Virus record (IMG/VR): IMGVR_UViG_3300014691_000055
Direction: 5' to 3' (one strand)
DNA length: 13,664 nt
Origin: a virus
Taxonomy: Duplodnaviria > Heunggongvirae > Uroviricota > Caudoviricetes
In this document: in pieces, positions 1-13,664 of the stretch
Layout: each line of letters begins with the position of its first letter
How positions within the stretch are numbered: position 1 is the first letter of the stretch
The notes under the pieces: generated by a model
What the model was told of the DNA's origin: nothing
The model's input: only the letters and a program-made list of their open reading frames with translations
The model's database searches: none
Program-made: the position numbers and the translations under genes

Positions 1-1248
1 ATGGCACTGAATATTCCATTCAGAAATGCGTACTATCGTTTTGCATCCAGTTACTCATTTCTCTTTTTTATTTCCTGGTCGCTGTGGTGGTCGTTATACG
101 CTATTTGGCTGAAAGGACATCTAGGGTTGACAGGGACGGAATTAGGTACACTTTATTCGGTCAACCAGTTTACCAGCATTCTATTTATGATGTTCTACGG
201 CATCGTTCAGGATAAACTCGGTCTGAAGAAACCGCTCATCTGGTGTATGAGTTTCATCCTGGTCTTGACCGGACCGTTTATGATTTACGTTTATGAACCG
301 TTACTGCAAAGCAATTTTTCTGTAGGTCTAATTCTTGGGGCGCTATTTTTTGGCTTGGGGTATCTGGCGGGATGCGGTTTGCTTGATAGCTTCACCGAAA
401 AAATGGCGCGAAATTTTCATTTCGAATATGGAACAGCGCGCGCCTGGGGATCTTTTGGCTATGCTATTGGCGCGTTCTTTGCCGGCATATTTTTTAGTAT
501 CAGTCCCCATATCAACTTCTGGTTGGTCTCGCTATTTGGCGCTGTATTTATGATGATCAACATGCGTTTTAAAGATAAGGATCACCAGTGCGTAGCGGCA
601 GATGCGGGAGGGGTAAAAAAAGAGGATTTTATCGCAGTTTTCAAGGATCGAAACTTCTGGGTTTTCGTCATATTTATTGTGGGGACGTGGTCTTTCTATA
701 ACATTTTTGATCAACAACTTTTTCCTGTCTTTTATGCAGGTTTATTCGAATCACACGATGTAGGAACGCGCCTGTATGGTTATCTCAACTCATTCCAGGT
801 GGTACTCGAAGCGCTGTGCATGGCGATTATTCCTTTCTTTGTGAATCGGGTAGGGCCAAAAAATGCATTACTTATCGGAGTTGTGATTATGGCGTTGCGT
901 ATCCTTTCCTGCGCGCTGTTCGTTAACCCCTGGATTATTTCATTAGTGAAGTTGTTACATGCCATTGAGGTTCCACTTTGTGTCATATCCGTCTTCAAAT
1001 ACAGCGTGGCAAACTTTGATAAGCGCCTGTCGTCGACGATCTTTCTGATTGGTTTTCAAATTGCCAGTTCGCTTGGGATTGTGCTGCTTTCAACGCCGAC
1101 TGGGATACTCTTTGACCACGCAGGCTACCAGACAGTTTTCTTCGCAATTTCGGGTATTGTCTGCCTGATGTTGCTATTTGGCATTTTCTTCTTGAGTAAA
1201 AAACGCGAGCAAATAGTTATGGAAACGCCTGTACCTTCAGCAATATAG
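1..1248 (+). CDS. cscB: Sucrose:H+ symporter CscB (oligosaccharide:H+ symporter family, LacY-like MFS permease)
   Basis: 415-aa ORF starting at ATG 1..3 and ending TAG 1246..1248; strongly hydrophobic multi-TM translation that I recognise from memory as E. coli CscB (MALNIPFRNAYYRF...); csc locus is known to lie next to argW in sucrose-positive E. coli. Confidence 0.88.
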   Translation: MALNIPFRNAYYRFASSYSFLFFISWSLWWSLYAIWLKGHLGLTGTELGTLYSVNQFTSILFMMFYGIVQDKLGLKKPLIWCMSFILVLTGPFMIYVYEPLLQSNFSVGLILGALFFGLGYLAGCGLLDSFTEKMARNFHFEYGTARAWGSFGYAIGAFFAGIFFSISPHINFWLVSLFGAVFMMINMRFKDKDHQCVAADAGGVKKEDFIAVFKDRNFWVFVIFIVGTWSFYNIFDQQLFPVFYAGLFESHDVGTRLYGYLNSFQVVLEALCMAIIPFFVNRVGPKNALLIGVVIMALRILSCALFVNPWIISLVKLLHAIEVPLCVISVFKYSVANFDKRLSSTIFLIGFQIASSLGIVLLSTPTGILFDHAGYQTVFFAISGIVCLMLLFGIFFLSKKREQIVMETPVPSAI

Positions 1249-1256
1249 ACGTAAAC

Positions 1257-1301
1257 TTTTTCCGGTTGTTGTCGATAGCTCTATATCCCTCAACCGGAAA
1301 A
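1257..1301. repeat. 11-bp perfect inverted repeat (TTTTCCGGTTG ... CAACCGGAAAA) with ~23-nt spacer just after the cscB stop; possible terminator-like or protein-binding hairpin
   Basis: Arms are exact reverse complements read directly from sequence; no U-tract follows, so not a canonical intrinsic terminator. Confidence 0.4.
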
Positions 1302-1689
1302 TAATAATAGTAAAATGCTTAGCCCTGCTAATAATCGCCTAATCCAAACGCCTCATTCATGTTCTGGTACAGTCGCTCAAATGTACTTCAGATGCGCGGT
1401 TCGCTGATTTCCAGGACATTGTCGTCATTCAGTGACCTGTCCCGTGTATCACGGTCCTGCGAATTCATCAAGGAATGCATTGCGGAGTGAAGTATCGAGT
1501 CACGCCATATTTCGCTATCAGGATTCTGTGTGATGGTTACATCGCCCGGCCCAGGGCTGTTTAGTCATCAGCGCTTTCTGACAGTGCTGAGATTTCAACC
1601 TGTTGCAGTAAAAATGAGTAGATATAAGGCAAGTGTGCTGCCAAACCCATCTTTTACGGGGTGAAGGTAGATTTCGTTTGAAGGGTATC

Positions 1690-1704
1690 TGGTGTCCCCT
1701 GCAG
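1690..1704 (-). other. att-like core: 15 nt identical to reverse complement of the 3' end of tRNA-Arg(CCU) argW (CTGCAGGGGACACCA)
   Basis: tggtgtcccctgcag read in sequence; match to argW 3' end is from memory of the tRNA sequence; flanked by a 7-bp inverted repeat (cccctgc / gcagggg at 1695..1727). Confidence 0.55.
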
Positions 1705-1761
1705 ACATCTACTTGAAGCAGCAGGGGATTGATTGGAATGGTGTTTTTTAGATGTGAGAAA

Positions 1762-1783
1762 TATTTTACCCGCTATTTTACCC
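1762..1783. repeat. Direct repeat tattttaccc x2 (1762..1771, 1774..1783), candidate arm-type recombinase binding sites near the att core
   Basis: Exact 10-bp direct repeat spaced 12 bp, ~60 bp from att-like core, overlapping 3' end of the alpA-like ORF. Confidence 0.3.
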
Positions 1784-1978
1784 ATTGGCGCGGCTTAAGA
1801 GCTTATTTTTGAATTCACAATGATCACGATATAACCATCTTGCTCGCCCGTGGATAACTTTGGCTTTAGGCAGGTCGCCGGACTTAATCCGGTCATAGAT
1901 GAAGGTCTTACCGAAGCCAGTATCGGCCATGATGAATTTCAAATCAACCAGTGAATCAGGTTGTAGTTCGTGTTGCAT
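1778..1978 (-). CDS. AlpA-family phage transcriptional regulator / excisionase-like DNA-binding protein (66 aa)
   Basis: ATG start (rc of 1976..1978) with GGAGA SD; translation has the AlpA-type motif FIMADTGFGKTFIYDRIKSGDLPKAKVIHGRARW. Confidence 0.7.
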   Translation of the reverse strand: MQHELQPDSLVDLKFIMADTGFGKTFIYDRIKSGDLPKAKVIHGRARWLYRDHCEFKNKLLSRANG

Positions 1979-1997
1979 GAGTGCTATCTCCGAATAG

Positions 1998-2013
1998 GGA
2001 ATCGAACCTGCAA
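1998..2013 (-). other. 16-nt fragment identical to reverse complement of the argW T-arm (TTGCAGGTTCGATTCC); tRNA-derived remnant, not a tRNA gene
   Basis: ggaatcgaacctgcaa read in sequence; no D-arm or anticodon arm follows, sequence to the right is an A/T-rich terminator. Confidence 0.45.
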
Positions 2014-2023
2014 ATCAGGTAAT

Positions 2024-2048
2024 AAAAAACCGCCATCAGGCGTTTTTG
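2024..2048. terminator. Short bidirectional intrinsic terminator-like hairpin (aaaaaCCGCC atca GGCGttttt)
   Basis: GC stem (4 bp) extended by A-run/T-run pairing, T-tract on + strand and A-tract giving U-tract on - strand; overlaps stop codon of the 55-aa ORF. Confidence 0.4.
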
Positions 2049-2203
2049 TGTTCTTTCAGTTCTTCAATTCGAATATTGGTTACGTCTGCATGTGCTATCT
2101 GCGCCCATATCATCCAGTGGTCATAGCAGTCGTTGATGTCCTCTGCTTCGATAACTCTGTTGAATGGCTCTCCATTCCATTCACCTGTGACTCGGAAGTG
2201 CAT
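2036..2203 (-). CDS. Hypothetical small protein (55 aa, MHFRVTGEWNGEPFNRVIEAEDINDCYDHWMIWAQIAHADVTNIRIEELKEHKNA); absent from supplied ORF track (below length cut-off)
   Basis: Hand-translated: ATG (rc 2201..2203) preceded by GGAGA SD 7 nt upstream, stop TGA (rc 2036..2038) inside terminator hairpin. Confidence 0.5.
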   Translation of the reverse strand: MHFRVTGEWNGEPFNRVIEAEDINDCYDHWMIWAQIAHADVTNIRIEELKEHKNA

Positions 2204-2390
2204 TTATCATCTCCATAAAACAAAACCCGCCGTAGCGAGTTCAGATAAAAGAAATCCCCGCGAGTGCGAGGATTGTTAGTTGCGCTCTGCTGCTGCCTTA
2301 GCCATTACCATATCCACCCAATTTCACCAGACATGATTCTCGCAATCACTATCATCACCAAAGTGATAATCACAACTTTAACTGGCGGCA

Positions 2391-2921
2391 TCATTTGCCA
2401 TCCTGCTGCGGCGGTTCTGGTAGCGGCATCCAGTGAGTTGCCTGCTCAATGCCATTACCCGGCTTAATCGTTGCTTGTCCTCGCCGAAAGGTACTTCCGG
2501 TATTGCGTGCGGAGCATATTAGCGGCTCAACCAGATCACTATCGAAATTCACCGAAATAAGTACGTTCTGATTCTTTTTCGGCATTCGCTCACTACAGCT
2601 TATCCAACCATCCGGAATTACCGCCACTGGCTTGGCGGTATAAAGCGGTGTTATATCTGCCCGAAAATTACATGCTTTATGCAGCCGCACCCACCGTTCG
2701 ACTTCTGCTTTGTCAGAATACATACCAGTGAACGTGTTATATTCACGGTCAATTTTCGTGAATGTTACCTTCCACGCCACCGGCTCTGCTTCCAGCGATG
2801 CCAGCGCAATCCGTGCCAGTTCTTCCGCTTCTTCTGCTGGCAGTACAACGTTGCTACCAGGTCCGTATGTTTCGCGCCACTGCTTGATTGTCCGCAGTCG
2901 CTCTTTGGTAATAGTGGTCAT
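2391..2921 (-). CDS. Phage protein with C-terminal DUF551-like domain (176 aa)
   Basis: ATG start overlapping upstream stop (ATGA at 2918..2921); C-terminal motif WISCSERMPKK...HWMPLPEPP typical of DUF551 phage proteins (from memory). Confidence 0.7.
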   Translation of the reverse strand: MTTITKERLRTIKQWRETYGPGSNVVLPAEEAEELARIALASLEAEPVAWKVTFTKIDREYNTFTGMYSDKAEVERWVRLHKACNFRADITPLYTAKPVAVIPDGWISCSERMPKKNQNVLISVNFDSDLVEPLICSARNTGSTFRRGQATIKPGNGIEQATHWMPLPEPPQQDGK

Positions 2922-3283
2922 GCCGTAACCCCTTCTTGATATTTTTCAAACCAGAACACAACCGGGTCAGATTTCATTTCAACCAATCCCATACGAACCA
3001 GCGCTTTGCCTTTCCCGGACGCAAGAAATTCACGACGACCATCACTGATAATTCGCCGATAATCTTCCAGGCTACTGCAATGCTTGTGCAGATTGCATGG
3101 GTGGCATGCCGGAACCATGTTGGATATATCGTCACGTTCCTGGTGAAGCATATTCCCAGCAAAACGAATGACCGGTTTTACATGGTCTGCATGCCACTTT
3201 TCGCCAAGTTCGCAGCCGCAATAAGCACAGCGACCGCCGAACTTCATGCGCAGCTCTGCACGTTGTTTTTTCGTCAGTGCCAT
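2918..3283 (-). CDS. HNH endonuclease (approx 121 aa from ATG at 3283; track ORF begins at upstream TTG 3373)
   Basis: CAYCGC...HADHV...ACHPCNLHKH zinc-finger/HNH motifs; ATG at rc 3281..3283 with AAGGAA SD; stop overlaps next gene start. Confidence 0.72.
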   Translation of the reverse strand: MALTKKQRAELRMKFGGRCAYCGCELGEKWHADHVKPVIRFAGNMLHQERDDISNMVPACHPCNLHKHCSSLEDYRRIISDGRREFLASGKGKALVRMGLVEMKSDPVVFWFEKYQEGVTA

Positions 3284-3284
3284 T

Positions 3285-3503
3285 TCAGTTTTCCTTATAT
3301 GGATTAATTTTATTGTGCAGTGTATTGAACGACGCCCATACCACGTCGTTATACAATTCAATAACTGGCTCAATTATTTTCCCGATTGCCCAGACAAAAA
3401 TTAGCGGGGATATCGGTATCATCAACACGATAAACAGAATGAGAAACAGGAATTCTGTTGTTCTACTCTTTCGTGGATATTTTTTTCTGAATAATGTGAC
3501 CAT
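3285..3503 (-). CDS. Hypothetical small membrane protein (72 aa, one predicted TM helix FLFLILFIVLMIPISPLIFVWAIG)
   Basis: ATG at rc 3501..3503; stop 1 nt before the HNH start, so operon-packed; SD weak and ~26 nt upstream behind a GC hairpin. Confidence 0.45.
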   Translation of the reverse strand: MVTLFRKKYPRKSRTTEFLFLILFIVLMIPISPLIFVWAIGKIIEPVIELYNDVVWASFNTLHNKINPYKEN

Positions 3504-3636
3504 TCATTACCGCCCTTTCGGGCGGCCTCCTGATGTTCTGAGGGTGCAGAAAACCCTCCGGTTAAGGATTTAATAAAAATCACTTCTGATTTAAATTTTC
3601 AGTGTTTTGTTGTCAGGTGGTTTATCGCCTTTATGC

Positions 3637-3942
3637 TTAAGCCTTATTTCTCAGCCATACACAAACAGGACCATCTTCAGTGTCATGAATGGAACCAATG
3701 AACCAACCTTCACCTTCCGGGCTCTCCGGTTTCCAGGAGGCAATATCGGGACCATCCGCGTCCAGATTAAAATCATCTTCATCCATAGTTCTGATGGTCC
3801 ATTGAAGATTATTTTCCTCCATCCAGGCGTTAAACTCTTCCGTTGAAATATGTTCTCTACCATCACAGAATTTTTCATATTCAGGATGCGTCCAGCAGCC
3901 ATATTCATCACGTACTACTGGTATTTCTTTAATTTCATTCAT
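3637..3942 (-). CDS. Hypothetical acidic phage protein (101 aa)
   Basis: ATG with GGGAGA SD; overlaps upstream gene by 8 nt; family not recognised. Confidence 0.55.
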   Translation of the reverse strand: MNEIKEIPVVRDEYGCWTHPEYEKFCDGREHISTEEFNAWMEENNLQWTIRTMDEDDFNLDADGPDIASWKPESPEGEGWFIGSIHDTEDGPVCVWLRNKA

Positions 3943-4189
3943 TTCTGTTCTCCCACGTTTTCAGACTTTCACCACAGAACGGGCAAAATGAAACTCGTAT
4001 TGGTGATTTAGAAAATTCACCGGAACGCAACATCACCAAATCAGGTCCACGAGTTAAACTCTCATTCCAGATTTTGTATATCAGCAGACCCTTTCGCGTC
4101 GTGCATTCAGCATCATGCTCAAGAGACTTTGCCAGTGCTGCACATGGTTCTATCTTGTTGCTATTAATTTGGCATTTTGACTCACTCAC
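3935..4189 (-). CDS. Hypothetical Cys-containing small protein (84 aa, C-terminal CPFCGE, possible zinc ribbon), GTG start
   Basis: GTG (rc 4187..4189) preceded by AAGGAGG SD at 6-nt spacing; start overlaps methyltransferase stop (GTGAGTGA). Confidence 0.5.
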   Translation of the reverse strand: MSESKCQINSNKIEPCAALAKSLEHDAECTTRKGLLIYKIWNESLTRGPDLVMLRSGEFSKSPIRVSFCPFCGESLKTWENRNE

Positions 4190-4667
4190 TGGTCGCCTCC
4201 TTCACAAAAATAATCCAGTGTGTTTTATCGTTCTTGCCGGTACGCTGGCTGATAACTGGTTTCGCGTTGGTTAGTGCCAATATCTGGCTAACCGGTATTT
4301 GCGTTTCATTCCATTTAAATATCAGAACGCCATGTGGACACAACACACGAAAGGCTTCTATAAATCCCTGTCGCAAATCATCACGCCAGGTATCTTTATT
4401 CAGCCGTCCATACTTCTTTCCCATCCAGGCGTTATCACCAACACGCTCAAGATGCGGAGGGTCGAATACAACAACCGGAAACGACGCGTCTGCAAACGGC
4501 AGCGCACGAAAATCAGCGATAATGTCAGGACTAATAATCAGTTGTCGTCCATCACATAGCGTATGTTTCTCTTTCCGGATATCGCTAAATATCGCCCGGT
4601 CGTCATTCTTATCAAACCAGAACATGCGGCTGCCGCAGCACATATCAAGAATGGCCGGTGCGCTCAC
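4182..4667 (-). CDS. Orphan phage DNA methyltransferase (161 aa; motif I LDMCCGS, motif IV DPPH), GTG start
   Basis: Translation shows AdoMet-binding and DPP[HY] catalytic motifs; GTG start with AGGAGGTGA SD, GTGA overlap with upstream stop; no cognate restriction gene adjacent. Confidence 0.72.
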   Translation of the reverse strand: MSAPAILDMCCGSRMFWFDKNDDRAIFSDIRKEKHTLCDGRQLIISPDIIADFRALPFADASFPVVVFDPPHLERVGDNAWMGKKYGRLNKDTWRDDLRQGFIEAFRVLCPHGVLIFKWNETQIPVSQILALTNAKPVISQRTGKNDKTHWIIFVKEATSE

Positions 4668-5086
4668 AGCATCACCTCCTGATAATTACCCTGATAGAAC
4701 GCCAGCACGCGCTGCATAACCTCGCTCTTCCGGCACTCGCGACAGATTATGTTCTGACGCCTGTCGTAGCGGCGTATTTCTCCGTCAGGTAATGACCAGA
4801 TAAGGTCCGGATCAACCACAACCGGTTTCTTCAGCTTTGCCCTCGATAATTTTTTGCGGGCATTTTGCCAGTCTTTACGAGCCTGTTCAGACGGGAATAA
4901 CCCGTAGCCAGAATTGTATACATCGCCACTGGCAACCAGCTCTCTGGCGAGAACACTCATCAGATATCTTGTCGCACCTGTTTTCGCTTCCAGTTGTCGT
5001 AACGTTTCGCGCCCGCTCTGGCGCACGAGTTCAACAACCTGCCTCTTAATTTTTTCCCGCTCTTCTTGTGTAAATACTTTTGCCAC
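4664..5086 (-). CDS. Hypothetical phage protein (140 aa), possibly replication-associated; GTG start
   Basis: GTG (rc 5084..5086) with AGGAGG SD 5 nt upstream; located immediately downstream of the replication initiator; family not recognised. Confidence 0.55.
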   Translation of the reverse strand: MAKVFTQEEREKIKRQVVELVRQSGRETLRQLEAKTGATRYLMSVLARELVASGDVYNSGYGLFPSEQARKDWQNARKKLSRAKLKKPVVVDPDLIWSLPDGEIRRYDRRQNIICRECRKSEVMQRVLAFYQGNYQEVML

Positions 5087-5126
5087 AAGTCCTCCTGAAA
5101 ATTACCTCATGACCTGAAATAAACAC

Positions 5127-6197
5127 TTACCCCCTGAAGCCCGGTGGAATTTCGGTATCCGGTTCAGAAATATGATTCACACAACGCTGGTTGTTCGTGC
5201 CGCTTACCGGGAGCAACCAGGGGTTTTCAAAATTCCGGTCCGGTCCAAAAAACGTCGTCGCTCGCTGAACAAATTCCGTTCCCGTTTTCCCGGTAGCCGC
5301 TAGGTATCTTGCGTAACGCCTCACACCATCCAGCATGGCCTCTGGTGGCACCCCCTCGCGTAATCTGGCCTTCCAGGCACTGAAAGCGGATTTCTTCGGG
5401 TTTGCCCCGGCACGCAACGGGTATTCCCGCCAGACCTGTTCGAACACATCCGGATAATACACTCGTCCCACAGGCTGCCCGGTGTTTTCCGGGACTACCC
5501 GATCGGCTTCCCGCTGAATGGCGGAATCGGCTTCAGGCTGCTGCAGTTGGTGTGATTGCTCCGGCCTTGCGGTCATCACCTGCTGCACAGCGCCCGAATC
5601 GGCTTTCAGCGCATACGCTGAATCGGCTTCCGGTGTCGTGCCTGCTGGCTGACCAGGATTGACGGTCTGAACATCCCCTGCCTGGTTCGTGGCGTTTTTT
5701 ACGCCATGGACCATAGTGTTTTGATCTTCTTGATCTGTATCTTTATCTGTATCTTTATCTGTCGTGACTCGTCGTGACATGTGCGTGACATTTCGTGACG
5801 CGCCGTGACAATCTCCATTTTGTTCCCGCTTTCTTTCCCTCTCTCGCTGCGCCCTCTTGCGCTCTGCAGGAGATTTTGCGGTTTGCGAAATATTGCCGTT
5901 GTCCTCTTTAAGCACCTGGCGTTTTTCCCATCCAGTGATTAAATCACCATCAAGTACCCGCCCCTGCATCGTCTGCAAAATTGAATCAATTACCTCTTCT
6001 GTCACGTCGAGCGCACTTGCCAAATCTTCTGTCGTGACATCAATGTGACCTCGCGTGACATTTCGTGACGCGCTCACCAGGAGGTGGATATACACTGCCA
6101 TCACTGTTGCAATTGGCTGCCCTGACACCCTGGCAATTGTTCGCCACTTAGGGTCATTTGGCATGTCATGCCATAATCTGAGCCAGGCGTTAGCCAT
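5127..6197 (-). CDS. Phage replication initiation protein (lambda O-like replisome organiser) with origin iterons embedded in coding sequence
   Basis: Start chosen at ATG rc 6195..6197 (SD AGAGGTGA) rather than track GTG at 6203; N-terminal HTH-like region, low-complexity middle, conserved C-terminal region; two clusters of CGTGAC repeats inside the gene. Confidence 0.7.
   Translation of the reverse strand: MANAWLRLWHDMPNDPKWRTIARVSGQPIATVMAVYIHLLVSASRNVTRGHIDVTTEDLASALDVTEEVIDSILQTMQGRVLDGDLITGWEKRQVLKEDNGNISQTAKSPAERKRAQRERERKREQNGDCHGASRNVTHMSRRVTTDKDTDKDTDQEDQNTMVHGVKNATNQAGDVQTVNPGQPAGTTPEADSAYALKADSGAVQQVMTARPEQSHQLQQPEADSAIQREADRVVPENTGQPVGRVYYPDVFEQVWREYPLRAGANPKKSAFSAWKARLREGVPPEAMLDGVRRYARYLAATGKTGTEFVQRATTFFGPDRNFENPWLLPVSGTNNQRCVNHISEPDTEIPPGFRG
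5735..5809. repeat. Iteron cluster 1: tandem 12-bp ctgtatctttat x2 followed by five CGTGAC motifs at 10-11 bp spacing (5763, 5773, 5784, 5794, 5804)
   Basis: Read directly; helical-phase spacing; followed by 50-nt polypyrimidine tract 5811..5860. Confidence 0.6.
6001..6073. repeat. Iteron cluster 2: GTCACG / CGTGAC motifs at 6001, 6033, 6054, 6064 plus GTGAC at 6046; contains 21-nt exact copy gcgtgacatttcgtgacgcgc (6053..6073) of 5783..5803
   Basis: Exact 21-nt repeat 270 bp apart verified by position-by-position reading. Confidence 0.6.
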
Positions 6198-6268
6198 ACT
6201 CACCTCTTTTGATACCGAATCTTTTTACTCACAAATTGCCGGAAGTGATCCGGTATGAATATTGCGAG

Positions 6269-6694
6269 TCAATGCACAGCCACAATATTTCCTGCAGGGC
6301 CACCACGATTCATCTGGTTGAAACCAGCGATCGCCACTGCGACAAAATCATCAGCGTCTCTCACCAGTCGTTCCCGCGTCTCCACTAGTTCCCGAAAATA
6401 GGCTGAGCTATGGCTGCGCATTCGGGCCACCAGCAGAGGTGGCATTGCTTTTTCGATAGCTGGTAACAACGCCTGAATTTTTTTAACCGCATCAGGGGTG
6501 TCTTTCTCCACCCAGCGGAAAATTTTCTGAGTATTGCGAGCCATGGCTTCCGGATGGCTGTCGTCATACAGTTCCGGGAACGTCATTCCCAGCTCGAAAT
6601 ACGCTTTGGTAATTTTCGCAGCCGGTACTTTTTCGCCGTCCGGATGCGCCCAGGCATTCATCGCCATGCGGATGTGTTCATGCTTGATTTTCAT
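6269..6694 (-). CDS. YdaT-like protein (CII-like regulator; formerly annotated as toxin YdaT), approx 141 aa from ATG 6694
   Basis: MKIKHEHI... N-terminus and ...VH C-terminus resemble Rac YdaT (memory); ATG at 6694 has AAGGGGGGA SD; alternative upstream ATG 6766 would extend overlap. Confidence 0.65.
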   Translation of the reverse strand: MKIKHEHIRMAMNAWAHPDGEKVPAAKITKAYFELGMTFPELYDDSHPEAMARNTQKIFRWVEKDTPDAVKKIQALLPAIEKAMPPLLVARMRSHSSAYFRELVETRERLVRDADDFVAVAIAGFNQMNRGGPAGNIVAVH

Positions 6695-6920
6695 GAATCC
6701 CCCCTTGGTTAGAAGGCGGATTATGATCAGAACCGGGAATGACAACCGTCGGTATGTGTAACTCATATTTGAGCGCCCCGGCAGTGACTGCCTGAATTAG
6801 CAACGCCCATTTCCACGGAACCTCTTCCCCCCACATGCTGACTGTGGTTTTTGACGTTCCTAGAGCTGCGGCTGTTTTAACAACTCCGCCAAAATAGCCT
6901 AATACTTCTGATTTTTTCAT
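6678..6920 (-). CDS. YdaS-like Cro-type HTH regulator (80 aa)
   Basis: ATG rc 6918..6920 with GGAGCG SD; motif GGVVKTAAALGTSKTTVSMWGEEVPW typical of YdaS/Cro-like HTH; divergent from cI-like gene. Confidence 0.68.
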   Translation of the reverse strand: MKKSEVLGYFGGVVKTAAALGTSKTTVSMWGEEVPWKWALLIQAVTAGALKYELHIPTVVIPGSDHNPPSNQGGIHENQA

Positions 6921-7011
6921 GAGTCGCTCCATAAAACTGAACGCCAAAAGTTTAATAATCAAAACCGAAGAAAGTCAAGAAACAAAACCATCTGTGTTTT
7001 AAAATCAAAAC
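6921..7011. promoter_or_regulatory. Divergent immunity-switch region: PR-like promoter for cro-like gene (-35 TTGACT = rc 6973..6978), PRM-like promoter for cI-like gene (-10 TAAAAT 7000..7005, leaderless), overlapping AAAAC/GTTTT inverted-repeat operators
   Basis: Inverted repeats AAAACTgaacgccaaAAGTTT (6934..6954), AAAACcatctgtGTTTT (6984..7000), GTTTTaaaatcAAAAC (6996..7011); cI ATG has no SD and sits 6 nt after a -10-like hexamer. Confidence 0.5.
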
Positions 7012-7650
7012 ATGAGCAAGCAAACAATATCTGAACGCATAACCCAACGTATGCATGCGCTAAACCTGAAAGGCAAAGACCTTGTCAATGCCACTGGCGC
7101 ATCAAAAGGCTCCGTAAGTCAATGGATGAACGGTGGAGGAGCGCCGTCCTCGCGTTACATAAGTTCACTGGCAAAGATATTGAAAGTAAACGAAAATTGG
7201 CTTCTTAATGGAGGAGAGTTAAATACAGGTGATTCGCTTGATCTATCTTTACCGCCGATAAAAACGGTTCCGCTACTATCACTTCAGCAGGCAGCAAGCT
7301 GGAGTGATTATATGAAAAATTCCTCAATAACCTCTTGTGTGCAGCTTGTCGGAGAAATCCCGGCCAATACCTTTGCAGTTGTTCTAGAGAGTGACAGTAT
7401 GTCAACATCTGGTGGGGGAGTTTCCATCCCAAATGGTTCAACAGTTTTTGTTGATCCCGATCGAACCGTACAACCAGGAAATATTGTCCTTGCCTTGCCC
7501 AAAGGGACCACAACACCTGTCATTCGTAAACTGGAGATTGAAGGGCCGGATATTCTTTTAGTCCCCACGAATCCTCGCTACCCTTCAATTATGCTGGATG
7601 ATCTATCTTGCATATTGGGCGTATGCTTTAAAATTCAACAAGATATTTAA
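7012..7650 (+). CDS. CI-like phage repressor (N-terminal HTH_XRE, C-terminal S24 LexA-like autopeptidase), 212 aa
   Basis: ATG 7012; HTH region GKDLVNATGASKGSVSQWMNG; C-terminal DSMSTSGGG...VIRKL Ser/Lys dyad pattern of S24 peptidases. Confidence 0.82.
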   Translation: MSKQTISERITQRMHALNLKGKDLVNATGASKGSVSQWMNGGGAPSSRYISSLAKILKVNENWLLNGGELNTGDSLDLSLPPIKTVPLLSLQQAASWSDYMKNSSITSCVQLVGEIPANTFAVVLESDSMSTSGGGVSIPNGSTVFVDPDRTVQPGNIVLALPKGTTTPVIRKLEIEGPDILLVPTNPRYPSIMLDDLSCILGVCFKIQQDI

Positions 7651-7714
7651 CCAACCTCATCTATTTGATTAACTGTATGCCATCGTGGTGATGGCTTAAC
7701 AGCTGCCTGCTCAA

Positions 7715-7763
7715 AATGTTTTGATAAAAAAACATTGACCTGAAAAGTTCATTTTTCTAAACT
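7715..7763 (+). promoter_or_regulatory. PL-like promoter (-35 TTGACC 7735..7740, 17-nt spacer, -10 TAAACT 7758..7763) overlapped by inverted repeats AATGTTTT/AAAACATT and GAAAA/TTTTC (candidate OL operators)
   Basis: Hexamers and repeats read from sequence; position between cI-like gene and the rightward small-gene operon. Confidence 0.4.
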
Positions 7764-7941
7764 TCATTCATTCCCTCACCCCACCCCACAGAATGCAGGG
7801 CAATACTTCGAGTTACCAGGCAGTGGTCAGGGGTTAAGTAGCCAGCCCGAGGCGTAAGAACATGACGGCAGGGTTCAACTTTAATAACTATGCAGCAGGT
7901 TTTTGTTCCGCTACCCGGCGTTAAGGGGAAATGAGGTCAAC

Positions 7942-8097
7942 ATGGATACTATCGATCTTGGCAACAACGAATCTCTGGTGTACGGCGTGTTTCCCAACCA
8001 GGACGGCACATTCACCGCGATGACGTATACCAAAAGCAAAACGTTTAAAACCGAAAATGGCGCCCGTCGCTGGCTGGAAAGAAACTCAGGTGAGTGA
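7942..8097 (+). CDS. YdfA-like small protein (DUF1391-type, 51 aa)
   Basis: ATG 7942 with GAGGT SD; translation MDTIDLGNNESLVYGVFPNQDGTFTAMTYTKSKTFKTENGARRWLERNSGE resembles Qin ydfA from memory; track ORF starts at TTG 7903. Confidence 0.6.
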   Translation: MDTIDLGNNESLVYGVFPNQDGTFTAMTYTKSKTFKTENGARRWLERNSGE

Positions 8098-8098
8098 T

Positions 8099-8227
8099 AT
8101 GGATTTCGACACAATCATGGAAAAGGCTTACGAAGAATACTTCGAAGGCCTTGCCGAAGGCGAAGAAGCTCTCAGCTTCAGTGAGTTTAAACAGGCGCTT
8201 TCCAGTTCGACAAAATCTATCGACTAA
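8099..8227 (+). CDS. YdfB-like small protein (42 aa; MDFDTIMEKAYEEYFEGLAEGEEALSFSEFKQALSSSTKSID); not in ORF track
   Basis: Hand-translated; ATG 1 nt after upstream stop (tgaTATG), stop TAA 8225..8227. Confidence 0.5.
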   Translation: MDFDTIMEKAYEEYFEGLAEGEEALSFSEFKQALSSSTKSID

Positions 8228-8238
8228 CGGGGTTAAAG

Positions 8239-8397
8239 ATGGAATTTAAAGATTTACCTCCAGACACTCAGAAAATCGCCGCAGAAACACTGAAATCTCT
8301 CATTTTGAACGGGGAGACAGAAAAGGTAGAGCCAGCTAAAAAACTGGCTCAAGAAATCAGAGAAGCCTTTATTGCTCTTTATCAGTCTTCTCCATAG
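8239..8397 (+). CDS. Hypothetical small protein (52 aa; MEFKDLPPDTQKIAAETLKSLILNGETEK...); possible ydfC-like; not in ORF track
   Basis: Hand-translated; weak SD (GGGG); follows ydfB-like gene by 11 nt. Confidence 0.38.
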   Translation: MEFKDLPPDTQKIAAETLKSLILNGETEKVEPAKKLAQEIREAFIALYQSSP

Positions 8398-8554
8398 CTG
8401 CTTGTTTTTCTTCTTTCAATATATTGCGAATTGTAATAACTGAATTAGCCGCATCTGAAGGGGATGACATTTTGCCAGCCCGAATTAACTCAACTGTTAA
8501 GTTCAAAGCTGCAACAGATGGATAGGTAAATGGGTTAATTAACTTTTCTGACAT
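8369..8554 (-). CDS. Hypothetical small hydrophilic protein (61 aa from ATG 8554) transcribed against the surrounding rightward operon
   Basis: ATG rc 8552..8554 with GGAGG SD at 5-nt spacing; 3' end overlaps the + strand 52-aa ORF by 29 nt; family not recognised. Confidence 0.42.
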   Translation of the reverse strand: MSEKLINPFTYPSVAALNLTVELIRAGKMSSPSDAANSVITIRNILKEEKQAAMEKTDKEQ

Positions 8555-8768
8555 TTTATCCTCCATTGAGGTTCTGGGTTAAAAATGGAGACCAACACGC
8601 TGCCACATGTGGTCGTGCGCCGGACACGGATAAGAATCCGGCACTGACAGTTTACTGAAAGGATATATCCCTGAAAAGTCAGGGCATAACGCGAAAGCGC
8701 ACGGCGAAGTTCGTCTCACTGTACGGTGTCGTTAAATTTAATTCGACCGTGCGCTTCCGGTTGTGGCA

Positions 8769-8959
8769 NNNNNNNNNNNNNNNNNNNNNNNNNNNNNNNN
8801 NNNNNNNNNNNNNNNNNNNNNNNNNNNNNNNNNNNNNNNNNNNNNNNNNNNNNNNNNNNNNNNNNNNNNNNNNNNNNNNNNNNNNNNNNNNNNNNNNNNN
8901 NNNNNNNNNNNNNNNNNNNNNNNNNNNNNNNNNNNNNNNNNNNNNNNNNNNNNNNNNNN
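8769..8959. other. Run of 191 N (assembly gap or masked sequence)
   Basis: Read directly; all track ORFs crossing it (X-containing translations) are artefacts. Confidence 0.99.
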
Positions 8960-9084
8960 CCAGTTGACTTCCGTATTGGTTCTTATGGGTGGGTTCTCTG
9001 TATCCGGCGTTAATTGTTAACTGGTTAACGTCACCTGGAGGCACCAGGCACCGCATCACAAAATTCATTGTTGAGGACGCGATA

Positions 9085-9273
9085 ATGGAAACGTTATTAC
9101 CAAACGTTAATACGTCTGAAGGTTGTTTTGAAATTGGTGTCAGTATCAGTAACCCTGCATTTACTGAAGATGCCATTAATAAGAGAAAACACGAACGGGA
9201 GTTATTAAATCAAATATGCATTGTTTCAATGCTGGCCCGTTTACGTCTGATGCAAAAAGGATACTGGCAATGA
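9085..9273 (+). CDS. Hypothetical small protein (62 aa; METLLPNVNTSEGCFEIGV...)
   Basis: ATG 9085 with GAGGA SD 8 nt upstream; stop overlaps next start (ATGA 9270..9273). Confidence 0.45.
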   Translation: METLLPNVNTSEGCFEIGVSISNPAFTEDAINKRKHERELLNQICIVSMLARLRLMQKGYWQ

Positions 9274-9473
9274 ATACCACATTTGCACTTGTTCTGACGG
9301 TTTTTCTTGTTTCCGGTGAACCGGTTGACATGGTTACTGGCGTATACGACTCAATGAAAGAATGCATGGCTGCCGCAGCGGAACAGAAAATTCCCGGTAA
9401 CTGCTATCCGGTCGATAAAGTTATTCACATGAATAATAACGAAGTCCCGGCAGGATTAAAAACAGCACCGTAA
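9270..9473 (+). CDS. Small exported protein (67 aa) with N-terminal signal-peptide-like segment MNTTFALVLTVFLVSG and two Cys
   Basis: ATG 9270 with AAGGA SD; hydrophobic N-terminus then hydrophilic body; translationally coupled to upstream ORF. Confidence 0.5.
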   Translation: MNTTFALVLTVFLVSGEPVDMVTGVYDSMKECMAAAAEQKIPGNCYPVDKVIHMNNNEVPAGLKTAP

Positions 9474-9553
9474 TTAATATCCGGTTTCATTTTTATATGC
9501 CAGCAATGGCAGGGATTTGTTCACCCTTAAATCTGTAATGAGGTTAAAACAAA

Positions 9554-12025
9554 ATGAGTAAAGTCTTTATTTGCGCCGCCATTCCGGACGAACAGGCAAT
9601 AAAGGAAGAAGGTGCAGTCGCTGTAGCCACTGCCATTGAAGCCGGCGACGAACGCCGCGCCCGTGCCAAATTTACCTGGCAATTCCTGGAGCAATATCCG
9701 GCTGCTCAGGACTGCGCTTATAAATTTCTTGTCTGCGAGGATAAACCCGGCATGCCCCGCCCTGCCATCGACTCCTGGGATACCGAATATATGCAGGAAA
9801 ACCGCTGGGATGAGGAATCCGCTTCCTTTGTTCCGGTCGAACCAGAATCCGATCCGATGAACGTCAATTTTGACAAGCTGTCCCTTGAAGTGCAGAACGC
9901 GGTCCTGGTTAAGTTCGGTACATGTGAAAACATCACCGTTGATATGGCGATTGACGCGCAGGAATTACTGCAGGAAAACGTGGCTACCTTTGACGGGCAT
10001 ATCGTTGAAGCACTGATGAAAACGCCTGAAATTAACGCTATGTATCCGGAACGCAAACTGTTCGCTATCGGATGGGTTAAACACAAATGTAATCCGGGTG
10101 CCAAATGGCCCGAAATTCAGGCTGAATTACGTAACTGGAAAAAACGGCAGGACGCAGAGCGCAAAGAGACTGGAAAATGCACGTCTGTTGTTGATCTCGC
10201 CCGCGCCAGAGTCAATCAACAGAACACTGAAAACTCAGCAGGAAAAATCAACCCAGTCACTGCCGCCATTCGTCGCCAATACAAGCAGACATGGAAAACG
10301 CTGGATGAAGAACTGGCCTACGCTCTCTGGCCTGGCGATATTGATGCCGGAAACATTGACGGCAGCATCCATCGCTGGGCAAAAAATGAAGTTATCGACA
10401 AAGATCGCGAAGACTGGAAGCGCATCTCCGCATCAATGCGCAAACAGCCTGATGCGATTCGCTACAACCGCCAAACTATTTTTGGCCTTGTCCGTGAACG
10501 TCCGATCGACATTCACAAAGATCCTGTAGCGCTGAACAAATACATCACTGAATACCTGGCGACAAAGGGCGTGTTTGAGGATGAAGAAACAGACCAGAGC
10601 ACTGCTGATATTCTCCAGCCGTCAGCAGCACAAACTGATGCAGTGGAAACTGAAGTATCTGATACCCAAAAAAATGAAAGCGCGCTGGAAACTGAACCAT
10701 CTGTAGAGCGTGAGGGACCGTTCTATTTTCTCTTCACCGATAAAGATGGCGAAAAATATGGCCGCGCAAACAAACTTTCTGGTCTGGATAAGGCGCTGGC
10801 TGCAGGGGCTACTGAAATCACGAAAGAAGAATATTTTGCCCGCAAAAACGGTACATACTCAGGTTCACAACAAAATACTGGTACATCTGACACGATCGCA
10901 CAACCAGAGCCGGTAAAAGTTACCGCTGACGAAGTAAACAAAATTATGCAGGCAGCCAATATCAGCCAGCCTGACGCCGATGAACTGCTTGCAGTATCAC
11001 GTGGTGAATTTGTTGCAGGGATTAGCGATCCGAATGATCCGAAATGGGTGAAGGGGATTGAAACCCGCGATTCTGTGAACCAGAACCAGCAAGAAATGGA
11101 ACAGAACGACCAGAAAGCGGAACAAAACAGCCCAAATACGCAACAAAACGAGCCAGAAACGAAACAATCCGAACCAGTAGCACAACAGGAACAGGAAAAA
11201 GTCTGCACCGCCTGCGGTCAGAGCGGTGGCGGCAACTGCCCTGATTGTGGCGCGGTGATGGGCGACGCAACATACCAGGAAACATTCGATGAAGAGAATC
11301 AGGTTGAAGTTCAGGAAAATGATCCGGAGGAAATGGAAGGCGCTGAACATCCACACAAGGAGAACCCTGGCGGCAATCAGCATCACGCCAGCGATAATAA
11401 AACTGGCGAGGCGACAGATCCCTTAATTAAGGTGAACAGTCATCATAAGCTCACATCCACCAGCAGAGCGGGGATTCATCTGATGATCGACCTTGAAACC
11501 ATGGGAAAAAATCCTGATGCCCCGATTATCTCAATAGGTGCAATATTTTTCGAGCCACAAACCGGAGATATGGGACCGGAATTTAGTAAGACTATCGATC
11601 TGGAAACTGCTGGCGGAGTCATTGATCGGGACACCATTAAATGGTGGCTTAAGCAATCACGCGAAGCGCAATCTGCCATTATGACCGATGAAATCCCGTT
11701 AGATGATGCACTGTTACAATTGCGGGAATTTATCGACGAAAACTCCGGTGAATTTTTTGTTCAGGTCTGGGGAAATGGAGCCAACTTCGACAACACGATT
11801 TTGCGCCGTTCATACGAACGGCAGGGGATCCCCTGCCCGTGGCGTTACTACAACGATCGCGATGTACGCACAATCGTTGAGCTGGGGAAAGCCATAGACT
11901 TCGATGCCAGAACGGCTATTCCATTCGAAGGTGAGCGCCATAATGCACTTGATGACGCCCGTTACCAGGCAAAATACGTTTCAGTTATCTGGCAAAAACT
12001 GATCCCGAGTCAGGCTGATTCTTAA
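9554..12025 (+). CDS. RecE-like (exodeoxyribonuclease VIII-like) large protein, 823 aa, whose C-terminal ~185 aa form a DnaQ-like DEDDh 3'-5' exonuclease domain
   Basis: Central region (SRGEFVAGISDPNDPKWVKGIETRD ... CTACGQSGGGNCPDCGAVMGDATYQETFDEENQVEVQENDPEEMEGAEHPH) matches my memory of Rac RecE; C-terminus has Exo I MIDLETMG, Exo II WGNGANFDNTIL, Exo III HNALDDARY. Confidence 0.8.
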   Translation: MSKVFICAAIPDEQAIKEEGAVAVATAIEAGDERRARAKFTWQFLEQYPAAQDCAYKFLVCEDKPGMPRPAIDSWDTEYMQENRWDEESASFVPVEPESDPMNVNFDKLSLEVQNAVLVKFGTCENITVDMAIDAQELLQENVATFDGHIVEALMKTPEINAMYPERKLFAIGWVKHKCNPGAKWPEIQAELRNWKKRQDAERKETGKCTSVVDLARARVNQQNTENSAGKINPVTAAIRRQYKQTWKTLDEELAYALWPGDIDAGNIDGSIHRWAKNEVIDKDREDWKRISASMRKQPDAIRYNRQTIFGLVRERPIDIHKDPVALNKYITEYLATKGVFEDEETDQSTADILQPSAAQTDAVETEVSDTQKNESALETEPSVEREGPFYFLFTDKDGEKYGRANKLSGLDKALAAGATEITKEEYFARKNGTYSGSQQNTGTSDTIAQPEPVKVTADEVNKIMQAANISQPDADELLAVSRGEFVAGISDPNDPKWVKGIETRDSVNQNQQEMEQNDQKAEQNSPNTQQNEPETKQSEPVAQQEQEKVCTACGQSGGGNCPDCGAVMGDATYQETFDEENQVEVQENDPEEMEGAEHPHKENPGGNQHHASDNKTGEATDPLIKVNSHHKLTSTSRAGIHLMIDLETMGKNPDAPIISIGAIFFEPQTGDMGPEFSKTIDLETAGGVIDRDTIKWWLKQSREAQSAIMTDEIPLDDALLQLREFIDENSGEFFVQVWGNGANFDNTILRRSYERQGIPCPWRYYNDRDVRTIVELGKAIDFDARTAIPFEGERHNALDDARYQAKYVSVIWQKLIPSQADS

Positions 12026-12035
12026 TGTTCAACTG

Positions 12036-12069
12036 TCGCCGGTTGTGACTGGTATTCTGCAACCGGCGC
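12036..12069 (+). other. Stem-loop (GCCGGTTG ... CAACCGGC, 14-nt loop) between recE-like gene and xis; possible attenuator or RNase site
   Basis: 8-bp inverted repeat read from sequence; no U-tract. Confidence 0.3.
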
Positions 12070-12097
12070 TCGTCTGATGTAAGAGATAAAGAAATCG

Positions 12098-12349
12098 ATG
12101 AGCGAAGTAATCATGATTGTCTCTCCCGGCAAATGGGTATCCGAAGAGCAGTTAATTGCGCTGAAAGGAATAAAAAAAGGTACGTTAAAAAAGGCCCGGG
12201 AAAAATCGTTTATGGAAGGAAGGGAATATAAGCATGTCGCTCATGACGGTATGCCATGGGATAACAGTCCATGCTTTTACAACCTGGAAGAAATTGATCG
12301 CTGGATTGAGCGCCAGGCATCAGCGAGACCAAGACGTCATCTTACTTGA
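12098..12349 (+). CDS. Excisionase-like protein (lambda Xis-type, 83 aa; alternative ATG at 12113)
   Basis: Position immediately upstream of integrase; GREY motif region resembles lambda Xis DNA-binding fold pattern (memory). Confidence 0.6.
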   Translation: MSEVIMIVSPGKWVSEEQLIALKGIKKGTLKKAREKSFMEGREYKHVAHDGMPWDNSPCFYNLEEIDRWIERQASARPRRHLT

Positions 12350-12368
12350 CTAAAAGCCACACTAACTA

Positions 12369-13664
12369 ATGAGAGAAGTTGAAATGAAATATCCGACAGG
12401 CGTGGAAAACCATGGAGGGAAATTACGTATCTGGTTTGTTTATAAAGGCGTAAGAGTCAGGGAAAATCTGGGGGTTCCTGACACAGCAAAAAACAGGCGC
12501 GTTGCAGGTGAACTACGCTCCTCTGTTTGTTACGCAATAAAAACTGGTGTTTTCGACTATGCAAAACAGTTTCCCTCCTCACGCAATCTGGAAAAATTTG
12601 GTGAGGCCCGACAAGATTTAACCATAAAAGAACTGGCTGAAAAATTTCTGGCACTGAAAGAAACTGAAGTCGCCAAAACATCACTCAACACATACCGTGC
12701 CGTCATCAAAAATATCCTGAGCATAATCGGTGAAAAAAATCTTGCCTCATCGATTAATAAAGAAAAATTACTGGAGGTTCGTAAAGAGCTACTGACTGGA
12801 TACCAGATCCCCAAAAGTAACTATATTGTTACACAACCAGGGAGATCGGCTGTAACTGTAAATAATTACATGACAAATCTTAACGCCGTGTTCCAGTTTG
12901 GTGTTGATAACGGTTACCTGCCAGATAATCCGTTTAAGGGGATCTCGCCATTAAAGGAATCAAGAACCATTCCGGATCCTCTTTCGCGGGAGGAATTTAT
13001 CCGTCTTATCGATGCGTGCAGAAATCAGCAAGCAAAAAATTTATGGTGTGTTTCTGTTTATACTGGCGTTCGCCCTGGTGAGCTGTGTGCACTTGGATGG
13101 GAGGACATAGATCTGAAAAATGGAACAATGATGATCAGGAGAAATTTAGCAAAAGACCGTTTCACGGTACCAAAAACACAGGCGGGAACCAATCGGGTCA
13201 TTCATCTTATTAAGCCAGCAATCGACGCTCTCCGGAGTCAGATGACATTAACGAGACTGAGCAAAGAGCATATCATTGATGTTCACCTCAGAGAGTATGG
13301 CAGAACAGAAAAACAAAAATGCACCTTTGTTTTTCAACCTGAAGTGTCAGCGAGAGTAAAAAATTATGGTGACCATTTTACCGTTGACTCAATAAGGCAG
13401 ATGTGGGACGCAGCGATAAAACGTGCCGGACTCCGCCATCGAAAATCATATCAGTCGAGACATACTTATGCCTGCTGGTCGCTGACAGCTGGTGCTAACC
13501 CGGCATTTATAGCAAACCAGATGGGCCATGCAGATGCGCAAATGGTATTTCAGGTATACGGAAAATGGATGTCTGAAAACAATAATGCACAGGTAGCTTT
13601 GTTAAATACACAGTTAAGCGAGTTTGCCCCAACCATGCCCCATAACGAAGCAATGAAAAATTAA
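12369..13664 (+). CDS. Tyrosine-type site-specific integrase (N-terminal arm-binding DUF3596-like domain plus C-terminal catalytic domain), 431 aa; alternative start ATG 12384
   Basis: C-terminal motifs HTYACWSL...GHADAQMVFQVYGKW (H-x-x-R, catalytic Tyr context); N-terminal KLRIWFVYKGVRVRENLG arm-binding pattern; ORF stop at final window base. Confidence 0.88.
   Translation: MREVEMKYPTGVENHGGKLRIWFVYKGVRVRENLGVPDTAKNRRVAGELRSSVCYAIKTGVFDYAKQFPSSRNLEKFGEARQDLTIKELAEKFLALKETEVAKTSLNTYRAVIKNILSIIGEKNLASSINKEKLLEVRKELLTGYQIPKSNYIVTQPGRSAVTVNNYMTNLNAVFQFGVDNGYLPDNPFKGISPLKESRTIPDPLSREEFIRLIDACRNQQAKNLWCVSVYTGVRPGELCALGWEDIDLKNGTMMIRRNLAKDRFTVPKTQAGTNRVIHLIKPAIDALRSQMTLTRLSKEHIIDVHLREYGRTEKQKCTFVFQPEVSARVKNYGDHFTVDSIRQMWDAAIKRAGLRHRKSYQSRHTYACWSLTAGANPAFIANQMGHADAQMVFQVYGKWMSENNNAQVALLNTQLSEFAPTMPHNEAMKN

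Follow-up and report, generated by a model that had tools for sequence, protein, structure and literature searches.

A DNA stretch of 13,664 nt (the window) was analyzed, and its positions 1690-13664 are a splice of two different temperate-phage genomes rather than one shrunken prophage. The left part, from 1690 to ~2929-3425, is the promoter-distal end of the PL operon of a P22-like prophage in tRNA-argW; it contains genes for an HNH and a DUF551 protein, a 55-aa ORF, the gene for the excision factor TorI, and attR. Positions 2902-13664 are a lambdoid early region of the mEp460/Tritos/Qin type, with the immunity region, a PR operon (cro, replication and nin-type genes) and the whole PL arm (ydfA, dicB, exonuclease, xis, int).

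The minus strand carries every gene across 1778-6920, in the transcription order Cro, YdaT/CII-like regulator, replication initiator, DUF977, methyltransferase, two small ORFs, DUF4014, HNH, DUF551, 55-aa ORF and TorI. The plus-strand genes on the right side encode CI, YdfA, DicB, YdfD, an 823-aa exonuclease, Xis and Int (Table 1). A preliminary description of this DNA had early, replication and nin-type genes running into an att core at 1690-1704, and this gene order was confirmed. Its statement that late functions are lacking also held for the window, where no Q, holin, endolysin, terminase, head or tail gene was found and every gap is too small for one. Its gene list omitted the 66-aa excisionase-type gene torI (1778-1978). 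No tRNA gene was found in the window. The right end of the window is the stop codon of int, and the int-side att site therefore falls outside it; in K-12 Qin this site lies no more than ~37 nt past int.

Table 1. Features of the 13,664-nt window.
Feature	Position	Strand	Evidence or remark
cscB sucrose permease, chromosomal flank	1-1248	+	ORF; annotated cscB / oligosaccharide MFS transporter in E. coli
Spacer, chromosomal side of attR in csc+ strains, non-phage	1249-1689		Identical in csc+ contigs L060-L062
attR core, argW-integrating KplE1/CPS-53-type prophage	1690-1704	-	Last 15 nt of tRNA-argW
attR phage arm, putative TorI/IntS binding region	1705-1777	-	Homology with K-12
torI, recombination directionality factor of argW module	1778-1978	-	phrog_66 excisionase; 66/66 vs K-12 TorI
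55-aa phage ORF, usual torI neighbor	2036-2203	-	phrog_676
DUF551 protein, 176-aa allele specific to argW-type prophages	2391-2921	-	PF04448
HNH endonuclease, 121 aa, in both parental phage types	2918-3283	-	PF01844; exact protein on record
Crossover interval, 497-bp tract	2929-3425		Mismatch maps vs L062 and L074
DUF4014 protein	3285-3503	-	PF13198, E = 1.4e-25
101-aa phage ORF	3637-3942	-	phrog_1372; contiguous with following genes in A37, L074, L080
84-aa phage ORF	3935-4189	-	phrog_4030
Class I SAM-dependent DNA methyltransferase	4182-4667	-	phrog_954, E = 1e-85; RefSeq names
DUF977 protein	4664-5086	-	PF06163, E = 1.4e-31
Replication initiation protein / replisome organizer	5127-6197	-	phrog_3729, E = 6e-257; RefSeq 'phage replisome organizer'
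YdaT-family / CII-like regulator	6269-6694	-	PF06254, phrog_163
Cro	6678-6920	-	PF14549 P22_Cro
CI-type repressor, full length, HTH + S24 self-cleaving peptidase domain	7012-7650	+	PF00717, PF01381
YdfA (DUF1391)	7942-8097	+	PF07151
Two small convergent ORFs, variable PL module	8239-8397, 8369-8566	+, -	phrog_9419, phrog_17494
Masked N run	8769-8959		DicF-like sRNA at this place in relatives
DicB cell-division inhibitor	9085-9273	+	PF05358, E = 2e-38
YdfD (DUF1482)	9270-9473	+	PF07358
YdfE-like exonuclease, 823 aa, mosaic allele	9554-12025	+	PF16473
Xis of lambdoid part	12098-12349	+	phrog_539 excisionase, PF06806
Tyrosine integrase, Qin/mEp460 type	12384-13664	+	PF12167 + PF00589

Positions 1-~3425 have 99.6% identity to the TorI/attR end of P22-like argW prophages (KplE1/CPS-53, HK620, Sf6 type). 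Contig L062, which carries a normal argW prophage beside cscB, was found to be 100% identical to the window over 1-1719 and 99.57% identical over 1-3497, with mismatches clustering only past 3425. Homology to L063 and L064, in which another neighbor follows attR, ended at 1690-1692. On the minus strand, 1690-1704 read CTGCAGGGGACACCA without a mismatch, a sequence that forms the 3' end of tRNA-argW and is the core repeated in CPS-53/KplE1 of K-12; the K-12 core sequence is CTGCAGGGGACACCAT (PMC2951348). This was the single match to the argW core in the window, with 0.04 matches expected by chance even when two mismatches are allowed, and the att-like core of the preliminary description thereby proved to be genuine. 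The K-12 region 2476261-2476599 (torI, attR and pawZ) had 97.9% identity to window positions 1690-2028, and TorI was identical to K-12 TorI in 66 of 66 residues. The 55-aa ORF adjoins TorI in all 10 contigs shown, and the exact 176-aa DUF551 protein was found on five contigs only, all of them with canonical argW prophages. The HNH gene is located at the PL end in L060-L064 and in the nin region in L074 and L080.

L074 and L080, both complete lambdoid prophages, were 99.74% identical to the window over 2902-8225, and their matching genes run on into hok, DUF968, RusA, Q, lysis and terminase genes; strains A37 and AH19B041 have the same arrangement. The window shares the early-region synteny int-xis-exonuclease-ydfD-dicB-(DicF)-ydfA-cI on one side and cro-YdaT-rep-DUF977 on the other, the position of DicF being masked by N. 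In Tritos and K-12 Qin the corresponding runs were cI-ydfABC-DicF-dicB-ydfD-exo-xis-int and cro-rep-DUF977. The exact Int protein was present in 4600 collection blocks, with rspB downstream in all 10 places shown, and the K-12 intQ remnant had 99.6% identity to 12505-13664. The exact CI protein is widespread among lambdoid prophages. Exact-protein look-ups of the replication protein (with two start sites) and of the exonuclease returned none on record; the contig scan gave relatives only, the best being S. flexneri SFBU0723 (97.8% over 4689-6699).

Outside the joint the window was contiguous in independent natural contigs, namely across 8225, the N run and 12100, and the small-ORF module at 8239-8566 was contiguous with its neighbors in L067, L069 and L097. 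Private alleles were found at 5459 and within the exonuclease gene. In the exonuclease region 8960-11364 was 100% L097-like and the sequence past 11560 was of the rspB type, while 11365-11557 was a private allele unlike all references. A second chimeric joint inside this gene was considered and dropped, since the private allele looks like natural mosaicism and not like a two-parent splice.

The crossover interval was located to 2929-3425, comprising HNH and DUF4014 sequence common to both phage types. Here L062 and L074 are both identical to the window save for a SNP, at 3155, that the two have in common. At this position the window agrees with L080, and on that basis the interval would shrink to 2929-3154. 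L062 and L074 have 596 bp in common at 98.3% identity. A junction at the boundary between the methyltransferase and DUF977 genes (~4650-4690) was initially considered; comparison with closer relatives (A37, followed by L074 and L080) shifted it first to DUF4014 and in the end to 2929-3425.

The joint departs from the canonical layout of argW prophages. Of the contigs with the exact DUF551 or 55-aa protein of the window, all 15 have TorI at the end of a PL operon, and it is likewise terminal in the PL operon of the complete genome MEI1A-0323. In all of these cI is on the torI strand and cro/rep on the other, whereas the window has the reverse. A foreign PR operon (cro, rep, nin) running into TorI was found only in the window, compared to the canonical order in all 15 related contigs. 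The joint is a singleton across every collection searched. Among 5,426 complete E. coli genomes, coverage of the window never exceeded 62%, and the best contiguous match across 3150-3750 was 94%. A joint-specific 176-mer (3310-3485) had no match in IMG/VR or JGI metagenome contigs; in an IMG/VR scan with a 50-mer from 8553-8602 the source contig was absent. Look-ups of the exact DUF551 and DUF977 proteins, the 55-aa ORF and a 65-aa ORF returned parental-type contigs only. In the window the nin-type genes are fused to an att-proximal end, as had been proposed, but not by an internal deletion of one prophage, since two phage types are involved.

The two ends of the splice are non-cognate. The window Int and IntS have a single 34-residue stretch in common, with 11 of 34 residues shared, and Xis and TorI are unrelated. 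A search near the left end for a copy of the int-side (Qin-type) att site found only chance 9-11-mers. Int and Xis are one system and attR and TorI another, and the stretch between them is consequently not excisable by either system. The earlier suggestion of a ~12 kb unit that could be excised, or mobilized as a unit, therefore found no support: the att core and TorI belong to the argW system and Int and Xis to the rspB-type system. Replication of the stretch is predicted to be possible in place at most. Neither an IntS-type integrase nor a second copy of the argW core was found in the window, and both may exist elsewhere in the genome; the argW system is thus additionally without its integrase here.

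Both phage types carry one HNH-DUF4014 module of ~0.5 kb, and homologous exchange within this module may have joined the two phages. We infer that an exchange took place in the cell, which appears slightly the more probable case. The full reading of a two-phage splice formed by homologous exchange in the cell at HNH-DUF4014 is tentative, and we place it just short of an even chance. As a consequence of an exchange at this place, the lambdoid PR operon now reads into torI and attR. What the window shows is commonplace shuffling of prophages or, possibly, a mistake in assembly.

Placed on the K-12 map, the flank with cscB and torI points the opposite way from the flank with int and rspB, as expected of an inversion or of an insertion by homology. 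If the rspB and argW prophages recombined by inversion, two chimeric prophages, each the reciprocal of the other, would result. Alternatively, one crossover would place a complete circular lambdoid genome within the argW prophage; only in this topology would the late genes lie beyond 13664. Phages that have a working Int rarely enter as a whole by homology. The rspB-argW inversion, for its part, would be asymmetric about the terminus and would flip TerB and tus, located between these sites (K-12 1.684 Mb), and such a flip should be costly because of the Tus-Ter fork trap. A deletion between directly oriented prophages was rejected, because the K-12 map would place the modules in inverted orientation and because it would remove ~0.8 Mb, essential genes among them. 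A replacement by double crossover was also rejected, as the shared late and early modules would be oppositely oriented.

Upon SOS derepression of the intact CI, PL is predicted to express DicB, YdfD, the exonuclease, Xis and Int, while PR is predicted to express Cro, the replication proteins and, abnormally, TorI.

A repeat of ~0.5 kb that is perfectly identical would also suit a misjoin by a short-read or metagenome assembler. An argW prophage beside cscB and a lambdoid prophage, probably at rspB, would in that case have been misjoined via the 497-596-bp HNH-DUF4014 repeat, and we consider this a serious possibility, if one that falls somewhat below even. The joint sits exactly in the tract that is perfectly identical between both phage types and is a singleton in all collections searched, GCA_032003785.1 has the parental arrangements on one contig each (L062 and L074), and a break in the Logan contig L081 falls at 3419, on the border of the repeat. 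The flipping of TerB and tus in the alternative inversion speaks for a misjoin as well. However, unresolved repeats normally make assemblers break contigs and not misjoin them, and GCA_032003785.1 was assembled straight through the HNH-DUF4014 repeat on both contigs. The private alleles (5459 and 11365-11557) and the otherwise natural contiguity also argue that the window is no patchwork throughout. The two-parent composition would still hold with a misjoin, although the joint would not be biological.

Returning to an exchange in the cell, an unlikely reading is that the joint is real and records a natural inversion of ~0.8 Mb within one replichore, between the rspB lambdoid prophage and the argW prophage, with TerB and tus flipped and two permanently locked chimeras as the outcome. 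If so, TorI, which is also an inhibitor of TorR, would be under the SOS-inducible PR of a foreign phage, and the now inverted att pairs could re-flip the segment by site-specific recombination.

A single defective lambdoid prophage of ~12 kb, which has lost its late region by deletion and retains its own att sites and cognate int and xis and which could be excised or mobilized by a helper, is very improbable. The int, xis, cI, cro and replication genes do look intact and a real att core is present at the far end, but this core and the adjoining recombination directionality factor belong to the argW/IntS system while Int is of the rspB-site type and unrelated to IntS. Moreover, the left end has no int-side att-like sequence, and the 1.7-kb stretch beside the core is 99.6% identical to the PL end of a different phage. 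Least credible is a helper-mobilized phage satellite (PICI-like island): the ~12 kb size, an int, a repressor, a replication module and an AlpA/excisionase-like gene without structural genes would fit, but every module is 94-100% identical to the matching part of full-size temperate phages or prophages, the window has no capsid-redirection, small-terminase or packaging gene, the ends are non-cognate, and the singleton belongs to no family of similar islands.

The left end resembles the KplE1/CPS-53 module of K-12 (IntS and TorI), which is common to HK620, Sf6 and CUS-3: the core is identical over 15 nt (CTGCAGGGGACACCA(T)) and torI lies directly inside attR. The chromosomal neighbor is cscB in the window compared to dsdC in K-12. 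The argW module normally has torI closing the PL operon of its own phage and sharing a strand with cI and N, whereas torI of the window is fed by the foreign PR operon (cro-rep-nin) and cI is on the opposite strand.

For the right part the likeness is to Qin, mEp460 and Tritos, of which Tritos covers 59% of the query at 94.4%. Prophages of this type integrate beside ynfP/rspB, and their att site follows the int stop codon by a few tens of nt. The nin-type genes of the window lead to torI and attR and not, as in these phages, to hok, DUF968, RusA, Q, lysis and morphogenesis genes; late genes follow the PR operon in L074, A37, AH19B041 and Tritos. The repressor is a full 212-aa S24 protein in contrast to DicA of Qin, and the exonuclease is a private mosaic allele.

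Natural prophage inversions are usually symmetric about ter, and in E. coli O157:H7 FRIK804 a 1.15-Mb inversion relative to Sakai, at a 174-bp repeat, left a pair of chimeric prophages (PMC7430833). Together with 'grounded' prophages (PMC6379469) these form a comparison class for the window, with a crossover in a short shared repeat, ends from different elements and loss of excision. Unlike the FRIK804/Sakai chimeras, the window shows a single product of the putative exchange, and the inversion implied would be asymmetric about the terminus.

For prophage annotation, the presence of an integrase and, at the opposite end, of a true att core is not enough to infer an excisable element, and whether the two are cognate needs to be checked; an automated caller would list the present stretch as a single small 'intact-looking' prophage. 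A real joint would mark a large chromosomal rearrangement or a homology-inserted phage, with TorI expression rewired to the lytic promoter of another phage. An artefact would instead flag a class of misjoins at moron modules of ~0.5 kb that are 100% identical between co-resident prophages. No outcome brings in a new biological principle.

Rfam at the gathering threshold gave no match in the window. At the place of the masked run (8769-8959) relatives carry a DicF-like sRNA (RF00039, 28.6 bits, below the gathering score).

The gene content of the window bears out the anatomy of the preliminary description, which had listed early, replication and nin genes with no late module. No gene for Q, lysis, terminase, head or tail was found in the window, where all gaps are too small to hide one, and the window contains no tRNA gene. 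All genes between 1778 and 6920 are on the minus strand, while the plus strand carries those from 7012 to 13664. The CI repressor (7012-7650) is full length with 212 aa (HTH and S24 domains); a 112-aa S24 fragment stands alone at this position in several rspB-site and related E. coli prophages.

Genes of the window, grouped by strand and listed in order
Feature	Position	Strand	Remark
cscB	1-1248	+	ORF at window start
Cro, YdaT-family/"CII-like", replication initiator/replisome organiser, DUF977, DNA methyltransferase	within 1778-6920	-	in transcription order
Two small phage ORFs, DUF4014, HNH, DUF551, 55-aa ORF, 66-aa excisionase-type protein	within 1778-6920	-	after methyltransferase, in transcription order
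CI repressor, YdfA, two small ORFs, 191-nt N run, DicB, YdfD	within 7012-13664	+	in order
823-aa exonuclease, Xis, tyrosine integrase	within 7012-13664	+	after YdfD, in order

None of 5,426 complete E. coli genomes covered more than 62% of the window. The left part matches the cscB-adjacent prophage end of many strains, and positions 1-3497 are 99.57% identical to an argW-type prophage reference (L062; GCA_032003785.1, contig 17), with the mismatches past 3155 all within 3426-3482. Positions 2902-8225 are 99.74% identical to two lambdoid-type references, L074 (contig 3 of the same assembly) and L080, with mismatches near the left edge at 2905 and 2928 only. From 2929 to 3425 both L062 and L074 are identical to the window except for a SNP at 3155, where the window has the L080 allele. 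The switch between parents is therefore located inside the HNH-DUF4014 tract, and at 2929-3154 if the parent phage was L080-like. A junction at approximately 4650-4690, suggested by more distant relatives, was ruled out by closer ones.

The L062 and L074 prophages reside in the same genome but differ in type and site, and they have 596 bp in common at 98.3% identity. Their operons are otherwise unrelated, and the 497 bp of perfect identity covering HNH and DUF4014 suggest that the "ea" region in the PL operon of one phage has recently exchanged this moron module with the "nin" region in another phage's PR operon. JGI sample 3300014682 contains a contig matching 1-3497 at 98.7% (L061/L089) and another matching 8117-11364 at 100% (L097). 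Since the immunity and replication region of the latter differs, this contig is closely related to the source population without being the source itself.

Read on the minus strand, positions 1690-1704 give exactly CTGCAGGGGACACCA, the tRNA-argW 3' end and repeated core of the K-12 prophage CPS-53/KplE1 (the K-12 attR copy is annotated pawZ); the published core of this system is CTGCAGGGGACACCAT (PMC2951348). This was the sole match in the window, with a chance expectation of 0.04 even allowing two mismatches. The torI-attR region of K-12 matches 1690-2028 at 97.9% identity, and the sequence of the 66-aa protein is that of TorI, which partners the integrase IntS as recombination directionality factor (PMC2951348). 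In contigs with another neighbour after attR the homology to the window ends at 1690-1692, which places the phage/chromosome boundary there. The att site of the preliminary description is thus a real core, but it is that of the argW system. The window shares core and TorI with the KplE1/HK620/Sf6 argW module but lacks IntS.

The spacer between cscB and the core (1249-1689) is conserved among csc+ strains. In strain MEI1A-0323 RefSeq annotates a DUF4942 pseudogene fragment in it (approximately 1391-1480), perhaps left over from an older island at this site. In GCA_017024615.1 (L063/L092) homology to the window ends exactly at 1692, and a P4-like satellite follows the TorI/attR end in place of cscB or dsdC, apparently in tandem at the argW-derived core. 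It spans approximately 10,700-20,100 of L092 and encodes an Arm-DNA-bind_3 integrase, AlpA, a primase, two Psu proteins and Ogr/Delta.

The integrase of the window (426 aa) belongs to the rspB-site system. The public assembly collection lists an identical integrase in 4600 blocks, and rspB and rspA come after it in all 10 places shown, sometimes with IS66 in between. Positions 12505-13664 are 99.6% identical to the K-12 Qin intQ remnant and, as the Qin boundary is 37 nt past the int stop codon, the int-side att site should be just outside the window. Int and IntS have only one 34-residue stretch in common, with 11 identities, and sequence comparison found Xis and TorI unrelated. The int-rspB intergenic region of a related prophage had no counterpart near the left end of the window, only chance 9-11-mers. 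The window thus contains two excision factors, one integrase and one att core, and this core is cognate to an absent integrase and not to the Int present.

We compared 15 contigs (L062 and fourteen others) carrying the exact DUF551 or 55-aa protein of the window. All of these contigs and the complete genome of MEI1A-0323 have TorI at the end of a P22-like PL operon ordered cI, N, kil/cIII, erf or Rad52, anti-RecBCD, Ea22 and then the left-part genes, ending with HNH, DUF551, the 55-aa ORF, TorI and attR; torI and cI share a strand, with cro and the replication genes on the opposite strand. In L074, L080 and strains A37 and AH19B041, cro, YdaT, rep, DUF977, methyltransferase, DUF4014 and HNH start a PR operon that continues to hok, DUF968, RusA, Q, lysis and terminase genes. 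Phage Tritos has this PR layout too but lacks the methyltransferase-DUF4014-HNH module. Only in the window is a lambdoid PR operon joined to the TorI/attR end. For the rest of the window, independent natural sequences show the same continuity (across 8225, the N run and 12100), and the mosaic structure of the exonuclease gene, which includes a private 190-nt allele, is natural. Unlike normal mosaicism, the window is a splice between two prophages, and we consider its two-parent composition and non-cognate ends highly probable for any route of origin. The earlier interpretation is thus supported only in part: the nin region is fused to the att side, but the fusion joins two prophages and yields a unit that is not excisable. 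Neither component is unusual: one belongs to the KplE1/HK620/Sf6 argW module and the other to the Qin/mEp460/Tritos lambdoid phages, both well known, and the splice exemplifies a known process.

On the K-12 map int then rspB reads forward, as does torI then dsdC or cscB; in the window, the side with torI and cscB runs opposite to the int side. This geometry fits an inversion, a whole-phage insertion or an assembler misjoin. A real exchange by either of the first two comes a little short of an even chance. In an inversion, the HNH-DUF4014 copy that an rspB-site lambdoid prophage carries in its PR operon would recombine with the inverted copy in the PL operon of the argW prophage. Inversions leaving chimeric prophages are documented, in one case of 1.15 Mb at a 174-bp repeat (PMC7430833; cf. 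PMC6379469). However, this inversion would be asymmetric about the terminus and flip TerB and tus (K-12 1.684 Mb), located between both sites. Given the established Tus-Ter fork trap, this should be costly. The whole-phage insertion, a single crossover placing a circular Tritos-like genome into the argW prophage, avoids this cost, but phages with a working Int rarely integrate this way. Under this route attP and tail genes would lie just past 13664, and the apparent defectiveness would reflect the position at which the window ends. The third route, a misjoin by the assembler through the perfect repeat of 0.5 kb, is a serious contender, though clearly below an even chance: the joint was a singleton among the collections searched (5,426 complete E. 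coli genomes, IMG/VR and JGI metagenome contigs), both parental arrangements occur on separate contigs of one assembly, and the edge of the HNH-DUF4014 repeat is where a Logan contig breaks off. The remaining probability lies with other possibilities. A PICI-like satellite was excluded by the absent packaging module, near-identity to full-size phages and lack of recurrence.

Given the S24 domain of CI, both PL and PR are expected to be released from repression on DNA damage. PL would then yield DicB, YdfD, the exonuclease, Xis and Int, and PR would yield Cro, YdaT, replication proteins and nin-type genes, with TorI by read-through. The excision considered in the preliminary description is not expected: int and att core are non-cognate, and since neither recombination system has a matching att pair around the stretch, the unit is locked in place and could at most replicate in situ. 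In the inversion topology each att pair would be approximately 0.8 Mb apart and inverted, and site-specific recombination would invert the segment rather than excise it.

The exonuclease gene (9554-12025) is a three-part mosaic allele. From 8960 to 11364 the window matches JGI contig Ga0121488_100033 (L097) at 100% identity, the sequence beyond approximately 11560 is near-identical to rspB-site prophages, and 11365-11557 differs at 20-27 sites from most loci aligned there, apparently a hypervariable linker region in YdfE-like exonucleases. Approximately 125 nt separate the N run (8769-8959) from dicB downstream of it. The corresponding stretch of relatives is 228 nt long and includes a DicF-like sRNA, which in relative contig L067 (6016-6066) scored 28.6 bits with RF00039 (E = 1.9e-4), under the gathering score of 48. 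DicF is annotated at the same position in phage Tritos, and the N run therefore probably hides a divergent DicF.

What the first reader, a model, noticed from the sequence alone, without database searches (positions are those of the whole stretch)
1690..2013. Two separate argW-derived fragments in the same orientation flank the alpA-like gene: nested or successive integration scars
1690..1704 is the reverse complement of the last 15 nt of argW, and 1998..2013 is the reverse complement of the adjacent T-arm 16 nt. In an intact tRNA these are contiguous, overlapping by 1 nt; here they are ~293 bp apart with the alpA-like gene between them. A single integration would duplicate a contiguous core, so this suggests either insertion of an alpA cassette into an older att copy, or two elements with different core lengths integrated in tandem at argW. 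The tattttaccc direct repeats at 1762..1783 may be arm-type sites. The intact argW would be expected beyond the integrase, to the right of the window.
Basis: partly seen in the sequence, partly recalled or inferred. Interest (0 to 1): 0.55.

Follow-up and report, generated by a model that had tools for sequence, protein, structure and literature searches.

The report
Prophage end with torI excisionase
Both tRNA-like fragments are built-in parts of a well-studied phage attachment module (KplE1/HK620/Sf6 type), namely the crossover core and a conserved tRNA-like box in front of the excisionase gene torI; they are not scars of two separate integrations, so the locus is ordinary apart from that undescribed box.

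Summary
Window 1690-1704 is the reverse complement of argW nt 61-75, and 1998-2013 is the reverse complement of argW nt 46-61.

The "alpA-like" gene is torI, 100% identical to K-12 TorI, the excisionase of the KplE1/CPS-53, HK620 and Sf6 argW-integrating phages. The 15-mer is their known attR core, annotated pawZ in K-12. The tattttaccc repeats fit IntS arm-type sites.

The 16-mer also sits upstream of torI in K-12 CPS-53, in the Sf6 genome record and in 74 of 79 further E. coli-type loci. It therefore arrives with the phage and does not mark a second integration here. Its 13-nt centre, CAGGTTCGATTCC, recurs just upstream of the torI ribosome-binding site in Salmonella, Erwinia (two tandem copies), Serratia, Citrobacter, Pantoea and Edwardsiella modules. 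Mean pairwise identity there is 95%, against 62% at synonymous sites of torI, so it is under selection.

Its function is unknown. It lies outside the attR fragment used for in vitro excision. I infer a protein-binding site that controls torI.

The integrase at the window's right end is unrelated to IntS and belongs to a Qin-type prophage. The prophage is therefore chimeric, and argW is not expected beyond that integrase.

The parts
1249..1689 (.). Chromosomal flank that directly follows argW in strains without a prophage. It contains a DUF4942 pseudogene fragment at about 1391-1480(-).
   Evidence: A synthetic query of argW plus the reverse complement of window 1411-1689 is contiguous at 100% identity in many E. 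coli; 2621 of 5426 genomes cover at least 80% of it. The DUF4942 fragment is annotated in GPEC79-13-647.
1690..1704 (-). attR core: CTGCAGGGGACACCA, the last 15 nt of argW. It is the crossover region of the IntS/TorI module and equals K-12 'pawZ'.
   Evidence: K-12 annotates pawZ and the CPS-53 boundary here. The published core is CTGCAGGGGACACCAT (PMC2951348; PMC8787464).
1695..1728 (-). Inverted repeat TCCCCTGC / GCAGGGGA (1695-1702 and 1721-1728, 18-nt spacer) that includes part of the core. It is conserved, and the two arms covary in other genera.
   Evidence: Rouxiella CCCCTACA/TGTAGGGG and Edwardsiella TCCCTGCAT/ATGCAGGGA. The spacer is hypervariable among E. coli-type loci. Its role was not established.
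1705..1777 (-). P arm of attR, between the torI stop codon and the core.
   Evidence: The distance from the torI stop to TGCAGG is 74 nt in 16 of 18 sequences compared. It lies within the 135-bp attR substrate used for in vitro excision (PMC3509656).
1762..1783 (-). Two direct repeats, GGGTAAAA(T) on the torI strand. These are candidate IntS arm-type sites, and the second overlaps the torI stop codon.
   Evidence: The same motif recurs around PintS in K-12 attL. All P' arm-type sites share TAAA (PMC2951348 section 8). GCGGGTAAAA is conserved in most of the sequences compared (Emek, Arsenophonus and several Pantoea carry variants). Binding at these two copies was not tested here.
1778..1978 (-). 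torI: the recombination directionality factor (excisionase), also known as the TorR inhibitor.
   Evidence: 66 of 66 residues are identical to K-12 TorI and to PDB 1Z4H. RefSeq annotates it as torI in matching genomes.
1985..1991 (-). torI Shine-Dalgarno region, GGAGATA.
   Evidence: It is conserved together with the box in 7 of 9 aligned lineages.
1998..2013 (-). 'T-box': TTGCAGGTTCGATTCC, equal to argW nt 46-61 (T-stem 5' strand, T-loop and the first 2 nt of the 3' strand). The conserved 13-mer CAGGTTCGATTCC is 1998-2010.
   Evidence: It is annotated in Sf6 only as a putative 'pI' promoter inside boundary sequence bsq2.
2024..2047 (.). Bidirectional terminator-like hairpin (CGCC-ATCA-GGCG flanked by A and T runs). 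It is a mosaic boundary element shared with P22, HK022, 933W and, by annotation, lambda. The torI module begins just after it.
   Evidence: Query positions 1-40 hit many lambdoid phages; the region is annotated 'terminator' in P22 records. Sub-threshold Rfam hits STnc130 and STnc420 align on it.
12098..13664 (+). Non-cognate recombination module at the other end of the window: a DUF1233 excisionase (12098-12349) and a lambda-type integrase (12369-13664).
   Evidence: Pfam families. Similarity to IntS is limited to a 34-residue catalytic-core stretch. The block 4688-13664 is about 95% identical to prophages lying next to rspB.

Best explanation
Window 1690-2013 is the right (attR) end of a KplE1/CPS-53, HK620 or Sf6-type prophage integrated in argW.

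Shown:
- In the free phage the order is T-box, torI, P arm, core, P' arm, intS. Integration by crossover inside the 15-16-nt core leaves torI and one core copy at the end distal to argW.
- The 15-mer at 1690-1704 is that core, and the junction with the chromosome is exact.
- The 16-mer at 1998-2013 is not a second att scar made in this chromosome. It is a phage-borne element at the extreme left edge of the torI-attP-intS module, directly after a lambdoid boundary terminator and 6 nt upstream of the torI Shine-Dalgarno sequence.
- It is kept under purifying selection in many, but not all, lineages of the module.

Inferred:
- The box descends from, or mimics, the argW T arm, which is the left half of attB.
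- It acts as a sequence-specific protein-binding site that controls torI expression. The most plausible binder is the IntS core-binding domain (the box is a perfect copy of the attB left half-site). Less plausibly it is TorI itself (the box contains the GTTCG core of TorI sites).

In this window the module is orphaned. The cognate intS is absent, and the rest of the prophage is fused to a Qin-type lambdoid element.
For: - TorI is 100% identical to K-12 TorI and to PDB 1Z4H.
- K-12 has the same order: T-box, torI, 74-nt P arm, pawZ core.
- Sf6 has T-box, gene 18, attP core, int contiguous. Nineteen phage records cover at least 80% of the region.
- The empty-site junction is exact at 1689/1690.
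- The published core, the five GTTCG-type TorI sites, the arm-type TAAA motif and the separation of xis and int by attP come from PMC2951348, PMC3509656 and PMC8787464.
- The 16-mer is intact in 74 of 79 IMG/VR loci.
- The 13-mer is present in 11 of 19 sequences (9 of 17 lineages) across six genera plus one metagenome-assembled genome (MAG), and is tandemly duplicated in Erwinia phage Midgardsormr38.
- Mean pairwise identity is 95% for the box against 62% at synonymous third positions of the adjacent torI.
- The distance to the ATG is 26-35 nt in different reading frames, so the box is not coding.
- There is no conserved RNA structure.
- In most non-E. coli lineages the phage sequence left of the core is TTCGATGT(A/C)TGCAGG, against argW TTCGATTCCTGCAGG. 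This suggests the T-loop hexamer is part of what IntS reads.
Against: - The function of the box is untested.
- It lies about 230 bp outside the 135-bp attR fragment that suffices for excision in vitro.
- Eight lineages with the same core lack it, so it is dispensable for recombination.
- Its distance to the core varies (301-324 bp), unlike the fixed 74-nt P arm. This argues against a structural role in the intasome.
- Its flanks score below random against a small matrix of 15 TorI sites.
- No sigma-70-like promoter is predicted nearby, so it is unclear what a DNA-bound repressor would act on.
- All modules found target argW, so covariation with the target tRNA could not be tested.
Confidence: 0.85

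Rival explanations
1. One reading: two integration events at this chromosomal argW site (tandem elements with different core lengths, or a torI cassette inserted into an older att copy) left two separate scars.
For: The two fragments are adjacent in tRNA coordinates and share an orientation. The argW-dsdC region is a known hot spot for islands (PMC8787464). A DUF4942 pseudogene fragment lies next to the junction.
Against: The identical arrangement exists in K-12, in the Sf6 genome record and in dozens of other phage and prophage records. The DNA between the fragments is only the cognate RDF gene and its P arm. Strains with an empty site show a single intact argW followed directly by the window's left flank.
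Confidence: 0.02
2. The box is a functionless fossil: a remnant of an ancestral longer attP identity or of an ancient tandem-lysogen deletion, carried passively in the phage lineage.
For: It matches argW exactly. Eight lineages have lost it without losing the module. It is not needed for in vitro excision. The attP side next to the core also keeps T-loop-like TTCGAT, which suggests an older, longer identity block.
Against: Identity is 95% against 62% at neighbouring synonymous sites across lineages whose other non-coding flanks are unalignable. It is tandemly duplicated in an Erwinia phage. The third C of GATTCCC, which is not in argW, is also conserved in most lineages.
Confidence: 0.1
3. The box is a TorI operator, giving autoregulation of the excisionase in the way P4 Vis, P2 Cox and 186 Apl regulate transcription (these comparators are from my own knowledge).
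For: It contains GTTCG, the core of the five mapped TorI sites (PMC2951348). There are two copies with a 16-bp period in Midgardsormr38. TorI is already known to repress PintS.
Against: Thirteen nucleotides are conserved, not five. The flanks score -6 to -10 against a TorI-site matrix, where true sites score -1.6 to +9 and random sequence averages -4.4. The base after GTTCG is A, which occurs in only 1 of the 15 sites used. No promoter is predicted there.
Confidence: 0.18
4. The box is part of a CII-dependent 'pI' promoter, as annotated by homology in the Sf6 record.
For: Sf6 annotates a 28-nt 'pI; possible integrase expression promoter' covering the box. The Sf6 sequence reads TTGC-N5-TTGC there.
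Against: The spacing is N5, not the N6 of lambda CII sites (lambda spacing from my own knowledge). The first TTGC is TTAC in the window and in K-12. The second TTGC is absent in all other genera, while the box is kept. No -35/-10 pair is found. intS has its own mapped promoter (PMC2951348).
Confidence: 0.05
5. The box works in the mRNA, either as an anti-Shine-Dalgarno element (UUCC pairing with GGAG) or as a T-arm mimic that tunes torI translation or processing.
For: It always lies 4-12 nt upstream of the SD. UUCC:GGAG pairing is possible in 7-8 of 9 lineages. In Edwardsiella, P. stewartii and Serratia the box forms a complete T-arm-like hairpin.
Against: The consensus structure is only 4 bp at -1 kcal/mol with no compensatory changes. 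E. coli-type sequences lack the 3' stem strand. Sequence is conserved, not pairing.
Confidence: 0.1

Closest known systems
KplE1 (CPS-53) prophage of E. coli K-12: attR, torI and pawZ
   Same: TorI is 100% identical. The 15-nt core, the 74-nt P arm with two GGGTAAAA repeats, the same 16-mer upstream of torI and the orientation relative to argW all match.
   Different: The chromosomal flank is the csc sucrose locus instead of dsdC, so the 16th core base is G rather than T. No intS or argW lies within the window, and the prophage body is a different, chimeric lambdoid element.
HK620, Sf6, CUS-3 and Kapi1 P22-like phages: xis(torI)-attP-int recombination module
   Same: 96-98% nucleotide identity from the box through the core. 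attP lies between xis and int, so the two genes end up at opposite prophage ends (PMC8787464; PMC2951348).
   Different: Those are intact phages with cognate IntS. Here only the xis-side half of the module remains.
Lambda attR, Xis and pI
   Same: An excisionase gene sits at the distal end of the PL operon next to att, preceded by the same conserved boundary terminator.
   Different: In lambda, xis and int are adjacent on one side of attP, and Xis sites are on the P arm. Here attP separates them and the TorI sites are on the P' arm. No tRNA-derived box is known upstream of lambda xis (my knowledge).
P4 Int/Vis, and P2 Cox / 186 Apl
   Same: A P4-family integrase with a promoter overlapping att, autoregulated by Int and the RDF; RDFs that double as transcription regulators (my knowledge). 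This is the functional model I propose for the box.
   Different: No tRNA T-arm copy next to the RDF gene has been reported for these, to my knowledge. Homology was not tested here beyond the integrase family.

Membership tests
KplE1/HK620/Sf6-type IntS-TorI recombination module (attR end) | A core identical to the 3' end of argW (CTGCAGGGGACACCA) lies exactly at the prophage/chromosome junction. | tested here: met
   (exact 15-mer). (the empty-site junction places the boundary at 1689/1690). The core sequence is given in PMC2951348.
KplE1/HK620/Sf6-type IntS-TorI recombination module (attR end) | The torI-family RDF gene reads toward the core and lies immediately next to it. | tested here: met
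   66 of 66 residues match K-12 TorI and PDB 1Z4H. The stop-to-core distance is 74 nt, as in 16 of 18 relatives.
KplE1/HK620/Sf6-type IntS-TorI recombination module (attR end) | IntS arm-type sites (TAAA-containing GGGTAAAA repeats) are present on the P arm. | tested here: met
   Sequence match at 1762-1783. The motif is defined in PMC2951348 section 8 and conserved across genera. Protein binding was not testable here.
KplE1/HK620/Sf6-type IntS-TorI recombination module (attR end) | A cognate IntS (P4-family) integrase lies next to intact argW at the other prophage end. | tested here: not met
   No tRNA gene in the window. The only integrase is lambda-type and unrelated to IntS, and elsewhere it lies next to rspB. 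Sequence beyond 13664 is unavailable, so IntS elsewhere in the genome cannot be excluded.
Tandem or nested integration scars at a tRNA gene | The second att copy is created in the chromosome and is therefore absent from the free element. | tested here: not met
   The 16-mer is present in the Sf6 genome and other phage records and in K-12 CPS-53.
Tandem or nested integration scars at a tRNA gene | The DNA between the two att copies is a separate element or its remnant. | tested here: not met
   Only torI and its P arm lie between them.
Tandem or nested integration scars at a tRNA gene | A non-functional copy decays at the neutral rate. | tested here: not met
   95% identity against 62% at synonymous sites.
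TorI binding site (I-site) | A GTTCG, GATCG or GTCCG pentamer. | tested here: met
   GTTCG is at window 2003-2007(-). The pentamers come from PMC2951348.
TorI binding site (I-site) | Flanking context like the mapped sites, and actual TorI binding. | tested here: inconclusive
   Flank scores fall below random in a 15-site matrix. The matrix is small and built from related sequences. Binding is not testable with these tools.
Lambda-type CII-dependent pI promoter | A TTGC-N6-TTGC activator site with weak -35/-10 elements, conserved with the gene. | tested here: not met
   Spacing is N5 in Sf6, the first repeat is TTAC here, and the repeats are absent in other genera. The promoter scan finds nothing.

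The most novel reading that the evidence does not exclude
The 13-16-nt T-arm copy upstream of torI is an exapted piece of the phage's own target: a perfect mimic of the left half of attB (the argW T-loop and stem). The integrase's core-binding domain, or another factor, would bind it to keep the excisionase gene silent or timed. Under this reading the module carries a previously unrecognised cis-regulatory site, outside the mapped attR, that couples RDF expression to the recombinase.
Probability: 0.3. Interest if true: 0.5.

Novelty: already known. Interest (0 to 1): 0.3.

Why it matters
For genome annotation, this is a standard attR end of an argW prophage and should not be read as evidence of multiple integrations. 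It also shows that the prophage in this window is a chimera whose excisionase and att site have lost their integrase, so it cannot excise by its own module.

The one point of wider interest is the conserved tRNA T-arm box in front of torI. It lies in one of the best-studied non-lambda recombination modules, yet I found no description of it in the papers available here. If it is a regulatory site, it would add a missing piece to how RDF expression is controlled when int and xis are separated by attP.

Tried and rejected
- **Other T-loop boxes in phages.** I scanned IMG/VR for T-loop + SD + ATG boxes of other tRNAs (GTTCGAVTCC...GGAG...ATG). Of 121 hits, 80 were real tRNA genes and none preceded an RDF-like ORF, so it was uninformative.
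- **Covariation with the target tRNA.** The first IMG/VR protein scan returned only 80 loci with identical TorI. The genome scan and the protein search (160 proteins, with named sources almost entirely Enterobacterales) found only argW-type cores. Six distant IntS homologues from Pseudomonas, Yersinia, Acinetobacter, Salmonella epsilon15 and Rhodobacter phages lack the xis-attP-int order and have no T-loop-like motif upstream of int. The test could not be done.
- **RNA explanations.** RNAalifold gives only a 4-bp, -1 kcal/mol pairing with no covariation. Rfam gives only sub-threshold STnc130 and STnc420 hits driven by the neighbouring terminator.
- **Promoter explanation.** No sigma-70-like site is predicted.
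- **Coding explanation.** The box-to-ATG distances fall in different reading frames.
- **Second copy elsewhere in the phage.** The box is unique in the 39-kb Sf6 genome.
- **Literature.** Panis 2007 (JBC) and Menouni 2013 (PNAS) are not held in the library. What I say about them comes from memory and is marked as such.

Full report
**Observation.** I read argW from E. coli K-12 (L001 2310-2384). Window 1690-1704 is the exact reverse complement of argW nt 61-75, and 1998-2013 is the exact reverse complement of nt 46-61. The two fragments share an orientation and overlap by one tRNA position. They are 293 bp apart, with the ORF 1778-1978(-) between them. Matches of this length to argW are essentially absent from shuffled windows: 15 nt or more in 0.3% of 300 shuffles, and 16 nt in none. 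The window contains no tRNA gene.

**What the gene and the 15-mer are.** The ORF is torI. It is 66/66 identical to K-12 TorI and to PDB 1Z4H, and RefSeq annotates it as torI in the genomes that match this stretch.
- TorI is the recombination directionality factor of the defective prophage KplE1/CPS-53 and of HK620, Sf6, CUS-3 and Kapi1. All of these integrate into the 3' end of argW through the core CTGCAGGGGACACCAT.
- In these phages attP lies between xis (torI) and int, so after integration intS sits next to argW and torI sits at the far end (PMC2951348, PMC3509656 and PMC8787464).
- K-12 shows exactly this layout: argW, intS ... torI, then a 15-nt argW copy annotated as the pseudogene pawZ, at the CPS-53 boundary.
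- To locate the junction, I built the predicted empty site from argW followed by the reverse complement of the window's left flank. It is contiguous at 100% identity in many E. coli, and 2621 of 5426 genomes cover at least 80% of it. The prophage/chromosome boundary is therefore at 1689/1690, and 1690-1704 is the attR core.

**The P arm.** The stretch from the torI stop to TGCAGG is 74 nt here and in 16 of 18 relatives. The two tattttaccc repeats read GGGTAAAA on the torI strand. This matches the motif around PintS in attL and the TAAA signature of IntS arm-type sites.

**The 16-mer is phage-borne.**
- K-12 CPS-53 has the identical TTGCAGGTTCGATTCC at the same place upstream of torI.
- The Sf6 genome has it too, inside 'boundary sequence bsq2', labelled only as a putative 'pI' promoter by homology to HK620.
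- Nineteen phage records cover at least 80% of the region, and 74 of 79 IMG/VR loci with identical TorI carry the intact 16-mer.
- The element therefore comes in with the phage. It cannot be a scar of a second integration at this chromosomal site, and the DNA between the two fragments is simply the cognate RDF gene and its P arm.
- The box sits at the extreme left edge of the torI-attP-intS module, right after a terminator-like hairpin that is a shared mosaic boundary in P22, HK022 and 933W, and in lambda by the P22 record's annotation.

**The 16-mer is selected.** I compared torI homologues from one genome per species and from phages. All have an argW-type core.
- The 13-mer CAGGTTCGATTCC, or a one-mismatch variant, lies 4-12 nt upstream of the torI Shine-Dalgarno sequence in 11 of 19 sequences (9 of 17 lineages). 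These are Escherichia/Shigella, Salmonella phage Emek, Erwinia phage Midgardsormr38 (two tandem copies 16 bp apart), Serratia, Citrobacter, Pantoea, Edwardsiella and a metagenome-assembled genome (MAG).
- Eight lineages lack it.
- Where it is present, mean pairwise identity is 95%, against 62% at synonymous third positions of the adjacent torI. The surrounding non-coding DNA is unalignable.
- In Serratia and one Pantoea the match extends to argW nt 63 and overlaps the core copy by 3 nt. In Edwardsiella and P. stewartii the box forms a complete T-arm-like hairpin. The tidy 1-nt overlap in E. coli is thus a lineage detail and not evidence of a clean insertion into one contiguous copy.

**What the box might do.**
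- Excision in vitro uses a 135-bp attR substrate that starts inside the 3' end of torI, so the box is not required for the reaction. The eight lineages without it confirm it is dispensable for recombination.
- Its distance to the core varies (301-324 bp) while the P arm is fixed. This points to a role in torI expression and away from a structural role in the intasome.
- It is not coding, because the reading frame differs between lineages.
- It has no conserved RNA structure beyond a 4-bp UUCC:GGAG pairing.
- No sigma-70 promoter is predicted.
- The TTGC repeats that motivated the 'pI' label are mis-spaced and not conserved.
- It contains GTTCG, the core of the five mapped TorI sites. Its flanks, however, score below random against a small matrix of 15 TorI sites.
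- It is a perfect copy of the argW sequence immediately left of the core. In most non-E. coli lineages the phage's own sequence left of the core also keeps the T-loop hexamer in register: TTCGATGT(A/C)TGCAGG against argW TTCGATTCCTGCAGG.
- From this I infer that the T-loop region is part of what IntS reads, and that the box is most plausibly a protein-binding site (IntS core-binding domain, then TorI, then another factor) controlling torI. This is inference and nothing here tests binding.
- From memory, Menouni et al. 2013 showed that torI is kept silent by Rho-dependent termination. That paper was not available to check.

**Origin.** The box is almost certainly derived from, or convergent on, the argW T arm. 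An ancient event in the phage lineage (a longer ancestral attP identity, or a deletion in a tandem lysogen) could have produced it, but I could not reconstruct a one-step path. All modules found target argW, so covariation with the target tRNA could not be tested.

**Context in this window.**
- The integrase at 12369-13664 is lambda-type (Arm-DNA-bind_2 and Phage_integrase domains) with its own DUF1233 excisionase. Its only similarity to IntS is a 34-residue catalytic-core stretch.
- The block 4688-13664 is about 95% identical to prophages that sit next to rspB at the Qin site.
- No complete E. coli genome in the collection contains the window as one piece.
- Normal csc-attR-torI prophages are P22-like and continue into ea22, erf, kil, N and cI. 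In the window, after a DUF551 gene and an HNH gene, the sequence runs into the PR-operon genes of another lambdoid phage.
- The prophage is therefore chimeric.

**Verdict.** The finding is real sequence but ordinary biology: the attR end of a known recombination module. The nested-integration reading is not supported. The residual interest is the conserved, apparently undescribed T-arm box upstream of torI.

Noticed in passing
window 2391-13664: The prophage is a chimera. TorI/attR of an argW P22-like phage is joined, via DUF551 and HNH genes, to the replication, immunity, exonuclease, xis and int region of a Qin-type lambdoid prophage whose integrase normally lies next to rspB. No complete E. 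coli genome in the collection holds the window in one piece. An inversion between two prophages, a hybrid prophage or a misassembly would each explain this.
   Followed up: partly
window 1695-1702 and 1721-1728; L098, L099 and others: An inverted repeat, TCCCCTGC...GCAGGGGA, spans the core and the adjacent P arm. Its arms covary across genera (Rouxiella CCCCTACA/TGTAGGGG; Edwardsiella TCCCTGCAT/ATGCAGGGA). The 18-nt spacer is too long for a recombinase overlap region, and the repeat's role is unknown.
   Followed up: partly
window 1703-1720 and the same position in L008-L087: The first six bases of the spacer inside that inverted repeat are hypervariable among E. coli-type modules with identical TorI (tgcttc, cgcttc, cgcgtc, cgcctc, cgcgcc, aacctc). 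The flanks are invariant.
   Followed up: no
L005, L092-L098 (attP/attR just left of the core): In most non-E. coli lineages the phage sequence left of the core is TTCGATGT(A/C), in register with the argW T-loop TTCGATTCC. Similarity between attP and attB therefore extends to argW nt 53, with a 2-3-nt mismatch island. E. coli-type phages have GTAGATGTC instead.
   Followed up: partly
L005 2486-2515 (Erwinia phage Midgardsormr38): Two tandem copies of CAGGTTCGATTCCC, 16 bp apart, lie upstream of the excisionase gene.
   Followed up: partly
window about 1391-1480(-): A DUF4942 pseudogene fragment lies between cscB and the att junction. It is also present directly downstream of argW in strains with an empty site. 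It may be a remnant of an older island at argW; no further att copy lies in the window.
   Followed up: partly
window 1928-2055(+) and 2020-2067(-): Sub-threshold Rfam matches to the Salmonella sRNA candidates STnc130 (28 bits; gathering score 55; antisense to the torI start and the box) and STnc420 (22 bits; gathering score 70). Both are anchored on the bidirectional terminator. This is a lead for an antisense transcript over the torI start, not evidence of one.
   Followed up: partly
L106 3001-4567 (Proteus hauseri): An unusual compact arrangement: argW(-), an intS-like gene (-, 395-codon open frame) and a torI homologue (+) converging on it. There is no att core after torI and no T-box. The Proteus argW T stem is ACAGG/CCTGT.
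   Followed up: no
window 6289-6299: An 11-nt match to argW nt 58-68 (TTCCTGCAGGG) on the + strand. Matches of this length occur in 25% of shuffles, so it is chance.
   Followed up: yes

Follow-up and report, generated by a model that had tools for sequence, protein, structure and literature searches.

Several replicons carry a second cluster of the repeat that their initiator binds at the origin, and phage P4 (ori and crr) and the plasmids P1 and F are examples of this arrangement. In such two-part iteron replicons, opening takes place at one cluster, and the other is a required or modulating cis element. In the Bacillus phage SPP1, oriL is located within gene 38. The SPP1 protein G38P binds oriL for the start of theta replication and, in addition, a second separate site, oriR, as stated in a passage of PMC5615212 that cites Missich et al. 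1997. In phage lambda, ori-lambda lies within gene O and consists of iterons followed by a region of high A+T content; the iterons are four inverted repeats of 18-19 bp, each occupied by one O dimer (PMC6022878). The O protein itself has its DNA-binding domain at the N terminus, joined by a flexible linker to a C-terminal domain that binds the helicase loader (PMC6022878). Among host proteins, the C-terminal domain of DnaT forms filaments on single-stranded DNA, marks the site of helicase loading and docks on PriA (PMC13377028).

Here, we describe two arrays of short iterons inside the replication initiator gene of the window, by which we mean the whole stretch of 13,664 nucleotides that was analysed (Table 1). 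We consider it likely that a Rac/lambda-like temperate phage has its vegetative replication origin in the segment 5716-6069, inside the gene of its own initiator. The protein matches PHROG 3729 ("replication initiation protein") with E = 6.2e-257 over residues 3-358, aligned to positions 1-356 of the 356 positions of the profile, and the family is named "phage replisome organizer" at NCBI; in RefSeq the gene is often labelled "hypothetical protein" only. For the whole protein, Pfam returned no family at E <= 0.01, Phage_rep_O included, and NCBIfam returned a match to the DnaT tail and nothing else. The gene is 98-99% identical in the cultured phages Tritos and Evi, and it is present in approximately 1647 of 5426 complete E. 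coli genomes (~30%), Rac/Qin-like prophages among them. It follows directly after the cI / Cro / CII-like genes. In the literature on GTCACG iterons, on oriJ of Rac, on the Eru modules of Stx phages and on DnaT-like phage proteins, we found no described origin for this initiator family. The replication module of the K-12 Rac prophage, which we take to be ydaU-ydaV, is a different one, and hence oriJ is probably an element distinct from the GTCACG-array origin.

Table 1. Features of the initiator gene and its surroundings (positions in the window).
Feature	Position	Strand	Basis and details
Replication initiator gene	5127..6203	minus	ORF call; 358 aa; houses both arrays and the A+T tract
Iteron array A, four phased units	6033..6069	minus	GTCACG at 6064-6069, 6054-6059 and 6033-6038; degenerate GTCACA at 6044-6049; plus-strand CGTGAC starts 6033, 6054, 6064
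Single inverted copy, doubtful	6001..6006	plus (as listed)	CGTGAC on the coding (minus) strand; 32 nt beyond array A
Iteron array B, five GTCACG	5763..5809	minus	Motif scan; 5804-5809, 5794-5799, 5784-5789, 5773-5778, 5763-5768; plus-strand CGTGAC starts 5763, 5773, 5784, 5794, 5804
A+T-rich strand-asymmetric tract	5716..5762	minus	Coding strand ACAGATAAAGATACAGATAAAGATACAGATCAAGAAGATC; GC 0.30; GATC sites at 5723 and 5732
Pyrimidine-rich tract (plus strand; coding strand purine-rich)	5810..5865	minus	82-85% pyrimidine; encodes charged AERKRAQRERERKREQNGD
N-terminal domain coding region, ~aa 3-100	5904..6197	minus	AF2 helices, sub-threshold PF09681/HTH matches, conservation
C-terminal domain coding region, ~aa 250-358	5130..5456	minus	DnaT homology; includes the tail SEPDTEIPPGFRG
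Two downstream genes	4182..5086	minus	DUF977/Ren-like 4664..5086; SAM-dependent DNA methyltransferase 4182..4667 (Pfam, PHROG)

Because the initiator gene is on the minus strand, the iteron reads GTCACG on the coding strand and CGTGAC on the plus strand. Its core is (T)GTCACG(C/A), 6-7 bp in length and repeated head-to-tail at a spacing of 10-11 nt, with flanking positions that are weakly conserved. A reading made from the sequence alone (hereafter the sequence-only reading) had reported five CGTGAC motifs in helical phase and a second array further along; we recovered all five, at intervals of 10, 11, 10 and 10 nt on the plus strand, as well as the second array. The two arrays are ~230 bp apart, and their GTCACG copies occupy all three reading frames, with the units of array B, from 5804-5809 to 5763-5768, in frames 1, 2, 0, 2 and 0, respectively. 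Array B encodes the linker between the two domains of the initiator. Array A encodes the loop ASRNVTRGHIDVT (aa 45-57), which has a pLDDT below 50 at aa 49-54 in the AF2 model and is a hot spot of insertion in relatives, where the inserted peptides resemble translated iteron sequence. As had also been noted, the arrays share an exact 21-nt repeat (5783-5803 = 6053-6073), and the peptide ASRNVT occurs twice in the protein. The identity of the repeat stops at both ends, and the peptide is encoded in the same frame at both places.

This shared frame, together with the location of both arrays in predicted loop or linker segments where the sequence may vary freely, is what one would expect if the repeats had no function in the DNA and were either a by-product of the repeated peptide or a slippage-prone duplication drifting in a disordered linker. 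We find this explanation scarcely credible. The hexamer occurs in all three frames and far above the number expected from the protein: when the same protein was synonymously recoded, the mean was 0.6-1.6 copies and the maximum in 20,000 trials was 6, versus 8 observed, and the largest cluster was 4, versus 5 observed. The spacing of 10-11 nt is not a multiple of three, and the two arrays encode different peptides and yet switch motif together in relatives. Third codon positions are conserved across relatives whose spacers have diverged (conservation 0.79 inside the hexamers versus 0.51 outside; Mann-Whitney p = 1e-5); array A is nearly invariant at all three codon positions among 23 relatives, and a Pseudomonas phage with ~70% nucleotide identity keeps all of the hexamers, with variable spacers. 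Recent horizontal transfer of identical DNA is disfavoured as a source of this conservation by protein identities of 41-73% and by the varied spacers. The repeated peptide is a consequence of the DNA repeat and not its cause. The sequence-only reading had held that the repeats act in the DNA as candidate initiator sites besides encoding protein, and the excess over synonymous recoding and the conserved third positions support this; the comparison with homologous prophages that it had proposed, for conservation independent of codon constraint, likewise gave a positive result in third positions, placement and covariation. As judged by sequence comparison, it is selection on the DNA, and not on the protein, that maintains both arrays and the (GATAAA)n-like A+T-rich tract beside them.

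When viral contigs were scanned with the N-terminal domain, the copies retrieved were 99% identical only, and because such copies cannot test conservation, a collection with one genome per species was used. The relatives found there come from genomes of gamma- and betaproteobacteria and of a few other lineages. Both arrays recur at equivalent places in relatives of 41-86% protein identity, and one hexamer occurs at least twice in each of the two zones in 39 of 50 related genes, versus 10 of 372 pairs of flanking zones used as controls. The relatives fall into three motif classes, GTCACG, GTAACG and CGAACG, with averages of 6.3-7.1 copies of the class's own motif per gene and 0.04-0.8 of the other classes, and a change of class always affects both arrays of a gene together. 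The motif is nearly absent from the remainder of each related gene and locus. Successive copies are 10 nt apart in 131 cases and 11 nt apart in 30, and the equivalent of array B contains one to six copies. The distances between arrays A and B also step by ~10 nt, as expected from variable numbers of exact copies. The suggestion that two arrays might represent a duplicated or bipartite origin can be divided: since the two-array layout is a conserved feature of the family (39 of 50 genes), "bipartite" fits, while a recent duplication does not.

For the remaining 11 of the 50 relatives, no hexamer is common to both zones, and several of these retain array B only, which indicates that array A is not indispensable. 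Some relatives, such as the loci L120, L110, L112 and L129, keep array B and the A+T tract and lack array A, so that array A appears dispensable for the core function. This distribution leads to an explanation in which the initiator does bind the repeats, with the origin limited to array B and the A+T tract and array A acting as a control element: an autoregulatory roadblock in the transcript, a titration site or a pairing ("handcuffing") site comparable to incA of P1 and incC of F. Known iteron plasmids such as P1 and F do carry a second control array. We regard this explanation as unlikely, given that 39 of 50 genes retain array A, with the same orientation, phasing and motif changes as array B, and that copy-number control would be of little obvious use to a lytic phage origin.

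The single inverted copy at 6001-6006 was considered as a further iteron and is left doubtful. About half of the genes in the GTCACG class have a copy at this position and those of the CGAACG class have none, and the coincident conserved peptide LDVT can explain the copy through protein constraint alone, since the codons for that peptide suffice.

Next to the last iteron of array B along the coding strand lies the A+T tract, and the 40 nt of lowest GC content in the whole gene begin at 5719. The tandem 12-nt repeat reported earlier beside this array is present in three copies at 5728-5763. In most of the iteron-bearing relatives, across all three motif classes, the last iteron of array B gives way to an (A)GATAA(A)-rich tract, which holds or adjoins the GC minimum of the gene even where the gene has 65-69% GC. 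In genes with 60-69% GC, too, the tract is the part with the lowest GC. The tract is translated as DKDKDK, QIREDK or RLDKRR, with the frame differing among genes. The segment 5716-5762, the tandem repeat included, is likely a DNA-unwinding element. On the other side of array B, the polypyrimidine tract described by the sequence-only reading does exist (5810-5860, 82% pyrimidine); as a DNA element, however, it did not hold up, since its conservation is at the level of the protein. The peptide S/AAERKRxQRERE is conserved in relatives, third codon positions there reach only 0.3-0.5, and this lack of conservation ruled the tract out, so that it is probably not a DNA-level element. Within 5100-6300 we detected neither a DnaA box (with up to one mismatch) nor an IHF consensus, and neither an Rfam family nor a tRNA gene was found in the window.

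The N-terminal domain of the initiator is conserved across 52 loci, and we presume it to be the iteron-binding domain and to be helical or winged-helix-like. The AF2 model places helices at aa 4-79 (pLDDT ~60-77) and a helix at aa 112-128, in the charged segment that the pyrimidine tract encodes, with the linker between the two domains below a pLDDT of 50; the mean pLDDT of the whole model is 51.8, a low confidence. The domain of the window protein matches PF09681 (Phage_rep_org_N) with E = 0.12 and 12.8 bits, below the gathering cut-off of 23.3, and collinear sub-threshold matches were obtained in 9 of 30 relatives (best E = 0.0026), alongside weak sub-threshold matches to HTH families; at this level, the similarity to PF09681 is suggestive only. 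Phage_rep_O is not among the weak matches of the 30 N-terminal domains. A profile of the domain had no match among PDB sequences, and a Foldseek search of the PDB with the AF2 model gave a best E of 0.65, with scattered HTH and winged-helix regulators only. Pfam, the PDB profile search and Foldseek gave no significant match from which the fold of the domain could be assigned.

This uncertainty about the fold bears on the question of which protein binds the repeats. Since the initiator gene contains the arrays, protein and arrays are necessarily inherited together, and this linkage is no proof that the initiator binds them; it would be seen equally if the repeats were sites for some other protein, for instance a factor of the host, a regulator of the phage or a protein of partition or packaging, and were in the initiator gene by chance. 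We consider such a coincidence very improbable. The motif class varies among relatives, and the N-terminal domain of the initiator is the sole constant neighbour of the motif, while the genes downstream and the C-terminal domains differ from one relative to another. One would not expect a host factor to switch specificity along with a phage gene. Moreover, the arrays adjoin an A+T-rich tract, as at known origins. The window contains 11 copies of CGTGAC, versus 4.9 expected from shuffled sequences, and only two stray copies and no further array are found in the other 12.5 kb. In the POCJ13-type relative, which combines the same C-terminal domain with another N-terminal domain, we detected no iteron array comparable to these at the settings used, and the notion of a separate set of iterons for every N-terminal type could therefore not be extended to it.

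Judging from profile similarity, the initiator and E. coli DnaT have homologous C-terminal domains: the family profile matches PDB sequences of DnaT (6aep, E = 4e-11; 2ru8, E = 6.5e-9; 9zbt_D, E = 1.3e-8) over DnaT residues 86-179. With the single sequence of the window protein, the match to DnaT is confined to the last 22-24 residues, and PF17948 (DnaT-like domain) misses the window protein and is reached by some relatives with the same N-terminal domain. The preprimosome paper gives no contacts for the extreme C-terminal tail of DnaT.

As the sequence-only reading had stated, neither a helicase gene nor a loader gene follows the initiator gene; the DUF977/Ren-like gene and the methyltransferase gene are found there instead, and the gene order downstream of the initiator is identical in E. 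coli S51. Among the relatives, the same N-terminal domain is paired with lambda-P-like, DnaC-like or helicase genes, and a lambda-P-like gene adjoins the initiator in 12 of 45. Beyond the early-region genes, at a distance of ~1.1 kb, there is a LacY-family gene rather than late phage genes, and the prophage copy in the window may be a truncated remnant.

To account for the in-gene origin that we favour, we propose that array B is the core site of initiator binding and that, together with the A+T tract, it would form the core origin, with the order from iterons to A+T-rich region running along the direction of transcription in the interdomain linker. Monomers of the N-terminal domain would occupy neighbouring iterons along a single face of the helix. 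Array A, ~230 bp upstream in the loop-coding segment of the DNA-binding domain, would serve as an auxiliary site that raises the local concentration of the initiator or permits looping or wrapping of the DNA, although this role is a guess. The resulting strain, possibly with help from transcription through the gene, would melt the A+T tract, and the DnaT-like C-terminal domain could then engage the exposed single strand, host primosome proteins or both. Host DnaC would subsequently load the host DnaB helicase, which in this model would account for the absence of a loader gene.

A further-reaching interpretation, to which we assign a small though appreciable probability, is that the locus represents a distinct and widespread design of proteobacterial prophage origin, in which the two arrays make up one two-part origin and the DnaT-like domain takes over the host restart machinery. 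A filament of the initiator would loop or wrap the DNA between the arrays and melt the conserved (GATAAA)n tract, the C-terminal domain would form a filament on the melted strand or dock on PriA, and the host DnaB-DnaC complex would be loaded without a phage-encoded loader. If true, initiation at such an origin would be sequence-specific and would lead into the restart primosome.

Returning to the lambda-like origin that we consider likely, the putative origin is pinned to a stretch of ~350 bp with the iteron (T)GTCACG(C/A) and a candidate unwinding tract, and this amounts to a rule of annotation for hundreds of prophages. The natural classes GTCACG, GTAACG and CGAACG are ready material for specificity swaps. 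The locus is also an example of overlapping codes, where a DNA signal sits at a loop and a linker of the protein and dictates the peptide there. In addition, a DnaT-like C-terminal domain without an adjacent loader gene suggests a testable route of handover from a phage origin to the loading of the host helicase.

E. coli DnaT (primosomal protein I) takes part in PriA-PriB-DnaT restart, where it acts at abandoned forks without sequence specificity, unlike the role proposed for the window initiator, and its N-terminal oligomerisation domain and acidic linker are replaced here by a presumed origin-binding domain and a long linker. With P4, P1 and F, the locus shares two separate clusters of one repeat on one replicon; however, the second cluster is kilobases away in P4 and flanks the rep gene in P1 and F, whereas here both clusters lie in the open reading frame, with a spacing of one helical turn. 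The repeats of those systems are typically longer (~19-22 bp in P1 and F), and their initiators are unrelated. SPP1 G38P resembles the window initiator in the NCBI name "phage replisome organizer" and in a weak collinear similarity to Phage_rep_org_N, which is below the Pfam threshold and does not establish homology. The SPP1 sites are tens of kilobases apart, rather than ~230 bp apart in one gene, and SPP1 has its own loader (G39P) and helicase (G40P), while no loader or helicase gene adjoins the initiator here.

The closest likeness is to ori-lambda, including its lambdoid and Stx-phage relatives, although the differences are considerable. In place of inverted repeats of 18-19 bp, the window has 6-bp cores in direct orientation every 10-11 bp, and these form two arrays, of which array A falls within the sequence that encodes the DNA-binding domain. 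Unlike lambda O, the window initiator has no Phage_rep_O match and carries a DnaT-like rather than a P-binding C-terminal domain, with no P gene after it. As in lambda, the putative origin is located in the initiator gene, with iterons followed by an A+T region in the part that encodes the linker, the gene occupies the same genome position directly after cI / cro / cII, and in many relatives a lambda-P-like gene adjoins it. The locus would hence be a lambda-type in-gene origin, whose two-array form appears to be a conserved variant of a familiar phage arrangement, so that the lambda model is extended to a different family of initiators and current ideas are not overturned.

The replication-initiator gene of the window carries two phased arrays of a single hexamer, CGTGAC, which takes the form GTCACG on the coding strand because the enclosing ORF, at 5127..6203, is on the minus strand. 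The five copies that a sequence-only reading had reported in array B were all located, while array A, which lies nearer the start of the gene, holds three exact copies and a degenerate fourth. The 21-nt copy shared by the two arrays, also claimed earlier, is exact, with identity ending precisely at both borders of the string; this unit (two iterons, seven codons) does encode the reported ASRNVT peptide at both places, and the peptide repetition is limited to it. Outside the initiator-gene copies, the motif occurs just twice in the remaining 12.5 kb.

Coordinates of features in the window
Feature	Position (nt)	Strand	Remark
Array B, CGTGAC	starts 5763, 5773, 5784, 5794, 5804	+	motif search of window
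Array A, CGTGAC	starts 6033, 6054, 6064	+	motif search of window
Single CGTGAC copy	6001-6006	opposite	motif search of window
Degenerate fourth unit of array A, GTCACA	6044-6049	coding	phase correct
21-nt unit	5783-5803; 6053-6073		exact copy
A+T tract	5716-5762		GC 0.30; lowest GC over any 40 nt of the gene begins at 5719
Tandem 12-nt repeat	5728-5763		three units
GATC sites	5723; 5732		within A+T tract
Pyrimidine tract	5810-5865		82% pyrimidine at 5810-5860
Linker repeat, (A)ATCGGCTTC	5502-5633	+	four in-frame copies
LacY-family symporter gene	1..1248		complete; Pfam E = 1e-193
DUF551 gene	2391..2921		last phage-like early gene
HNH endonuclease gene	2918-3373	-
SAM-dependent DNA methyltransferase gene	4182-4667	-
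YdaT/CII-like ORF	6269..6766	-	mechanical ORF
Cro-like ORF	6678..6962	-	mechanical ORF
Run of N	8769-8959		191 N, masked/unresolved
823-aa protein gene	9554-12025	+

We recoded the same 358-aa protein 20,000 times under two schemes: synonymous codons were either sampled at their local usage frequencies or shuffled among those already present in the gene. Eight forward copies of GTCACG are observed, against means of 0.6 and 1.6 and a maximum of 6 after recoding, and the largest cluster contains five copies as against four in the recoded set. These eight copies are spread over all three reading frames and are read as V-T, S-R and C-H-G, so a peptide repeat cannot be their cause.

Comparison with homologous prophages, proposed in the sequence-only reading as a check, likewise showed the hexamers to be conserved beyond codon constraint. 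In Pseudomonas phage phita81A, whose N-terminal half is ~70% nucleotide-identical to the window gene, every hexamer of both arrays is retained and the spacers are different. A scan of one genome per species yielded 52 loci with N-terminal-domain identities of 41-99%, from Enterobacterales, Pseudomonas, Bordetella, Acidovorax, Variovorax, Chromobacterium and others. GTCACG is dominant in 25 of these, in addition to the window gene and phita81A; with the sole exception of locus L088, genes of this class have the motif in both of the zones that match arrays A and B (gene nt 116-186 and 376-500), and nearly all lack it elsewhere. Across a codon alignment of 23 such genes, third-position conservation is 0.79 within hexamers and 0.51 outside (Mann-Whitney p = 1e-5), and array A is conserved 90-100% at every position. 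More distant relatives have another hexamer in the same two places (GTAACG in five, CGAACG in about twelve), with the class's own motif present in 6.3-7.1 copies per gene on average and those of other classes in 0.04-0.8. One hexamer occurs at least twice per zone in 39 of 50 genes; of 372 control pairs of zones taken from flanking sequence at the same loci, 10 do so. In 11 genes no hexamer is common to both zones. Successive iterons are spaced by 10 nt 131 times and by 11 nt 30 times.

Since they are read in different frames, the two arrays encode different peptides, yet a change of motif alters both, from RNVTRGH and CHxESRNVT to NATERGRTQ and QTQPNAAERNRTP. Such a joint shift is expected if the DNA motif is selected and one specificity reads both arrays. 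Where the N-terminal domain has insertions, they fall in the loop encoded by array A, with peptides similar to translated iterons (L085, L104, L106, L108, L109). The two phased arrays share one motif, and it changes in both together. The recoding null and the comparative conservation rule out a pure coding or slippage artefact. Binding of the repeats by some protein other than the initiator is unlikely, since the arrays have a single constant partner, the N-terminal domain of the initiator, across differing hosts, C-terminal domains and gene neighbourhoods. Two Serratia/Pantoea loci (L124, L133) have ACTACG(T)-type repeats in zone B (gene nt ~330-470), without the usual iterons, and a large linker insertion; this may be another type of origin, or a domain may have been inserted.

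A purine-rich A+T tract based on (A)GATAA(A) follows the last array-B iteron, directly or within ~15 nt, in most relatives with a recognisable motif and in all three classes; L109, L111 and L121 are among the few that lack it. In most genes that have it, the tract contains or borders the lowest-GC 30 nt of the gene, even where gene GC is 65-69% (L099, L100), and it is translated as DKDKDK, QIREDK or RLDKRR depending on the gene. The tandem 12-nt repeat noted earlier was found, in three units, as part of this tract. The arrays and the A+T tract are shown to be under DNA-level constraint within the initiator gene. The neighbouring polypyrimidine tract, given as 50 nt, is indeed pyrimidine-rich; its role as a DNA element is dismissed, since third codon positions vary freely, and from its coding pattern it is a protein feature, the conserved charged segment S/AAERKRxQRERE. 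Genes for an HNH endonuclease and a DNA methyltransferase lie in the early region, on the downstream side of the origin, and with two GATC sites in the candidate unwinding tract it is conceivable that methylation bears on origin use.

Over its whole length the initiator matches the PHROG 3729 family, "replication initiation protein" (E = 6e-257), and its NCBI family is named "phage replisome organizer". A Pfam search of the protein gave no significant match, the N-terminal 100 residues showing only sub-threshold, collinear matches to Phage_rep_org_N and HTH families. Family profile searches identify aa ~250-358, encoded at 5130-5456 on the minus strand, as a homologue of the DnaT C-terminal domain of E. 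coli (6aep, E = 4e-11; 9zbt_D, DnaT residues 86-179, E = 1.3e-8), including the terminal SEPDxxIPPGFRG. AlphaFold gave a model of poor overall quality (mean pLDDT 51.8); it has helices at aa 4-79 and at aa 252-304, whereas confidence is low for a loop at aa 49-54 and for a long linker that begins at aa 130 and reaches ~245. On this layout array A encodes a loop of the N-terminal domain, and array B with the A+T tract the start of the interdomain linker. The (A)ATCGGCTTC copies are translated as EADS/KADS/EADR peptide repeats within the linker's acidic part; they might matter at the DNA or the protein level, for example by forming an acidic linker as in DnaT. The repeats occur in phage POCJ13 too, with which this half of the gene is shared. 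In some E. coli O157 relatives the same N-terminal domain is combined with PF17948 (DnaT-like ssDNA-binding domain) instead.

We propose that the N-terminal domain would bind the hexamers head-to-tail, one per helical turn, with array B and the A+T tract as the putative core origin and array A, ~230 bp upstream, as an auxiliary site for cooperative loading, looping or wrapping. Array A could instead have a control function and not an enhancing one; its absence from several of the 11 genes without a shared hexamer, which have array B and the A+T tract (L120, L110, L112, L129), shows that it is dispensable, nothing more. In the proposed scheme the A+T tract would melt, the DnaT-like C-terminal domain would engage single-stranded DNA and/or primosome proteins of the host, and host DnaC would then load host DnaB. 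The C-terminal domain of DnaT forms filaments on lagging-strand single-stranded DNA and docks on PriA (PMC13377028). The engagement and DnaB-loading steps are suggested because, as had been noted, no helicase or loader gene follows the initiator (its neighbours are a DUF977 gene and the methyltransferase), because the neighbours of relatives sharing the N-terminal domain include lambda-P-like genes (12 of 45) and, in others, DnaC-like, DnaB-like or primase-helicase genes, and because POCJ13 combines the same C-terminal domain with a DnaC-like gene.

Directly upstream of the initiator lie cI-like repressor, Cro-like and YdaT/CII-like genes, and the prophage also encodes a RecE-like exonuclease, excisionase and integrase. 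Phages Tritos and Evi carry copies 98-99% identical to the initiator, and so do ~1647 of 5426 complete E. coli genomes, within Rac/Qin-like lambdoid prophages. The YdaT/CII-like and Cro-like ORFs overlap by 89 nt; the Tritos YdaT-like gene has 142 codons and overlaps by only 4 nt, and therefore the true start is probably the internal methionine of MKIKHEH. The run of N separates the repressor region from the exonuclease gene, at a place where Tritos and E. coli S51 have small genes (e.g. ydfB, ydfC, dicB); a DicF-like RNA could be hidden there, since Tritos has an annotated DicF sRNA at this stretch. The 823-aa protein shows partial similarity to exonuclease VIII (RecE), its NCBIfam match (E = 1e-78) falling far short of the curated cut-off; the middle is long, low-complexity and Q- and E-rich, and the C-terminal domain has an Rv2179c-like 3'-5' exoribonuclease/RNase T fold (Pfam E = 5e-67). 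The LacY-family sugar symporter gene lies ~1.1 kb beyond the DUF551 gene; Q, lysis and structural genes are absent from the window, whereas in E. coli S51 a full late region occupies this place, and the prophage may be truncated or rearranged.

A literature search found no description of the origin of this initiator family. By protein name, the parallel is SPP1 G38P (PMC5615212). The design principle is shared with lambda: in ori-lambda, iterons are followed along transcription by an A+T tract in the linker-coding part of the initiator gene, and the order in the window is the same (PMC6022878). The lambda iterons, however, are 18-19-bp palindromes, whereas those of the window are short direct repeats at one-turn spacing; unlike lambda, the window gene has a second array inside the region coding for the DNA-binding domain, and its initiator lies outside the Phage_rep_O family and has a DnaT-like C-terminal domain. 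The proposed origin of the window may be seen as a variation on the lambda design principle, a reading that is well supported computationally.

Follow-up and report, generated by a model that had tools for sequence, protein, structure and literature searches.

A probable dicBF operon with an uncharacterised minus-strand small gene in a lambda-like E. coli prophage

The window analysed here, a 13,664-nucleotide stretch of viral DNA (IMGVR_UViG_3300014691_000055), contains at positions 8369-9473 an island of small genes that the initial annotation had called unrecognisable. This island is, with little room for doubt, a dicBF operon, a well-studied unit, belonging to a lambda-like E. coli prophage; it comprises dicB, ydfD and, beneath a run of N, the dicF site, together with one uncharacterised minus-strand small gene. 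We are similarly confident that the region as a whole makes up the distal half of an early-left operon of the dicBF type in a lambdoid (Qin/CP-933-like) prophage of E. coli. The core functions, those of DicB and YdfD, are already known, and the new leads are confined to the antisense cassette and an unannotated DicF allele (Table 1).

Table 1. Features of the dicBF-type region, in window coordinates.
Feature	Position	Strand	Support
LexA-like CI repressor	7012-7650		
ydfA (DUF1391), first gene of the operon, outside the island proper	7942..8097	+	Pfam DUF1391 E 1.7e-28; DUF1391 family protein in EC11
ydfB, 42 aa	8099..8227	+	phrog_2061 E 1.5e-25; RefSeq 'protein YdfB' for the EC11 orthologue
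52-aa protein with 'MEFKDLP' N-terminal domain (phrog_9419), in the ydfC position, convergent partner	8239..8397	+	phrog_9419 E 1.3e-21
Terminator-like hairpin followed by T-rich tail TACCTTTTCT, 19 nt downstream of the antisense stop	8329..8350	-	consensus scan, 9 pairs, 5 G-C; predicted
61-aa antisense gene, uncharacterised 'ELIRAGK' helical-hairpin family	8369..8554	-	phrog_17494 E 5e-8
Conserved 5' leader of the antisense gene	8555..8645	-	
Leader hairpin, CUCCAU paired with Shine-Dalgarno AUGGAG	8585-8590 with 8561-8566	-	
Leader 5' hairpin, GCCGGA/TCCGGC	8617-8644	-	
Long helix of about 22 bp with hypervariable apex, DicF precursor leader (8685-8708 with 8742-8765)	8685..8765	+	
Run of 191 N; expected DicF sRNA gene with intrinsic terminator (about 8846-8931) and 5' arm of the spacer helix	8769..8959	.	
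Visible 3' part of the invariant dicF-dicB spacer	8960..9084	+	consensus fold, 12 alleles
Spacer hairpin, two GTTAAC copies in loop and 3' arm	9006-9032	+	
Spacer hairpin	9034-9048	+	
3' arm of the 20-bp spacer helix	9049-9068	+	
dicB Shine-Dalgarno GAGGA	9073-9077	+	
dicB, 62-aa cell-division inhibitor	9085-9273	+	Pfam PF05358 DicB E 2.4e-38, full length
ydfD (DUF1482), 67-aa lysis protein	9270-9473	+	Pfam DUF1482 E 3.1e-23; phrog_1092 E 1.5e-37

Gene content and synteny

The region was matched in 4609 of 5426 complete E. coli genomes; the top E. coli matches are annotated DUF1391, ydfB, dicB, DUF1482 and exonuclease in the same order as in the window, and in phage Tritos DicF is annotated between ydfC and dicB. 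The dicB product aligned over its whole length (residues 1-62 of 62) with Pfam PF05358 at 130.1 bits (cut-off 27), scored 132.5 bits against NCBIfam NF049927 CellDivInhibDicB (cut-off 100) and is 87% identical to K-12-type DicB; its gene lies downstream of the dicF site and overlaps ydfD, a context shared by EC11, Tritos, O157, 55989 and K-12-type loci. Queried with the window's DicB peptides, a collection of one genome per species yielded relatives of at most 87% identity. YdfD matched Pfam PF07358 (DUF1482) over residues 5-61 at 81.9 bits (cut-off 25), an NCBIfam search with it gave no match, and a DUF1482 family protein is annotated downstream of dicB in all relatives. The two genes share an ATGA overlap, through which, to judge from the sequence, ydfD is translationally coupled to dicB. 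A search of all island proteins against PADLOC-DB returned no defence-system match apart from a 10.7-bit hit to DicB, which was dismissed as meaningless. The neighbour that had been called recE-like carries a DEDD-type Rv2179c-like exonuclease domain.

In K-12, DicB brings about a MinC-dependent block of the Z-ring and the exclusion of ManYZ-dependent phages (PMC6832061), and YdfD (63 aa) causes lysis on expression, binds IspG and is countered by DicB, which rescues the cells (PMC8835842); the dicBF products are also treated in PMC10448788 and PMC5069750. These functions are transferred by analogy to the present proteins and would apply to a DicB 87% identical to its counterpart and to a YdfD that is clearly related but not identical, the two YdfD proteins differing in the middle segment and at the C-terminus.

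The statement that nothing in the island was recognisable, and that it held an uncharacterised accessory function, was thus wrong for the core, where dicB exceeds the thresholds of both Pfam and NCBIfam and ydfD that of Pfam. The proposal of an accessory slot for toxin and exclusion genes was right as to position, the island being the early-left accessory part with toxin and exclusion functions (DicB and YdfD). All features listed in the initial annotation are present in the sequence, with small coordinate offsets; the coupled pair of 62-aa and 67-aa ORFs and the gap of 191 bases stand as described, and every ORF is conserved in frame across homologous prophages. The label that does not hold is that of a small exported protein with a signal-peptide-like N-terminus: the hydrophobic N-terminus of YdfD, FALVLTVFLVSG, is just 12 residues long and lacks a basic n-region, and is therefore not a typical signal peptide, and because the published target, IspG, is cytoplasmic, export is unsupported.

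The Qin cryptic prophage of E. coli K-12 (ydfA-ydfB-ydfC-dicF-dicB-ydfD-ydfE) shares with the window the order ydfA, ydfB, a variable slot, the dicF position, dicB and ydfD. Its operon likewise lies downstream of a cI/cro-type immunity pair, its dicB and ydfD likewise overlap, and its 340-nt dicF leader and 175-nt dicF-dicB spacer are nearly base-for-base those of the window. The differences lie in the slot, where Qin ydfC is replaced by the 52-aa gene and the antisense 61-aa gene; in the repressor, which is the non-cleavable DicA in Qin (PMC10448788) and a LexA-like S24 protein in the window; in the distal end, the window operon running on into an intact 823-aa exonuclease, xis and int; and in DicF, whose window allele has probably diverged in both targeting regions.

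The DicF site and its RNA structures

The window itself gave no match to the Rfam DicF model (RF00039, gathering score 48 bits), the site being N, and a scan of the island at permissive Rfam thresholds yielded chance-level hits only, including PhrS, Spy490380c and the TrxA thermometer. RF00039 was matched at 72-77 bits in seven related loci, ending 174 nt before the dicB ATG, and in all relatives a G+C hairpin with a U-run precedes dicB by about 174 nt; in the window this position falls inside the N run. The closest proxy is the viral contig L020, both flanks of which are 100% identical to the window and which holds 226 nt in place of the N run. This fill contains a DicF-like hairpin and U-run, a variant that scores 34.1 bits; it and the EC11 allele (28.6 bits) both lie below the gathering score. 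Two further loci, L021 and L027, carry a canonical DicF beside a right flank 97.7% identical to that of the window, so that the allele in the window is uncertain. From these neighbours we infer that the gap holds a DicF-type sRNA gene, probably as a diverged allele. It could alternatively hide other content, such as a dicF deletion or an inserted element, leaving an island without an sRNA; at 191 nt the N run falls 35 nt short of the L020 stretch and is also shorter than in every relative examined, and the E. albertii locus L010 illustrates that the DicF hairpin can be shortened. We regard this alternative as improbable, however: a DicF-type hairpin and terminator occupy the site in every dicB locus examined (12 spacer alleles, 9 sRNA-segment alleles), the flanks are those of L020, and a single E. 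coli genome contains the dicF region at a median of 2 and as many as 9 places, repetition of the kind that usually makes short-read assemblies break and leaves a gap whose length is an estimate.

In the L020 allele, other sequence stands in place both of the xylR- and pykA-pairing 5' seed of DicF (UUUCUGGUGAC) and of the anti-ftsZ sequence in the 3' region, a change that applies to the window only if it carries the same allele. The predicted duplex of the L020 allele with the ftsZ leader (-27.2 kcal/mol) was no better than that of shuffled sequences, against -38.5 kcal/mol for canonical DicF, a merely suggestive result of a crude calculation that permits unrealistic long loops. Some 80 or more complete E. 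coli genomes carry DicF-like alleles that fall below the Rfam threshold and so go unannotated, with the result that the number of dicF copies in pathogenic strains has been underestimated.

The structured DNA that had been reported at 8600..8700 is the conserved DicF precursor leader; its G+C hairpins (8617-8644 and 8685-8708/8742-8765) are present and conserved, and the palindrome between the hairpins of the antisense leader is not. The arms of the long leader helix are conserved, with changes that are one-sided and wobble-compatible only, and its apex differs in eight alleles. In L004, the position 190 nt before the DicF 3' end falls in the 3' arm of this helix. The published 190-nt DicF species is RNase III-dependent (PMC10448788), and the helix is probably the RNase III site that makes its 5' end. 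In the dicF-dicB spacer, the 20-bp helix keeps 20 of its 20 pairs over 12 alleles, with changes only between G-C and G-U. Tandem GTTAAC palindromes had been placed at 9013..9026; the two copies exist, at 9016-9021 and 9024-9029, and although the motif occurs in the window at chance frequency (3 found, 2.6 expected), the adjacency of the pair is conserved in 11 of 12 related loci. Covariation tests on all three RNA structures (antisense leader, spacer and DicF leader helix) found no compensatory double change at any base pair, and the backing for RNA structure therefore consists of arm-versus-loop conservation and wobble-only changes.

The spacer also resembles STnc100 (RF02076), a candidate sRNA carried by prophages in Salmonella and E. 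coli, with which it aligns over the whole model, closing helix, CACCUGGAGGCACCAGGCACC hairpin and GUUAAC hairpin included; scores in the EC11 and L020 spacers were 33-34 bits, under the gathering score of 47. Published copies of STnc100 lie elsewhere, for example downstream of stx2 (PMC12370729).

The antisense gene, its partner and its leader

The minus-strand ORF of 61 aa, noted earlier for its strong Shine-Dalgarno sequence, is a genuine gene and belongs to a family that is rare and uncharacterised. The sequence GGAGGA, a consensus Shine-Dalgarno at ideal spacing, stands 5 nt before ATG 8554 (the longest form of the ORF, 65 aa, begins at ATG 8566), and RefSeq annotates the same 61-aa gene in the closest E. 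coli relative. No frame but the antisense one is open, and 17 substitutions relative to L012 leave it intact. About 16 protein clusters match the family; its homologues are 59-61 aa long and 44-67% identical, with 17 invariant columns and an invariant ELIRAGK motif, and an AlphaFold2 model of the protein (pLDDT 82.7) consists of two helices. Homologues surfaced only with HMMER against very large protein sets; tblastn against 50,697 phage records gave no match at E-values up to 1. Comparison of the model with PDB folds returned generic helical hairpins only (best E-value 3.3), Pfam, NCBIfam and PADLOC searches of all antisense cargo proteins gave no match, and a search of the literature for antisense genes within dicBF operons found nothing relevant. 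A Pfam FANCAA hit of 15.9 bits (cut-off 27) and hits to giant cadherin-repeat proteins (P0011, P0012) were treated as noise.

The family is always antisense in lambdoid early-left operons, as at the same position in L013-L018, and convergent on the conserved 52-aa partner, the 3' ends of the two genes overlapping by 26-29 nt. Compared with L012, the partner gene shows 1, 1 and 8 substitutions at the three codon positions and an in-frame 12-nt indel; the L012 allele also lacks 12 nt that span one arm of the predicted antisense terminator. Partners of the same length, 52-60% identical, stand beside a 60-aa gene in L013 and L017. The 61-aa gene forms a cassette of its own, which has a leader and a predicted terminator and which, together with the 52-aa partner, replaces ydfC. 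The dicB-containing early-left regions of lambdoid prophages in E. coli O157:H7 and other STEC (CP-933/Sp type) likewise have a small antisense gene in the interval from the ydfA-side genes to dicF; the same leader drives it, and a 'MEFKDLP' domain again opens the protein of its plus-strand neighbour. In these prophages, however, the antisense protein has 69 aa, belongs to phrog_4274 and showed no relationship to the 61-aa family by hhalign, the neighbour has 212 aa as against 52, and DicF is canonical (75 bits).

The stems of the antisense leader are invariant and its loops variable over six loci, some of them without dicF, and its minimum free energy is -34.9 kcal/mol (z = -2.8). Its motif AACCYCMATGGAGGRTAAAATG is common to 121 loci, in which at least six unrelated small ORFs follow the leader. 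The palindrome CCACATGTGG at 8603-8612, between the two leader hairpins, occurs once in the window and in 5 of 200 shuffles; it reads TCACGTGTGG in O157 and CTACGTGTGG in L012, and was rejected as a binding site because it is not conserved in close alleles. A promoter scan of the window found none at threshold upstream of the antisense gene; the sole hit nearby (8582-8553) overlaps the start codon and cannot serve the gene. Hand-picked candidates under the scan threshold are TTTTCA-17-TAAACT in the window and an extended -10 in L017.

Most likely the antisense gene encodes a lysogen-expressed accessory protein of the moron type, whose translation would be gated by the hairpin that sequesters its Shine-Dalgarno sequence. 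The antisense unit could instead act mainly as RNA, minus-strand transcription dampening leaky read-through into the toxic dicF-dicB-ydfD genes by transcriptional interference or through RNase III-cut duplexes, so that the interchangeable ORFs would matter little. Such a role would fit a leader that is conserved while the ORF behind it is swapped among at least six unrelated sequences, the persistence of the segment from the 5' hairpin onwards in K-12-type loci without an antisense ORF, the overlapping 3' ends of the convergent genes and the known action of RNase III on the dicBF transcript (PMC10448788). We nevertheless consider it unlikely, given an ORF whose length, frame and 17 invariant residues persist in homologues as distant as 44% identity, a consensus Shine-Dalgarno and a confidently folding protein; moreover, the terminator-like hairpin directly 3' of the ORF means that antisense coverage of the operon would be short, and the published 190-nt DicF 5' end is accounted for by an intramolecular helix.

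Nor do we favour a convergent toxin/antidote or phage-defence module, the positional equivalent of sieB-type exclusion genes, of which the lysogen would produce one partner, the second appearing only on activation of the early-left operon. The pair adjoins the immunity region, its opposed orientation gives opposite regulation, and the two genes are found together at 52-65% identity in prophages of differing backbone, some of which lack dicB or dicF. Against this, the pair has no PADLOC, Pfam, NCBIfam or fold match, neither protein is hydrophobic or nuclease-like, and other alleles combine the N-terminal domain of the 52-aa protein with antisense ORFs of unrelated sequence, which argues against a specific protein-protein pair. 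The type I toxin-antitoxin system (hok/sok-like) suggested in the initial annotation was rejected, the 61-aa and 52-aa proteins being hydrophilic and helical and no Rfam antitoxin RNA having been found. The sieB gene of Rac and the moron-type exclusion genes of lambdoid phages are likewise small genes near the immunity region, and their likeness to the 61-aa gene is positional only. Rac sieB presumably lies against the kilR-recET early operon, an orientation that would permit expression in the lysogen. SieB is a membrane protein of about 160-190 aa; the 61-aa protein, soluble and helical as modelled, has no sequence or fold similarity to it.

A broader reading can be proposed tentatively. The antisense gene may mark an undescribed polymorphic cassette site in dicBF operons, where a conserved leader drives interchangeable small proteins, some of them lysogen-expressed with host-modulating or anti-phage roles, and, separately, the gap may hold a member of an unannotated DicF allele family in which seed and loop are swapped and which is retargeted away from ftsZ, xylR and pykA.

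Proposed working of the operon and its meaning

Lifting of the LexA-like CI repressor would yield one transcript running through ydfA, ydfB, the 52-aa gene, the dicF leader, dicF, dicB and ydfD and then into the exonuclease, xis and int genes. RNase III may cut this transcript at the two long helices, that of the DicF leader and the 20-bp helix closing the dicF-dicB spacer, and RNase E would trim the product to a DicF-type sRNA, probably of a diverged allele, ending at its own terminator hairpin. Read-through RNA would be translated into DicB, and YdfD would be made by coupling at the overlap. As described for its relatives, DicB would bind MinC, bring it to the septum via ZipA and block Z-ring formation, and would also block phage DNA entry through ManYZ; YdfD would lyse dividing cells, reportedly via inhibition of IspG. 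[quoted passage not shown]

For the core of the island the result is a correct annotation, that of a dicBF operon, with products that block cell division, keep out ManYZ-dependent phages and cause lysis, in a window where the assembly gap removes the one gene, dicF, that is recognisable by RNA search. Some of the unannotated DicF copies probably regulate different targets. The cassette site, if true, would be a cheap place to seek new small exclusion or host-control proteins, with at least six unrelated ORFs behind one leader, antisense to a toxic operon, in many E. coli prophages.

A dicBF-type early-left operon

The region belongs to a lambdoid prophage, in which it forms an early-left operon of the dicBF type known from Qin (PMC10448788, PMC5069750). 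All features listed for the island in the initial annotation were present in the window sequence, although the two GTTAAC palindromes lie a few bases from where they had been placed, at 9016-9021 and 9024-9029. The statement that none of the genes was recognizable did not hold, as the island is a known system: the 62-aa protein gave a full-length match to Pfam DicB (E 2.4e-38), scored 132.5 bits against NCBIfam CellDivInhibDicB (cut-off 100) and was 87% identical to the K-12-type protein; the 67-aa protein matched DUF1482, the YdfD family (E 3.1e-23), and the gene order was that of dicBF. The toxin or exclusion genes guessed for this position were right in kind, but the description of the 67-aa protein as exported is unsupported, because the target reported for YdfD is a cytoplasmic one and its own hydrophobic N-terminal stretch is short, with no basic n-region.

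Of 5426 complete E. coli genomes, 4609 gave a megablast match to window 7900-9600. In the top matches (96.6% identity) the annotation reads DUF1391 protein, YdfB, two hypothetical proteins, DicB, DUF1482 protein and exonuclease, in that order, and in phage Tritos a "DicF antisense sRNA" is annotated between ydfC and dicB. An 823-aa exonuclease gene follows ydfD, then excisionase and integrase genes; ydfA and ydfB are preceded by a repressor gene and a divergent P22-Cro-like gene. Whereas DicA of K-12 is reported to have no cleavage site, the repressor of the window is LexA-like, and because it carries HTH and Peptidase_S24 domains it is probably SOS-inducible.

Within the 823-aa "recE-like" protein, Pfam recognized only a C-terminal Rv2179c-like DEDD 3'-5' exonuclease domain, and no Exonuc_VIII domain; a 682-aa relative in locus L013 has both, and the orthologue in EC11, the closest complete E. 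coli genome, is frameshifted. The leftmost part of the window encodes a full-length sugar/proton symporter of the LacY type (Pfam LacY_symp, E 1e-193), adjoining phage DUF551 and HNH-endonuclease genes; either a truncated (cryptic) prophage meets the chromosome here or the symporter gene is cargo.

Locations of features in the window and, where named, in related loci
Feature	Location	Strand	Remarks
Left-end region	1-1248; 2391-3373	+; -	sugar symporter and phage genes
S24 repressor	7012-7650	+
ydfA (DUF1391)	7942-8097		upstream of island
ydfB	8099-8227		upstream of island
Antisense ORF	8369-8554	-	61 aa; 65 aa from in-frame upstream ATG 8566
Minus-strand leader	8555-8645; L003 1507-1600; L028 ~1309-1400; L029; L031-L137	-
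Leader 5' hairpin	8617-8644
Palindrome CCACATGTGG	8603-8612
DicF leader helix	8685-8708 with 8742-8765		~22 bp
N run	8769-8959		191 bases
DicF-like alleles	L020 315-365; L001 3985-4035; L019; L026; L008; L010		L008 and L010, E. albertii
STnc100-like spacer	8960-9084; L020 363-586; L001 4047-4201
Spacer hairpin 1	9006-9032		12-allele fold; first GTTAAC in loop, second in 3' arm
Spacer hairpin 2	9034-9048		12-allele fold
Spacer closing helix, 3' arm	9049-9068		directly before dicB Shine-Dalgarno
dicB	9085-9273	+	62 aa
ydfD	9270-9473	+	67 aa; overlaps dicB by ATGA
823-aa protein	9554-12025	+

DicF, the N run and predicted RNA structures

Rfam DicF (RF00039) was matched at 72-77 bits in seven related loci, the match ending 174 nt upstream of the dicB ATG; in the window this position falls within the N run. 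Over 202 nt on the left and 641 nt on the right of the gap, the window and the IMG/VR contig L020 agree at every position (100% identity). The equivalent stretch of L020 is 226 nt, the N run being 35 nt shorter, and contains a hairpin and U-run aligned to DicF at 34.1 bits. EC11 carries the same allele (28.6 bits), both scores falling below the Rfam gathering score of 48 bits. The L020 allele departs from canonical DicF in its single-stranded 5' part as well as in the hairpin loop; base pairing in canonical DicF is to xylR and pykA by the 5' segment and to ftsZ by the 3' region (PMC5069750). Some 79 complete E. coli genomes contain the L020 allele at 95% identity or more, always unannotated, and ~148 further records match at 80-90%. 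Which allele the window carries is uncertain: besides the 35-nt shortfall of the N run, there are contigs with canonical DicF that match the right flank at 97.7% identity. Multiple copies of the dicF region per genome (median 2, up to 9 places) plausibly explain the assembly break.

The DicF-like alleles score 28-34 bits or, in L008 and L010, go undetected at the gathering threshold; in all of them the base of the terminator stem (GGCGG/CCGCC) and the U-run are retained, with 5' seeds, hairpin loops or both replaced, seed and hairpin being shuffled independently. The contig L007 (JAGZPX010000007.1; 22.9 kb), assigned to the bin 'MAG: Veillonella parvula', also has an E. coli-type dicF-dicB locus (DicB 85% identical, DicF 72.6 bits) and is most likely a binning contaminant.

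Operon variants hardly differ between ~8609 and dicB. The predicted DicF leader helix has conserved arms and a hypervariable apex (8 alleles), the few changes in the arms all being wobble-compatible. The position 190 nt upstream of the DicF 3' end falls in the 3' arm of this helix, which fits the RNase III-dependent 5' end published for the 190-nt DicF species (PMC10448788). Twelve alleles of the dicF-dicB spacer fold as one domain closed by a perfect 20-bp helix, whose 5' arm lies within the gap. These predicted structures draw solely on the conservation pattern and energy; no compensatory double changes were seen in any helix across the compared alleles. The palindrome at 8603-8612 was not conserved among the alleles and is regarded as incidental. 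The spacer could be aligned along its entire length with Rfam STnc100, at 33-34 bits and so below the cut-off of 47; the alignment points to a common origin of this leader and the STnc100 copies at other places in lambdoid phages, such as downstream of stx2 (PMC12370729).

For the core of the operon we adopt the published model, in which derepression of a PL-like promoter would yield a polycistronic RNA and RNase III and RNase E would release DicF; the leader and spacer helices may be the sites of the two RNase III events. DicB brings MinC to the septum via ZipA, blocking division, and stops ManYZ-dependent phage DNA entry (PMC6832061). YdfD, which would be made by translational coupling to dicB, lyses dividing cells and binds IspG, and DicB counteracts the lysis (PMC8835842).

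An antisense cassette site

The module comprising the antisense gene and its convergent 52-aa partner (8228-8560) is rare, being complete in only 7 of the 5426 genomes. GGAGGA lies 5 nt upstream of the antisense start codon, and a terminator-like hairpin is predicted 3' of the ORF. Six other contigs carry the gene at the same site, beside the repressor and antisense to the early-left operon, with an overlap of 26-29 nt with the 3' end of a conserved 52-aa gene; some such prophages have RdgC in place of dicB. A first protein search found close E. coli relatives only; a full HMMER scan and profile search recovered homologues of 59-61 aa in ~16 clusters (44-67% identity), with 17 invariant columns that include LT-ELIRAGK, and PHROG profiles of unknown function were matched at E 5e-8. 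In a comparison with L012, an allele 9% diverged, this was the sole reading frame to remain open, with 8, 2 and 7 differences by codon position. The 52-aa gene bears clear signs of purifying selection; its substitutions number 1, 1 and 8 by codon position, with an in-frame indel. AlphaFold2 modelled the 61-aa protein as a helical hairpin (pLDDT 82.7), with no meaningful neighbour in the PDB. In one 98-aa homologue (P0008, from a 3256-nt Logan contig), the ELI(R/S)AG(K/E)ISSPS helical unit is duplicated in tandem.

The conserved leader combines an invariant 5' hairpin (GCCGGA/TCCGGC), ahead of the motif AACCYCMATGGAGGRTAAAATG, with an invariant stem between CUCCAU and the Shine-Dalgarno AUGGAG, the loops of both being variable. 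Pfam and PADLOC gave no match for any ORF behind the leader. Three readings of the antisense cassette were weighed. We favour a lysogen-expressed accessory protein whose translation would be gated by a hairpin. Alternatively, the cassette may act as an RNA-level brake on the toxic operon, or may form a two-gene defence or toxin module.

What is new here is only this uncharacterized cassette site and the unannotated DicF allele, both of them only leads. Across 121 prophage loci, at least six unrelated small ORFs stand behind the one leader, all antisense within dicBF-type operons: 69-aa (~60 loci), 64-aa (~29) and 61-aa (~16) types, and rarer ones of 80, 100 and 104 aa. The protein encoded next to them on the plus strand always begins with the same 'MEFKDLP' domain of ~50 aa, but its C-terminus varies. 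The leader site resembles a hot-spot at which small cassettes recombine.

Follow-up and report, generated by a model that had tools for sequence, protein, structure and literature searches.

Early-left operons of lambdoid phages carry, next to the integrase, a place for recombination genes: recE and recT in the Rac prophage of Escherichia coli, exo-bet-gam in lambda. Which enzyme holds this place in the phage studied here, and what could it do there? The DNA analyzed (the window) is a stretch of 13,664 nt from a Caudoviricetes virus, IMG/VR record IMGVR_UViG_3300014691_000055, in which a gene encoding a RecE-like protein of 823 aa lies between dicB/ydfD and xis/int. RecET is a main recombineering tool. 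The original prediction for this gene was that a RecE-like scaffold carries a DEDDh 3'-5' exonuclease instead of the PD-(D/E)XK 5'-3' exonuclease of RecE, with no annealase partner. This was followed up by profile and BLASTP searches, structure prediction and comparison with related loci.

Domain architecture of the 823-aa protein

The coordinates of the gene, its domains and its neighbors are given in Table 1. A PHROG profile search showed that one family, phrog_2082, covers residues 1–822 of the 823, and database proteins with 100% identity and coverage exist. The AF2 model of the protein consists of four folded modules with low-confidence linkers between them (pTM 0.32), and among 120 E. 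coli cluster representatives the folded modules are less variable than the linkers. We conclude that the protein is built as beads on a string, and that residues 1–640 are a non-catalytic RecE scaffold.

The likeness to RecE that had been recognized in the central part of the protein was borne out, since BLASTP matched residues 262–625 with residues 278–591 of Rac RecE, the C4 zinc ribbon included (E 5e-61). Toward the N-terminus, residues 1–256 are 85% identical to the K-12 pseudogene ydfE, which is a truncated copy. A Pfam search gave no direct match of the N-terminal domain to the RecE_N family PF06630, and hhalign identified the domain as a remote homologue of this family (probability 97%, E 9e-11). 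The helical core was matched in BLASTP by RecE, a RecE-like protein of a Klebsiella phage and a BUCT709 protein, and domain dissection of 52 representatives found it in all scaffold variants. The domain at residues 385–437 is the least variable segment among the 120 E. coli representatives. The conserved motif that follows has the pattern SRGEFVxGISDPNDPKW. As predicted, the linker is acidic (about 27 acidic versus 9 basic residues at 505–640), and it is near-identical to RecE 480–591. The four cysteines of the zinc ribbon are invariant in 120 of 120 representatives; the Pfam DZR profile matched the ribbon weakly, below significance (E 0.06).

Table 1 Features of the fusion gene and its neighbors in the window
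Feature	Coordinates	Strand	Basis
Whole CDS, 823 aa and stop: RecE-type scaffold fused to a DEDDh exonuclease (predicted 3'-5')	9554..12025	+	ORF list, translation
N-terminal domain, YdfE type, aa 1–207	9554..10174	+	AF2 block, pLDDT ~76–97
Helical core, aa 245–345 (RecE aa ~278–350)	10286..10588	+	AF2 pLDDT >90; BLASTP
Small beta-hairpin/helix domain, aa 385–437	10706..10864	+	AF2 pLDDT >90 for aa 391–430
Conserved motif, aa 471–499, LLAVSRGEFVAGISDPNDPKW	10964..11050	+	Kept in RecE 456–478 and in the Klebsiella RecE-like protein
Acidic Q/E-rich linker, predicted disordered, aa 499–640, holding the C4 zinc ribbon	11048..11473	+	pLDDT <50 at 499–550 and 557–636
Zinc ribbon, C551-x2-C554-x7-C562-x2-C565	11204..11248	+	Common to RecE
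DEDDh exonuclease domain (predicted 3'-5'), aa 641–823, DexA/Rv2179c family	11474..12022	+	Catalytic D646, E648, D746, H796, D801
Upstream dicB (9085–9273) and ydfD-like DUF1482 gene (9270–9473), same early-left operon	9085..9473	+	Syntenic relative L001, K-12 Qin map, phage Tritos
N run, 191 nt, at the DicF sRNA position of relatives	8769..8959	.	Alignment with L001
xis (12098–12349) and tyrosine integrase gene (12369–13664)	12098..13664	+	ORFs; Pfam Arm-DNA-bind_2 and Phage_integrase; L001 annotation

Identity of the C-terminal exonuclease domain

Profile PF16473 matched residues 642–813 over nearly its whole length (profile positions 2–177 of 177) with a Pfam E-value of 5e-67 and 225 bits against a gathering score of 27. 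PF12684, the PD-(D/E)XK nuclease family, which both K-12 RecE and a sibling protein (L011, described below) match, gave no match in the 823-aa protein. The domain has a DnaQ-like fold, and its five catalytic residues align, in the order of Table 1, with D7, E9, D119, H186 and D191 of T4 DexA. The ORF is intact, and 119–120 of the 120 E. coli representatives have preserved the catalytic residues and zinc cysteines. Residues 641–823 are therefore a complete DexA/Rv2179c-type DEDDh exonuclease that replaces the PD-(D/E)XK domain of RecE, as had been proposed. By analogy a 3'-5' polarity is predicted, because the characterized members of the DEDDh fold are 3'-5' exonucleases.

By sequence, T4 DexA (exonuclease A, PDB 8KEL) is the nearest relative of solved structure, with an identity of only ~21–28%. 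DexA is a stand-alone protein of 227 aa with extra loops, encoded by a virulent phage, whereas the domain described here is fused. At two positions where DexA recognizes 5hmC the residue differs: W152 is Y766 here, and D169, in a part where the alignment is uncertain, is A785. The tetramer residue D90 is retained as D718. PF16473 was founded on Rv2179c of Mycobacterium tuberculosis (PDB 4HEC), an exoribonuclease that is encoded on the chromosome and stands alone; a simple sequence search with the DEDDh domain did not detect it. T4 DexA is an exonuclease that acts on DNA and takes part in intron homing (PMC12153337). Given that the closest solved relative by sequence is this DNase and that Rv2179c was not found, DNA is the likelier substrate; RNA is a possible substrate as well, since the family takes its name from an exoribonuclease.

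The closest stand-alone relative found, gp30 of Salmonella phage g341c (WP_001016186 in an E. coli prophage), belongs to P22-like phages, shares 55% identity with the domain and carries a full-length PF16473. Like the fusion gene, it is an early-left gene of a temperate phage. There, however, the exonuclease is a separate gene of 182 aa flanked by an Erf/Rad52-type annealase gene, ssb and the anti-RecBCD gene abc2, and the 55%-identical homologues thus lie within Erf/Rad52-ssb-exo-abc2 recombination modules. The 823-aa protein, in contrast, is scaffold-fused and has no annealase, ssb or abc2 neighbors.

The locus and the search for an annealase partner

The locus is the early-left (pL-type) operon of a Qin-type lambdoid prophage, and its gene order points to expression from pL; in a promoter/terminator scan, shuffled sequence yielded at least as many sites. 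Next after the fusion gene come xis and int, with no recT in between, and the int stop codon closes the window. Pfam and PHROG searches of the main ORFs found no annealase in the window, and the other ORFs are too short. The upstream N run aligns with ~238 nt of the syntenic relative L001 that include an Rfam DicF match (L001 11846–11897), and phage Tritos annotates DicF at the equivalent position; Rfam gave no family at threshold on the window itself, the DicF match being in L001 only. This gap is too short for an annealase gene.

Related loci (85 in all) were scanned with a BLAST library of RecT, Erf and Rad52-like proteins in which Redβ was not included, and no RecT, Erf or Rad52-like gene was present within ~6 kb in any of the 80 IMG/VR loci with the DEDDh fusion. 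The complete genome of phage Tritos likewise has no annealase in the corresponding operon. The absence of a RecT-type partner, which had been claimed for the window, thus extends to the N gap and to these loci.

Comparison with RecE and exchange of effector domains

Rac RecE (exonuclease VIII of E. coli K-12), encoded at the same operon position upstream of xis-int, shares with the 823-aa protein the helical core, the GISDPNDPKW motif, the acidic linker and the C4 zinc ribbon, and the N-terminal domains of the two are remote homologues. The C-terminal PD-(D/E)XK 5'-3' nuclease of RecE is absent here, with the DEDDh exonuclease in its stead, and recT is absent downstream. Against the NCBIfam RecE equivalog NF007259 the protein scored 265 bits, far from the cut-off of 1269, with matches only at model positions 263–603 of 877. 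The protein therefore possesses the RecE scaffold (N-terminal domain, core, zinc ribbon and acidic linker) and is not a RecE by its nuclease domain or equivalog score. It is not part of a RecET or lambda Red-type system either, as no annealase gene is adjacent and the nuclease fold is, by its predicted polarity, not of the 5'-3' type. The original view that this is no standard RecET module and that its function is open was right, and each of the structural claims behind it held.

Comparison with siblings revealed how the scaffold is combined with other domains. The L011 protein is 89% identical to the 823-aa protein over residues 1–499 and unrelated beyond, where it continues with a PF12684 PDDEXK domain followed by a PF03837 RecT gene; a recombination breakpoint is thus located at the end of the conserved motif. 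In two further cases (L010 and P0129), the RecE N-terminal domain is combined with a DEDDh domain, and recT is missing. Homologue searches gave only relatives of at least 92% identity, and the diversity was taken from a representative search. In its 52 long representatives, the scaffold carries the RecE nuclease, the DEDDh domain or a third domain. For the third domain, the only significant PDB fold matches in Foldseek were human RAD52 (E 2.4e-5 to 5.6e-5, probability 1.00), and the order of its secondary-structure elements fits RAD52; for the N-terminal domain, the homologous Klebsiella model had no PDB match in Foldseek apart from RAD52. These scaffold-Rad52-like fusions, found in Klebsiella, Salmonella bongori and Yersinia prophages (e.g. 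P0271, phrog_2489), have the same N-terminal domain and core (28% identity to the 823-aa protein over aa 11–376, E 1e-28) and likewise precede int in the operon, but they end in a predicted Rad52-fold annealase domain and a coiled coil and have no nuclease.

What is new here is that the scaffold is a swappable platform with three effector types. The DEDDh fusion arose when a cassette was exchanged within the gene, either downstream of the GISDPNDPKW motif or in the linker, and the unit replaced was the PD-(D/E)XK domain of RecE together with recT. The three natural chimeras can serve to probe what the scaffold binds and why full-length RecE differs from its nuclease domain.

Prevalence and annotation of the fusion

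The segment from the zinc ribbon to the DEDDh domain was present in 4063 of 5426 complete E. coli genomes (~75%), versus 1730 for the canonical recE nuclease segment, and the fusion reaches up to 8 copies per genome. Some genomic copies are interrupted by IS elements. Deposited phage genomes with the fusion include mEp460_ev081, Tritos, HannyBb, PhiR42_1, Evi and PPompW, and a separate PHROG family and the NCBI name 3'-5' exonuclease have already been given to the fusion. Since it is common in E. coli, present in phage genomes and already named, the architecture is less novel than first implied: the assumption that this is not already a common form of RecE largely fails, as it is the commoner "RecE" form in E. 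coli and occurs in deposited phages. Searches of the literature on ydfE, on Rv2179c with phage and on exodeoxyribonuclease VIII with prophage turned up no functional work on the fusion.

In E. coli, the commoner partner of the RecE N-terminal region is thus a predicted 3'-5' exonuclease, not the textbook 5'-3' nuclease. Most E. coli strains, EHEC with several copies, carry this uncharacterized early-phage nuclease, which could have roles in prophage-prophage recombination, phage exclusion or other processes. In many records of phages and prophages the DEDDh fusion goes under the name "exodeoxyribonuclease VIII", and the scaffold-Rad52-like annealase fusions often bear the same label. Such widespread misannotation would mislead surveys of phage recombination systems.

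Possible roles of the exonuclease

We propose, giving the idea about an even chance, that this protein of the early operon processes DNA ends as a 3'-5' DNA exonuclease, with the RecE scaffold as its means of delivery. On induction or in lytic growth, it would act as a Mg2+-dependent 3'-5' exonuclease at DNA 3' ends, and the scaffold would take it to the partner or site to which sibling phages bring their RecE 5'-3' nuclease or Rad52-like annealase. Among the 52 long representatives the scaffold is tied to recombination through its effectors; if its targeting is shared with the sibling recombinases, a role in phage DNA-end processing or recombination would follow, with host functions used instead of a phage-encoded annealase. 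Such a pro-recombination role is not obvious, because a 3'-5' exonuclease removes the 3' tails used by RecA and annealases, and because a xonA mutation is reported to enhance RecET-mediated assembly (PMC13048471). Even in RecE the scaffold has no assigned function, the N-terminal region of ~600 residues being "of unknown function" in a 2023 review (PMC11611040), so the adaptor idea is drawn entirely from domain combinatorics.

A broader reading, on which we are more hesitant, is that temperate phages of enterobacteria may use the RecE N-terminal region as an effector-agnostic platform for delivery; in its commonest E. coli form, a 3'-5' exonuclease alone would have taken the place of the whole of RecET. 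If this is true, there is a single target, in the host or on DNA, on which the scaffold docks, and the route that these phages take in end processing or recombination needs a 3'-5' exonuclease and not an annealase of their own.

The relationship to DexA also brings defence into consideration. The "HREX" defence employs EcD, a DexA homologue that E. coli encodes as a stand-alone protein; EcD shares its family with the DEDDh domain, protects against T4 and digests 5hmC DNA (PMC12153337). The fusion might likewise be a DexA-like defence or superinfection-exclusion nuclease that destroys incoming phage DNA with modified cytosines, and its abundance in E. coli prophages (≤8 copies per genome) is usual for exclusion genes. 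However, expression in the lysogen is not expected, because by gene order the gene lies deep in a repressor-controlled early-left operon. The two 5hmC-recognition residues of DexA are replaced, whereas D90, lost in EcD-like dimers, is retained. By its primers, EcD has an N-terminus (MIDTET) resembling M644-IDLET and a different C-terminus (...TIPETY). EcD also has A in place of DexA D90 and lacks the scaffold; the stand-alone E. coli homologue recovered here is of the g341c type, not EcD. With EcD being a different protein, PADLOC giving a generic DEDDh match only and the RecE scaffold left unexplained, we regard a defence role as improbable.

It is a rather unlikely alternative that the nuclease serves host takeover or nucleotide scavenging by degrading host or competitor DNA from 3' ends in lytic growth. 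The annotation of T4 dexA covers T4 DNA replication and host DNA degradation (PMC12153337), and the early operon here places the gene beside the host-directed dicB, DicF and ydfD. Yet an exonuclease alone needs ends from another nuclease, none of which is encoded nearby in the operon, and it would have no need for a 640-aa scaffold common to a recombination nuclease and an annealase. Moreover, we know of no lambdoid phage that degrades the host chromosome.

Similarly slim are the chances of an RNA-directed or anti-defence exonuclease, which would act either by trimming the 3' ends of RNA or by breaking down nucleic acids that serve in immunity, e.g. retron msDNA, guide RNAs and signalling oligonucleotides. 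Sequence similarity finds the DNase DexA and not Rv2179c, the neighbors of the fusion as well as of its stand-alone homologues are genes for DNA recombination and integration, and neither a specific PADLOC match nor an anti-defence signature was obtained. From the N run, the IS-interrupted copies and the ydfE pseudogene one could also take the locus for an ordinary RecET module, its annealase concealed by the N gap or lying immediately beyond the window, or else for a decaying relic, but this is very improbable: the hidden annealase is refuted for the window by the PF16473 identity of the nuclease, the alignment of the gap with the DicF region and the 0 of 80 loci, beside xis and int following directly and the Tritos operon, and a relic is contradicted by the intact ORF and conserved catalytic residues.

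The domain boundary

It had also been suggested that an internal ATG at the domain boundary could yield a free exonuclease domain. Support for an internal start was sought, and nothing beyond the alignment of M644 was obtained; the upstream GGGGA is a weak ribosome-binding site. Since M644 aligns near the start of the stand-alone homologues, the exonuclease domain looks like a once stand-alone gene that was fused in frame, and the position of M644 reads as a relic of this fusion.

Domain architecture of the exonuclease fusion

The original prediction described the 823-aa protein as a RecE-like scaffold with a zinc ribbon and an acidic linker, carrying a DEDDh exonuclease in place of the PD-(D/E)XK nuclease, and both halves of this description were borne out. 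The gene call itself is supported by two database proteins, also of 823 aa and one of them named from E. coli, which are listed at 100% identity and coverage. BLASTP aligned aa 262-625 with residues 278-591 of K-12 RecE (E = 5e-61), with near-identity that begins at the SRGEFVxGISDPNDPKW motif and takes in the zinc ribbon (C-x2-C-x7-C-x2-C; cysteines 551, 554, 562 and 565) and the acidic linker, and the scaffold is homologous to that of RecE. The alignment ends at RecE 591, short of the PF12684 nuclease match (RecE 615-850); in its place, aa 642-813 cover the whole Pfam profile PF16473 (Rv2179c-like DEDDh exonuclease, E = 5e-67), the family to which the protein belongs. A sequence search of solved structures returned DexA (PDB 8KEL) as the sole match (E = 1.8e-7), and the catalytic residues of T4 DexA align with D646, E648, D746, H796 and D801. 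The NCBIfam RecE equivalog model matched only aa 240-626 (model positions 263-603) with 265 bits, below its cut-off of 1269. On two counts, its nuclease domain and its score, the protein therefore falls outside the RecE equivalog family.

Conservation across 120 representatives of E. coli clusters argues that the protein is functional: 119-120 of them retain the catalytic residues and the zinc cysteines, and the folded modules vary less than the linkers. It contains about 146 acidic against 91 basic residues, a composition with which the scaffold would more likely bind proteins than DNA.

The prophage locus

The window corresponds to the immunity and early region of a lambdoid prophage of the Qin type. 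The identical gene order is annotated in the complete phage genome Tritos and in E. coli D217-5, where it lies beside rspB, the Qin attachment region. In the Rac prophage the equivalent position is occupied by racC-recE-recT-ralR-xis-int, whereas here the exonuclease gene is followed directly by xis and int.

Features of the Qin-type prophage region
Feature	Coordinates	Strand	Remark
LacY-family sugar/proton symporter gene	1-1248		complete, begins at base 1; Pfam E = 1e-193
CII/YdaT-like gene, replication initiator, DUF977/Ren-like and DUF551 genes		-	
HNH endonuclease and DNA methyltransferase-like gene (phrog_954)	2918-3373 and 4182-4667	-	rightward early region
LexA-type repressor	7012-7650	+	
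Small ORFs		+	listed between LexA-type repressor and N run
N run	8769-8959		191 nt
dicB	9085-9273	+	
ydfD-like gene	9270-9473	+	
Window protein CDS	9554-12025	+	823 aa; ORF list and translation
xis, then int		+	after the exonuclease gene

The N run sits where close relatives have the DicF small RNA and its precursor. It aligns with about 238 nt of a syntenic relative that hold DicF (L001 11846-11897; Rfam 76.7 bits), and DicF is annotated at the matching position in Tritos. An annealase gene hidden in the N run was ruled out, as the stretch corresponds to this DicF region.

DUF551 and DUF977/Ren-like genes accompany the HNH endonuclease and the phrog_954 gene. The symporter gene, about 1.1 kb from the prophage genes, also matches phrog_17800, a PHROG of unknown function, and is either phage cargo or host flank.

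The K-12 pseudogene ydfE (b1577; L003 5079-5999) is 85% identical to aa 1-256 of the window protein (window 9554-10321) and is cut short by IS2 in K-12 Qin. This identity and the IS2 truncation mark ydfE as what is left of a gene for a scaffold-DEDDh exonuclease.

Cassette exchange at the C-terminus

A sibling prophage locus (L011 7001-11013) encodes a 987-aa protein that shares 89% identity with aa 1-499 of the window protein, and the likeness stops exactly past GISDPNDPKW. Beyond this breakpoint the linker is another one and leads to a PF12684 PDDEXK domain (E = 2e-12); the next gene is RecT (PF03837, E = 2.7e-44), and a ralR-like gene also follows. The opposite arrangement, a RecE-type N-domain joined to DEDDh without recT, is found in L010 and about a dozen IMG/VR loci. 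Comparison of the two arrangements shows that the unit of exchange is the PD-(D/E)XK domain plus recT against the DEDDh domain alone, and the GISDPNDPKW motif seems from the alignments to act as a crossover point in mosaic exchange. In all 80 IMG/VR loci with the DEDDh domain, it is fused behind the linker/zinc-ribbon region, and no gene for RecT, Erf or a Rad52-like protein lies less than about 6 kb away in any of the 80. The predicted lack of an annealase partner thus held, both in these relatives and at the N run, and the window protein is no two-component exonuclease-annealase recombinase.

Stand-alone homologues start MNHLMVDLETMG while the fusions read ..HLMIDLETMG, so that the DEDDh part has the look of an entire gene that was joined on in frame. 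M644, where an internal start had been proposed, is most simply read as a relic of this fusion and does not argue for such a start; the ribosome-binding site upstream of it (GGGGA) is weak.

One scaffold with three effectors

A full HMMER scan of aa 1-640 against 1.84 billion representatives recovered only 250 scaffold relatives, and all those placed taxonomically were Enterobacterales (Escherichia, Shigella, Kluyvera, Klebsiella, Salmonella bongori and Yersinia). Dissection of 52 long representatives by BLASTP showed a modular family, with an N-domain of YdfE type or RecE type (PF06630), a common helical core and GISDPNDPKW motif, an optional zinc ribbon, and one of three C-terminal effectors: the RecE PD-(D/E)XK nuclease, the DEDDh exonuclease or a third domain frequent in Klebsiella prophages. 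YdfE-type and RecE-type N-domains are distantly homologous to each other (hhalign probability 97%, E = 9e-11, 182 columns) and occur in every combination with the effectors; P0129, for example, joins a RecE N-domain listed at 100% identity to that of K-12 to DEDDh, and P0250 joins a RecE N-domain to the third, Rad52-like domain.

The structure model of P0271, a Klebsiella protein with this third domain (mean pLDDT 83.7), gave significant Foldseek matches in the PDB only to nine human RAD52 N-terminal-domain chains (E = 2.4e-5 to 5.6e-5, probability 1.00). The Foldseek output carries no query ranges; the match would fall within aa 442-591, where the modelled order of secondary structure (helix, two short strands, helix, long strands, helix) agrees with RAD52. 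Pfam Rad52_Rad22 matched weakly (E = 0.076), on the KKSLTDAxKKALSxLGF motif of the third domain. We conclude that the third effector is likely a Rad52-like annealase domain. The more interesting outcome concerns the scaffold: three mechanistically different recombination effectors sit on it, which makes the function of the RecE N-terminal region directly testable.

Pfam accessions PF27430 and PF27432 are precomputed for the window protein in the protein collection, while the Klebsiella fusion carries PF27430 alone; neither matched the window protein in our Pfam scan. PF27430 presumably corresponds to the N-domain or core that both proteins have in common.

Prevalence

The 826-nt segment from zinc ribbon to stop was present at >=80% coverage in 4063 of 5426 complete E. 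coli genomes (median 2 copies, maximum 8), against 1730 for the last 826 nt of canonical recE. The entire gene occurs in the deposited phage genomes mEp460_ev081, Tritos, HannyBb, PhiR42_1, Evi and the PPompW prophages, the last found adjoining Stx2a phages. It has a full-length PHROG family match (phrog_2082), and NCBI names it "exonuclease", "3'-5' exonuclease" or "3'-5' exoribonuclease domain-containing protein"; several phage records label the DEDDh fusion exodeoxyribonuclease VIII. Thus the architecture has already been catalogued, and of the two "RecE" forms in E. coli it is the commoner one; this largely amounts to the third refuting case named in the original prediction, an architecture that is already the common form of RecE. 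Its sequence family is abundant and carries annotation at the level of domains, but in the literature searched we found no functional study of the protein, nor any account of it as a RecE with swapped polarity and no annealase.

Possible function of the exonuclease

The architecture, the exchange of cassettes and the lack of an annealase are shown by the comparisons above; what the protein acts on, when it is expressed and what it does for the phage we infer as follows. The window protein would be an early-operon, metal-dependent 3'-5' DNA exonuclease, tied by a long flexible linker to a RecE scaffold that would deliver it to the same partner or site to which sibling phages bring a 5'-3' nuclease or an annealase, and it would act with host functions in the processing or recombination of phage DNA ends. 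We hold this reading as a whole with moderate confidence; its architectural part is highly secure and its biological part tentative. The main difficulty for a role in recombination is that 3'-5' degradation strips the 3' tails that recombinases use; a xonA mutation is reported to enhance RecET-mediated assembly (PMC13048471). The nearest stand-alone relatives, at 55% identity, lie in P22-type recombination modules (cIII-kil-(Erf or Rad52)-ssb-exonuclease-abc2).

EcD, a stand-alone E. coli homologue, is reported to protect against T4 by digesting 5hmC DNA (2025; PMC12153337). It is not the window protein, as its cloning primers encode MIDTET... and ...TIPETY. An HREX-like exclusion nuclease is an unlikely alternative for the window protein: W152 and D169, the proposed 5hmC-recognition residues of T4 DexA, are replaced by Y766 and A785, and D90, the residue whose absence sets the EcD type apart, is still present as D718. 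PADLOC gave only a generic DEDDh match. Scavenging of host DNA and an RNA-directed or anti-defence exonuclease are less likely still, one as improbable as the other. A RecET module with a hidden annealase, or a decaying relic, is very improbable.

Among the compared loci, g341c gp30 (L007 3995-4543) and L095 3501-4049 are stand-alone DexA-like exonucleases of P22-like modules, placed between ssb and the anti-RecBCD gene abc2, just after an Erf/Rad52-type annealase.

Annotation of the Rad52-like fusions

Scaffold-Rad52-like fusions occur in Klebsiella, Salmonella bongori and Yersinia prophages (P0271, also P0130, P0250 and P0180). They are labelled "exodeoxyribonuclease VIII", "RecE family" or "exonuclease" in databases (phrog_2489, phrog_7838), which looks like misannotation. 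P0271 is listed as 100% identical to a protein of "Stenotrophomonas phage vB_SmeS_BUCT709" (OM816835.1; L006 3974-6103). This 710-aa protein is listed at 100% identity with one from Klebsiella pneumoniae that occurs on 87 contigs. Of its listed relatives, the 120 that have an organism name are without exception from Klebsiella or E. coli; judged by these matches, Stenotrophomonas may be the wrong host.
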